A stretch of DNA of 61,745 nt, the filler included, from Sphacelaria rigidula (taxonomy: Eukaryota): assembly GCA_964200075.2 (NCBI GenBank). It is 10 parts of 10 records of this genome, joined end to end, with 100 filler letters (N's around TTAATTAATTAA, not from the genome) between each part and the next. Parts side by side here need not be neighbours in the genome. Positions count along the whole stretch, not along the records: positions 49,478 to 55,561 come from CAXNAA020022346.1; 9 more parts are not named here. One strand, written 5' to 3'. A program made the translations under genes and the position numbers. The notes beneath the pieces are model-generated. The model saw only the letters and a program-made list of their open reading frames with translations, searched no databases and was not told the DNA's origin. Positions 1 through 61,745 of the stretch are shown piece after piece; positions within the stretch are counted from its first letter, which is position 1, and the number at the start of each line of letters is the position of its first letter.

Positions 1-297
1 TATTTTCTGGTATCGCCACTTCCCGAGACAGCCACAGCTTAAACACTTCCTCATGGGTGTCTCACCAGGGGGGGGAGAGGTTCAGGCGTTGTCGTGAAAA
101 AATGGTATCCACCAGGCTAAAATCCCCCAAATCAAGGAAGAAAATAAAAAACGACACCACCCACTTTGTTTCGTTGATTGTGCCCTAGCCACGGCCCACA
201 CAAAGTTTCAAAACACCAAACGTTGGCCGGTAAGTGGCCCGCAAAATACTGTTCCGATTTTCTTCTGACCCCGTCAATGAACGTCCCACTGTACTAA

Positions 298-537
298 ACG
301 CCCAATATTTCGAGTTGGACCCTGAAATTTGATGTAGACAATGAATAGGGTATAATAAATCTAAATACCAGTGCACACAAAGTTTTTTTCATGAGTTGAG
401 GGCAATAGTCAGTTTCCAGGTATCAATGAAATGTCTCGAAGTCACGAAGAAAACTCGTGTGCACTGGTATTTGTTTTTACTATGCCCTCTTCATTGTCTA
501 CATCAAATTTCAGGGTCCAACTCTGAGTATTGGCCGT
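298..537. mobile_element. MITE-like foldback element (~240 bp, ~100-bp imperfect inverted arms)
   Basis: 298-~400 (gagttggaccctgaaatttgatgtagacaatgaa...ccagtgcacac) is the reverse complement of ~435-537. This explains the shared peptide in ORFs 185..376(-) and 396..1022(+). Confidence 0.75.
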
Positions 538-793
538 ACGATGGACCTGCAAGCTACACATGCGCTTCTCGGCTGGCACAGCTCGTAACTTGGCTGATTT
601 TCAGTCCATGTGTGCCTTTCTTTGCCTCTACCGCTAGCGTGTGCATACAGCTACACGCCGATATCCTACTCAGGGATATCAAGGGGCTCAGTGGTAAACT
701 ACTACAGAAAGCATTCATTCATTTCCTGACCGTTTTTCACTCCCAATCTCACGAAGATGTTGTTTCGACTCCCGGGTCTTGCCCTCACCACAG

Positions 794-946
794 CTGCTCA
801 AGATACAACAGCATCATCAGATCACGCCAGAAGTTCGGCGGCAGTTGTTCATGGGGGGTTGCAGGGGCGACCCCAAGATGGTCAGCACGGCAAATACTCC
901 TAGGTCAGCTGTCTCTGGAACGAGCTCGATGGCTATCGACAGATGA
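794..946 (+). CDS. BYSL: Terminal exon of bystin/Enp1 (40S ribosome biogenesis factor)
   Basis: Acceptor ...ctcaccacag at 793, then LLKIQQHHQITPEVRRQLFMGGCRGDPKMVSTANTPRSAVSGTSSMAIDR*. This resembles the bystin C-terminal motif (LLxxQxHxxIxPEIRREL). Upstream exons were not found in this contig. Confidence 0.62.
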   Translation: MLKIQQHHQITPEVRRQLFMGGCRGDPKMVSTANTPRSAVSGTSSMAIDR

Positions 947-2004
947 GTTCTCATCAAAGCTCGACAGGAGACGCGCGCTGATTGTGATCGCGCCAAACTC
1001 GAACGTCGCCGACGGCGAGTGAGGCCGACAAGGTGCACAGGGCATACCCGCTTGGCTGCGGGGTGTGTGATACACAGCAGCCCCATCTTGCATGCGTGTG
1101 TTGCCTATACTCATTGTAGAATGGGTGTAGACAGGTGACGTGGAGTGCTCACCGGCCATAGCGTATGAGTAATGTGGCATGTAATAAGAAATTGTGAACG
1201 CGTGGAGGTGTCCCCCACTTTGATTGTTACTAATAATTCGCTAGTGTGCACTTGTGGTATGGCGAAGGGCGCCTGCCGGAGAAGAAGTTTATCCAGCTTT
1301 TGCTGATGGTAATTTGATTAGCCTGGGTGCCGACAAGTAGAAAAGGCGAGGCCCATGATTTTTAGTGATCGTTGGGCTAAAGGGCTTATCACATGAGTGA
1401 GCCAACCGGCGCGGCTGATTTTGAGTGTGACAAAAGAATGACGACCAGTGTCGAGGGTCACGGGATCTGACAAATGTGCACATCACGGACCCTCTCGGGT
1501 AACACTGTCGTCACACAGTGTCGGAAGGATCTTTGCCATGGCACGCGGTACCTCGATCGATTTGTATGTCTGGCACGGGTTTCATGTTGGTACATAGTCC
1601 CCCTCTCACTTGCCATTTTGCCCGTTGCTGGGATTGTGATGCACTTCGTTGCGCCACCGGTGTGTATGCGTGTGTGACATGTGCACAAAGTTGAAATGGT
1701 TCCTAAAATATATCGGATGGGGGATGGGTGTGAAGACAATCGCCCAAGACTCGGGAATTCGCAGCTCAGCTCAGAAATTTTCAGCCTTTGCTCAAGCAAG
1801 GTCACGAGTGTCCGAGACTATGCTGTTGCGTAGCGAACATTCCACGTGTCGGTCTACGACACTGTCGCTGATAGCCAAGAGGAACGCGAAATCGAACATA
1901 TGTAATTTTTGGTTTGGAGTAGTTGGAGAGGTATCAGTAGAACAAATATTCAAGACGTTTGCAAGTGCGTCTATTTGGTGTAGTATAGTCATCTCCGAAC
2001 CCCC

Positions 2005-4085
2005 TCATGCCCTGCCCTGCTGGATGATTGTTGACAGATGCCGCGAGAAGGCGTGCATCGGGAAACCCATGACGTTGAAGTAACACCTGTATGAGCGCAC
2101 GCGGCAAGCCGGAAAGCGCTAAGTGAACGGAGGACCCCTGACACATATCAAGATATCTCTGTTTGATGCGTAACTACGTTATCCCGAACGCCATGAAAAA
2201 CTGTGACTGCATGCATACGTCTATGAGGTATCTCTTCCCAGCTGATGACTCTGTATGCTTTTGCTCAACGTGAACTTTCGCAGCTTCCGAAACGCGGCCT
2301 AGACCGCCGTTTCAGAAAATGATGTCAGAGAGGAAGGGGAAAGTGGCACAAGATTGGATTGTGCAGAAACAAAAGTAGTGAGATCCACGTCAAGGTTTCA
2401 TGGTTGACGGCTGACGTCATTCACGAAAAGGTCGAGTAGATGGCACGGTGTAGACGTTGCGATCATAAGCTCACCCGTCAACCTTTTTCACAAGTTGTCC
2501 ACCAGCGCCTTGAATCCCGTAAGAGCCGCTTTTGTCCATCGGCTCGCGTGTTCTGGTCATAGCATAACGATCAAGAACGCCGCATGATAATGTGCTAGAC
2601 AACGGCGGGCAGCGTTGGTTGTACGGACCATCTTCCCTTGATTGCAGCGGGAAACTCAACTATAGTGTGCATATCTCCAGCCAACCGCATCGCGGTCCCA
2701 CCCACTAAGGATTTTCTCTCAAATATCGCGGCAATTAAGCTGACACGCAGGTATTGCTCCTCTATATGGCAGTTGAGTGCCACGTCTCAAGTGACTCGGT
2801 TACGGCTAAGTCTCGACCGTAGCAGTACTGGCAGGTACCACGTGAGAACTGCGCATGCGGAGGTCGTTTTGGACTAATGGAGAATAACACTTTTTTTTTA
2901 CAAGGTGAGAATGTCGCACAACTCCTGGCCCCAACGACAGCGGTACTCCAGTACTTCACGCGGATGAAAAGAGGAAAGGCTCACAGGGCTAATCCAGTAA
3001 GTGGGGTTGTGTTGCAAATAGAAGAAGGGAGAACAAAATATGAGCAACAACAAGTAGTTTCGACTCCCAGTTACACCACTGCAGTAGTGACGCAGTGCAA
3101 CTCTTCAATAGGGCTGCGCTTGAAACCTTCGAGCCGACGCGTCTCTCATGGAATACGACTGACAACAGACGGGATCAAAATAGGTTGAAGGGAACTTCTA
3201 CAAAACAAAAACGAAGATGTTTACACATCATTCATCAAAATCATCCACGCGGCACTCCTGCCAAAACGCCGGCCAAGAGGGTGGTATGGTATAAATCGCC
3301 GCAGCAACATTTCAGACAAACATCGGAAAACATGGGAGGACTATACCGGGCTTACCGGATGTACGCTCGAATCTCCTCGGGTGTGAGGGTGGCGAAAAGC
3401 ACCTCTGTTGTCTCACAAAAGCTAACCGCCGCATCGGTCTTCCCTAGTTTCTCAGTGAAGATTGACACCCCCGAATGCACCAGATGTTTCCTTCCGCTCA
3501 GACTGGACAGCATAGAGAACGCATGCTCGTCATCTGTGGGTTTTTCCAAGATACGACCATCCAGCTGTTTTTGTATTGTGCGCAAGAGCGTAATACGGTG
3601 ACGGGGGGCATTGCGAGGGGGGAGGGCGGGGCAGGACCGGATTCTTGTCTGTTTCATGGTGTGGGCATAGAAACGGGAATAGTCATGGAAGAGAAACGAA
3701 ACTCAGTTGATAGAGGGTGGTATGGTAACAACAACTTGTGTAATGGTCAGCCCACTTGACCGCCCTTCCAAACGAGTCGCCTTCGCCTCAAACTTCCGTT
3801 ACACCCCAAAATACGGTCGATATCTACGGATTGTGAAGCAAGACAAAAACACTCACTATTGCCTGATGCTCCCAAAATTTGGGAGGGAAAGAACAGGAGG
3901 AACACCCTATTGGTACAGTCGCTCAGCAGGCGGCGTTTGAGCGGGCTGCCGACTATACTTGACTATTTTGTTTTCAATCTCATCATATGCCACCGCACTC
4001 AAGCCGCACTTGCCTCCACAATTGTGTCCGACCCAACTACCACCACTGGATCCCCTGCTGAGACACCCAGTACACGCCCTGCAAC
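2005..4085 (-). CDS. maf: Maf/YhdE-family nucleoside triphosphate pyrophosphatase, 5'-partial; exons 4085-4014, 3564-3356, 2552-2475, 2086-2005
   Basis: The spliced product VAGRVLGVSAGDPVVVVGSDTIVE|LDGRILEKPTDDEHAFSMLSSLSGRKHLVHSGV...EEIRAYIR|TREPMDKSGSYGIQGAGGQLVKKVDG|CYFNVMGFPMHAFSRHLSTIIQQGRA* carries the Maf motifs GxDT, ILxKP, LSGRxH, EPMDKxGxYGIQ and NVxGxP. Intron phases (0,2,2) are consistent. N-terminal exon(s) not identified. Confidence 0.92.
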
Positions 4086-6085
4086 CTGAGCGGGAACGGA
4101 GAAGAAAAACATGAAGGCAACCGGGCTACAGTTAGTATAGGGTAGATGCTGGACTAGACATCAAGGAGACTGCAAGTGCTAGAATCAGCACAATGAAGGC
4201 GCAATAATTTTTCACGACGGGCGAAAAACGGCGGTCAACTTCACGGTTTGCAAGTGCTACCTCTAGGATGTCCACGTACAATCTCGAGTAGCACTTGATC
4301 CATGACGTACTGTAGAGGTAACTCTTCATCGTCGATGTGTCTGATAATGTTGACGGAAGACTTGTGCGACACAGGTGGATATTTGCATGTTCAGAGTTCT
4401 CGAGTGTACGAATTCGGGTCGTGTCTGGTGTTCAAATCGATTGTGGACTCATGAGTGTCCCGCAATGCATTTCGCTAGCGTGGTGGTGTTGAGCCCTATT
4501 CACCGAGCTGAGGCTTGATTTTATTGCCGCACGACCCCCATCTTCCACCGTTTCTCCGCAAATCTCGTTGCCCCGCATGACGCATGTCATACTATGGAGC
4601 AAATTGATGGAACCGGTCACTCTGTCATTCAGGCAGAGGCGCGCTCACCCCTGCCCTCGCTCACTTTCACGCCCGACGGCTTGTTTCTCTCTGGGCGAAT
4701 CCAACTGCCTATCCATTTGCTGTGGATTCGTGAGAAAACTCGTCTCCTCGTAGAGTAGGGGACTATCGGCGACGCAGGTTGGGCACTTAGGAACAGCTCT
4801 CTGCCCGGTCGGACAAAATGAAAAATAATGGCTCATGATGAAATTGGGTCGACCTTTTCTCTTTCTAAATTTCACCGAAAAAAATGTGAGCTTAATGTTG
4901 CTTCCGGCTGTGGAGAGCGGTGCTTGCTTTTTGTCTTCGAAGGCAGGAGTCCCCCAGGGAAGGTATACAGGCTGGTTCATGTTCACGCAAAATTGTCATC
5001 AGCAAATGTATTTCGCAGTAGCTACCCTATAGTCCCCGATGGACAGCTGAAGAGCGTGACATAGCCGGATTTGTGTTTAAGGCCTAGTGGTGGCGCTAAG
5101 GGCGAAAATGTACCTCGACCAATCAACACCCTTCAACTTGTTCAGAAATCGAAAATACACATTCCAAGCTCAATTTTCATCCAATCTCAACATGTTTCAA
5201 ATCGTAGAAACCGCCATCACCTCCGTAACCCAACAGAGAAAACGATCTGAAAATGATTATCACGGGGTCAAATAATACCCGAAACCGTGGTGCTTCGGCG
5301 ATGTGGGGTTTTGGCGTAGTCTATTTTCTACTGATACGCACGAAAGACCCAGGGAGCCTCGTGACCGTTTCCCTTATATATGTCGTAGAAAAGCTCAGAT
5401 CGTCCTCAGACTTGGTAGTTCCGTAGGTATGAATGTTCCGAATGGAAAAATTATATTTTCAGAAATATCCATAGTTTCTCTGTTCTCTACCGCCTTGGGG
5501 GGTCCCAGTATGAGGACTTTTGGAAGGCGGTACGGAACGCCTCAACAGAACAAAAATAAATAATGCGTCCCGGGGTAATCCAACGAACATATTAAAAAGG
5601 TTTGGTCGAGGAACTCGAAGGCCTCAAAGAGTTTTTCTCACCTTGACGTTGAATTCACCCCCAAAATATGTTATGATACTAAAACCAAGTAGTCAAGAGT
5701 TTGAACGTTCGAAGCTCACATCATCGCACAAAAGCGCAAAACTTCACGCAATTTTTAGGAGTCAGGCCGGATGTTATGGCAACAGATTTATCGTTTTTTT
5801 GGGTGAAAAAATCCGTGGCCAAGATTTGGGGCCCGAGTCCCACAGATTTTTGGGCAAACTGGCGGGGGTCGGCAAGCACAGAATTTTGCACACGGATTTT
5901 TGCGTTTTGGCAGGCAGACCGTCATAATGGGGTCACGCCGCGTTTTTCTTGGATATAACGGCGTGCTGGCTGCGCCTTTGTGAGTGATCCTGTCGACAAC
6001 AACCAACAACACACGAAGCAACCACACGCCGCAGCCGATGCGCCATGGAGCCCGCTTCGCGCGTACGAGACAAAAAACGACACGC

Positions 6086-6185
6086 NNNNNNNNNNNNNNN
6101 NNNNNNNNNNNNNNNNNNNNNNNNNNNNNTTAATTAATTAANNNNNNNNNNNNNNNNNNNNNNNNNNNNNNNNNNNNNNNNNNNN
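6086..6185. other. Artificial contig spacer N44-TTAATTAATTAA-N44 (same spacer at 12271-12370, 18456-18555, 24641-24740, 30826-30925, 37010-37109, 43194-43293, 49378-49477, 55562-55661)
   Basis: Nine identical 100-nt spacers with a six-frame stop linker. The segments between them are 6085,6085,6085,6085,6085,6084,6084,6084,6084,6084 bp. Confidence 0.98.
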
Positions 6186-6635
6186 TACGAATTCTGTGCT
6201 CACATTGTCTCGCCGGGTATAAACTGCGCCAAGCAGAAAGAACAACTCACATGCTAATATGAGCCAGCAGTGCCCCCCGCTTGCCGCGGTGTCGGGCTCA
6301 CGTTTAGTCTACAAAGCTGCCGCTGTGATAAGTACGGACACGAATCAAGTCTTCCCGCTGCCTATACCCAGCCCATGACCTCAGCTTTCACGGTAACAAC
6401 TTCATGTTGTGTCGACCGGCGCCCGGGCTTGCCTATTCGAAGCTTGCGGCCTTTTCGATCACTTCTCTTTTATCAGCGCATCGTGTGTAGCACAACGTTG
6501 TGACAGCTAAGCACGTATCTCATCCGGTACGGGTCCGTTTGCTCCGTGCGATGGCTTGAACGATAGCTAGAGACTGTGTGAGTGTTTTCCATGTGTTGCT
6601 GTGTCCATGCGTGGCTTGTGGGACGGATGCTGAAC

Positions 6636-6747
6636 GTTGACGGATGTAACAGATTACGTCAATGTTGGCGGATGTAACACAGTACGTCAATGTTGGCGGA
6701 TGTAACACAGTGCGTCAATGTTGGCGGATGTAACACAGTGCGTCAAC
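6636..6747 (+). repeat. 28-bp tandem repeat x4 (gttggcggatgtaacacagtrcgtcaat)
   Basis: Four consecutive near-identical units read directly. Confidence 0.9.
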
Positions 6748-7084
6748 ATTGACGTAAATAGCAAAACCCTAGATTATATCTGAATCGGTTGTGGGGTTAT
6801 TAGTCAAAGTGTGCCTGGCTTAACATCGAGTATCTTTCTGTGGTTAAAATGGCATCGCGCAAGATCTTTGCGGTCGATTCGACCTCCGCGCGGTAATTTC
6901 ATCGGCACCATTTTGCCGTATGTCACCGTCGGCTGCGTTTTCCAAGTTAGACCGCATCGCGGCTGACAAGACCGTTATCGCGCCGCGCACTCGAATCGGG
7001 AGGGCTAGGGAGAAGGTACCTAAATAGAATGCCTTTACATTTCGCTCGCACGAGATTTCTTGCGGCTGGGATCTAGATATTAAT

Positions 7085-10000
7085 ATGAACACACCAACTG
7101 TTTCACGTCCAACGCCCAATGTGAACAGCCCATCACAGCCGTCGCTTCCTCCCCTTGAGGCTATGGCGGAGCAACTGGGCGTCGACATGGCTTCAGAGCC
7201 CCACTTACTGTAAGATCAAAGCCGATCAAAACATGCTACAACAACCTTCTGCCAACACATCACGGTCCTTTCGTGGAGTAGATAGTATGTCACCATCTTC
7301 TTTGCCGAGTTTCGCCGCGGTGGCATTCTATGAATATGGGCTAGCACAGGCCGCAAGTTTTCTGTACTTCATCTCAACTCAGCGTAGTGTGTACAACCAA
7401 TACCAATATAACCGGCTGACTGTTGTGGTATGGGTTGCTGCCGTTCATGTATAGACATTGCAGCTACTGACTGCGGTCGTAGAGACTAGCTGATGCTGGT
7501 GATTGTAGGCTGTGCTACAACCCTCTCTACACAGGAAAATTGCTGTCACTATAGGAGCTCCAAAGCAATGGGATCAATTATTGTAAAGCGTCCTCCTCCA
7601 CAACGCACCTCTATTTACTGCCCTACACAGATTTTCGCCAACGGCACAATGTGCAACTTGCCTCGTGAAAATTCGAATATGATGCATTCCAAGGCACACA
7701 AAGCACATCTGCCACACGGTGGCCCTGAAAACTATCCTCCATGACTCCTACCCGTCTCTCTCAAGGCACATCGTATCTGCCATGCAGAGTACCCCGCTTC
7801 CACCAACATGGGCGGAGGTGGACGGCAGTAAACCAAGCGAGTACGACCCGCAACCTTCAATGTCTCAAACAGCCAACAGTGAGGAGTCGGACGGCCGTCT
7901 TCGAAAGCGAGAATACGTAAACCGTGTGACGGGAGTGAGGACATCACAGCACCCGGGAGCGGCATACTTTTCGACAATGGTTGAACGAGTAAGGATGTCG
8001 AGGTGTACAGGCGTCATGCAGGATAGACCTCAGAGACTGAGCAGACCTCCTCCTGCAGAGAAAGAGGCAGAGCAGCATGTAGCTGGCGGAACCCCAAGGT
8101 GAAAAACCCGCTTGGTTGTTGGGCCCATTGACATCGACACTGTTTTTTCGGACATCTCCGAAATTGTCGGGACTGGCAAGGTACCTGACTATTCTCGAAT
8201 TCTTGCGAGCGCAACGACGTATTCACAGGGCAACCCTCCGAAGTGCCGCGGTGCAGTCCGAGTTTTCCGGACTCCTCCAAAAATAAAGCTTCGGGGGAAA
8301 AAATGAAGTCGTCTTCTATTCTCGGAGAAATGTGAACGCACAGTCCGGAAACTCTGACAAATTTCTGAGATTTCTGAAGAAAACAGTGTCGATAATGATA
8401 GGTATATTCAACTTGCGTGTTGGCGTGAGCAGCCCTTGGACGAGGTCACAACAGCCGTGGATCTTCATCCACCATGTCTGGTCTATTAATAACAAAAGTA
8501 CCGTAGGTGGTGAGCTCGTGGTGTCAGCAACGGTGCTGTGGATGTGTTCAGCTCTACTATTCGGGTTCAAATGGGGTGTTTCCCTGATAATTGTGCGTTC
8601 ATCCTGTGGGTCTCCGTGATCATATGTCAGGATAGTTTGTCGAGTGTGATGCGGGATTAGCAAACAGTGCCAACCCGTGATACTCCTGAACTTACGATAC
8701 CCGGTGCCCATCTCTCTCGTGATCGATCAGCTCGGCCTGTGGCCTTCACCCTTATGTTGGAGCATTTGTTTCGTTTCTTCTTCTCTGGCATGCCTCTCCC
8801 CACGCCTTTACACCGTTCATGATGGAGTAGTCCGATGTGTGAGGATGGATCTGAGAGTGAAAAAAAACTCGAGAGGACAACGGAATCATGTCAGGACGGA
8901 ATTCGAGTCACGAGTACTAGCGAGATTCATCCTGAATCAGGAGACAAACGCGGGAAAGCCTACAAGGGGCGGACGCCCGTGCCAGCTTGGCTGTCTTTCA
9001 CGTCTTGGTGGCATGTACGTGTGCGAAAAGTTAGGAGCATGTACTCTGCAGGTCTTCGGTTCAAGTCGAAAAAATAAGTTCGCTTCGCCGTGTCAACTTA
9101 GGGTGTCGCACGATCTTGAAGGCCGCGCGAATCACTTGGGAATTACAGTTAGTTGTCGCTCGAACGATGAAACTGTGTTGTAACACCAAAGCTCTGTTCC
9201 GCATGTACTCATGAGTATAACGAGGGAGGTGTGTGTATGGCACCTGAGTTTCTACTGCCGGGTGTCGAGTACACCCCTTATTTTTCATCTTCGCGGACAG
9301 GGTTGGCAGAAACAACTTCGCTGACGTTTTCCCATCACCATTCTGCAAGGCGTGTCAGACACCTCAATGGTCTATAACAAACAACAAATCAACTTCATAC
9401 ACACCTTGCATCAGGAAACCACACGCGGGACAGAAAATATCGTGTCCAGGAAACACGCATCCATTCGATTTGAGATCACCACCGGCTCCTTTGAACTCGA
9501 GTTAGAAGATATGCCCGTCGTATTCGTGGTGTCGTATGCCACGGGAAGGTGAGCGGCAAACACCTGCAACGTGTTCCATCCACAAAATATACATCGGGGC
9601 AATATGGAAGCAACAACGGAAGAAAGTCGAAGCATCATACCTCTATCCTTGAGCTGACTTATTCGAGTATGTTTTGTTCATCGATCAATAGTGAATTGAC
9701 GTATTTTGCGCCAGGGAACAAGCACCAGTCTTTCCCTGAATTAAGAAAGGCTAGAAAGGCATAGTCGGATAGAGCGATGCCGGTCAGCAGCTATATTACG
9801 AGATCTGGGTGTTGACTGTTCTAGATACGCTGCGAGAAGTTCGGTTTCTGTGTCAGGTGCTGATATACAACAGTAGCAAGATGCCAAGTTGAGTTTTGTA
9901 CACTCGATGTTTGGACGGAAGCTGAAACGTTTTGTGCACGCTCGAAATTCCTATAAATTGCGCAGAAATTGGAAACCGCCCATCGACGGATCAGTTCAAT

Positions 10001-10793
10001 TCAGTTGGTTCAACAAGCGGTACTGTGTGTGAACTTGAGATCTCTCTCAAATTCAGTGATTCATGCCGTCAGGATTTCGGTCATATTGAAATATTAGCGT
10101 TTTAGGGACCGCGCATAGCTTACCTTCAAACACTCTCACGCGAATGAACAACCAGTATGTCTTCAATAATCTAGGAACATCGATGTCTAGTAAAGAAAAA
10201 AAAATGTTCGAAAAACACCATGTGTGTGCTCCTTTCCACCACCACCTTGGTAATTGCATCCCGATCAAGTGAGCCTTCCACAAAGCTCAAGCGTCGACGT
10301 ACGCGCACTTGTCTGCAGCCTTTCCCTCGTGTTGTCTCGCTCGCCGCTTCAATGGCTCTATATACAAACTGCCAGTCGATGAACCTCAACATGCTCAGAG
10401 AGGGCGACCTACGCCCAGCCATACGAATATATCGGCAGCGGCATTACACGGGTTATTCCTGAGTATCGTGGGCTCCTGAAACTAGTGGAAAATACCGTTC
10501 GCGATTTCGAGAGTGTAGAAATGCTCCCGTGTATTTCTGTCCATCGATAAGAGTATATCGTCAAGCTACGGGCCGCCTTGCGGTGGCGATAGCAAAGTAT
10601 GTCCGTCACCCAACCTTCACGTGCGTCATTCGGAATCAACTGTCAAGTTTTCAGTACTCACGGGCCCGTTCCTTGAAAATCGCGCGTTTGATTTGCTCAT
10701 GACGCAACCACAAGGTACGGAAAGGTGGGATTGCTGGATCTATTCGTTGGAGCACAGATTAACATTCTCGGGCGTCAGATGCACCTAATGCAG
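7085..10793 (+). CDS. CEP164-like WW-region plus DM10-like domain protein, 3'-partial; exons 7085-7209, 7766-8098, 8831-9014, 9415-9548, 10715-10793
   Basis: Phase-consistent GT-AG splicing gives MNTP...LEAMAEQLGVDMASEPHLL|HIVSAMQSTPLPPTWAEV...YVNRVTGVRTSQHPGAAYFSTMVERVR, like the CEP164 N-terminal WW region. It continues to WLSFTSWWH|ETTRG...RKHASIRFEITTGSFELEL...ATGR|YGKVGLLDLFVGAQINILGRQMHLMQ, like the DM10 motif DLxVGxxIxIxGR. The 8831 acceptor is the least certain boundary. Confidence 0.72.
8127..8400. mobile_element. Degenerate MITE-like inverted repeat in intron
   Basis: atcgacactgttttttcggacatctccgaaattgtc near 8133 is inverted relative to gacaaatttctgagatttctgaagaaaacagtgtcgat near 8356-8393. 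Confidence 0.55.
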
Positions 10794-12370
10794 GTACGTC
10801 GAGAACCCTATGGGAGAATGAGAGCGAACGGATGGTGCATGTCTGGAAATTACTCCATTCTCCGGAATGCGTACGTTCCGTCACTTTGTGGATGATGTCC
10901 TCCTTTCTTCAGAAATGTAGGAATATATACAGTTGTGTCTGATAGACACATGAGCGATCACAAGCGACACGACAGCCAAGTACCTGTCAAGAGTGGTCCC
11001 TGAAAGTTTGCTTTGGCAAGATCCACTGAAGAACGACTTGATTCATTGCTTTCTCATTCGGTCCGGCCGACTTAAAGTCACTCGTGTCCGATGGATTACC
11101 GTCTATGACAAACATGTTAGAAACGTCGTTTCATAGAAAATGTGCGACGTAGCAGTACCTCACCAGGTTTTCAATTACGTCCTCTTTATCGGCGCCAAAG
11201 ACGCCGCGAACGGCCTCACCCTCACGCGTGTGGCTAAACACGCGCACGCAAGCAGCCGTGACGCGTATCGCACGCTCCGACACTGGCCCCCACTCAAGCT
11301 CTGACCCCGAATAGTTTCACTCTCTCCACACTACAGCGCCCGAAGAATGGCAGTTGTCATTATTTTCGAACTATGTGATAGAACACAGTCCACGGCATCT
11401 TCGTAAGAGCGCCGGGTGAGTGCCATGACCGTGCCGCGGAACCTTCATGATGCCCTCATAAAGGCACCGCAGGGCCGCCATGGCAGTATCGTGAAGGTAT
11501 CGGGCTATGGCTGGAACTACCATCGTACTACTGCTATTCTACTTCCATGGGCTACTCCTTTCATGGCAGCACGATGCTAACAATGACATCTCCATCGTAT
11601 TGCCGTCATGTGACCGTCATACACCACCATAGGATTATCACGGAGGTACATTAACACCTCCACAGCAGAAGTCTTGTATAACGCAAACAAGAGTGAACGA
11701 AGTGGAGGAGAATCAAGAGCATCACCCTATACATGTACAGACTATTCGTACACTTTTACTAAGCCACCAAGTTCGTGCTCCTGCTTGCTCTGTTACGTAC
11801 ATCGACTGCCGAGGTGGGAATTACCAGGATCTTGCTTGCCAGGATATGAAAATCCCTGGCCACACCGTCACTAACGGGTCCCCAAAAGATCGATGAAATA
11901 CCTGTGCCTGTGCTTTGACATTTGCCTCTCGTGTATCTCCCGTTATACCACGAGGCGTGGTATCCCAAGTAAAGTTCCGCCATGATACATTGTGCTTGTG
12001 CACCGCAAGCTACCATAATGATACCATCGTAGTGTCGTTCTAGAGTCTACTGTCCACCAAGATGCTCCCCCTGGTAAGATACGGATGCGTCGTCAATGGT
12101 CAAACGACTAAGGCAAGCAACAAATGAGTACGCTTCTTCCCTCCCCGTCTCCCTCACCTCTAGACTCTTGGGTTGGCGTCGAGTGGCAACGGCGCTGTAA
12201 AAACAAGCCACCAAAACCTAGACAAATGTACAGACTGCCACTGTACATATACCGGGGACCGCCACTAGAANNNNNNNNNNNNNNNNNNNNNNNNNNNNNN
12301 NNNNNNNNNNNNNNTTAATTAATTAANNNNNNNNNNNNNNNNNNNNNNNNNNNNNNNNNNNNNNNNNNNN

Positions 12371-14011
12371 AAGAATACTGTGTATGGCCTCACATGGATT
12401 CTCGCGTTCGCGAGTTCGTTCCTCAGTGTTTGCATTGTGTAGACACTCGTGCTGGTGAGATTGTACCTCGTCCGTATGGCGATACTGTGCATGGTACTGC
12501 GCCAGGTGGAGTTGTTCACTTTGATTTTTTGTACGTCGGAAAAAGTGGACCTGAAGGTGCTAATGGTTTGCCCGAGGAGAATGGTTTTCGGTGCGTCTTG
12601 GTTATCATGGATGATTTGTCCACCTCCGTTTGACTGGAGCCGACCGAGGCTTGCACCGCCGAGGTTACGGCTAAGCACTTGCTCCATTGGTGCAAGACTT
12701 TGGAGGTTCCGCGTGTTTAGGTTAGCGATACCGCCACGCACTTCAAGAATCGAGTGATCGAGCAGCTGAGCGATGCGCTGAAGGTGCAACATCAATTTAC
12801 TGTTGTGTATACCCCTTGGTCGAAAGGTGCTTGTGAACGCATGGTGAAAGAGGTTATTCGTGCGTTGCGATCTATTTTGTCGGAACAGCGACGGCCGGTG
12901 TCTGAATAGGTTGATGCTTTGCCAGCCGCTCAGTGGGCGTCAGATACTTCTTTTCGTGAACGCTACCGTTACACTCCGTATTGTGTAATGTTTGGGTGTG
13001 CGCCGCGTACAGCGTTTTTCGCGCTGTCTTCTGTCACTGCCGGCGAGTGGAATGTCGATGTCATGGGTGCTCATTCGTTGCGTGACAAGGTTCGATGCGT
13101 GGTTGACGAGCAATTGCGGTTTTGTAACGAAGTGCAAGCTGCTGTCGCGGTGTCTCGCGAAACCAAATGCAAGCTTTCTCAGGGCCAGGCTATGTTGCCC
13201 AAGTTTGTAGTTGGCGATTTCGTCTTGAATGCCCGTGTTCGGAGGCAAGGTGTGACACCCAAGGTGATGTCCACGTGGACAGGGCCTTGGCGAGTGGTCG
13301 GAGCCGATCACGCTCACGTGTATTCGGTGCAGAACATTATTTCTGGCGCTGTGCACTCGGTCCATATCGCTCGTTTACGTTTCTATGCTGACTCGCAGTT
13401 GCACATCACTGCGGAACTCAAAGATGTATCGCAGCATTCGTATGGTCAAGGTGAATGTCGGATGAATGCTTTGGTGCACGTCGCTGAGGATAACAATGGT
13501 GATGTCATTGTTTTGGTCGATTGGGAAGGGATCGGTGCTGAACAACGTACGTAGGAATATCTTCGCAAGATCCATTCTTCTGCGCCTGAATTTGTTTCGA
13601 AGGAACTGCGTAAAATGCGGTTGACTCGGGCGTTGACCAGTAAATTAGCGTGGGAGTATGGTATTACTTTGTGATCGGGCGCATGCGATTTCGCCTTGGT
13701 TTTTTGTTGGTTGTCAAGCTCGTTTGTTTGTCTTGAACTCGCTTTGAGAGTGCTGTAGCCAAACGATACCAAGCCGTAGGTTTCAGTATAATCGCATGCA
13801 TGATTGGAGCAATGGCAGGGGACAGGGGATCCTGGATTGATTGCCCTCGTCTGTGTGGTCCCTTGCTGTCTGGCTCTTGATGTGGTCTGTAGAGGATTAC
13901 TCCGTGATAATAACAAGTGAGAGGGGAGGACTTGTCGAGCACGAGGCCAGTGCTACTGGAGGAGTCCCTCGTGGATAGTCCTCTTCTCCAGATCGTCTCG
14001 CAGAGGTTACA
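12371..14011 (+). mobile_element. 3' half of a degenerate Ty3/gypsy chromovirus-like LTR retrotransposon: integrase plus chromodomain (12371-13674) and 3' LTR (13754-14011)
   Basis: Shows the end of the integrase zinc finger (CLHC), the core (VVHFDFLYVG; VSDTATHFKN; YTPWSKGACERMVKE), a GPY/F-like WTGPWRV and a chromodomain (VLVDWEG), with in-frame stops and frameshifts. The putative 258-bp LTR reads TGTAGCC...GGTTACA. Confidence 0.88.
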
Positions 14012-15209
14012 TTTCACAACGAGCAATGTGTTGCAAAATTCTAGGCGATACAGTCTATATTCATTGTGTTTGAATGAAGTTATTGCAACAAACAATAGTG
14101 GTACAACCTGTTGCGGTTCAACGAAACTACGAATCATGTAATACTGTTTTATTCGTATCGTTGTCACGGAGAGTACCACTTTTGTGTTGATTCATAGTCT
14201 ACCTATTTAGATGGCGTTTCAAGTAGAATGTTGCTGGAGTAGGCGTGTGATCAAATATGTTCACGCTCGGTCATGAGCGAGATTGATGCAAGATATAGTG
14301 CGGTACAAGTAGACATCAACCATGTTGAGGTTGCGGAGTATTACCATAACCAATCAGAGGAATAGTGTCTCCTGACGTAGGTTATGCGAGTACATCACAC
14401 TTCACGCACAGACGACCGAGCTGCGCACCGCCCACCATCGTTCAGGCTGATTTGGGTGCCCGCTGTCGACGTATCGTGCTCTGGGGGTTTGCATAAGTGT
14501 GTGTGGTGAGCGCGTATGTGAGGTATTGAGTGAGAAAGATTGGGTGTGACTTATTGTGTGACAGAGCGAGATTGATTGAAGGAAAGTGAGAGAATACGCA
14601 GGGTATGACCAAAGAATAATACAAAGCGCTTTACTCTACTGTTGTTTGCCTGAACCAGGCTGCTGGCTTCCGTTCACGCACAACTGAATTGCGTGGACGA
14701 TTACGCCCGCATCAAAGCGGTTTCTCAGCGTGTTGCCATGATTTGTCAATGGAAGATACTCTAGAAGAGTATTTAGGCCACATAAGCTGTTAGATATCTC
14801 GTGTGCAAATTTGCAGTTGACCCATGTTGTAGAACTGGCAAGGCTAGCGCGTCAGCAGTAGCGAGGTTGAATTGGATTATACACTTTACTCCTACGTACG
14901 TGTAGAGGTATTTGCTTTTGGTTCCAGGAGGAGGGGTGCTTGAAATCGATGGTCTCTACCATCCTTGCAATTACTCTCCCAAGCTTACCCAGCTCTTCTT
15001 TGTTTGCTCAGCTCTCTGCTCGCAAAAGAGGCTGCTTGATTGTTTCGGCCGAAGTGAAGAGCCCCAAACACCATTTGTCTTTTGACTTTCTGCCCTCTGC
15101 AGAAGCAAGCGGTTTAACTACCACTGTGAAACCTTTGCCATACTACTGTCCCTGCGACGAAAGTCGGTCTGTTTCGAAAACAGCACCGTACACCACGAGC
15201 CAAATATTT

Positions 15210-16128
15210 CCAACACAATGATTCGAGCGCTCGCCCTATTCGGTGTTTCAACAACGAGCAGTGACTCGAATGCTCGCCCTATCAGGTTCTTCCCACAACG
15301 AGTAATGACTCAAGCCCTTGCCCTATTACATTTTTCCACAACAAGCAACGACTCGAGTGCTGGCCCCATTAATGTTTTCCACAACGAGCAGTGACTCGAG
15401 CGCTCGACCTATTATGTTTTCCGCAACGAGCAATGGCTCGAGTGCTCGCCCTGTTACATTTTTCCACAACGAGCAACGACTCGAGTGCTTGCCCCATTAA
15501 TGTTTTCCACAACGAGCAATGACTCGAGTGCTCGCCCTATTAGGTTTTCCGCAACGAGCAATGTCTCGAGTGCTCGCCCTGTCCATTTGTTCCACAACGA
15601 GCAATGACCCGGATGCTCGCGCTAGTAGGTTCTTCCCACAACGAGCAATGGCTCGAGTGCTCGCCCTGTTACATTTTTCCACAACGAGCAACGACTCGAG
15701 TGCTTCCCCCGTCAATGTTTTCCACAACGAGCAATGACTCGAGTGCTCGCCCTATTTGTTTTTCCGCAACGAGCAATGACTCGAATGCTCGCCCTGTCCA
15801 TTTGATCCACAACAAGCAATGACCCGGATGCTCGCGCTAGTAGGTTCTTCCCACAACGAGCAATGGCTCGAGTGCTTGCCCTATTACATTTTTCCACCAC
15901 GAGCAATGACTCGAGTGCTTCCCCCATCAATGTTTTCCACAACGAGCAATGACTCGAGTGCTCGCCCTATTTGTTTTTCCGCAACGAGCAATGTCTCAAA
16001 TGCTCGCCCTATTAGGTTCCTTCCGCAACGAGCAATGACTCGAATGCCCGCCCTGTTCATTTTTTCCACAACGAGCATCTCAACGAGTGCGAGTGCCACG
16101 AGTCACACTCGTGGTCGTCTGACGTGTG
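15210..16128 (+). repeat. ~43-bp minisatellite, ~21 units, with a 5-unit (215-bp) higher-order repeat and a hairpin-bearing terminal segment
   Basis: Unit consensus ccacaacgagcaatgactcgagtgctcgccct plus a 10-12 nt T-rich linker. Variant units recur every 215 bp. The terminal segment is also present at 18556-18633. Confidence 0.92.
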
Positions 16129-16282
16129 GAGAACTCGTCTTGTCTTCCAATCAAATCAGTTGGGGAGGATGGGAGCTTTTCGGCAGCATCCGCTGTTGAA
16201 CTTCGATATACGGAGCACAAGTGCATGTCCTAAAAGCAGTATTTACATCAACTTACTGTTGGTGGTTAACGCCCGACGCATA

Positions 16283-16471
16283 CCCTGACTATGTATAGTG
16301 ATGGGTTTTGAAAACCCCGTAGCTCCTTGTCTACCAATCGTAGAGTTACTGACTCGTACCTCTCGAAGTACAGAAGCCGCGATGCGGCGTATTTACCCTG
16401 CAGATGCAAAATACGATTGGTAGACAAGGGACGACGGGGTTTTCAAACCCCATCATTGTACCTAGTTAGGG
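16283..16471. mobile_element. MITE (189 bp, ~60-bp TIRs, TA flanks; Tc1/mariner-type)
   Basis: TA|ccctgactatgtatagtgatgggttttgaaaaccccgt...acggggttttcaaaccccatcattgtacctagttaggg|TA. Confidence 0.8.
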
Positions 16472-16589
16472 TAACCGTCAACAAGCTATCATCAACGGTG
16501 AATCAATGTTGGGACATGCGATTATACCCCGTGTATGGAATTTCACTAGCAGAGGCTCGCCAAACGACGGGAGGCACGCCAACTGATGA

Positions 16590-18455
16590 AGCATCACCGG
16601 ACCCCAGCATGGTGGAAAGCACTCAGAGCCGCGTGTGAGAACGTGCGTACAGCAATCGATGACGGCATCTATGCACATCTGGAGAGGCATGTGGCGAGGC
16701 TAGAAGCGATCTACAAGGATCGCGACATAAGAGGCCTGTACAAACACCGCAAGAGACCGGTGGGTCTTGGTGGAAGGCAATCCGGGGGGCAGCAGTTCAT
16801 CAAGGACGAGAACGCCGTCCTACTGAGGAACAAAATTGCCATCCTTAAACGATGGGCGAGATTCTTCCGCACCCTGCTCAACGCCAAATCGCCCACGCTG
16901 AACCCAGCCATCATCGAGGAGGTGAAACAGCGACCGGCAGGGGCAACCACCGGGATTTGGCACTGCTTGGGGCAGCACCAACGCTGGAGGAAACCGGACG
17001 AGCAGTCCGGGGGATTCACAGCTGGAAAGCGCGAGGGCAGGACTCTCTCCCCGTGGAGCTACTCAAGATCGACGGCCGCGCCGAGCCCATCGTCCTCGAA
17101 CGCTTCCATGCCATTCTCATCGAGGTGTGGAACGGAGGGGAGGTCCCGCAGGAGTGGAAAGATGCAACCATTAAGGTGCTGTACAAGAAATCGGACTGAT
17201 CCAACTGCAATGACTTCAGACGGATCTCTCTGTTGTCGCACCCAGAGAAGGTGCCCCTGAAGATAGTGGCCAACCGCCTCAGCGACTACTGCGAAACGCA
17301 CGGGATATTACCAGAGGAACAGCGCGGCTTCCGATCTGACCGATCCATTGTCGACATGCTGCTCGTAGTGCGCCGACTCCAGGAGCTGGGACGGCGGCGG
17401 AAAATACCGCTGTACATGTGCTTCGTCGACCTCCAGAAGGCATATGACTCGGTGGACCGAGAGCTTATGTGGCAGGTACTGGCCCGAGCTGGTGTTCCGG
17501 ATGAGATGGCAGCATTTATCCGCCAGTTCCACGACGGTATGCAGGCCCGCGTACGTATCGACGACGTGGAGCTCTCGAAATGGTTTGAAGTCACACAGGG
17601 ACTGCGACAGGGACGTGTACTGTCTCCCCTGCTGTTCAACGTCTTCTTCGCGGCAGTGCTCGACATAGTCCTCATACGATTCAGTCAGGATGATATTACC
17701 ATCAAGGACATGATATATCTCGATGAGGAGACGGGGAGGGGGGCGGAGATACCGCTGGAAAGTGTGCACAGAGCGGTGTGGGGAATGCTGTATGCTGACG
17801 ATGCCGGCGTCATCTCGAGATCCCCCGACGGACTGGCGAGGATAATGACCATCATAGTGGACGTGTTTGGGGCATTTGCACTGACCGTGTCGGAGACGAA
17901 GACGGAGACTCTCTTGATGCGAGTGTCGAGGCAAGGACCAAAGAAGGGGGAGTCACCAACACCATTTTCCCCACCACTGCTCATCGAAGCATCGGGCCAG
18001 AAATACGCCCAAAAACGCAGTTTCCGATACTTGGGCGGGCTCGTCAACGAAGAAGGTGAACTCAAGCAAGAAACCAACAATCGGAGTAGAGCAGCGTAGG
18101 CGTGCATCAGGAAGTTTTCCCGGGAGCTCTGTGACCGACTGAAAGCACCATAGAAACTCAAGGCCCGACTGCTGAAAGCGGAGGCGATGGAGGCCCTACT
18201 ATACGGATGTATGACGTGGGCCCCACGCCGCGAACACTACGACTTGCTTTGAAAAGTGCACTGCCGGCTCCTCCTGCGAGTCATCGGGTACCGCCGAGTG
18301 CGCGGCACAAACCAACAGCTGTCGTATGCACAGGCCCTCAAGGAGACCGGATACCAAAGTGCCGAAGCCATCGTCCGGCAACGACAACTCCTGTTCGCGG
18401 GAGCCCTGGCTAGACAACCGGACGGACGATTACCAAAGCGAATAGCATTCGAAAC
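16590..18455 (+). mobile_element. Non-LTR retrotransposon (RTE-like LINE) reverse transcriptase, degenerate and truncated by the contig end
   Basis: RT motifs VPQEWKDATIKVLYKK, ILPEEQRGFR, MCFVDLQKAYDSV, GLRQGRVLSPLLFN, MLYADD, FRYLG, and C-terminal RQPDGRLPK. Several stops and frameshifts. Confidence 0.92.
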
Positions 18456-19014
18456 NNNNNNNNNNNNNNNNNNNNNNNNNNNNNNNNNNNNNNNNNNNNT
18501 TAATTAATTAANNNNNNNNNNNNNNNNNNNNNNNNNNNNNNNNNNNNNNNNNNNNCCTATTCATTTTTACGGCCAACGAGTAGCCCAACGAGTGCGAGTG
18601 CCACGAGTCACACTCGTGCTCGTCCGACCTATGAAACATTGGCTGAAGACAACGCGAAATAACGAAGCACCAGTGACAAGAAGAGAGATAAAAAAAACAG
18701 GGAAACCGATAGAGACACCAGATCAAGGACTTCAAAAATAGTGCCTCTAGTAAAAAAATCCGACCGGCCCTTCCCAGGGTGGCAGACCAAAATGTCGATA
18801 GTGTGACTCGGAGCACCCTTTTACTCATGAACTGCAACACTTTGCTCTTTGTGTTCGATCCGCGGGGTTTCGTTTTATGTTGGCGTTTGCTTCGTCCGTC
18901 ACATGCGCGGTTCGTTCTCGTGCGTGCGTATATATGTGTGCTTGGTGCTTGATGTTTTTTCAATTTTTCAATTTTTCTTTTTTGTTGTCAAGTTTCAACT
19001 TTTCCTGTCTTCTC

Positions 19015-19046
<32 letters not shown>

Positions 19047-19048
19047 AT
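19015..19048 (+). repeat. (GTT)n microsatellite
   Basis: Direct reading. Confidence 0.9.
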
Positions 19049-19114
19049 TGCTTTCGTTTTCGTTTTCATTTTCCCCTCTTGTCTTTTTTTCTCGTTTTTC
19101 GGCGTGCCTTGCAG

Positions 19115-21077
19115 CTGTGTTAATCTCGGGTGCCAGCAGGATTTCGTCGTTGGGGAGAACACCCCGAATTCGTGCAAGTACCACGCCAAGAACCCGGTGT
19201 TTCATGACGTTGGGAAGTACTGGGCTTGCTGTCCGAATCAGGTCTGTGAATTCAAAGAAATGAATCCGGTGCGATACTGTGAAAGTTATGCTTTTCGGAG
19301 GGCTTCTTTGATCCTGACAAGGTAGTGAAAGCATGCACTCGAAATATATACAGTACTGTCGTCTACCATGTAGCAGTTTCTGTTTTATGCGTGACTGAAC
19401 CCACTCATTTTTTACCTGTTTTTCTTTTTCCAAGAGGAGATAAGGAAAAGCTCGTGAGTCAGCCAGGAATCAAAGATTATACTTCGTATGATTTTCAGTG
19501 ACGCGTTGTTCAAGGAGATAGATGTGCGGGGTGGGAGAGTATGGGGGTATTGAACGAACTGTACAGGCTCGTGAGCGGGGAGGGGTTTGGTCAGCAAGGT
19601 CACTCTTTGACATGTTGGGAGAAGCCTATGGTTCACACACATGTGATCGCTGCGTTGTTGAACTTTCAAACAACAGTGCAAGTGAGCCCAATTTGGTCCC
19701 AATATTCTTGCCCCCCTCCCCATGTTGAGCCGTCCATGAGGCAGTGTAAAAGCCGTGGCTTTATCTGGAAGTGGCGATACCAGAAATTGAAGCAACTCAT
19801 TGTAGACTGTCATCCAAATGCAAGATGATCAGTAGGCCTCGGGTCGAACCATCGTGGCAAGATGCTCACCCTCCATGCGACGCGCCGAACACACCACGGC
19901 GCTTCGCGCTTGGTGATTACGATGCTAGTCCGGCGCGAACACGGCGTGATACGTCTCGGCTTTGTAGGGATGCGAGGTCAACTGTCTCATGACCACGGCA
20001 CGCAATATCATGAGTACACCCCCCTCGTTTACAGGGTTGCTGCCGCACCCCTTCTTGACGGTTGGCGTCGGTTGATGACGCTGTAAAACACGCCACTGAC
20101 TGCGTGAGCTAGGTAACCAGATTGTGTGTGTGTTGTATTGCCATCCCATCTATTCTGGACGCCAGTCTACACCTTTCGGCACATGTGAGTGCATCAGCCG
20201 GGGTCACACAGGACAAAGGCTGACCCAGCTTTTCCCTTTTTTTATCTTGTTTTAATACTCCACCTTCTTTCTGCGGTGCTTGCCTTATTTTTTTCCGCGA
20301 GAGGGGTTCGGCGTTTCCTTTCCCTCGTCGACCGTGATGTCAAACTTTGTGTACCCATGACATAATCGCTCTCCACTGTTGGGCATGGTGTGAGAATAAA
20401 ATCCCAGATCGTATGACTGCACCGAGATTCGAATCCACGACCCAACCGTCAGAAGATTTCGAGGTCACCAACTGAGCCATCGGGACGTTTTTTTATCGCT
20501 TGTGTCTTTTCGCCGCAACCATGATGGTGGTCTAATTAGATCATATCGTGCGGGTTGGAGAACCTCAACTCCGCGCGAAGGGTATGATCGTACTACGTAG
20601 TGTTTGAATGGTGAGACACCCATGAAGTAGTGCAGCCCGTGGCCGTCTCCGCTAGTGGCGATAGCAGAAAATGAAGCAACTCATTTGAAGCTGTCATCCA
20701 TATGTAATATAGTCGTATGCTTCGGGCTGAAGAATCTTAGCATGTTGCAGCTCACCCTTCGCGCAACGCGCTGAGTACATTACGGCGCTTTGCGCTTGGT
20801 AATTGCGCGCCTGGTCCAGCCATTACCCGGCGTGCTCTGTCTTCGGCTTTTTAGGGATGCGAGGTCAATGGTCCCTTGACTACGGCATGCAAGATAATGA
20901 GTACTCGCCCCCTCCCCCCCCTCCCCTCCTATGTCCGTGTATGTGTTCATCTGATGTCGCCTCGGACTACCCTAGGTGAAGTACGAGTTTGATGACTTCA
21001 TTGCGGTACCCGGTTGCTGCATGGGCTACCACGACGACGCTTCCGGGGAGTTTATAAATTCTCCTCCAGTAGCTTAA
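19115..21077 (+). CDS. CHORD (Cys/His-rich zinc-binding) domain protein, last two exons 19115-19241 and 20976-21077
   Basis: The spliced sequence CVNLGCQQDFVVGENTPNSCKYHAKNPVFHDVGKYWACCPNQ|VKYEFDDFIAVPGCCMGYHDDASGEFINSPPVA* is a complete CHORD motif (CxNxGC...CxYH...PVFHD..KxWxCC...F..F...GC..GxH). Canonical GT-AG intron, phase 0. Confidence 0.9.
20059..20925 (+). mobile_element. Poly(C)-tailed SINE-like element (family C), full copy interrupted by a tRNA-SINE
   Basis: Head ggttggcgtcggttg...gctgtaaaacacgccact, body accatgatggtg...gagacacccatgag..., 3' end atgagtactcgccccc. Homologous to 36100-36615, 56341-56821, 43294-43612(-), 19760-20025 and 1-66(-). Confidence 0.8.
20122..20487 (-). mobile_element. 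tRNA-derived SINE (family A) with (CA)n tail
   Basis: On the minus strand: A-box tggctcagttgg, B-box gattcgaatc. The body is shared with 55109-55561(+) and 44187-44368(-). Confidence 0.82.
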
Positions 21078-22975
21078 TAGAGATTTTATGTTATGAGTAG
21101 AATGCTCTTGTTTTCGGAATGTTTTGTTTTTGTCAATCTTGAATGATTGGTTGGTTCCCATTTTCCTTCCCCCCTGCCGGGATTGATGCATGGCCGCCGT
21201 GCTCTGTCAGCACCAGCAGCTATAGCTGAGCTGCTATGGTTGAATGTTGGAATAGCTATCGTTCAGGTTCTGTCTTTGCTCGCAGGGGGAGTTATCGTGT
21301 GGTGCTGCAGTCGAGGTGTGCGCTCTCTAGAGAAGCGCGTCGTGCTACGTCATTAAGTAACACGTCGGACAGCTCATAAGCTGCCTAGTTGTCGCTTCTT
21401 ATTAGTGTAATGGTCCAGATCATGAGCTAGCTCATGTAACCCCTGTTCCCATTTGTTTATGTTGTCTTTTTATTTTTATTTTCTGTCTTAGTCTACTCTA
21501 TTGTTCTGCTTTACCTTTTTTTTTTTCTTTTTTTTTCCAGCGAGTTATTCAGTTTTGTCTTGTCTGGAGTACGCCTGTCATGTGATGACAGATGGATCCC
21601 TGGGGGGTCAGTCAGTGCGACAGCCTATCAGTGAACCAATCCCATATTTTTTTCTACAGCGCTGGACGGAGAGCTCGCGGAATAGCGCGAAGGCTGCGCT
21701 TTGACTTCTCTGACCCCGTGGTCACGTATTTTGTGCTTTTTTTACCAACGGATCTGATAGTCCTCTTTGGTGAGTAGTTTTAGGTAGCTAAGGAGCTGTC
21801 TGGCGTGTGGTACGTTATGGAGTATACCACCCAAGACGGTGAAAACAAATACTTCCAGGGTGAGAGGTAAGCACGGGAGCAGGGAAATGAACCGGGGTTC
21901 AAATCACGATGCAATCTCGAGGAGGGGGACGGGGGTCTTGGTGAGTCAGAGTAGAGTTCATGCGAGAAGTACCTTCTCCGTCCCCTCGTACACTGCGGTG
22001 ACCATTCGGCCGAAAGTTGTATCGTTGACAAAATCCTGTCCACATCAATCGGTAAGCGTGAAATGTTGTAGCAGTGCGGGGGATTTCATGTAGGGAAATA
22101 TCGAGGTAGACTTTTCCATCATCCGGGGTTACGTACTACAGTATGTACGTAGCTTACGTTACGGGATACAGTCGTCGAGTCTTGAATACGACATTTCCTC
22201 ACTTGAGTTTTTTTCACGGACGATTTGTCACTTCACTCGAGAGTTTGCGAGCCGGTAGGTGTTATAAATTAAGCAGGTCACCCTCAGGACACACTTTCCT
22301 GTTTGATCCGGAACGATGCGGAGTGAAATCACGTTCATCGAGGGGGTGTTATTGACCGCATGTGGCGTAGCACACGATTTTCGGCTGTAGCGCAATGGAT
22401 ATCGAGAAAGTAATTGGAGAAATAGAATTGTTCATGATAATGGTCCGGATCGGTTCGGTCGAGCGAAGGTATCACAGAGCGAGAGCTGGGGGCTGTACAC
22501 TCGCCGGACCCCCAAAGACTGGTAAGCCCGTATCTCGTTCACAGCGGGGAAGCGCTGTTCAGCGTGCAGTCGTTAGAGCAGCGGGTTTGGCTTGAGTATT
22601 CATGACAGTGCAGCAGCGGCCACAAATAGTGCGCACGTTATTTTGAGGAATCGTCACGCTCACATGTATATCTGAACGTGAACCATGTTCGCATCTTTTC
22701 AGAAGAACGAGCGCCGTGTTTCGCAGATAAATCTCGCGCTTTGGTTGCCAAGCACTTCATTGCAACTGAAGGCAAGGAAATCACTGATGATTCGAGCCAT
22801 TGGGCACTGCAGCTGACGATTTTTTGTTTTCTTCTTCAACGTGACGGGGTCCTGGTTGATGTGTAGTTACAATATTGTGAATGTTTAGGTTTGCTGATTC
22901 CGGGGGAACCGCACAGCAGTCCTGTAGGAGCACCCATGGCGCGCAGGTTACCCCTTCGGCCGGCGGATTCATATT

Positions 22976-23091
22976 AACAATGTTTTCGTGAGATTGAGAA
23001 AAGAAAATACGATTGAGAGTGAGAAGCGGTCAATGAGTGAATCAATCTACTCTAGTGAGCGCTCTAATCTTAATCTCACGAAAACATTGTT
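22976..23091. mobile_element. Small MITE (116 bp)
   Basis: Perfect 20-bp TIR aacaatgttttcgtgagatt / aatctcacgaaaacattgtt. Confidence 0.7.
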
Positions 23092-25793
23092 TATTGCACT
23101 GTAACATGAAAAAAACGAATGGTCCAGTATACCAAGCGTTGTTGCTTACATATCACGAGTTAACCCCCTGGGTGCCAGAGGTCACAAATGGGATTTAAGT
23201 GAACCTCTACTGGGCTGTGCAGTATTATCAAATCTATTACTAGGATAAGGCACATCACCCTTGCTGTTCGATGTGTGTGGTATGTGCGAGCTGGGCCCGC
23301 CAACAATGCTGGGAGTCGAACGACATTGCCATACCTGAGTTCATCAGTTGGAAGGTTGATTTTTGACACGATATTTACGCCAAAACGCTGAAAGTAACGT
23401 CGGTTTGAAGTTTATGGAGAGATGAGGAGGGAACCTACCATCCCTCGATGAAAAAAACAGTAGGTCGGGCTGCCTCCATGAATCTTGAACTTGCGTGCAG
23501 AGAATCCTTTGAAATTGTGGATTCAAACGCCTGAAATTGAAGATTCCACGTTGTGTGTGACGCCGCTGCACTCGATTTACGGGGATTGGGAGACTTCCAC
23601 ACGGGTGGAAGGTTACGAGTTCGAATCCATACACGTTTTTTCTTGTGCGGAATCTGGTTCCGTCGTTGAGCTTTTATCTTACGCAGTACATTTTGCTTGT
23701 GGTTTTTTCAGCGGCAGAGCGTGTCATCAGCGGGTTGGTCTGCAGTTCACAACAACATATTTAGATCGGACTGATTCGGGAAGCTGAACAGTTGTCGTGT
23801 GCCGAAGGAGTGCAGGTTTTTTGGTTGGCCCAGCTAGCTCGTGCAGCGAACCCAACGTAAACCCGTCTTCTTTATTTCCATGTATTACTGTAGACACAAT
23901 GAGAAAAACAGTTGTACAATCCCGTTTTTTTTTTACTTCTTCCTATCCATTGCCCTAGAGCCGACCACCTTTGTTTTCGGACCAGAAACGGTTATCAACA
24001 CCCCTCTGTCTGGTTTCGTATGCAGTAGTAGTTGTCTTATGGAATATTCTCGCATGCTAGTCGTTGACACTCGAAAGTACTAGAGTCGGTGAGTCATGTC
24101 ACGGTAGTAGGAGTTACACATTTGGGCCCGGAGTGTCTTTTTGAGAGGCTCCTGAAGTTTGGAGCTCCATCAAAGTGCGGGTCACAAAATTCCCGTTTCA
24201 ATACTCATTCGAGATAACCCTACGTGGCCCATTGGAGTCCTATAATGGTAATGATGGCGCTCAATGTCGTTTCCCGATCCACCCACTCGATCGCCTAGAC
24301 ACTTCTTTGCTTGGCGACTTCGTTGGCCGACCCTGTAGGCCCACGACGCTACATGTCCATATGGCGCCGATGGATAGACCAACAGCGTGAGGGTCGACAA
24401 AAGTCAGCCAGCAGCATTGATGCGGATACAGACTTTCGCTCGGGGTGTGTTCCGTCTGGGTAACATAAAACAACACACGACGACGACGATACAACGTAGA
24501 GCAATGATGTTGTCTCTGGCCGCGTATCCAGAGCTGTGGCCAATGCCGGAGTAAGCTACCCTCAAAATATCTACCTCCGTTCCCCGTCCTCCGACGAAGG
24601 CCATGGCCTTTTTGTCGGTACGGCGTGGGGAGGGTCTTTTNNNNNNNNNNNNNNNNNNNNNNNNNNNNNNNNNNNNNNNNNNNNTTAATTAATTAANNNN
24701 NNNNNNNNNNNNNNNNNNNNNNNNNNNNNNNNNNNNNNNNGTATCTACGCGATCGAGGGGCATTAGGCCGACAAGAAAGTCATTGTGCACCATCGCTGAA
24801 AGCGTGGAGAAAGTACTGTTTTGAGCTCGAACCTCATTTCATTGATGAACCTCATTTTTTAGAATCCTCTGTTATGAGCTGTTCGTTATACCCTCTTTTT
24901 GCTGAATAAATAACTCTACAGATCTTGTAACAAAATATTTTGGAAAATTTCATATTGGGAGTGCCTTCACACGGTTGCTCACAGTGAGTATGTCGAGAAA
25001 ACGCCATACAAAATTCTGGTGGAGGTGCTAGGGTTTGCAAATGCTGTACAGGATGTGTCACAAAGAGTGTGAAGAACCCCGTGCAGCACGTCCTACAGCG
25101 TGCCATCTGTCCACGTGTGAAATCTCCCAAAATGTTCTCTTCATCTAAAAACCCAACATGTCGGCAATCAGGTTCCAAATTTGTATGGGTGTAGTAGTTG
25201 TCAATAGCTACCTGTAGGTGAAGGAGTGAAACTTATTTCGAAGATTTGGTGTCGATACGAATATTTTAATTTTCCGGGTTATCATCCTCAATGAAAAATC
25301 CATCCCAAATTTGTAAAATCCCGTGTTTGTAGGTCATCAATTGAATCGGCATCGATTTCATTCGGAAAAAGTATGCATGATCCACATGGACTAACCTCGC
25401 GGTCTAAGAATTACCGCCCCAGATGACAGGGGAAGATGCGCGCGAAGAACTTGGGATCCCAGCCTCTGACATTCCGACCCCCCCGCGCCCATGGTGCTTC
25501 TGCTGGACGGTCTGACGTTTCGGTGTTTACTCAACACCTGAACACCACAACGCCACCCTTGACCGAAAACACACAACTGCGTCGAGTCGGTAAGCGTTGG
25601 TGCGTAGGTTACGAGGTGAGAGGTAGTCGTGAAGTAGCCATTATTCTTCCTGTGCATTTTAGCTTGGACTTTTCTATATGTTACGGATTTATTGATCATT
25701 TTCCCGTCGACTAGGTTCCATGTGTCATACTTCGTCATGCTTGGTATCCCACTGCCTACCCTGATGTCTTCACAACGTTTCGGGACTAGCATT

Positions 25794-28700
25794 TGTGACG
25801 AAATCACGCCGTCACGTTGAGTATATAGTGATGATATGGATGATGACTTGGGACCTGTAGTGATGATATAGATGACGGCATGGACACAGGGGTCATACCC
25901 TGATGTGGTTTATGGAGCTTGTGTGCCTGGGTGGCACTCCAGGATAACAAAGGTGTTGTAAAGGCTAACAGCTGAAACCTGAGGCCAGTGGAATTGGGGA
26001 GTCCTTCAACAGCATTAGACGCTGCAGTACTAGCAACCTGCTGGCGTGACAATATCGATATTAGTGATAGTGCTAGTCGTGCTAGTAGTGCTATCGGTAG
26101 TGTCTGCTGGAATTTTTCCAGTCGAGAGGAGTCTGGACAGCTTCGGACATATTTCTTCACGGACGCGTGAGGAGGGTTCAAGCTGGGGTAGCTGTAAAGG
26201 CGGCTGGCCCGTGATTAATCCAGACTGGAGACTTGCCGGAGCTGCGTGCAGCGGGAGTTTATAGGACCCCACGGCTGTGTGGTGCGGCAGCGAAGGCAGG
26301 TGTGAACTGTGGAGTTCGAGAAGGTTCAGAAGCTTTCGATTAGGTCCGCTCGGAAATGTCGACTACAGAGGCACCGACCGAAGAACCAACGGAGACGACC
26401 GTACCCTCAGTTGTTCTGAGAGAAGAGTTGTGGCCTCCCAGTCACGGGAATTTGCATTCTGAGTGTGCTTCTCGTTCGTTTTATACGAAACATGTGGAAT
26501 ACAAGAAGCGGGTGGAGCATGCGAATGCGGGGGGTGCGGTAAGGCATCAGGTGGTATCCATGGCGCAACTCGTGCCTCCCCCCCCCTCCAACGCGTTTTT
26601 ACGAGAATATTCCACGAGAAGAACACAATAATGCCGCTGCAATTGGCTGCAACGATCAAGAAGCATGCAGGGCATGCGGCAGGCGCTGAGGTAGAGCTAA
26701 CCCAGGCGTCCGCGGCCGTGGCGAAGGCTGTCGCCATGAACCACAAGGGGAAGACCATGCGTGAGAGGGTGGAGCCAATCATGGAAAAGTTGGAGACATA
26801 TTTTTCCGAAAATCCCAACGTCGAGATGGTTTATCGTTTCTCCGATGGGAAATTCCGTCCAGGGTTCGCTGCGGTGATCACGAAAGTGATGGTGGAGGGT
26901 CTGGCACCGGAAGAATTCAAACAGGCCGTGCTTGTGAAATTACAGCACGAAACCAATTGGAAGCCAGACCCGTACTTATTATGGATACCATGGTGACTGA
27001 GGCTCAGGCATGGCGGAAGATTGAAGTATTCGGGAAATCACCCACTTCGTCGCCGCAATCTTCGAGCTCGCGTAACCGCGGATCAAAATCCACAGGCAGT
27101 GCCGCCGCCAACATCACTTGCTTTCAGTGTGGCCAGGTAGGCCACTACGCACGCAAGTGACCAACACCTTTCAAGGGGGAGTCTGGGCAGACGAGTGCCG
27201 CACGCCCTCGCAATCACAAAGGAGGAAAAGGTAGTCGGGGTGGTGGCGGAGGCGGATCCTCCAGCGGTGGAGGTGTGCATTCGAGTTCCCAGCAGCAGTA
27301 GCAGCAGAGGCAGTGGCGTCAGCAGGGGTCCGTTTCTGGGTTCGGCTCAGCCGCAGGGGCTGCTCCTCCGCAACGGGCGGCGCAGTTGGGACCGACCACT
27401 CAAGTGTCGGGCTCGGTGCCGGCGCCGCCGGCAGTAGAGCAAGGCGAGGCGCCTCTTGCTGAGCCGGTCGGATTTCAGCTGAAATCTGGATCCGCTGCTG
27501 CGTCGTCCGGAGTACCGCTGCAATTTGGTTCTGCGGGCCGGGCTTCGTACCCGCCGGTGGTGCCGGTTACCCCAGCGGGGGCGTCTATGCATGCGCCGCA
27601 CGCGCAGCCGTGGCGCCAAGTGGGGATCACGACAAATCAGTCGGCGGAGCAGGTGCCGGTCGAGTATCAAGAAAAATATATTCCTGCAGAGTTATATCTC
27701 CCAAATCAACGGGCGCGGGGAGCCATATCGATCAACGCTGTGTTGGATTCAGGCGCACATTTCGCGAGCGTGTCGGTGCTGATTGTGGAGATGCTGGAGC
27801 ATCTACTCCCTGGTGAGAAAATCCGCATTCCTTTCTCGCTCGGGGCGCGACAGGCCAACACCGCATCGGGGCAACGTGTAAATGTCACGGAGCGTACGAT
27901 TCCCCAACAGTTGGCGTTCAGGTTTACCTGGGGGCCAGCGAAATTACCCCCGATATCGTTTGCGATCATACCGGGGACGGATGGTGTCATTCTGTTGGGC
28001 TTACCGACGCTTCGGAAACTTGGCGTCGATCCGTATGATCGGCTGTTAGAGTCCCTAAAAACGCAAATACTGTCGCCCGGTTCAAGTGTCGAAACGCCTG
28101 CTTTTTTGGCCAGTCGCAGAGTGAGCTTGTCGGCTGATGCTCTCCAGGAGGCGGGGGGACAGGTGTCCGAGGAGCGTGATGAGGCGGTGGAACGCTTGGT
28201 GGAGCGTAGCCCCGGTATGTTTATGGAGCCGGTAGAAGAGGAGTCCGCGCGAATGGCTGCGCTGGAGAAAAGCGTGACAGATGCTGTGGCAAATGGCATC
28301 AACGTCTCAAAAGCGGAGCGCTTGCGTGGCATATTGTATCGCCACGTTAACGCGTTTTGTCGTGCGCTGATGGGTGATCCCCCTGCTCGCGTGGAACCCA
28401 GGAGAGTTACACTGAAGCCAGGGGCGGCCGCGGTGAAGGCAAAACTGAGGAGGTATGATCCGGTAAAGTCCAGTTGGTTAGCTTCTTGCATGGGAGCTCT
28501 TATGGCGATTGGGTTGGTGTTCAGGAATCTACAGGCGGTGTGGTCCAGTCCAGCGATGGCGGTGACGAAGAAGGACTTTTTCCGTCTTGTCAGCGATTAC
28601 GGAGCCATCGATGATCAGGTGGAGAAGTCACCGGGTGTCATGCCCAATCAGGAATCCGACATGATAGATCTGTTGAGTGCGCGATGCTTCGGTAAGTTGG

Positions 28701-29727
28701 ACCTCCTACAGGGGTACTAGCAGAAGCCGTTGGCCGAAGAGGCGGAAGAGATATTCACCATCACAACTCCATTTGGCATGTTTACCCCGCAGCGAGTACC
28801 GCAAGGCGTGTTGAATGCTACTTCCTACGGAGTATTTTATAAGGTGTCATGGTAGACCTTTTAGATGGTTTGAAATGCAAGATTTGGGTGGACGATATAT
28901 TTTTCTTCGCGGATACGGAAGACGAACTGTTGGATACGCTTAATGCAACCTTGGCTCTCTTGGAGAGTGTTGGTCTATTTGTAGCTTCCCACAAGTGTAC
29001 CATTTTTGCTAGTGAATTAGTGCGGTGTGGGAAAGTACATTCACACGGCCGTGTCTCGCATGACCCGGTCCGCTTGCAAGGTTTGTCTGACCACGCGTTT
29101 TTATGCAGACTCACAGCTTAATGTAACGGCAGACGTGAAGGATGTGTTTCAGCAAGCCTTTAACCAGGGGCAATTTCAGATGGCTGGGATTGTTCGCGTG
29201 GCAGAGGCAGAGGATCGTTCGTTGATCGTGTTGGTCGACTGGGTTGGTTTTGAAGTCGAGGAGAGTACGTGGGAGCCTTTTGAAAATGTTTTTGAGGCCG
29301 CTCCGGAAACTCTCAAAAAGGGGTTGCGTAAGGTGCCAGTGACTCGTTTCATTGCTGCTCGCATTACGCGTGAGTTTGGTATTCAGTTGTGACTTGCTCA
29401 ATCGTTTTGGCGTTGCCACTGAGTGTCAAGCTTGTTGCTCGATTCTCGTCCAACGCGCTTTTGGGGTGCTGTGACGAAATCACGCCATCACGTTGAGTAT
29501 ATAGTGATGATATGGATGATGACTTGGGATCTGTAGTGATGACATGGATAATGACATGGACACAGGGGTCATACCCTGATGTGGTTTATGGAGCTTGTGT
29601 GCCTGGGTGGCACTCCAGGATAATGAAGGTGTTGTGAAGGCTAACAACTGAAACCTGAGGCCAGTGGAACTGGGGAGTCCCTCAACAGGATTAGACGCTG
29701 CAGTACTAGCAACCTGCTGGCGTCACA
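25794..29727 (+). mobile_element. Ty3/gypsy chromovirus-like LTR retrotransposon with both LTRs (25794-26051, 29470-29727), 4-bp TSD CATT, internally deleted
   Basis: 258-bp LTRs TGTGACG...CGT(G/C)ACA with about 15 differences. Gag has a zinc knuckle (CFQCGQVGHYARK), protease LDSGA, RT (WSSPAM, KLDLLQGY, RVPQG, WVDD), then a direct jump to the integrase tail and chromodomain (RFYADSQL...VLVDWVGFEVEESTWEP). Stops and frameshifts present. Confidence 0.95.
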
Positions 29728-30322
29728 CATTTCAACTAGCAGAGGAGCAGTTAGCCTGTTCGCCGATAATACAACAAGTATTTACGCAATCTAGGGGACT
29801 GCTTCTCAGAGGTGTCGCTAGTCTTCGTCTATATAGTAAGCCTGACTCGCATGCAGTGGGTGCTGCTTTGAGCACTCAAGAGACAACAGACAGCACGATT
29901 TGACTACACATGTGACAACTTGCAGCCCCTTCGAGCATGATGTGAGTACTCGAACTCGGTCGAATAGGGACACTTGAATGTGTTTGAGCACAATAGTGCT
30001 CGGGTGCCCACGGACTGGCACCCTTCACCTCTAGACGTTCACCTCCAGGGTGGTCGGTAGCGGTCGTGAACGGATGGTACGTTTCCCCCCTCGATTCACC
30101 GTAAATACAACTATATCCTATATAGGACGTCGGACACAAGAGCGTTTAGTGTAGAATATTTTTCGGAAAATGATCATTTTTGATTTCGATAAAGTATGAA
30201 AAAGTCGGACGCAAATACACTGATTTTGTATGGAGTGGAGAGACATTAAGCTAATACTAAATAGGATAGGATACAATGATGATAATAGATTACCCTGTGC
30301 CCAGGGCGCTTCCAATTTCAAT

Positions 30323-30472
30323 TCATTTTGGTGTTTGTGGCGTTGCGGTCTTGGATTGCGGCGGTGAAACTGGAGTGGTCTCGGCTGGGCCCTTGTTAGG
30401 AGTGGCTCTAAAGTGAAGGTCTGCCGCACGCACCCAGGGCATGGGGAACAACACACGCGGCCATTGGGCTAC
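30323..30472 (-). CDS. Possible terminal exon of an unidentified gene
   Basis: Acceptor cctttacag, then an open frame VAQWPRVLFPMPWVRAADLHFRATPNKGPAETTPVSPPQSKTATPQTPK*. No recognised domain. Confidence 0.3.
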   Translation of the reverse strand, partial: VAQWPRVLFPMPWVRAADLHFRATPNKGPAETTPVSPPQSKTATPQTPK

Positions 30473-30696
30473 CTGTAAAGGATTTTGTAAAACGAAAGCC
30501 TACCTAGCGTCCGTTTTTGAACTGCCCTCTGGAGGATATTGGGCATTTGTAATCCTCGAGAGGATATTGGGCATTTGTAATCCTTCAGAGGGTTGTCAAG
30601 GTTGGGGTCTCCCTCGAGGGTCTGTGTCAATATCGAAATCATCTGGATTGTTTTTGAAGGCACGCGCATGCTATGAAAAATGCAATTTGTACAGCC

Positions 30697-30762
30697 TCTG
30701 CTGTTCGAAATAAATCCTTTATGCCCGACGTCGGGCATTAAGGATTTATTTCGAACAGCAGA
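30697..30762. repeat. 66-bp near-perfect palindrome with a possible 8-bp TSD (gtacagcc/gaacagcc)
   Basis: tctgctgttcgaaataaatcctttatgcccgac|gtcgggcattaaggatttatttcgaacagcaga, one mismatch and no loop. Confidence 0.8.
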
Positions 30763-31359
30763 GAACAGCCGATCCTAATTTTTGGGGTTGAAACATAATA
30801 TGAGGTTGAAGTCCCATCCCTTCATNNNNNNNNNNNNNNNNNNNNNNNNNNNNNNNNNNNNNNNNNNNNTTAATTAATTAANNNNNNNNNNNNNNNNNNN
30901 NNNNNNNNNNNNNNNNNNNNNNNNNGTTTGGGGAGGGGGGGGGGGGAAGACACAGGGGGGGGGGAGCGTGGGGGCGGGGGAGGTAATGAGAAAAAGGACC
31001 GGTGCGAAGCGGGTATACACTACTGTATTATTGCTCTTCGCCATCACAATTGATGCAAGAGAAACACGATCCGAGCTGACTTCTTGTGTACCACAGCTAA
31101 CGCTTGTCACATGGATCATGACTATTCAGCGTGGGGAGCACAGTACACACTACCCCTTGATTTTCATGGAGTGTACCATATCCAACAAGTTTTCTGAGCC
31201 TGGTCCGGCGAAAACCCGGTGTGCTCTCTCTCTGCTGCATGCATGATCATGAGTACCCCCCCCCCTTTGCGATTCTCGGGAAATTATCAAAGTATGCACG
31301 TGAGGCAGACATGATTCGGGTATTTAGTACTGGGCGGCAGAACCATTGTTTTATTCAGG

Positions 31360-31697
31360 AGGATTTCTTCTCGGGACTAATCTTCGATAGAACTTGAAAG
31401 TGCTTCCATTGGTAGATTTTGTTGAAATGAACAGGTTGTCTTCCCCCCCCCCAGTGCTGAAGTTAGTGTCAGTTGGTTTCATCCGGCGATACGAGTAGAT
31501 AGCCCGTTTATCAGGAGGGTGTTATTGACTGAATCACAGTTTTTCGGATCTAGTGCAATGAGTGGGTAGTCTGTACAATTTGTCATAAATACGATCGGGA
31601 CAAACTCGATCGACCGAAAGTTCCAAAAAGTCAGAATCTGGGCTAAAGCGTGCCAGGACCCCCCATGACCGGTCAGCCGGTAAGTCACTTAATGTTG
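31360..31697 (+). repeat. Dispersed repeat; inverted homologue at ~42505-42860
   Basis: Shared blocks (tcttcgatagaact, cccccccagtgc, tcgggacaaactcgatcgaccgaaa, agtcagaatctgggct, gtaagtc) appear reverse-complemented in another contig. Confidence 0.7.
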
Positions 31698-31854
31698 AGT
31701 CCAGATTTAAAAGAAAAAAAAACTTGAAATGTGGAGCAGATACAAGTATCTTTAGATCCCTAATGTGATGAGCGATGGAAAGCGAAAGAGCCCAAAAAAG
31801 TCGCCAATTACGAAGAAATTACAAACTGAATAGTTCAGGCGCCCACTGCTGTAC

Positions 31855-31970
31855 CTTGAAACATGTTGCAGAGTTCGGGATGTGAACCGCCTTGGGCTCC
31901 ATGCAGCTCTCTGTCGTTCGCCCCGTGCCAAGCTGACCGAGCTTACCACCCCCCATTGTGTACAGAGTTC
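31855..31970 (-). CDS. Exon encoding an RCC1 repeat
   Basis: aaaccag|GTLYTMGGGKLGQLGTGRTTESCMEPKAVHIPNSATCFK|gtacag fits the RCC1 pattern GxLYxxGxxxxGQLGxG...P. Other exons not identified. Confidence 0.8.
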
Positions 31971-32999
31971 CTGGTTTGGAACAAAGAAAGGAGGTACAAT
32001 AGGCAACAAGCAAGAACAAAAACATACTCAACAACGTTGTAAACTTGAACCAAACGGCGCACCAGTCCCAGCGAAGATACACGGCGAAGAAATCGTACAA
32101 AAATATCACACCCTGGACAATATATACTCGACACATGTAATGCGATACGATTCATATGTTCATCAATGAATGAATGAATGAATGAATGAATGAATTCAAG
32201 ATTGTTTGAGGATGGCTGGTTGGTTCGGATGGGAAATGAATTTTATTTTTTGGACAAATGGGAGGACAATTCAATTCATTAAAGATTGTTCGAGGATCGA
32301 TGTTGAGGGTGGATTATGGACCATTTATTCTTGGATTTTTATTTTTTGGGGAAAGGGAGCAATATATATATATATAATATGACCAAAGGTTGCAATAGAC
32401 AAAAAAAATTACTGCGTAAATCATAGGCCCATTGCGATTTTTGTTTACCTACAATAGTTACAATAGCCCTATACTTTAGGCAGTACATTTGTTGTCTACT
32501 GCAATAACTGACGATATATATATTTTCTCCACGGTGTGGAAGCAGCACCTGGGGAGATCAATTTTTACAAGACATAACGGATGAACATTTTTACAACCCC
32601 CGACCCGAACTGTTCTTGGAAAAAAATAAATACAAATGCGGTCCATCTCTAGTCCTGTCCACTCACTGCCAACACACACATTCACACACAGACACAAACG
32701 TAAGTTTTTTTTTGTAAAACTCAACCGCAAAAAGGCAGACGATATCCAGAAAACGTTCTTCAGAAATTGCTGGCCCGTCACTCATGATCACTATGGGTGT
32801 CATCTCCGGGATAACTGTCATACTCCAGGGATAGGATTGTGAACAGTCATAACCGAACGCTCTTCTTCCCGTCTCTTCCATTACTCTGGATAACTACCAC
32901 CTCAACCTCCCGCCGAATGAAAAAAACAAGTCGCGTCACATTGATTGATCCATCGGCCGGCCGTCAACTACCTGACTATCGGTACCCCACGCTTCAGCT

Positions 33000-33330
33000 A
33001 TTTTCTTTGTTCTTACTTCGAACCTCTGCCTCTTCCTCGGGACAAATCCGTGGTCTCAAGGGATCGACTCATTCATCTCTTCCCCGCTACACACCATGCA
33101 CTTCGGTATTGCCGATTGGACCATGACCATCACCACTCCTGCACTACGCCGACTCTCGTCAGACAAACACACTATTTCTGCCGCTCACGTTCGTCCTCGC
33201 GTACGTCCCCACCCTTTTCAACCACGACAAATCAGAAACTTCTGAGAAAAAGTAAAGCTAGAGGCATGTGTCGGGGACTGAACCCGCCTTCTTTCCACCC
33301 TGATGGTGTCACATGTACCATGACAGCTTC
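33000..33330 (-). mobile_element. SINE family B copy (tRNA-like head, A-rich tail)
   Basis: Shares gatcccttgagaccacgga...cccgaggaag...ggttc and the upstream body with 60545-60852(-) and 49478-49540(+). Confidence 0.65.
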
Positions 33331-34589
33331 ATCTCTTGTAAGGAATAGCAGGAACAGTATTGAAAAGACGAGCCTACGTCTGTGACCACGGGTTCGAGAG
33401 ATCGAACGAATGTGCGGAAATAAGAAATAATAATACATCTGCTGGCGTCAGATATAACATCGAATAAAAACACGCACGGGGGGCTGGGTAGGACTCACCA
33501 CTCTACCGTGCGGCAACGTCCGAAGCCTAGTACAAACTCCAACATGGCATGCACGTCCAAGTATTCGTCTTGTTGAAACATGAATTCATAAAACAAACAA
33601 ACAAAAAAGCAAGCCTAGCCAAGAAGAAACTACAGGGCCCGCAGCGCACGTGTAGGTCAACGTGCAACCTACCATTCCAACTCAAACCAACGGAGGGCAA
33701 CGGCTGTACACAACGATGAAGGGGTGAAGGCCAACATGTGAACTACTTCCGGGAAGCAGGAGCAGGGTGCCGTCATGTGCGACCACACAAATTTCTGGGG
33801 GAACCGCGGACGCTCCAAGGGTACCTGTAACGGGTCCCTATCCAAGCCATGCACACCGCCGAAGCGTCACTGGATATCCATCCACCAGTGTTGAAAATCG
33901 AACTGGAATAAAAAGTTCGATACGATTGTTTGAAAATATCGACGAAAAAACGTCCATGAGTTGTACAATCGTGTGCACGCATTCCACTGCACTGCATAAG
34001 ATAGGGCTGGGTTGGGGTTTGGATTACTGTTTGGTGAACAATGGGAACTAAAAAGGTTGGGTTGGGGTTTGAACTATTGTTCTTTCAACAAGAGGAAAAC
34101 AATATATCGATAGTGTCTTCCCTTTTTTCCAAAAAATGAATAATCCACCCCAAATTGAACTAAAATTGAATTAAATATATACATTGCTAGTATGAAAGCA
34201 TGACTTTTACAAATTTATCTTAATCGATACTCGGGAAATGGCCAAACAACCGGTTTTCTGGTTCTGTGGGCCGTTTGATCCTTTATTTCAAGTGTCATTT
34301 TTGCAAGAACAGGATGGGGGAGGTGTACTCATGATCATGCTTGCCATAGTCATCAGACCATTGACGGGATGGGGGGGGGGGGACCATGATGTGAATGCAC
34401 TACCGCCTCCCCGTTTTAGCAGGCGGGGCGCCCGAGAGAGCCAGTTTGCGTATCGAAAGTATGGGCTTACCAGCTCGCGATTCCGATACTGAGAATTGTC
34501 CAAAATCTCGATCGATACTCCAGATCACGATGCACGATCTTCAATACTCAAATATATATATATGTATATATATCCCATACAAGAAGACG

Positions 34590-34810
34590 GGGCCGTGCCC
34601 CTATGGTATAAATTAAGATGGCAACTTCATGGCCGGTGAGGGCATACGGCCGGGGATTCGAATCCCCACAGATAGGAATGATCTTCTTGGGCAAAAAGCT
34701 GCTTCGTGTCCATGTCAACTCGTCAAGACGCGAGGACGTGAGAAAGCAAAGGAAAATCCACGAGCGTCGACGACGGCCTGTGGGAGTGTCCACCGTTTCG
34801 ACCCAAGGGC
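34590..34810 (+). mobile_element. tRNA-like SINE head and body (related to family B)
   Basis: gccgtgccctatggtataaattaa...ggattcgaatcc (A- and B-box-like). The head resembles that at 60852(-). Confidence 0.5.
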
Positions 34811-35885
34811 TGATTTCGATGATTGATTGTCGCACTTCAACTTACCCCCCAAGAGGTACAGCCTTGGTCAGATGATATACGTGAGACAAGGCAAAACTGA
34901 AACACTCGCTGACAAAAAAAAATACACACACAGACACACAGAAAAAAATCGAAGAGAACGGCATAGCAGACTAAGAAGTGAAGGAAAAAAAAAAGAAGCA
35001 AAGCACAGAAAGAAATGGCCAGTTTATAATAAAAAAAAAGGAAAAAAAAACTCGACAACAAAACGCCGAGTAGTAGGTGGGTACTGAAGGGGGTGAAGAC
35101 GGGTCGATCTCCTCAACAACATAACGGACCCGTGCAGAGGAAGAAGGCGTGGTTAACAGTACGATGAAGAGAAAAAAAAAAAAACGCGAACGAGGACACA
35201 ACTCCAACTTCTCTCTTCTGCCTCGAGCAACGTCTTAGAAGGAGCTCCTCTTCGGGCAACATTTTGGTCCGTGCAGTGAGTGGAACACACGCCCAATCTC
35301 GTCGACCTCACCCACGCTGCGTTTTGAGAATGGAGGAATAACTGCCGGCCGGGGCTGACGGTTGGGGTAAAGTCTCTAAGGCGAGGCTATCGTTAAACTC
35401 ACATCAAACTTCTGAACACACGTAGTACTGATAGCACTTTAGGCCCCGTTCCCTCGAGTTGAAGAAAACCAAATGAAAATGTTCATGACGACCAGCCCAC
35501 GGGTGGCGACCATTTCCCGTTCCTTCGCCATTTGGCTTTCTCGTTTTTCACACGAACACACAGAATTCAAAAACGATTATTTTTTGTGAGAACGGCAGAA
35601 CAACTCAATCAGAATGGGACAAATAGGGGACCGTGAAAAAAGGGTATTCCACGCGTGAATTGTTCGTCACTCTGATTCTTATTTCCACAATTATTTTCTC
35701 ATTTTCAAGCCGTCTCGATAAGACTTACCCTTAAACCAGCTTTCTGGTATGACGTACGATGTAAGTTGCACTGTCGTACGAAAAATTTCATCCGTTTACT
35801 GTCGTGCCGTACATGAAGCCCCCCCCCCACTAAATGGTTCTATGACGATGGCATGCATGATCATGTGTAAACCCCACCCCCCACT

Positions 35886-36090
35886 GGTGGCAACAGACGG
35901 CGAAACAGGACGGGGATAGGATATATAAAAGGTTTTTGTGTAATGTATGGAAAATACGTCATGAGCACCTAAATGTTGGAGGTGTCTCTTTTGGGAGGAG
36001 GAACAGACAGTGCTTCGTCTCGAAAGGGACGCATGATCAATGGTCAAACGACTAAGGCAAGCAACGAATGAACACGCCCCCCCCCCCCCA
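35886..36090 (+). mobile_element. 3' end of a second LINE family with a poly(C) tail
   Basis: Homologous to the ORF2 end of the LINE at 55840-56255(-). Ends ...gactaaggcaagcaacgaatgaacacg(C)13. The same end occurs at 43667-43752(-) and ~12075-12147. Confidence 0.7.
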
Positions 36091-36099
36091 CAGCCTTTC

Positions 36100-36615
36100 G
36101 AGGTTTGGTGTCGGCTGGCGACGACCATGTAGCGCACGACACCCACTGCGTAGGCTAGGCCACCACTTCACCACTTCTTCCCTCGCTTGCGTTTTTTCTC
36201 GCGGTACCCATGATGGTGATCGAGCTAGATCATATTGTGCAGGGTGAAGAACCTCAACTCCGCACAAAGAGGGTGATCATACTACGCAGTGTTTTGATGG
36301 CGAGACACCCATGAGGCAGTGTGTAACCCACGACTGTCTCTTGAACTAGCAATACCAGAAAATGAAGCAACTCATTCGAGGCTGTCATCCATATGCCACG
36401 TAATTAGTACGCTTCGGGCTGAATGATCTCAGCAGGATACAGCTCCTCCTTCATGCGACTCGCCGAATACATCACGGCGCTTCGCGTTTGGTAATTGCGA
36501 GCCTGCTCCGGCGAGAACTGGCGTGCTCCGTCTCGGCTTTGTAGGGATGCGAGGTTGATGGTATTATTATGCTTACGGCACGCCAGATCATGAGTAACCC
36601 CCCCCCCCCCCCGCC
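36100..36615 (+). mobile_element. Poly(C)-tailed SINE-like element (family C), full copy
   Basis: Same head and body as 20059-20925 and 56341-56821. Ends atcatgagtaa(C)15. Confidence 0.8.
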
Positions 36616-36639
36616 CCTCTCGAAATACTGTCCATCGGT

Positions 36640-37009
36640 GAAGACGCGGGGTACAAGGCAAAAGTAAGAGACATTATAGAAATAAGGGGGAAAGGAGCGC
36701 TCAGACGTAAGGTAGAAGAACACCTGGAGGTATACGAGTGGTTGAGAGAGGGGATAGGGATGAAAGCATATTTGCATGGCCCAATGGACGCTGCGAAAAA
36801 TATGAAATTGCGATTTCGAGTGGGGGGCCTAGACCTGCCAGAAAGAAGAAGGAGATATATGCCAGTAGTCGAAAGGACGAGAAAGGAGATGGACAGAAAT
36901 GCCTCTGTGGCGAAGCAAGAGAGAGCAGAAGTCATGTAGTGTCATCATGTGAGCTTTACAAGGAGGAACGGGACGTGCTAGAGGGGGAAATGCGAGACGT
37001 GAACAAAGG
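36640..37009 (+). mobile_element. LINE ORF2 C-terminal fragment with CCHC zinc finger
   Basis: GMKAYLHGPMDAAKNMKLRFRVGGLDLPERRRRY / QKCLCGEARESRSHVVSSCELYKEERD. Homologous to 56100-56255(-). Confidence 0.75.
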
Positions 37010-37870
37010 NNNNNNNNNNNNNNNNNNNNNNNNNNNNNNNNNNNNNNNNNNNNTTAATTAATTAANNNNNNNNNNNNNNNNNNNNNNNNNNNNNNNNNNN
37101 NNNNNNNNNCTCCCCGTCGCCCAGAATGAGGTTTTCGGGAATTTGGGGCGGTGAATAGCGTATTCCAGTCTGTAAGGCCCCTTGTTCAGTGTGGTGGGGA
37201 AGCGATCTTTAAATAAAGACCAATGATTCGCTTTTACAAACAACGTACGTATCCTGACAGCAACTCAAATGGCTGGACGAATCATGTTTTGACCCATGTG
37301 TGCGTTGTTCAGCAGAACATGCGCAGACATCTACTCACATGACCGTTGTGAAATTCAGGTATAGAGAACCGACACTTCATGTCTTGGGTTCTATAGATCG
37401 GATGGGGTGATGATCTGCGGCACGAACCAGGTATTGATCAAAAGCTCCACTTGCACACATGTCGCCGATGCCCTTTTATTTGCCACTCAGGTCATTGGTA
37501 AATACAAAAGCGAACTCCTTCCTTCTACAAAGCCCGCGACGAGAGCTTTCCGTTCAGTGTAGGTCCCGGTGCGTAGGGCGCACGACCTCACCGAAGGTAG
37601 CACCAATAAACTCCTACTAAGGATATCAGTGACACCAACAACTTCCTCCATGTATTAAAATTTTCGGGTTGGTTGTCGCCCTGCACACTCTTACGCACTT
37701 TGCCCTCAATTCATCTCTTCACCGAGCAGCCGTTGGGCTCATCATGAGTATCGTGGTACAGATATGAACCGAGCGTGGACGATGGACACAGGTTGTAGTC
37801 CACTGGAATCCATGTGGAGGAGAACGATATATGTGGCTACGGTCGAACTTGTTCAGACAGACTCACTCAC

Positions 37871-37942
37871 CGTCGAAGTTGTTCCCGCTCAGCCTCATGT
37901 ACTCCAGCCGCGCCAGGAAAATCAGCTCCTTCGGGATGATAC
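37871..37942 (-). CDS. Single 72-nt phase-1/phase-1 exon encoding one 24-aa plant-specific-type LRR
   Basis: gccgcag|(G)IIPKELIFLARLEYMRLSGNNFD(G)|gtgagt is exactly 72 nt with strong splice sites and fits GxIPxELxxLxxLxxLxLxxNxxxG. Confidence 0.85.
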
Positions 37943-40069
37943 CTGCGGCTCAAGACGAAACGTGCAAAGGTGAAGGTGGGATTCAGCAAACATATGTTGG
38001 TGTGTTGTACTCAACTCCGCTCGAGCTCCTGTTTCACTCAGTCTTCATTGAAACTGTATGCTCTTCCCCCCCAGCGCGCCAACCCTGGATCTCGAGCTGA
38101 CGTAAAATCAGGTATAAGGTCCCGGAACAGGCATGCAATGACGAGGAAATTGTGCCTGCAAAAGAGAATCGTTCGCAGGATAACCATGAGGCAAGCATAA
38201 ATGCTGTAGCGAAGACGATGTCGCGCTTAAATTGCGTTTGCCCAATAAGTCTCACATCGGCCGGGCTACGCTTGCACCGTGTGCCTCGTGCCATCACAAT
38301 TCGGGGTGCGCAAACCCCATCACGTGATATCGTCGCCATTGCTTTCATGAACGACACACGATAAAGGATTGTATTGAGTGTATAGCTTGTGAAAACATGT
38401 ATAACAGTAAGCTCCCCAAAGCGCCGCTGGTGTTGGGCGGCGGCTCTGCACGCTCAGCTTTCGGATAGCGAATACTACGTCCTATTCTTTCGTGCCATCC
38501 ACTTCGTGGGGAAATCGTAAAGTGTAAATGGAGCCGAAGTGGGTGCCAAATTCATCAGTGTCGCCCTCGCGGCCCCTCTACCCCTTTTGCTCTGGTTTCT
38601 TTTTTCTCCTTTATCGGGGCCGTCCTTTTATCATCTTATAATTATTCTCCATTCCCTGCCTTACCTCGCTTTTCCTTCTTCTGCATACTCTCTTTCTTTA
38701 TTTCTGTTGTTCGAAACTTTGTTTCTTTTCACGTTCCTTTTCCTTCAGCAAGCATTTCCGTTGTGTTTACCGTCGGCACATCCATCTTGTGCATAATGGC
38801 CACGGCTGGGTCCGTCGGCGATCAGTTAATGTGCGACAATAGATCGATACATCAAGTTTTTTGCATGTTCACAGCGATAAAAGGACGGAGTTCTCGAAGC
38901 TGTCAACTTTGTGAGATATGCGCTGACGAGAAGTACGCTGACGTTGAAAAAAAGTGTTGCCGAAACTCTCTTCGGTGAGATCTTACCACTTGTTCGCACG
39001 TTTTCGGTTTTTTGGCTTCACATTACAGTTGTGTCCAGTTCTGTGACCAAGTATGTCATTCCTTGGCATTGTACTCCTGGAAAAGGGATGTAAACCGGTT
39101 TCTGAGTGATTTCTCCAATGCTTGGTGTACTAATAATGCTACAGCTTCATGAGTTTTATGGTTGTTGTAGCAATCGATAGCGCGTATGAACCGCGTGGAG
39201 AAGTGAAGTACGGCGCGAGGGCTAATCATAACTTGAAACGAACAGCTACCGACTCAGCAATATCTATCTCCGACTTCAGCGTGCCGGTGCTGGGGTTGCA
39301 TTGTGCATGCCACGAAGTCAAATGTTGGGAAGGCACAACTCGAAAAGAGCACTATGCCGTTGCTGGCGATACATTGTCCATGTTACAACCTCAAACTCTA
39401 ACATCTTGCAAATGACGTTCAAGAACTTTGTGTCTTGTTCCAGGCTTTTTATGGCGCTGATTCTGCGCGCTTGTCTGAAAAACCTACCGTAGAACATTAC
39501 TACGAACGCGAACACTGTGTTGTGGTTACTCGTTTTTATTCATTCGCCACGAGCACAGCGTCGTGGAACGTAAAGTATACATCTTTGGGTAGCTGCAGCC
39601 TCCTACTAAACAACGTTTCCAGTCATGATTCCATCACCGTCGTCTGTATCCTATAGCGCACTATCAACAGCATCGCTTATACTATTCAAATCCGGCGCAC
39701 TGGCGACAACTGAAAAAGACATGCCTGCGGACTGGACTGAATTTAACAGCCAATACTGCAAGCAGGACCTATCGACACCTCGGCAAACGTTGGAAGCCTG
39801 TCAACAAGCGTGGGTACACGATGACGCAGCGTGAATTTCGATAGATTGCTCAGACGGATCGCATTCAACAGACAGCCACTCGTGTTAATGTTGTGTTTTG
39901 AAATTTGATGCTGCAGCTGATTGAAGCATACATGTACGCCGCGTCGTAGGTGTTCCGACAGACCCGTAATTGACATGAAAATTTACCTTGTGATCGCCAA
40001 GATTTTAGCATACCTACTGAACTAGAGTTTAGACGTACAAACTGATGAACCAAAATACTCGAGCATTCC

Positions 40070-41370
40070 TCGGAAATTGTACGGAATTCCCCGTTAACCT
40101 GCTTCAATGCCGCACCCATGCAGCCCGTGGCACACATTTACGGTGGGGGTGAGTCAAGCACGTCTCAAAAACATCCATAGTGTTTCGGCGTCGAGTAAGG
40201 TACATTGTTGCCATCTTTGGTATCTGCAACAGATTCTCGGAACTGTTCACCCCAACGTATCGTCGAAATATATACCGCTACTCAGCTCGTTTCACTCCGT
40301 TCGCGGCAGTGGACAACGCACATGAATCGTGTGGATATGCGTGTCCCACTCTCGTAGCTGAAATTAAAATATCAGCAGCTGTTTCGAGCCGTGTCCAACT
40401 ACTGGACAGCATGCCATACTCCAGCAGCAGCTTAATTGCACCGACGCCAATTCAAGCAATCACACGCTACCAACGGCGACGAGTAGTAAGATGAAACCAC
40501 CCATACGCACGTCTAGTTTCACGCTTGTCAAACGAAGTCGGTCTTGTGCGCTTGTTGAGGAAATTTGGTTCCAAACCTTAGCAAGATGGAAAGCCCCTTC
40601 CACCTGCGTACGCTGCGTTGTGACATATTTGATGACTGCATCTCATACATACATGCGACGATGGCGACTTTAGTATTCTGATGCCCAGATGTGCGTTCCG
40701 GGTTTTCGCGAAAAATAGATGCAACGAATCAAGGTGAGTTGTAGAAAACTTTCTTCTCTTTGTGATGTTTTATTTCTCAGGGGTTGAGGGCGAAGCATGA
40801 TTCATTTTCTGCCCGAAAACCGAGGCCCATGAATCACGCAACATCGAAAAACATGGCAAAAATCCTCAGAATAAAAAAACAAATACGCTCGTGCAGTACA
40901 ACACCAGAAGTCGAGAGTTTCACGAAAGGTTCGAAGAACGACTCGCCAAAAATGTGCGGGATCCCCCGTATATTTCCTCCAATGCCGCGCCCATGCAACC
41001 CGCGGTGCACATTGACAGTGGGGGTGAGCCAAGCACGTCTCAACAACGCATAACGTACCACGTTGTTTCGAGGTCGAGTAACGTCAACTTGATGGGTCAT
41101 TTTCGGCCCGTGACAGGTTTTCGGAACAGTTCATCCCGACGCTTCGTGGGAAACATATCACGATTCAGCTCGTTTCACTACTTCCTCGTCAGTTGATAAC
41201 GCATATGAAGTATTTGGACGAGCCTATAACCCTAATACCGGAAGTTCAGAAATCAAATGAGGTGTCGAGTCTCATTCAACTATCGAACAGCACACCATAC
41301 TCCAGCAGTGAGCCGAACTGCCCCCAACGTCAACGCAACTGACCACATCTCGACAACAGCGAAGAACAAT
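40070..41370 (+). repeat. Degenerate ~420-bp direct repeat (40070-40495 and 40945-41370, period ~875 bp)
   Basis: Shared aatgccgc.cccatgca.ccc...gtgggggtgag.caagcacgtctcaa, cagctcgtttcact and ccatactccagcag. Confidence 0.7.
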
Positions 41371-43293
41371 GATCTCAAACGGGACTGATTTCGCGCACCT
41401 GTTGTGCTTTTTAGCGGAACTGCTATCGTTTTCATCGAAACTTGACGTTTTTTCTTCTTCTATCGTTCTTCTCCGCTCACTTCCTTCGCCTTTCTTTTTG
41501 TATTCAGTTCTTGTATATTTCCATGATTTTTGTCCACAGTTTACCCCGTTCGCTGAGTTCATGTATTTATTGCCTCCCACTTCCTTTCTTCTGTCGAGGG
41601 TGTTCCACTTTAATGTACCCTGGGCAGGTCTGCCTTAAACACATAGTGACCACGGCTGAATCTCTCAGGGATCACGCAATGTGCGACATGCCATCAGCAT
41701 CCCATCAAATTGACACTTTCGAAGGCTGGCATGTATTACTCTCGGCATTTAGGGTTTTGCGTGAATTGTAGGGTACGTCTACCTTGTATATAATGACCAC
41801 AGCTAGGTCTCTCAGGAACCACCTAATTTGCGAAAAGCTATCAACCAATCATTAAATTGACACTTTCCAAGACTTGCATGTTTCACTCTCGGTATTTGGG
41901 TTTTCGCGTGACTTTTAGAGGGGACAAAAGCTACGTTGACGCGAATGAACAAAGGTTTCCAAAAATCTGTACCGCACGACTTCATCAATCTCTATTTCAT
42001 TTTTTCGGGCTTCGACATTACAGGTGTGTCCAGCCATTGCGCGGGCATGTCAACCTTTCCATTTCACTGCTCGAAGAAGGTTGTCAAGCGATTCGGAAAC
42101 AGTTGGTCTGGTGTTCGGGGGTGAGGACAATGCCAAAACTTGATGCGTCTGTTACTGTTTCAAGAAGGCATAACCCGTGTGAAGCGTCTGTTCTTGTTTC
42201 AACAAAAGACAGCCCGTGTGGACAGCATGGAGAGGTACGGCAAGCCGCGAGAGCTAAAACCAACGTGAAATGAGCACTTGCTATCGAAACGTGTCCATCT
42301 AGTCCATTTTTCAGCATGCTTCTGCTGGGGCAATAAAACAAGGATATGCAGCAGTACCCCACGTTCAACGTGGGAAATTTGGTGGTTTCTTCGTAATTGG
42401 CGATTTTTTGTCGTTCATTTCTTTGCCCCCACTTATCACATTGAGAACCTGAAGATACTAGTATCCGCTCCATATTCGATAAAAAGAAATCATCTGTGTT
42501 GAATATATTGAGAGACTTACGACCTGGCTGGTCATCGGGGGCCCTGCCACTTCTCAGCCCAGATTCTGACTCTTTTCATTTTCGGTCGATCGAGCCTGTC
42601 CCGATTATGTTTGTCAAGAAATGAAAAGGGTCTGTTTTCTGAAACTATGCCTACTTATTGCACTTGAGCGGAATAACTGTGTTCCACGGTCCATCTAACC
42701 TTCCTCATCAACGGGGTATCTACTCATATCGCTCGATGTCATCGACGACCACTGACTTGGGCACTGGGGGGGGGGAGGATAATCTGTTTATTTCACAAAA
42801 ATCTATCGACTCTAGAAAATTCGAGTTCTATCGAAGAGTATACGCGAGAAAAATCCCAACTTAGGCCATGCCCATTTCGAACGCGGGGTACAACTATATA
42901 TTCGGTAGGATACGAGTACGCTGCTTCGGGTATGAGACTCCTCACAGAACTTTCAGACATGTCGGGTACCGATGCGGAAGGTTTACAGAACACACAGAAC
43001 CTCTTGGGTAGGGTATGGACGTCGGTCGGAAACCGTATCCGCACGCGGGTATCTCTACAGGGAATACCCAGGGGCCCACGCAAAAGTTATCTCGCATAAC
43101 TCGGTTTCCATGTTTTTGGTTTAGACCCCTCAGGGGGGAGGAAGGGGGGTGTACTCATGATCATGCATGCCATAGTCATAAGACCATAGACCTNNNNNNN
43201 NNNNNNNNNNNNNNNNNNNNNNNNNNNNNNNNNNNNNTTAATTAATTAANNNNNNNNNNNNNNNNNNNNNNNNNNNNNNNNNNNNNNNNNNNN

Positions 43294-43612
43294 AGCCTAC
43301 TGATTATCTTGCATTCGGATGACAGCCTACGATGAGTTGCTTCATTTTCTGATATCGCTACTTCCAGAGACAGCCACAGCTCATACACTGCCTCATGGGT
43401 GTCTCACCATGTAAACACTACATAGTATGACCATCCCCTTCATGCGTAGTTGAGGTTCTCCCACGCCGCACAACATGATCTAGCTCGACTACCATAATGG
43501 TTACCGCAAAAAAAACGCAAGCGCGCAAAAACAAATTGGTAACATCGTTGCCTAGCTTACGCAGTGAGTGGTGTGTTTTATAGCGTAATCGCCAACCAGC
43601 GCCAACCCCATC
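43294..43612 (-). mobile_element. Family C SINE-like element, 5' two-thirds (cut by contig start)
   Basis: Reverse complement of the head and body seen at 56341-56640. Confidence 0.75.
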
Positions 43613-44186
43613 GGGGGTCCGCCCCTCCGAAGCCGGGACGGAGCAAGCCGGGTTCTCGCCGGATCAGGGGGGTGGGTGGGTGGGGTGTACTCATTCGTTG
43701 CTTGCCTAAGTCGTTTGATCCTTGACCACGCATCCCTTTCGAGACGGAGCAGGGGGTTCGGCGGGGGATACTCGTGGTTTGGATACCGCACTCATGAGAA
43801 CATTAACACCGCCTCCCTACAAAGTCGGAACGGAGCACGCCGGCTTTCGCCAGAACAGGCTCGCAATCCCTTGGGGGATAGGGGCGGGAGGTTAACGCTA
43901 CGCCGTGACATGATTGTTTCCTCTCAGTCAACATGAAGATGTTAGCAAGTAACACCGGATTTTCTTACACATTGAGGGAGGATTTGTTTTCGATGATAAA
44001 CCTTGGAAACCTTCATGAGCATCGAAATATTCTCAGCGGAAAATTCCATATGCATTATCCGGCCGTGATGTGTGGCCTCGCACATGCTACAAACATTCCA
44101 TCCGCAACTTGTAAAATCTCGTGTCAACAGGGGAGTTTGACGAATGAGCGCAATTTGTTTGTACAGGAATGAACGGAGATCGAAAT

Positions 44187-44368
44187 TGTGTGTGTATGTA
44201 TGTGTGTGTGCGTGTGTGTTGGCATCTCATCTATTCCGGACGTCGATCTACACCTTTCGGCATATGTGGGCGCACCAGCCGGGGTCACACAGGAGGAAGG
44301 TCAACACAGGAGTTCGTTTTTCTTCGTTTTAGTTCTCCACCTTCATTCTGCGGTGGTTGCCTTCATTG
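44187..44368 (-). mobile_element. 5'-truncated tRNA-SINE family A
   Basis: (TG)n tail plus tctacacctttcggcatatgtgggcgcaccagccggggtcacacagg, shared with 20122-20487. Confidence 0.75.
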
Positions 44369-44990
44369 GCGAGTCCAAATACCAACAGGTCCGATATGTT
44401 AAAAATGCAGTCTACGAGGAGAAAGCCCAATGCATCGCCTCAACCTCCGCTCTTCCCCGCTGAATGAACGATTGCATCCCGATCACGCCCACGCAAAGTC
44501 AACATTACAGTATGCGCAGAGATTATCGTGCGTAAGCGGCAAGAACGCCTCCGCTCATTTTTTGCCGGTCGATTGCATCTCGATCACGCCCACGGGAAGC
44601 ATACATTCCAGTATGCGTGAGACTTCTCGTACATGAAGCCTTTCCACCTTATTTCGCAATTTCAGATGTTTCCGTGCGTGGAACGAAAACTCCATGAATG
44701 CCGCCGCCCTGGCCACATCACCTTCAACGTTTCAACGCACTCGTCGGTTCGGATTGAAGCGCTGTACGTGTTTACAAGCAAGTGCTGTGTTCAGCGTAGT
44801 AGGTATCGTTATGCTCCCGTCGTGGGAAAGCGAAGCCACTCTACAGTATGCGCCCATAGCACACTGTATCACTTCAAAGTACGTTGCGTGCGAAAAGCAT
44901 CCTTCAGATGACCGACTCGTACTGTCCCCCTTTACTGTAACAGTCCTCCTCGGCCGGTGTTACCCATACACACCCTGAAATGAACAAAAG

Positions 44991-47281
44991 GTGGTGTCTC
45001 ACAGCCTCGAAACGCTGGATGCTTCTGGCGGGAGGCTAGGATTTCTGCCTGACGAAATTCGAGAGCGACCAGAGATGCGAGGGCTGACCGACGTTAACTT
45101 GAGCCGCAATCAGCTCTTCAACAGCGATCACGTGTTCGGTGTTCTTTCTTGTCTGAGGCAGCTCAAGTGAGAAATACGGAATGGATGCAGAGTGGGTATT
45201 CGCGCGGGAAACAACATTGCATGCGTGGTAGGGCCCAATAAAACATAGCACGGTTTTTGGTGCACTCAAGAGTATGCGGTCGAACTGCTGAACGGATCGT
45301 CGGACACTCATTTTTCGGACGCGTTGTGTGTGTGTGTCTGAGTGTATGTGTGCGTTGTGTATGTGCATTCGTTTTCGACGGTGCTTTTTTCGTATACAAC
45401 ACAGAGTATAGTAGAAATCAACAAAACAAAATGCATTCGAGCAGTGCATGTTTTGGGCTAAACCCACGCGGTGGACCAGTTCGGATCGAAAGTGCTTTCG
45501 CGAAGGCTTGTTTCGGCAACCTTTTGCAAGGGACCGTCGCGGACCGCTGTGGGTTACATCACTTAGAGCACAGGGTATATGAAAGGGTCAAATATCTGCA
45601 CACTTGGATGTCGCGTATTCTTTTCTGTTGTTTTCCTTGAGATAAAAAAGAAATCTCACACAACACTTGCCCCGCGAGCCGATTCGTGTGGCGATTACCC
45701 GAAGGCTCGGCTAGACCGCCTCACGGTAGTCATGTGGGGTAGTTGCTTCGAGCGTTCGGAAAGCTCTGCTCAAGGCAGTTCGGCGATTGAACCCGCTAAA
45801 ACCCCCCATCAGCTTGGTGCAGTGCACGCGCTGCCCTGCTCTTATACGATCCAGTTCTGGTATTCTCTCTGTACACCGTTTGATCACGAATGGACCACGA
45901 CCCAGAACCATACGAGCCTGCCTGCCCGCCATCACTCTTTCCCCGCACACAATTGTGTAGAGTACGCTGTTTTTATTACAGTACAGCTACACGTACAGTG
46001 CTGCTGTGCTATTTCCTCTTGACGGTTAGTCGTCGATGCGTGCCTTGTGCCCGAACACGAACATTTTTTTCATCATCCTGACCGTCTATCCGACACATTC
46101 GCGTACAGGAAGCTCGACCTGACGGACAACTTTCTGAATGGGGTGCTATCCGCTTCGGCCGGAAAACTCAACGAGCTGGAACATCTTCGCCTAGACGTTA
46201 ATCAGGTTTTGTTCGCGCTGCTATAGCTATCATCCTTAATTGTTTTCGTGAACGGCGCCGTTTGTGGGCAGCTTTACGTCGAAGGCGACAAAAAAGGCAG
46301 CCTATCATCCCTTTTCGCTATTCGGGGTCTGTATATATATATTATACCGAGATTAACCAGAAAAGAAAAAAGAAAAAAGAAAACATGAACATAATAAGCA
46401 AGTGCCTGAGGGATCGTACAATAGGATGATGAGCACCATCGCTGGCTTGAACTAGGTGGGTCTACTTTTCGGTGAAACCGGATGGACAATGCTCGCAGGT
46501 CACCTGAACATTTTGATTTTCGAGTCTCAGGCGGTAAACGAATAGTGTTAGGCGTGTTCATAGAATATCACATATACTCCGACTGGTCTCAGAGTAGCTG
46601 CGGACGTTCAACGGACGTCCCAGTTCGGTATGATGCGTGTTTTTGCATGGATGGAGCTAACCTCCTTTGATCTGCTATTAAACAAACGTGAAAAGCAAGA
46701 ACAGAAACAAAAAAGCAAGTGGAAGTCATCTCTTTTTCAATCGATGTTTGCGGGTAAAAAATAGTCTGATCTGCTGTTGGACAAGCGTGAAAAGCGAACA
46801 TACAAAGAAAAGCGATTGGAAGCCATGTTCTCCTTCATCGATGTTTTTGCGAGTGAATATTAGGCTCGGGAATATGTTCTATATGTTCTGTATATCTAAT
46901 CTACTATAGATCTCAATATATGTTATACATTCTATAGATTTCAATAAACAGTATATTATATATTTTATAGGTCACCGTTTTCAACACGTTTCTCGTGTTG
47001 TATGCAACATTTTTTTCATGTTCAAATATTATCCCGACCCGGTTTTGTCTGATGTCCTGCCAGCTTACGGAGCTCCCGGCTTCGGTGGACGCATGGACGG
47101 AATTGCGCGTGTTTAGCGCGGCGGACAACGCTTTAACAATCCTGCCGCCACAGGTCGGAATCACGTGATGAAATAATTGCTCGAGGTTTTATTTAATACA
47201 ACAGTGGAGGGTAAATGCAAAACAATTCAATAATACATACATACATACATACATACATACATACATACATACATACATACA

Positions 47282-47315
<34 letters not shown>

Positions 47316-48291
47316 CATAGGTACATACTCAGTTTCATTTTTCTTGGGAACGTCCATCATGATACATACATACATACATACATATATACATAGGTACATA
47401 TTCAGTTTCATTTTTCTTGGGAACGTCCATCATGAGACCACGGCTGAACCCCTGGGGGACCAGTTAAAGTGCGACAATCATACATACATACATACATACA
47501 TACATACATACATACATACATACATACCACACCCTGGACAATAGATCGCGTTGTCAGAAAGTGTACTGGGTACAGTATAGGATCCATTGTCCATCGCAAT
47601 AGACACAGCAGTCAATACTGTACGCAGTACTCTCTTTGACAATGTATACTATTGTTCAGGCTGCGAAACACATACATACATATATATATGTATATATTAT
47701 AATTTAAAATATCTATATGTATACGTGGAAATCGTTTCCACGAATGATGATGTTTAGATTCAAAGCATGGGGGATATATCCAAGTTTGCAAACTCAACCA
47801 CCTAAGGACAACTTTGTGATCGGCGATGAACGGTAAGCCCTAGAGTGACAGGCGGCAGACCGTAGTGCATGCATAGCGGCTGGGGCGACCCTGGTTTTCA
47901 GCTTTTTGATAAAAGCATACACCAACCACTGCACCAGATCGCAAGTGAGCGCTGCTTCCAAACAGTAAACGTTTTATTTCACGTTAACGCTGATTACTGA
48001 TCCTCTATTTTGTACGATTTTTGTGGGGGAAACATTCAATGTCTAAATACGGTTGAGGCGTGTTTTATTTACATCAAGAACGACTTACAGAATCAAAACG
48101 TCTTGTGGGTATTTTTAACGGCATTTCTACTATCGTGCTCGTGTTGTACACAGGTGGGCGACTGGCGAAATCTAGAGGACATCAACGTCCGCAACAACGA
48201 GTTACGGATGCTTCCGCTGGAGATGGGTAGGTGGTCAAAGCTAAAGCGAGTACTAGCAGGCGGGAATGGGATATTAGAACTGCCGGCAGAG
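44991..48291 (+). CDS. Leucine-rich repeat protein, internal exons 44991(or 45005)-45166, 46109-46205, 47064-47153, 48154-48291
   Basis: Phase-consistent GT-AG splicing: LETLDASGGRLGFLPDEI...LTDVNLSRNQLFNSDHVFGVLSCLRQLK|KLDLTDNFLNGVLSASAGKLNELEHLRLDVNQ|LTELPASVDAWTELRVFSAADNALTILPPQ|VGDWRNLEDINVRNNELRMLPLEMGRWSKLKRVLAGGNGILELPAE. Repeated LxxLxLxxNxLxxLP. Confidence 0.88.
47233..47527 (+). repeat. (CATA)n microsatellites flanking a short retroposon 3' end (47430-47480)
   Basis: CATA arrays read directly. catgagaccacggctg.acccctggggg...agttaa.gtgcgacaatca also occurs at ~58067-58115 with a (TCAA)n tail and inverted at ~34820-34876. Confidence 0.8.
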
Positions 48292-49539
48292 GTGAGAATA
48301 TCAACAAGTTCGGAACACCAGCATTCCTAGGGAAATCGAGCCCTTGCGTTTTTGAACTCCGCAGCCCGGAAGCGATCCACAAGCGAAAAGCGGCCACCCG
48401 CAAAAACCGTGGGTGTCCTTGAGCATGTTCGGTCATTGCGAGAAAACGTCTACGTCCCGAGAACGCAAGATGGATTTTTATGTGACGACTGAGGCTTCTC
48501 GGACGTGACGACTCCCCTCCGGATGTACACGTGCACACGCTCCCTGCTTGGTGATTTTACGGTGCTACGACGTCCGAATTCACAGACCCATAAGAGAGCG
48601 AAAAAAAAAACTCGCCTGCCCCATACACGCAGGCCACTCGCAAAGCTTCGCACATGTTTGAAATTATGTTTCAAGGCGACGGGAAGGGTGGGCTGGGGAA
48701 ACGGAGTTCTAACCGGCATGGCGCCGCTTCGGCCCTTATAAGGTGTATACCGGAACTGAGGTTTGAGGCTTGGGTCGCAACCTGCTTCCATGGTCTTACT
48801 TCTTGTACGTCCTTCTATCTGAATCCCCCCTTGGGGCCCGCCGGAGAGTTCCTGGGGCCCGCTACTGGTTCTGAGTCTGGCGTCTATGTCACTGTATCAA
48901 GTTGTTTTCTCCTTCCTCCACTTTCCTCCTGACCCCTTTCTCCAGTTTCATGCGAGCGGTCGAACGCGTTCGTCCTATGTATCGTGAATACGTGATAATC
49001 GACCTCGACCGGATTAGCAGCAGATGAGTTTATTTTTGCGATAGTCAACCGATCGATCGAAGAATCAGTTAATCAATCAAGCGACCTCCAGGTCCCTCGA
49101 ACTTGATAAAATATTATCGGTGCTCCTGCGATAAAGACCCTCAAAGAGATGGCAGCGCTAGAATCGCGAGTACTGAAGTGTGTCATAGTCTCCCTCGTTG
49201 CAGAACATGGAGTTGGTTGGACAGTAGTGAAAAGAAGCAGGGTCCAAACAACCCCTGTGTTGTGAAAAGGGCCTGAGGTTGACCTAGGCAAAGCATGCCC
49301 CCCCCCCCCCCCCGCCCGCCGACCCCCCGCCCTAGGGGCGCGGGGCGAACAGGCAAACGGCGCAGGGAGGCGACAAANNNNNNNNNNNNNNNNNNNNNNN
49401 NNNNNNNNNNNNNNNNNNNNNTTAATTAATTAANNNNNNNNNNNNNNNNNNNNNNNNNNNNNNNNNNNNNNNNNNNNAGAGATGGGTTGATCCCTTGAGA
49501 CCACGGACTCATCCCGACGAAGGGGAGGGGTTCAAAGTG

Positions 49540-52500
49540 TGATGGAAATGACAGAGATTTTGCCACTTCGACTACGGGTTATCTGGTGGCCGAAAATGGA
49601 GGACATGGTCAATCGGAGGGGCTGTTCCGTCACGTCGTCGGTGGTAACGTGGTAGGGCGGGGACTTGGTCGAGTAGCTGTTGAGAACGTACTGTGTGAGT
49701 CCGGCAGGCAGGTACTTGGGCATGTTGCTTGTATCATGCGGGTTCGTGCAGGGTTTGCATCTGTGCACGGAGACGCAGGGTTTGGTGTCCTTTCCCTGGA
49801 AGTCGCGAGGCAAGTAGAGATAGAAACACGGGATCTTACAAATTGGGGATGAATCTTTTAGTGGGGATGAGAAACCCGGAGAATTAAAACCTTTGTATCC
49901 ACACCAACTCTTCGAAATATGGTTCCATTTCTTCACCTACTGATAGCTATTGACAACTGCTACACGCCATAATTTGTTTTTATTTCGATCACCGAAATTT
50001 TGGGGTCTTAGGTGCAAAACCAATTATGGGGAATTCCGGGTGTCCGAACGGACGCCAAAATGGCTCCGGGATTGGTTTTTCAATTAGGACCCCAGAATTT
50101 CGGTGATCGGGATCCAAATTTTTATGGCGTGTAACAGTTGTCAATAGCTATCAGTAGGTGAAGAAATAGAAGCATACGTCGAAGATTTGGTGTGGATACG
50201 AAGATTTTAATTTTCCGGGTTTCTCATCCCCAATTTGTAAGATCCATCCCCAGTTTGTAAGATCCCGTGCTTAGAGCAGTTTGTCACCAACGGGTTTATC
50301 ATCTGGTGATGATAACGATGGTCCGACTGTCAGGATCTCGAATGGTCCTTTCCAATTGAGGGACAATTTTGTCTTCAAACTTGTTTCGTTGGCTGTCTTG
50401 TTGGTGCCTTCGTGGCTGTCTTGCTGATGCCTTGGTGGATGGTCGACAAGCTGTTGTAGATCCAAACCCAATCACCAATTTTTCAGTTGGGGCGTTTGTG
50501 CATGAGGTTGTAGGGAGTAGAGTTAGATCTCTCTGGGCGCGAGGCGTTGATAGCGTGTTGTTCGCGCACGAGGGTAAACGGTTCGTGTTGTCGTGCATGC
50601 GTTAGCTCGTGGTAGAATATCTGGTCTGAATCCAACCCTTGGTGGCCATCAAACGTGTGTGTGTCGCTCAAACACGGTGATGGGCAGCCAAGGGTACCGT
50701 CCAAGATGGAGTTCGTTTGGAGAAAGTCCTGTGGCGGCATTAACCGAGTTGCTGTAGGACAACATGATGTGCGAGAGATGTAGGTCCGAGTCATTTTGGC
50801 GGTCATTGACAACCATAGAGAGCATCTGGGCTATGGTGTGATTAACTCTTTCGGTATCACCGTTACCCTTCGGGTGGTAGGCGCTCGTGGCAATTTTGCG
50901 GATGCCCAGGAGCTTGTAAAGCTCATCAGAGAGATCAAAGCAAAAGTGCTGAGCATTGTCTGAAAGGAGTCGCTTTGGGCAGCCGTAGTGCTTAATGTAG
51001 TTGTGGACCAATATGTCGGCCGTTCCTGCGGCAGCGAAATCTACGGCGGTCACCGCGTGCATGGATGCGTAGCGGCTGAAGCGGTTAGTGAAGAGTAAGA
51101 TGTAGGTGTGGCCGCGACCTGCGGTCGGTAGATGACCAGAGTAGTCAAAGGACACAAGGTGGTCTGGCTCGTTGGGGAGTCCCATAGAGATGACAGACCA
51201 GCGTACTGTCTGTCGTGAAGTCTTTCGGGCTTGGCATTTGAAGCATCGCCGAATCCAGAAGCGGGTTGAAATTTCCATGCCAACCCACCAGTAGAATCGT
51301 TCCAAGAGGGCTAGGGTGCGGGTGACGCCAAGGTGATATGACAAATCTGTGTGGCAGCCTTTCGTGACCCAGGGGCGCATTAATAATGAGACATATATGC
51401 GCGTTGGTTCGTCATCGAGTAGTCGTGCGTGGCGTCCCGTGGTTGAGACGGAAATTGCGCCTATCAGGGGCGTGTCGCGACGCACGAGTAGTTGTATACC
51501 TTCATCCGTAGTAAAAAGGGTGCCTTTACGCACGAGCTCGTATACGTCAGGAATAACTGGTGGTGGCAGTGTGCCAACCGGGGCCAGAAGAGCGGATGGA
51601 AAAGGGACTGGACATTTGAGTTATAAGTACCGGATGGCTGCGCGACAAAGAGGTTCCGCGTTGTGTTCGTGAGCCCAATCGCGGTGGGAGTAGCTGGCGA
51701 GAAACTCGCGTAGTTGACCTTTCGCTGGCGAGCCGACCCAACATGGTGGGGTAGGCAGCGGGGGAATAGGCGACGGGGCAGAAGTGCCGACGTCAATATC
51801 TACCCTGGGAGCAGGAACTACGCCGTCAGCTCCATGCTCGGGAGCGCGATAGATGTTGGTGGCGCCGTTATATACGGCGGGGCTGTAGTAGTGCGCGGCG
51901 AAGATTGTCCGCGGCGCGTAGTGCACGGTGCAGGGGTGTTCGCGGAGCGTTGCGTGCTGGTGCGTGGGACCTGTGTTGCGTGGCTCGTGGAATTTGCAGG
52001 TTTTATCGGTGGCGGCGGGGCACTCGGGGTGGTGCGGGCGACAGACCGGGAGCGCGTGTTGTCGGAGATTAGGTGGGTGACTGAAGGTGCCTCCGTGAAG
52101 AGCTTCGCGCGAGTACCGAAAGTGCGGAAATCGACAAATCGGAGATCGTGGGCGCTAACCCACCCAAGACGGCGTCATATGGTGGAGGGCGAGGTCCTCC
52201 CATATGCATATCAGTTGCTGGGCACTAGAGGTCGAGGGCGTAAACGGGCGTTGAAAAACGTCTAATCGCGTCAATTCCAGATTTATCGGGTTCCGTTAAA
52301 CGGCAAGCCGGGCTGGAATCCGCGGCCGTAGGCGGCATGGGTAGGCGAGAACGAAGATCAGCGTTCCCGTTGGTTTTGTCAGAACGGTGCTTAATAGTAT
52401 ACTGGTATGCTGTTAGAAATTCCAACCATCGTTGTACACGTGGATTGTGTTCGCCAACCTTGGCGAGTTGTTCGAGTACCCCATAGTCCCTATATATCTC

Positions 52501-53330
52501 AAAGGGCACGTGGAACAAATGTTGTCGAAGGCGCTTAATGGCCAAAGTGATTACTCCGCCTTCCAGTTCTAGCGGGCTCCAATAATTGGTCTCGTTGGGC
52601 AGGGTAGCACGGCTGATATAAAGGATGGGTCGGACGGAGCACATCAACCTGAGGCTGACTCAAAACTCCTCCAAATCCGTTTGTGCTGGCGTCAGTGTGG
52701 AGTTGGAAAAGACGAAAGCCATCTTGCGCTGCCTCCCAATCAGGAAAGCAGAGTGCCGGCTTTTCGGTGAGCGTCTTGAGCAATTCGCGGGTGATATGCT
52801 CCATATCGGTTGTGAAGGAAAACACAGCCCCTTTCTTCAGTAGCTCAGTAAGGGGGCGGATCCGTTTTGATAGATTCGGCAAAAATTTGCAGTAGTAGGA
52901 TAGTCCGCCCAGCAATGAGCAAAGTTGAGAAATATTAGTTGGCATCGGCAAGTCAGTCATCGCCTTGACTTTGTTTGTATCTGGATGCAGGCCTGCTGGC
53001 GAAATGGAATGCCCCAGTAAATCCAAGTCAGTCACACCAAGGCGAGCTTTGGATGTAGACAGTTTCAAATCGTGTGATCGTAGGCGATAGAGAAATTCTC
53101 GTAGAGTGCGGATATGTGCCATAGGTGAGGGATCGAAAGCGATAGCGTCATCCAGATATATGATGATGTGCTCGAGGCCCTCGAAGGGTTGAAAGCACCC
53201 CGGGGCAGTGGCAGCGCCTTGTGGCATTCGAAGCCACTCGTGGGGTCTGGACGAGGAACAAAAGGCCGTAAGTGGGACTGTGTCAGGGTGAATAACATTC
53301 TGGAAGAATCCTGAAGCGAGGTCGAAGGTG
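49540..53330 (-). mobile_element. Degenerate Ty3/gypsy pol (RT, RNase H, integrase); no LTRs visible
   Basis: RT (MPQG, YLDD, LLGGLSYY), RNase H (LHTDAS, YISRATL, ELEGG, RVQRWLEFL), integrase (CH...HLGVTRT...CFKC, SFDY, LLSDN, AYHPKGNGDTERVN) and a WKGPF motif. Frameshifts and stops; interrupted by a MITE at 49827-50269. Confidence 0.92.
49827..50269. mobile_element. MITE with long TIRs (CACGGGATCTTACAAA...), inserted in gypsy integrase; right-arm copies at ~25180-25325 and ~53345-53554
   Basis: cacgggatcttacaaattggggatg...catccccagtttgtaagatcccgtg, with arms extending ~150 bp or more. It splits the integrase C-terminus DKLL|YLxLP. Confidence 0.88.
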
Positions 53331-54334
53331 GTCCGATCGGCTCACCTGAATCCCCCCAAATTGGGTTTTGATCCAGGACCCCAACATTCCAGTTATCGAA
53401 ATCCAAATTCGTATGGCGTGTAGTATTTATCAATAGCTACCAGCAAGTGAAGAAATGGAACCATATTTCGAAGATTTGGTGTGAATACGAAGATTTTAAT
53501 TCTCCGGGTTCTCATCCCCAATAAAAATCCAGCCCCAATTCGTAAAATCCCGTGTGTATTATGTGTGACTTATTCCCGACATCAACAGCACACGATGGAG
53601 TCTTTCATGGATTGCCTGACCCGGGTGACCGTTTTTCGCGTATATCGGAAGCACCCCACAAACTTCAAATACATGCCGCAACATAAACGTATAAATGCCT
53701 AGCAGGCCAAGTTGGTCTATGTGCGCAAACGCTCAAACGCCCTTACCCGGCGAAAACATGGCCGATTGTTTCCCTCTCTGCAGCGGGCGCAGTGTCGAGG
53801 CTACTGTCCGCGCTCCAACATACTGGTCGACTTGTTGAGTTACGGAAAAATCACGTACAATTGCTTGACTGCCCACGCAAACTCCATTTTTTCATCTGAG
53901 CAATGCTACGGTAGGGATGCACGTTTTGCGCGAAGTCTTGTCTAGTTCAGAGGCTTCAAACGATTCTAGATGCACAAGAATATGGATCAGGACATCCCCG
54001 TTTGTAAATTCAGTCGGGATATCCCCAACACATTGGAATAGTAACCCTGGCGTACTCTCACATATTTTCATGAGTCGTGTTTTGGATGAGATCAAGGGCC
54101 CCTAACAATTCTAACCTCAGAAAATATTTGTGCACCCCTACCGCAGCATCACTCATCTGCATGCCAGAATTGCACATGCGCGGCCACATACGACGCCCTC
54201 CCCCGCCCCTGCGAGTGAAGACAGTGTCGTATGAGGTGGACAGGGACCACATCACTTACTTGTCTATCGATACACTGACCAAACCACCAACGTTTTATAG
54301 CGAAAGATAAATCAGGACGTGATACAAAAACACC

Positions 54335-54860
54335 TGTGACGGTTTAAGAGACTACCAACTAGAGTACTGACGAGTCAGCGCTGACTCGTCAGTAGTCTAG
54401 TTGGTAGTCTCTTAAACCGTCACAAAAGTTAATCGCTGGTTCGATTCCCGTCGGATGCACTTTCTTTGAAGAAAAAAGAGGAGAGAAAACCTCTGGGAAA
54501 AACTTGACCCCAAGAAGAGAAAACCTCAGTAGAGAATTGGCCCAAACAGAGAAAGGGTGGGGTATAGCCGGGTGGCTATGTTAGGAGTCGACTGCTAGGG
54601 ACCCTAGTGCACACACACTCTGGAAATGAGTGGGGGAGACGAGTAACTCAAAGATACGGTGAGAAGTGACAACACTAGAAGTCCCGATGGCGGTCGACAG
54701 AGCGCTGGCAAGGGCCGTCGCCCTCCTCGGAGTGAAAGTGACGGGGATCAAACCCCCACAACTAACTTTTGTGACGGTGTAAGAGACAACCAACTAGACT
54801 ACTGACAAGTCAGCGCTGACTTGGTCAATAGTCTAGTTGGTAGTCTCTTAAACCGTCACA
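54335..54860. mobile_element. Non-autonomous element with palindromic 90/91-bp terminal repeats, two convergent tRNA-like heads and 4-bp TSD CACC
   Basis: CACC|TGTGACGG...CCGTCACA|CACC. Terminal repeats 54335-54424 and 54770-54860 are each self-complementary. A-box tagtctagttgg and B-box ggttcgattcc / ggtttgatccc occur on both strands. Confidence 0.85.
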
Positions 54861-55108
54861 CACCCCAACAAGTTCCTGTTGATATTGCTTCATCTTTACA
54901 TCGAAACATGATGAGATATTCAGAGACACTGAGCGAGCGCGGTAGTGAAAACGGCATACTCAACACCAACGGCGACGGTGACAAACTATTTACGCCCGTG
55001 CGCATCCTTTTAACCTTTCACCAAGAGCAAAGCTACGGTAGGGTTGCACTTTTTGCGCGAAATCTTGTCTGGTTCAGGCGCTCCTAACAACTCTGGATCG
55101 TACAGCCG

Positions 55109-55561
55109 GTCGCCCCGGTGGCTCAGTTGGTAACCTCGCAACCTTTTGATGGTTGAGTAGGGGGGTTCGATTCGCGGAGTAATCTGGACTCTTTTCGCAC
55201 ACCATGCTCAACAGTGCAGAGCGACTATGTCGTGGGTACACAAAGTTCGACCTAACGATTGGCGAGAGGGAAAGGGACTACTGAACCCCTCTCGCGATAA
55301 AAAATAAAGACAAGCACCGCAAAAGGAAGGCGGGGTACTAAAAACAAACAAAAAAGAAAAAGGGAAAGGGACAACTGGACCCCTCTCGCGATAAAAAATA
55401 AAGACAAGCACCGCAGAAGGAAGGCGGGGTACTAAAAACAAACAAAAAAGAAAAAACTCCTGTGTTGACCTCCCTCCCGTGTGACCGCGGCTGATGCGCC
55501 CACATATACCGAAAGGTGTAGACTGGTACCCAGAATAAAAGGGACGACAGCACACAACACA
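55109..55561 (+). mobile_element. tRNA-SINE family A, full-length with an internal ~94-bp tandem duplication
   Basis: A-box tggctcagttgg, B-box ggttcgattc, body as 20122-20487. The ccctctcgcgataaaaaataaagacaagcaccgc block occurs twice. Confidence 0.82.
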
Positions 55562-55661
55562 NNNNNNNNNNNNNNNNNNNNNNNNNNNNNNNNNNNNNNN
55601 NNNNNTTAATTAATTAANNNNNNNNNNNNNNNNNNNNNNNNNNNNNNNNNNNNNNNNNNNN

Positions 55662-55714
<53 letters not shown>

Positions 55715-55800
55715 CATTAATATTATTATTAATAATAATATCATTATCATTATTTCCGCACATTAGTCCGATCTCTCGAACCCGTGGTCACAAAATACGA
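55662..55800 (-). repeat. Retroposon 3' end with (AAT)n tail (also at ~33381-33435 on +)
   Basis: tgtgaccacgggttcgagagatcg...aatgtgcggaaataa followed by AAT repeats in both places. Confidence 0.7.
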
Positions 55801-55839
55801 ACGTTTTTTGCCAATAAGCACTAAAAAATAAAAAACGCA

Positions 55840-56255
55840 AGTCTTAGTCATTTGACCATCAACTACGCATCCCTGTCGAGACGGAGCACTGTTCCTAGTC
55901 CTAATGGACACCTCCAACATTTGGGCGCTAATTTCATTTCTTTCACACAATACTAAAAACATTTGACACATCTTATCCCCATCCTATGTCGCCGTCTGTG
56001 ACCACCGTCCATCTCCTAGTATAGCGATCGTTTTCTCGCTACCATGTGAAGTACCAAACGACTTTTTGTTACATTCGTTCACTTTCCGCATTTCCCCTCC
56101 TAAACATCTCGTTTCTCGTTGTATAGTTCACATTTTCCCAGTGTTTTACTTCTACTCTCTATTGCTTTGCCATAGAGGCAATTCTGTGCATCTACTTCCT
56201 CCTCCACCTGACTAATGGTAAACCTCTTCCTTCTTTCTGATATATCCAGGTCCCC
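55840..56255 (-). mobile_element. LINE ORF2 C-terminal fragment (degenerate CCHC region), same family as 36640-37009
   Basis: VGDLDISERRKRF...QNCLYGKAIESRSKTLGKCELYNEKRDV...APSRQGCVVDGQMTK. Confidence 0.72.
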
Positions 56256-56340
56256 CACCTCCCTTAAAGGGTTGGCGTCTGTTGGCAACGACGCTGTAAA
56301 ACACGCTTCTGATATATCCAGGTCCCCCACCTCTCTCAAA

Positions 56341-56821
56341 GGGTTGGCGTCTGTTGGCAACGACGCTGTAAAACACGCCACTCATTGTGTGAGCTAGGCA
56401 ACCAGTTTACCGGGGGGTTTTCTCGCTTGCGTTTTTGCGGTAACCATGATGGTGATCGAGTTAGATCATATTGTGCGGGGTGGAAAAACTCAACTCCTCG
56501 CAAAGGGGATTATCACACTACGTAGTGTTTGAATGGTAAGACACCCATGAGGCAGTGTGGAACCCGTGACAGTCTCTAGAAGTGGCAATACCAGAAAACA
56601 AAGCAACTCATTCGAATCTGTCATCTATATGCAAGATATTTAGTATGCTTCGGGCCGAACAATCTTTGCAGGATGCAGCTCAACTTTCATTCGACTCGCT
56701 GGATATATCACGGCGCTTCGCGCTTGATAATTGCGAGCCTGGTCCGGCGAAAACCCGGCGAGCGCCGTCCAGGCTTTGTGGGGAATGCGAGGTCAATGGT
56801 CTCATGAGTACACCCCGCCCC
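56341..56821 (+). mobile_element. Poly(C)-tailed SINE-like element (family C), full copy
   Basis: Head gggttggcgtctgttggcaacgacgctgtaaaacacgcc; ends ctcatgagtacaccccgcccc. Confidence 0.8.
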
Positions 56822-57578
56822 TACGCTTGCGTGGACACATAAGATAGCCGTTCACATGTGTTTTTTGTCATCATCGATGCAAATGCAAGACAATGCTGTA
56901 TATTCTCATCCTCACACGTGAGCGGCGACAGCGCCGACAAAGATGGTTCTTGTGCGTGCGTCTCCTCCGCCGCTAGCTGGCAGTCGATCCGCAGGTGCTG
57001 TTCAATAAACATACATTAAAAAAAGCGGTTGTGATCCGTATCAAGACAGGACAGGTCATATGGCCCGGATATACACGGATAGGCCGCCTGGCAAAGGTAA
57101 GCACTGATTGGTGAAGAATTGGCCAAGATCACCTTGGCAAGTATATGTCGAAGGAGATGCTGTCGGCGCGTAAGTACTACCTTCGAGTGCAGTTGAGCTA
57201 CAGTGCCTGCGCGGGCCTCGAACGGCAGCGCATAACTGTCGTGATAGAAGCAGCGCAGTCAAGCTAGCCTACAAGCTAATCCCGAGGAAGCAAGAAAAAA
57301 CGAAACACCAACCCTCACCAAGTTTTTCCGCGACAATTTTTTTCGAGGTACAACCCGAAAGTCCGCACACATTCTGGTAGCCCTTAGTACGAACAACCGT
57401 GGACCGTCACCGTTTTCAAGTTTTCCTCGCATGTCGACATAATCGGGTTTTGCACATTCAAGTGTTTGAGTTACTCTCGAGACTGGATACGGATAAAATT
57501 CAAAATTGGTTTCTTCAATCGTCTGTACTGCCTCAGCGAGTTACCTCTAAAAAAATGTATGAAAATCGAGGACTTTAA

Positions 57579-57675
57579 CCCTCAGACCGCGGGGTTAGTC
57601 TTCTGTTGAATCGTCATCAATGTCAAGTGAAAAAAGTATGCATGATCCAGAAAGACTAACCTCGCGGTCTAAGGG
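57579..57675. mobile_element. piggyBac-type MITE (97 bp) with TTAA TSD
   Basis: TTAA|ccctcagaccgcggggttagtc...gactaacctcgcggtctaaggg|TTAA. A related right end lies at ~25340-25410. Confidence 0.85.
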
Positions 57676-58849
57676 TTAATGCGCCACGGCAAATTTGAGC
57701 ACATTCAATGGACCTTCTTCGCTCCTCCTGAAGGTTCCATACCATGGCGAAAAAGGGATAAATATAATACTGGGATGATGACCGCCTTCCGTGCGCTTAC
57801 TCAGGTGAAGTTAACGTGGCAGATATGAACGTGGGGAATGGGAGGAAGGGATAGAGATGCAGTATGATTAAGCATCGAGCGGCCTTGCGACCGCTCTCCC
57901 CATGAACACACAGCACGACCTGACGGACTGCCCTCCCTCCCCATAATGTTCCTGCAACATGCAGATCCTTTTCGTTAAAGTAAGGGGAGAGTTCTTCGAC
58001 AATCAGTGTGTCCAACGCACGTCAGGGTTACATCTCCCGCAAATTGGGACTGCTACTACGTCTATCATGAGACCACGGCTGGACCCCTGGGGGGTCAGTT
58101 AAGGTGCGACAATCAACCAATCAATCAACTCCCTAGCTCTTGGGACAAACGATCGTGGTTCGGTACGTGAAGGGCGAGCCTTGGTTGTGCTCCCAGTAAC
58201 CGTCTGAAGCAACGAGCGCACGGCAACCTGGCATTTGACTCTTCCTTGCGATAGGGACGCGATGGGGGTAGCTAGATTGTTGACCAGGTAGGCGAGTAAA
58301 CAGGTGGATGCGCTGGTATTCCTTTTGCTTCGATGTCTCCTCTTTCTTTTGCGGGTGCCAGGGAGGTGGGCATGTGCATTTAGAATCTTCCAGTGACCGG
58401 GGCCGCGGACCTCACTACAAGCGCGAGCACTGAAGTACGTAGCTACTAGAGCCGCGACTCGTATCCGGGGGTACATTGATTTGATCGGGGGGGGAAAAGA
58501 GAGAGGATTCGCAATTCAGGCTACGGTGTTGTGCTCGTCGTTCTTCTACTGTAGGGAGAAGTAGAAGAATCGAATGCTATTTTTTATTCGTTGTAGATCT
58601 GGAGTAGTGTAGCGATGAAGGACTCCAATAGTACGATTCTTGGTGGGACCACCTTGTGTCACGTATTTATTGGCACACCTGTTGCTGCTCGAGCCACTGC
58701 GCGAGGAACTTCATGAGGTGGTCGAATTCCGCAGCCAGTTCTCCTATTCGCACTAGCAGGGCCGCCTGAGGCCGAAATCAGGATATAATAGGGCATAAAG
58801 GACAAACGATATTCTATGTCATATGTGTGTTCCCGAGGACGAGGAAACA

Positions 58850-59920
58850 TCCACCGACAACACATGGGGGTGCGGAGAGACTACAGTATTACCCCGGGCA
58901 AGGCATTTTTGATCCTCGGTCTGGTCGGAAACTATCGCAGCCAAGCCGACAAGATTTGTGTTGCTGGAAATCTCTGGTCGAGGTCTTTCGAGCAGGAAAA
59001 TCGTTCAGGACTGAAGGATCTCGGTGGCTGGCTTATCGAGGCTGCAACACATCACCGGGGGTGTTATACCCCGTCATAGCCGGCACGTCTCAATGATCCT
59101 GTATCCTAGTGAGCATGTGAACCCACAATGGTCCTTCTTAATGAAAAGCTGGGCTCGACGTATTGATACAGAAAAGTGCAGCGTCGCAATTAAGTAGACA
59201 TGCTGGTATCGTGAATCATGCCGACCACAGCAAACGGTACACGGTGCAACACCTTTCCGCGCACGCCGGGTGCCGGGTACAGATACCAACATGCTTTTCA
59301 GTTTTCATAAGGGCAACGGGATTCGACGCGGTGTGGTGTAAGTCTACTTCAGATTATCGTTCTCACCTCACTCCTGTTGGTAACCACATCAACGACGAAC
59401 TTGAAGGGAACACGGAGCAATGGCTCAACAAGAGGTAGTCGTATTCCTCGTCCTTCCATCGTACAACGCCAGGTACTACCACGACGCACACGTTCACCGA
59501 ACGGAATTGGCACGGAGGAAACCCATCACATTAGCCTGTATCGCCATCAATACTCGTGGGTTCGATTATCACCGCAGAGCAACGACCGCCAGAGTGCACC
59601 ACGTACGTGTGTAGCCATGAGCAAGGTGGAGTCAAAGTGCAGGGAGTTGGCGCGTGAGAGCTACACGTGTCTAGAGAGTGCCCATATGGAAAGCATACTC
59701 GGCGGTGGAACAGAGGCGGATCAAAAGGCAAAGGTGCGCAGCATACTTCAACACTTGTGCGGAACGGACTGTTTTGCTACGGGTGGTGGCGTGTACACTC
59801 CCGTGCGTTTTTGCAGCGCTCTATGGGAAAAAGAAAAAAGGCTACCTGAGGTCGGTATAGATATACAGAACAAACTAACGGTCATGGCGAAAATGCTGTA
59901 TGCCATAGCTCTTGAATCTT
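58850..59920 (+). pseudogene. Possible highly decayed Ty1/copia RT relic
   Basis: Scattered peptides in colinear order resemble copia RT (FSVFIRATGF...HINDEL; ILVGSII; AMSKV...ELAR..Y). Many stops and frameshifts; weak evidence. Confidence 0.3.
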
Positions 59921-60544
59921 GAATCAAGCCGCACTTCGTTCTTGACGGTGTATATCACCCCCCCCCCCGATGCCTCCTGTACCTCACCCAAACGTAACTT
60001 CTCGCAACCCTTCACGTATTATTGTAGGATGTCGGCGGAAGTGATTAATTAGAAATCCTTGGGATTCATGTTCTTACTACTGCCTGTATTGTAGGTATTT
60101 TCCGTTGGCAATACGTTCCCTCTGCCTGGATTATGTGTCATTCGGCACTAATGCCTCGTCAGCATCTGTGGTTTTATAGCAGATGGTGAGAGAGATCCAA
60201 CGAGCACGGGCGAGTTATTGAGGAAATAGGGGGCCTAGCTCACCCAACTTTCGGGACGACTCTGACTCGAATCATCGCGACCACTCAGAAAATGGGCACG
60301 ACTTTCGACATGACCGCGTCCCCAACCGGAATATAACTCACAACCGTCACGCATTTAGGACACGTCGTATCGGGCTGAAAAGAAACAGCGAAGAGTAAAG
60401 CAAGCGTCCAAAAGCAGCTTGTCAATTGGTCGTCGCGACAGGATGGCCACCGACATGCTATATTTTGACGCTGGCATTGCTCTCTCGCTGTTTTGTTCAG
60501 TGCGTTAAGATGGACCTTTGTCATTCATTATTTTTTTGTTGTTT

Positions 60545-60852
60545 ATTTATCGCACTTTGAACCCCTCCCCTTCCTCGGGACGAGTCCGTGGTCTCAAGGG
60601 ATCAACCCCTCTCTCCCTGGTACACGCCTTGCATTTTGATCTCGCGCATTAGGTCAGTACTCCCGCACTGCGTCAGCTCTCGTCAAACAAACTAAGTCAA
60701 CTTCCTTTTGTTTACTCACGTACTCACCCTCTCGAGGGTGGAAATCGACACTTGTGAAGAAAAACCCAACGGATCGGAAATCGAACCCTCCTTCTCTCCA
60801 CCATGATGGTGACAGTCGGATCATTTTAATTTGCACCACGGGGGTGCGGCGG
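60545..60852 (-). mobile_element. SINE family B, full-length
   Basis: Minus-strand head gccgcaccccgtggtgcaaattaa...ggttcgatttcc, 3' region shared with 33000-33330, A-rich tail. Confidence 0.7.
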
Positions 60853-60989
60853 CCTTATACATACTGTAACCGTAACCCGAAATCGATGAAACGGGATTTT
60901 TCATTTCCGAAACGGCACACATGGCACCGATAATAGGCTCTTGTCATGGCGACCCGGTTCGTTGGATCTACCCTGACCGCTAAGGAAAC

Positions 60990-61475
60990 ACACATGATCG
61001 GCTCTGCCGACACTTATCACACACATGGCACATGATAATATTTGAACAGGATGGCGAACGCGACAATGTCACGAGCTCATCTCTGGACCGGATAATACTC
61101 TCCGATGGCCATCTTTGAATCAGATGGTGAGAGTAAAACTCTCGCATGACCATCTTTGAACCGAGCACGTTCTCACATGACCATCTTCCCAACCCGTTCA
61201 AAAACACGAATGTATAAAGAAGATGCACCGTGTGTGTGTGATGCCCTTTACACGCCTCCAGGTATATTGAATGGCCCGGCGGACCCCACTTACGTTCATC
61301 TTTTCCCAGTTCATAGATGAGCACGTGGGATTTTTCACCTTCGCCGTCCGGGTCGAGGGTGGTTATTTGAGAGTCGTGCCCGCTTCGAAGATGGTCATCT
61401 GAGATTTTTGCTTCTCCCGTCCGGTTTAGACATGATCACGAGAGAGTTGTGCGCAGTTCAGATATGATCGTGTGA
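60990..61475. mobile_element. Degenerate foldback/MITE
   Basis: catgaccatctttgaaccgagcacgttctca (~61146-61176) is inverted relative to tgagagtcgtgcccgcttcgaagatggtcat (~61368-61398); the outer arms are also similar. Confidence 0.55.
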
Positions 61476-61499
61476 GACCTTGGCTTGCACGTGAGGAGC

Positions 61500-61690
61500 C
61501 TTGAAAATGGGTGTAAGAGTCGGACTCGAGTCATCACGATTACACGACGAGTTCGGCAGAGTGAGGATGAGTCTGGCTCGAGCCATACGACTGGAGTCTT
61601 GAGAAATGGGTGTAAGATTCCGACCCGAGTCATCACGACTGCAGTAGTTCAGGAACGTAGGGACGAGTCTGACTCGAGTCATACAACTTA
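61500..61690 (+). repeat. ~99-bp tandem duplication built on GACTCGAGTCAT motifs
   Basis: ttga.aaatgggtgtaaga.tc.gac.cgagtcatcacga occurs twice and gagtctg.ctcgag.catac twice. Confidence 0.65.
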
Positions 61691-61745
61691 CTCGAAAATA
61701 TGTATGTCGGGGGGGGGGGGGGGGGGCCCACTTGTTTGCTTTTGT

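Follow-up and report, generated by a model that had tools for sequence, protein, structure and literature searches.

The window analysed here (61,745 nt of Sphacelaria rigidula DNA, assembly GCA_964200075.2) is composed of ten unlinked 6.08-kb contigs, which are joined by N44-TTAATTAATTAA-N44 linkers. One of them, CAXNAA020022346.1 (positions 49,478 to 55,561), contains a non-coding element of 526 bp at 54335-54860, whose ends are TGTGACGG...CCGTCACA and which is bounded by CACC on both sides. From reading of the sequence and from palindrome and box searches, the element and its borders are divided as follows:

54331-54334, no strand: left copy of a putative 4-bp TSD, CACC, read from the sequence at one copy
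54335-54379, plus strand: left outer arm "a", starting with TGTGACGG, the reverse complement of the inner arm (45-nt arms, 98% complementary, 0 nt between them)
54380-54424, plus strand: left inner arm "a-prime", ending in the anticodon-loop-like CCGTCACA; it is also the tRNA-like 5' part (about position -6 to 39), with the A box inside it
54425-54460, plus strand: left tRNA-like 3' part, outside the direct repeat and inside the inverted repeat, with the B box, the acceptor-like 3' strand and a PBS-like AAAGTTA... stretch
54461-54740, plus strand: core, non-coding and purine-rich
54741-54769, minus strand: right inverted-repeat extension, a decayed inverted tRNA-like 3' part with its B box at 54754-54744 (T at C56); its last bases are complementary to 54425-54436
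54767-54770, plus strand: candidate Pol III terminator, the sole plus-strand T>=4 run, overlapping the first base of the right repeat
54770-54814, plus strand: right inner arm "a"
54815-54860, plus strand: right outer arm "a-prime", 46 nt with a 1-nt insertion, ending with CCGTCACA
54861-54864, no strand: right copy of the putative TSD, CACC, read from the sequence

All features of the original prediction, the flanking CACC repeats among them, are present where it had placed them. The left repeat (54335-54424) is a loop-less palindrome with 44 of 45 pairs, and at 54364 the window has G where most family contigs have C, with which the palindrome would be perfect. Pairing is less complete in the right repeat (54770-54860; 91 nt), whose palindrome reaches 92% over 37 nt and contains the 1-nt insertion. 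With their TG..CA ends, the two terminal repeats (90 and 91 bp) are about 92% alike as direct repeats, so they are direct and inverted repeats at once, as had been claimed. A 29-mer arm motif has 4 occurrences in the window, all within the element, and 0 of 100 shuffles matched it. The inverted repeat goes beyond the 90-bp palindromes to about 54452 / 54741, reaching a total of ~117-121 bp (42 of 45 matches in each of the two arms and 22 of 28 in the extension). Two independent insertions of a 90-bp mini-MITE were rejected as the origin of this structure, since there are no duplications round each palindrome and the inverted repeat runs past them; a LINE-type 5' inversion was also rejected, because it does not duplicate sequence.

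With the element's final A counted in, a 5-bp reading (ACACC) of the CACC duplication (context AACACC / CACCCC) is also possible, and the 4-bp flanking match, seen at one copy, has a chance probability of ~1/256. Another element of the same assembly, at 25794-29727, is bounded by 258-bp LTRs, begins and ends with TGTGACG...CGTCACA and is flanked by a CATT duplication; it contains zf-CCHC, an RT tail and a chromodomain and is a deleted chromovirus derivative. It lies on a different contig and is not physically linked to 54335-54860, and the terminal 7 bp and the 4-bp length of the duplication are common to both, in agreement with the likeness to a gypsy element noted originally. Judged by their letters, the ends and the 4-bp duplication (one copy) of the 526-bp element are of the integrase type, as had been proposed. 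A search of 25794-29727 for a Tf1-like self-priming signature found only 12-nt complementarities, 20-40 nt behind the LTR.

The core contains imperfect 15-nt direct repeats (54479-54493 and 54513-54527) and a 22-bp stem (54587-54609 with 54673-54698), which folds as had been described. The predicted transcript 54380-54768 is not unusually structured overall (z-score -1.08). Another foldback-type MITE-like repeat is present in the same contig.

In four public sequencing runs, contigs are stacked on 54335-54860 at 10^5-10^6 summed depth, core included. For example, the summed depth in run X1 is 1.3 x 10^5 to 1.5 x 10^6 over 54304-54879 and 4.0-5.7 x 10^5 over the core (54461-54740), which has its own consensus, against ~68 for single-copy flank (~31 in run X5); just outside the element it is ~0-46, with 0 at 54240-54303 in run X1, and runs X2 and X5 have a depth pattern like that of X1. 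At both element ends the depth falls from ~10^5-10^6 to ~0-46 inside one 64-nt bin, and the flanks are unique, indicating that the repeated unit stops where the palindromes stop. At 19 listed positions in the element, nearly all contig depth carries a letter other than the window's, which indicates that a family consensus exists and that the window copy has diverged from it. The element is a high-copy family with subfamily variants, as the prediction of a repeat family rather than a single copy had it, and the copy in the window is a single old, diverged member of this very abundant non-autonomous family. An assembly artefact or a single local inversion was rejected on account of the family depth in independent runs.

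Relative to the core, summed depth is about twofold for the complete ~120-bp ends and about 4.4-fold for the tRNA-like heads, and the 90-bp palindromes have no excess depth over the adjoining tRNA-like part. The genome is rich in SINEs, with neighbouring repeats at up to ~2.9 x 10^6 summed depth. Some part of the sequence was found in 8 of the 11 sequencing runs listed, and half of its words in 0 of 11; none of the 11 is registered as RNA. An exact 22-mer from the arm gave 0 matches each in viral, metagenome and genome contigs, where a match would be expected were the organism present. Neither the joints nor the loose ends are counted as evidence: none of the 15 joints listed (734 more exist) skips exactly 54335-54864, as an empty site would, and no loose end lies at 54335 or 54860 among the rows listed (3173 more exist). 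Run X6, whose RNA nature is a guess, has a depth of ~300-800 on the element and is not counted as evidence either. For a minus-strand ORF from the flank into the outer arm (54825-54959), the protein database search gave no candidate with three common words, and removal of the element together with one CACC restored no ORF in the flanks.

The A box at 54393-54404 is followed by the B box GGTTCGATTCC at 54438-54448, and a minus-strand B box, GGTTTGATCCC, lies at 54744-54754. A-box/B-box pairs at tRNA spacing (45 and 47 nt) occur in this element only, with 0.01 expected per window by simulation; the left pair (54393 / 54438) has the spacing of 45, and its B box starts 14 nt past the repeat end at 54424. 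The centre of the palindrome, between 54379 and 54380, precedes the A box by 13 nt. In a conventional high-copy SINE 250 bp away, the distance from the 5' end (55104-55106) to the A box (55119) is 13-15 nt, and the heads of the element and of this SINE align in register. The family majority letter at 54456 changes a G-T to a G-C pair in the acceptor-like stem, and those at 54432 and 54760, which also differ from the window, restore the pairing of the extensions to ~12-13 uninterrupted pairs.

ARAGORN found 0 tRNA genes at default, -ps and -ps90 settings. At -ps80 it reads 54386-54460 as a decayed cloverleaf, which is not significant given 45 calls in 61.7 kb at this setting. Rfam (E<=10) gave no tRNA match; the conventional SINE head is also without a match, so the silence of Rfam is uninformative. 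The best weak Rfam matches on the element are miRNA families. For the tRNA-like sequence with A and B boxes claimed originally, the box pair stands, and neither ARAGORN at default nor Rfam recognises a tRNA; the tRNA-like promoter signal is nevertheless real, well beyond chance.

The two units are not alike. On the minus strand, T>=4 occurs five times, at 54523-54520, 54502-54498, 54489-54486, 54477-54472 and then the boundary run, so the predicted T4 run at the start of the far repeat does exist on each strand, but on the minus strand it is preceded by four others. The right tRNA-like unit has almost no acceptor-type pairing (~1/7 by hand reading), and its B box has T at the invariant C56. 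The symmetry of two functional convergent units failed on the B box and on the minus-strand T runs, and of the two units the left one, on the plus strand, is the only one that looks functional as a Pol III gene.

As had been noted, the element shows no recognisable PBS or PPT of the ordinary type. Judged from the element's own sequence, the 11 nt that follow the repeat end contain no TGG, which first occurs where the B-box region begins, and before the right repeat there is no polypurine tract, 54752-54769 being pyrimidine-rich on the plus strand.

Our preferred reading, which we hold tentatively, is that the element is related to TRIMp3/Helenus, primes itself and owes its integration to a gypsy-type integrase. 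The family would have been built from the head of a tRNA-derived (Asp-like) SINE. The left tRNA-like unit alone would act as a Pol III gene, starting at the palindrome centre (~54380) and stopping in the single T4 run at 54767-54770, and the transcript would consist of the inner arm, the tRNA-like 3' part, the core and the inverted tRNA-like 3' part. Its 3' end (...ACUUU) would base-pair with 54425-54436, the 12-13 nt immediately following the left repeat, and prime reverse transcription on its own RNA, as in Tf1/Sushi chromoviruses. Synthesis would first yield DNA complementary to the 45-nt inner arm, and in the genomic copy that very sequence follows the T run. The palindromic repeats would then be completed at both ends by further end-to-end template switches, and a chromovirus integrase, recognising TGTGACG ends, would insert the product. 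In its fullest form this would be a miniature retroelement of an undescribed type, whose terminal repeats are set by the ends of a self-primed Pol III transcript and whose hairpin "LTRs" mimic the ends of the resident chromovirus for its integrase, joining a SINE-type promoter and an LTR-type scheme to MITE-like symmetry; that whole set of propositions we regard as unlikely.

Two coincidences of position favour an RNA route: a Pol III start is expected where the palindrome has its centre, and the sole plus-strand T4 run lies on the boundary of the right repeat. The 13-nt A-box offset matches the 13-15 nt offset of the adjacent SINE, and the single plus-strand T>=4 run on the boundary is set against five on the minus strand. 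With the T4 run on the repeat boundary, the transcript 3' end would fall on the complementary 12-mer directly behind the left repeat. The same reading is favoured by the complementarity itself between the stretch following the left repeat and the one preceding the right repeat, by the majority letter at 54456 and by the A-box/B-box pair unique to the element. The family depth, the integrase-type ends with CACC, the 7 terminal bases on the chromovirus derivative and the precedents of TRIMs and self-priming chromoviruses also speak for it. However, both coincidences were noticed post hoc, the outer arms require blunt end-to-end template switches, no polypurine tract precedes the right repeat, and termination at a T4 run may be weak in this organism. 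An inverted repeat longer than the direct repeat is normal for a DNA transposon and not for an LTR element, and for ends twice as abundant as the core, with no excess of the palindromes, internally deleted MITEs fit at least as well.

Those last observations lead to the main rival, a DNA-level MITE, which would move as DNA by cut-and-paste or copy-out with an integrase-lineage DDE transposase, either Ginger-like or undescribed, that recognises ~120-bp TIRs; the tRNA-like parts would be SINE relics, and the palindromes would give each end two opposite binding or cleavage sites. TIRs of ~117-121 bp that exceed the direct repeats agree with it, as do the lack of a visible PBS and PPT, the twofold abundance of ends over core, a usual trait of MITE families whose interiors vary or are deleted, the further foldback-type MITE-like repeat in the same contig, and TGTNR-type ends with a putative 4-bp duplication, as the part of the Ginger description used here gives them (PMC2836005). 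CACC, however, known at one copy only, is not among the targets given for Ginger1 (CCGG or CCGT/ACGG) in that part of the source (PMC2836005), nor does it agree with the AT-rich target of Ginger2 (RTATAY) given there. The perfect loop-less palindrome would be unexplained, and the palindrome centre at the Pol III start, the sole plus-strand T4 run on the boundary and the intact left versus decayed right promoter would be left as coincidence. We give RNA copying chances somewhat short of even, and DNA movement somewhat lower ones.

The genome is packed with SINEs, the heads are ~4.4 times as abundant as the core, so a parent SINE with the same head may exist, and the duplication is known at a single copy. 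An arrangement with no autonomous unit, in which a rearranged pair of SINE heads (snap-back or inversion) spread passively, e.g. in larger repeats or segmental copies, with CACC by chance, would account for these points. It is nonetheless improbable, given that depth falls to ~0-46 at both ends with unique flanks, that the core itself is high-copy with its own consensus, and that TG..CA ends and a 4-bp flanking repeat are jointly unlikely by chance.

The original prediction had two equal convergent Pol III genes, with ~380-nt transcripts from both strands and replication primed from the terminal hairpins. An A box and a B-box-like motif do point inwards at both ends, and each strand has its T4 run at the start of the far repeat; but the right B box matches a relaxed pattern only, the earlier minus-strand T runs and the ~1/7 acceptor-type pairing remain against it, and the predicted transcripts would be without outer arms and hence without a terminal hairpin, which makes this model very improbable. 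Least probable of all is a tyrosine-recombinase (DIRS or Crypton-like) element inserting from a circle, with CACC as the crossover and the joined ends as a palindromic core site: the element does have inverted terminal repeats, and a perfect 16-bp palindrome would arise from joining its ends, but a DIRS-type internal complementary region was not seen, TG..CA ends with a 4-bp flanking repeat are an integrase signature, and no recombinase gene is found among the window ORFs scanned.

If the RNA route is true, a SINE head can escape its dependence on LINEs via ends that a gypsy integrase accepts, LTR-like repeats are possible without tRNA priming or a polypurine tract, and the SINE, TRIM and MITE classes are joined by intermediates. 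If the family is an integrase-type MITE, it would be a useful but ordinary example of a transposon end derived from tRNA-like sequence. For annotation, the 45-bp perfect hairpins resemble microRNA precursors, and the tRNA-like promoters could seed Pol III binding sites at apparently thousands of places in the genome.

A literature search on palindromic or hairpin LTRs, foldback SINEs and elements with tRNA-like TIRs returned, at the level of titles and abstracts, only papers on the retroviral LTR-LTR junction, on software or on unrelated subjects. Among known systems, non-autonomous Ginger1 and Ginger2 elements have TIRs of 40-270 bp, TGTNR ends like those of gypsy LTRs and 4-bp duplications (Bao, Kapitonov and Jurka 2010; PMC2836005), and tRNA-like or palindromic ends do not figure in the part of that description drawn on here. 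By the same partial account, the element agrees in its TIRs of ~117-121 bp starting with TGTGA and departs in its CACC target, known from a single copy.

Like tRNA-derived SINEs (SINE2), the element has an internal A/B-box promoter at tRNA spacing, and its head is in register with that of the conventional SINE 250 bp away. In contrast to them, it has no LINE-type, A-rich or simple-repeat 3' tail, its 3' end being a palindrome ending in CA; it does not start at the expected transcription start, having a 45-bp inverted arm upstream, and its integrase-type ends and putative 4-bp duplication are not those of target-primed insertion.

In Tf1, the 5' end of the RNA folds onto the PBS, whereas in the element the primer would be the 3' end of the Pol III transcript. 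The proposed use of its own RNA as primer, and a chromovirus derivative with matching ends in the assembly, bring the element close to the self-priming chromoviruses. For Tf1, Sushi and Tcn1, priming by their own RNA with no tRNA is described in the part of PMC6317226 used here. As for TRIMs, the comparison is with two groups. Cassandra has ordinary non-palindromic LTRs with a PBS and a PPT, and its promoter, unlike that of the element, is derived from 5S rRNA and not from tRNA. The carriage of a small-RNA-gene Pol III promoter in TRIM terminal repeats is common to both (in part after PMC10886601).

The closest system is Helenus / TRIMp3 (Kojima 2024; PMC10886601), miniature non-autonomous LTR retrotransposons of 311-1263 bp with a tRNA-derived Pol III promoter in the LTR; the sections of that paper used here describe TRIMs that combine a tRNA-like Pol III promoter with a 4-bp duplication and a gypsy helper. 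Within the same sections (PMC10886601), the likeness extends to small size, TG..CA direct repeats, A and B boxes without a working tRNA, a 4-bp duplication (as in animal Helenus; putative in the element, where it is seen at one copy), a presumed gypsy helper and high copy number; palindromic LTRs do not appear there, and the tRNA-like sequence of Helenus lies inside the LTR, with PBS and PPT between the LTRs. In the element, which has the TG..CA direct repeats of a TRIM, the A and B boxes are not both in the repeat and no polypurine tract precedes the 3' repeat; the inner flanks of the two repeats are inverted copies instead. Its 90-bp repeat consists of a 5' half up to the anticodon loop together with the mirror image of that half, and the B box lies outside the repeat, at the site where a PBS would be expected.

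The 526-base element at 54335 to 54860 has an unusual architecture, and the sequence observation behind the original prediction is confirmed. The duplication CACC is present at 54331-54334 and 54861-54864 (with an alternative 5-bp reading, ACACC, if the terminal A is assigned to the flank), and both of the described ends, TGTGACGG...CCGTCACA, were found. The left repeat (54335-54424) is the loop-less palindrome that had been described, with 44 of 45 pairs, while the palindrome of the right repeat (54770-54860) has decayed, to 92% over 37 nt with a 1-nt insertion. The two are about 92% alike, so they also act as direct repeats, as claimed. The inverted repeat extends past the palindromes, with limits near 54452 (left) and 54741 (right), matching at 42/45 and 42/45 positions in the arms and at 22/28 in the extension, and the core stem (54587-54609 with 54673-54698) folds as described. 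No polypurine tract occurs in the element. A 29-nt arm motif appears four times in the window, always inside the element (0 of 100 shuffles contain a match), and self-BLAST detected no further copy in the remaining 61 kb.

For the region, eleven public sequencing runs were listed, 8 of which contain part of it. In no run are as many as half of the sampled words present, and no run is recorded as RNA. Contigs of four runs from three studies (X1, X2, X5 and X6) were aligned to 53600-55500 with a likeness of at least 80%.

Summed depth of X1 contigs across the region
53600-53855, unique DNA: 68
54176-54239: 45.8
54240-54303: 0
Element bins: 1.3 x 10^5 to 1.5 x 10^6
54496-54687, core: 4.0-5.7 x 10^5
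54880-54943: 20
54944-55007: 0

The same pattern across the element is repeated in X5 and X2, where the summed depth of unique DNA is 31 and 4.8, respectively. The ratio of element to unique DNA reaches three to four orders of magnitude, in summed depth and not in copy number. Thus, the element represents a family and not a one-off, and it belongs to a genuine, abundant mobile-element family.

At a minimum of 19 element positions, the window's letter differs from that in more than 85% of the depth (above 95% at 18 of these), and this count is a lower bound, as 116 more differences across the 1,901-bp stretch lie beyond those listed. The family therefore has a consensus, from which the window copy is at least ~4% diverged. 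At several sites (54589, 54685, 54692) the window copy retains CpG while the majority has T or A, which points to subfamilies, and a variant replacing 54503-54551 exists among the family contigs. According to arithmetic on the depth bins, the per-base abundance of the ~120-bp ends is about twice that of the core, and the palindromes have no depth excess over the adjoining tRNA-like part. A perfect palindrome cannot be crossed by 31-mer contigs, nor can thousands of differing flanks, so neither the low depth of the outer arms nor the absence of 54335 and 54860 from the listed loose ends is informative.

ARAGORN called no tRNA gene in the element at default, -ps or -ps90, and at -ps80 it drew 54386-54460 as a decayed cloverleaf, a setting that yields 45 calls in the window. 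No Rfam tRNA match was found at E<=10 on 801 or 95 bases of the element region, which says little since the head of a conventional SINE lying 250 bp away lacks one too. Searching for an A-box pattern with a B-box pattern 38-62 nt behind it, we found a single pair with a strict B box in the window (plus strand, 54393 / 54438, spacing 45) and another (minus strand, 54801 / 54754, spacing 47) whose B box fits the relaxed pattern, both in the element, while the chance expectation is 0.01 per window on average in 300 first-order Markov simulations. Numbered from the A box, the sequence has T8, A14, G18, G19 and A21, with CCGTCAC at positions 32-38, so that in standard tRNA numbering the repeat boundary does fall at the anticodon loop with its GTC “anticodon”. 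The head presumably resembles tRNA-Asp; read from the sequence, its D stem and anticodon stem do not pair.

Two convergent Pol III promoters had been predicted, and an A/B pair indeed lies on each strand, but the right B box has T where the invariant C56 belongs. Likewise, the T4 run expected at the start of the far repeat is found on both strands, but on the minus strand four T>=4 runs come earlier (54523-54520, 54502-54498, 54489-54486 and 54477-54472). The plus strand of the element has a single such run, 54767-54770, which shares its last position with the start of the right repeat. The right tRNA-like unit also has almost no acceptor-type pairing. Together with the degenerate right B box and the extra minus-strand T runs, this contradicts the claimed symmetry, and it looks like only the left, plus-strand unit is a usable Pol III gene. 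The mechanism proposed in the original prediction is partly supported, but not in its symmetric form.

The window is formed by ten contigs of 6,084-6,085 bp, sorted by size and chained, and is not one chromosome stretch. Linkers stand between the contigs, and features of different segments are without physical linkage. The element lies in the contig at 49478-55561 and the chromovirus compared with it for its termini in another (24741-30825); they have a common assembly but no linkage.

Linkers and other elements in the window
6086-6185, 12271-12370, 18456-18555, 24641-24740, 30826-30925, 37010-37109, 43194-43293, 49378-49477 and 55562-55661: nine six-frame-stop linkers, N44-TTAATTAATTAA-N44
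17200-18099, plus strand: open frame of 299 aa that matches reverse transcriptase strongly (RVT_1, E = 1.4e-25), separate contig
25794-29727: chromovirus (gypsy group) with an internal deletion
47215-47530: long blocks of (ACAT)n microsatellite alternating with a 73-bp unit repeated at 99% identity
49824-50272: foldback or MITE-like repeat of ~450 bp, with inverted arms of 111 nt at 92% and outer arms of 34 nt at 91%, no TG..CA ends, and partial relatives (~80%) at 53331-53555 and 25121-25326
50649-53341, minus strand: degenerate Ty3/gypsy-type pol in the contig of the element, with RT and RNase H in 52535-53341 and integrase zinc finger and core in 50649-51620; gag, protease and LTRs not seen, upstream region filled by other repeats
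53898-54154: very high-copy repeat (summed depth up to 1.9 x 10^6 in X1) that ends sharply at 54154 on its 3' side, the first 74 nt of it recurring at 55025-55098 (84% identity) just ahead of the SINE
55105-55470: conventional tRNA-derived SINE (A box TGGCTCAGTTGG at 55119, B-box-like GGTTCGATTCG; summed depth up to ~2.9 x 10^6 in X1), with a 94-bp internal tandem duplication (55267-55360 / 55361-55454, 97%); most family members have another stretch of sequence between 55155 and 55266

The chromovirus has 258-bp LTRs that are 94% alike, the TGTGACG...CGTCACA ends and CATT duplication ascribed to it, and a zinc knuckle, a weak aspartic-protease match and only the tail of RT, followed by a chromodomain. 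The first 23 bases of its LTR repeat the terminal GTGACG inverted 9 nt further in, a miniature of the element's palindromic end.

Two positions in the element coincide with expected transcript ends. The palindrome centre (54379|54380) lies 13 nt upstream of the A box, and the family of the neighbouring SINE has its 5' boundary at 55104-55106, 13-15 nt upstream of its own A box, where 334, 286 and 273 X1 contigs have unrelated loose ends at the three places. As the two heads align in register, the centre is where a Pol III transcript is expected to start. The only plus-strand terminator-like run falls precisely on the inner edge of the right repeat. The predicted transcript, from ~54380 to 54767-54770, has a 3' end ...ACUUU to which the bases right after the left repeat (54425 onward) are complementary; this duplex is interrupted in the window copy, and the family majority letter at each of 54432 and 54760 restores a pair, for ~12-13 uninterrupted pairs.

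We tentatively read the family as a relative of TRIMp3/Helenus, in which Pol III transcript ends define the repeats, reverse transcription is self-primed and a gypsy-type integrase performs insertion. The transcript would start near the palindrome centre, stop at the T run and pair its 3' end with 54425 onward, forming a panhandle whose RNA 3' hydroxyl sits beside a 45-nt 5' overhang, the inner arm. Such geometry would equal a primer on a PBS, the primer being the element's own RNA. Copying the overhang would give precisely the genomic sequence after the T run, that is, the right inner arm, stopping at the palindrome centre. The outer arms could be rebuilt by end-to-end template switching between co-packaged, self-primed molecules, and a gypsy-type integrase would insert the product. 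The assembly contains a chromovirus family that shares the seven terminal bases and has 4-bp duplications. Self-priming is known for Tf1/Sushi/Tcn1 chromoviruses (PMC6317226), and known TRIMs combine a gypsy helper with a tRNA-like Pol III promoter and 4-bp duplications (PMC10886601).

The main rival, somewhat less likely, is that the element is an integrase-lineage MITE moved as DNA. In its favour, the inverted repeat exceeds the direct repeat, the ends outnumber the cores, and the TGTNR-type ends, TIRs within 40-270 bp and 4-bp duplication are Ginger criteria (PMC2836005). A MITE leaves the two positional coincidences and the one-sided promoter preservation unexplained, and CACC, in this one copy, is outside both Ginger target preferences. 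A passively amplified SINE rearrangement is improbable, the symmetric two-promoter version of the original prediction still more so, and a recombinase-driven circle is the most improbable of all.

Among the papers listed by the literature searches, no description was found of terminal repeats as perfect palindromes from a tRNA-like half; one set, judged by title and abstract, dealt with retroviral LTR-LTR junctions, LTR-finding software, parvoviruses or unrelated subjects. The family may already be catalogued in Repbase or Dfam. The element lacks a tail and has integrase-type ends, so strictly speaking it is no SINE. Compared with Ginger (PMC2836005), it shares the structure but not the target preference. 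In its working, the element most resembles Helenus/TRIMp3, but it departs from two defining features of that system, as its tRNA-like unit reaches beyond the repeat and it lacks a PPT.
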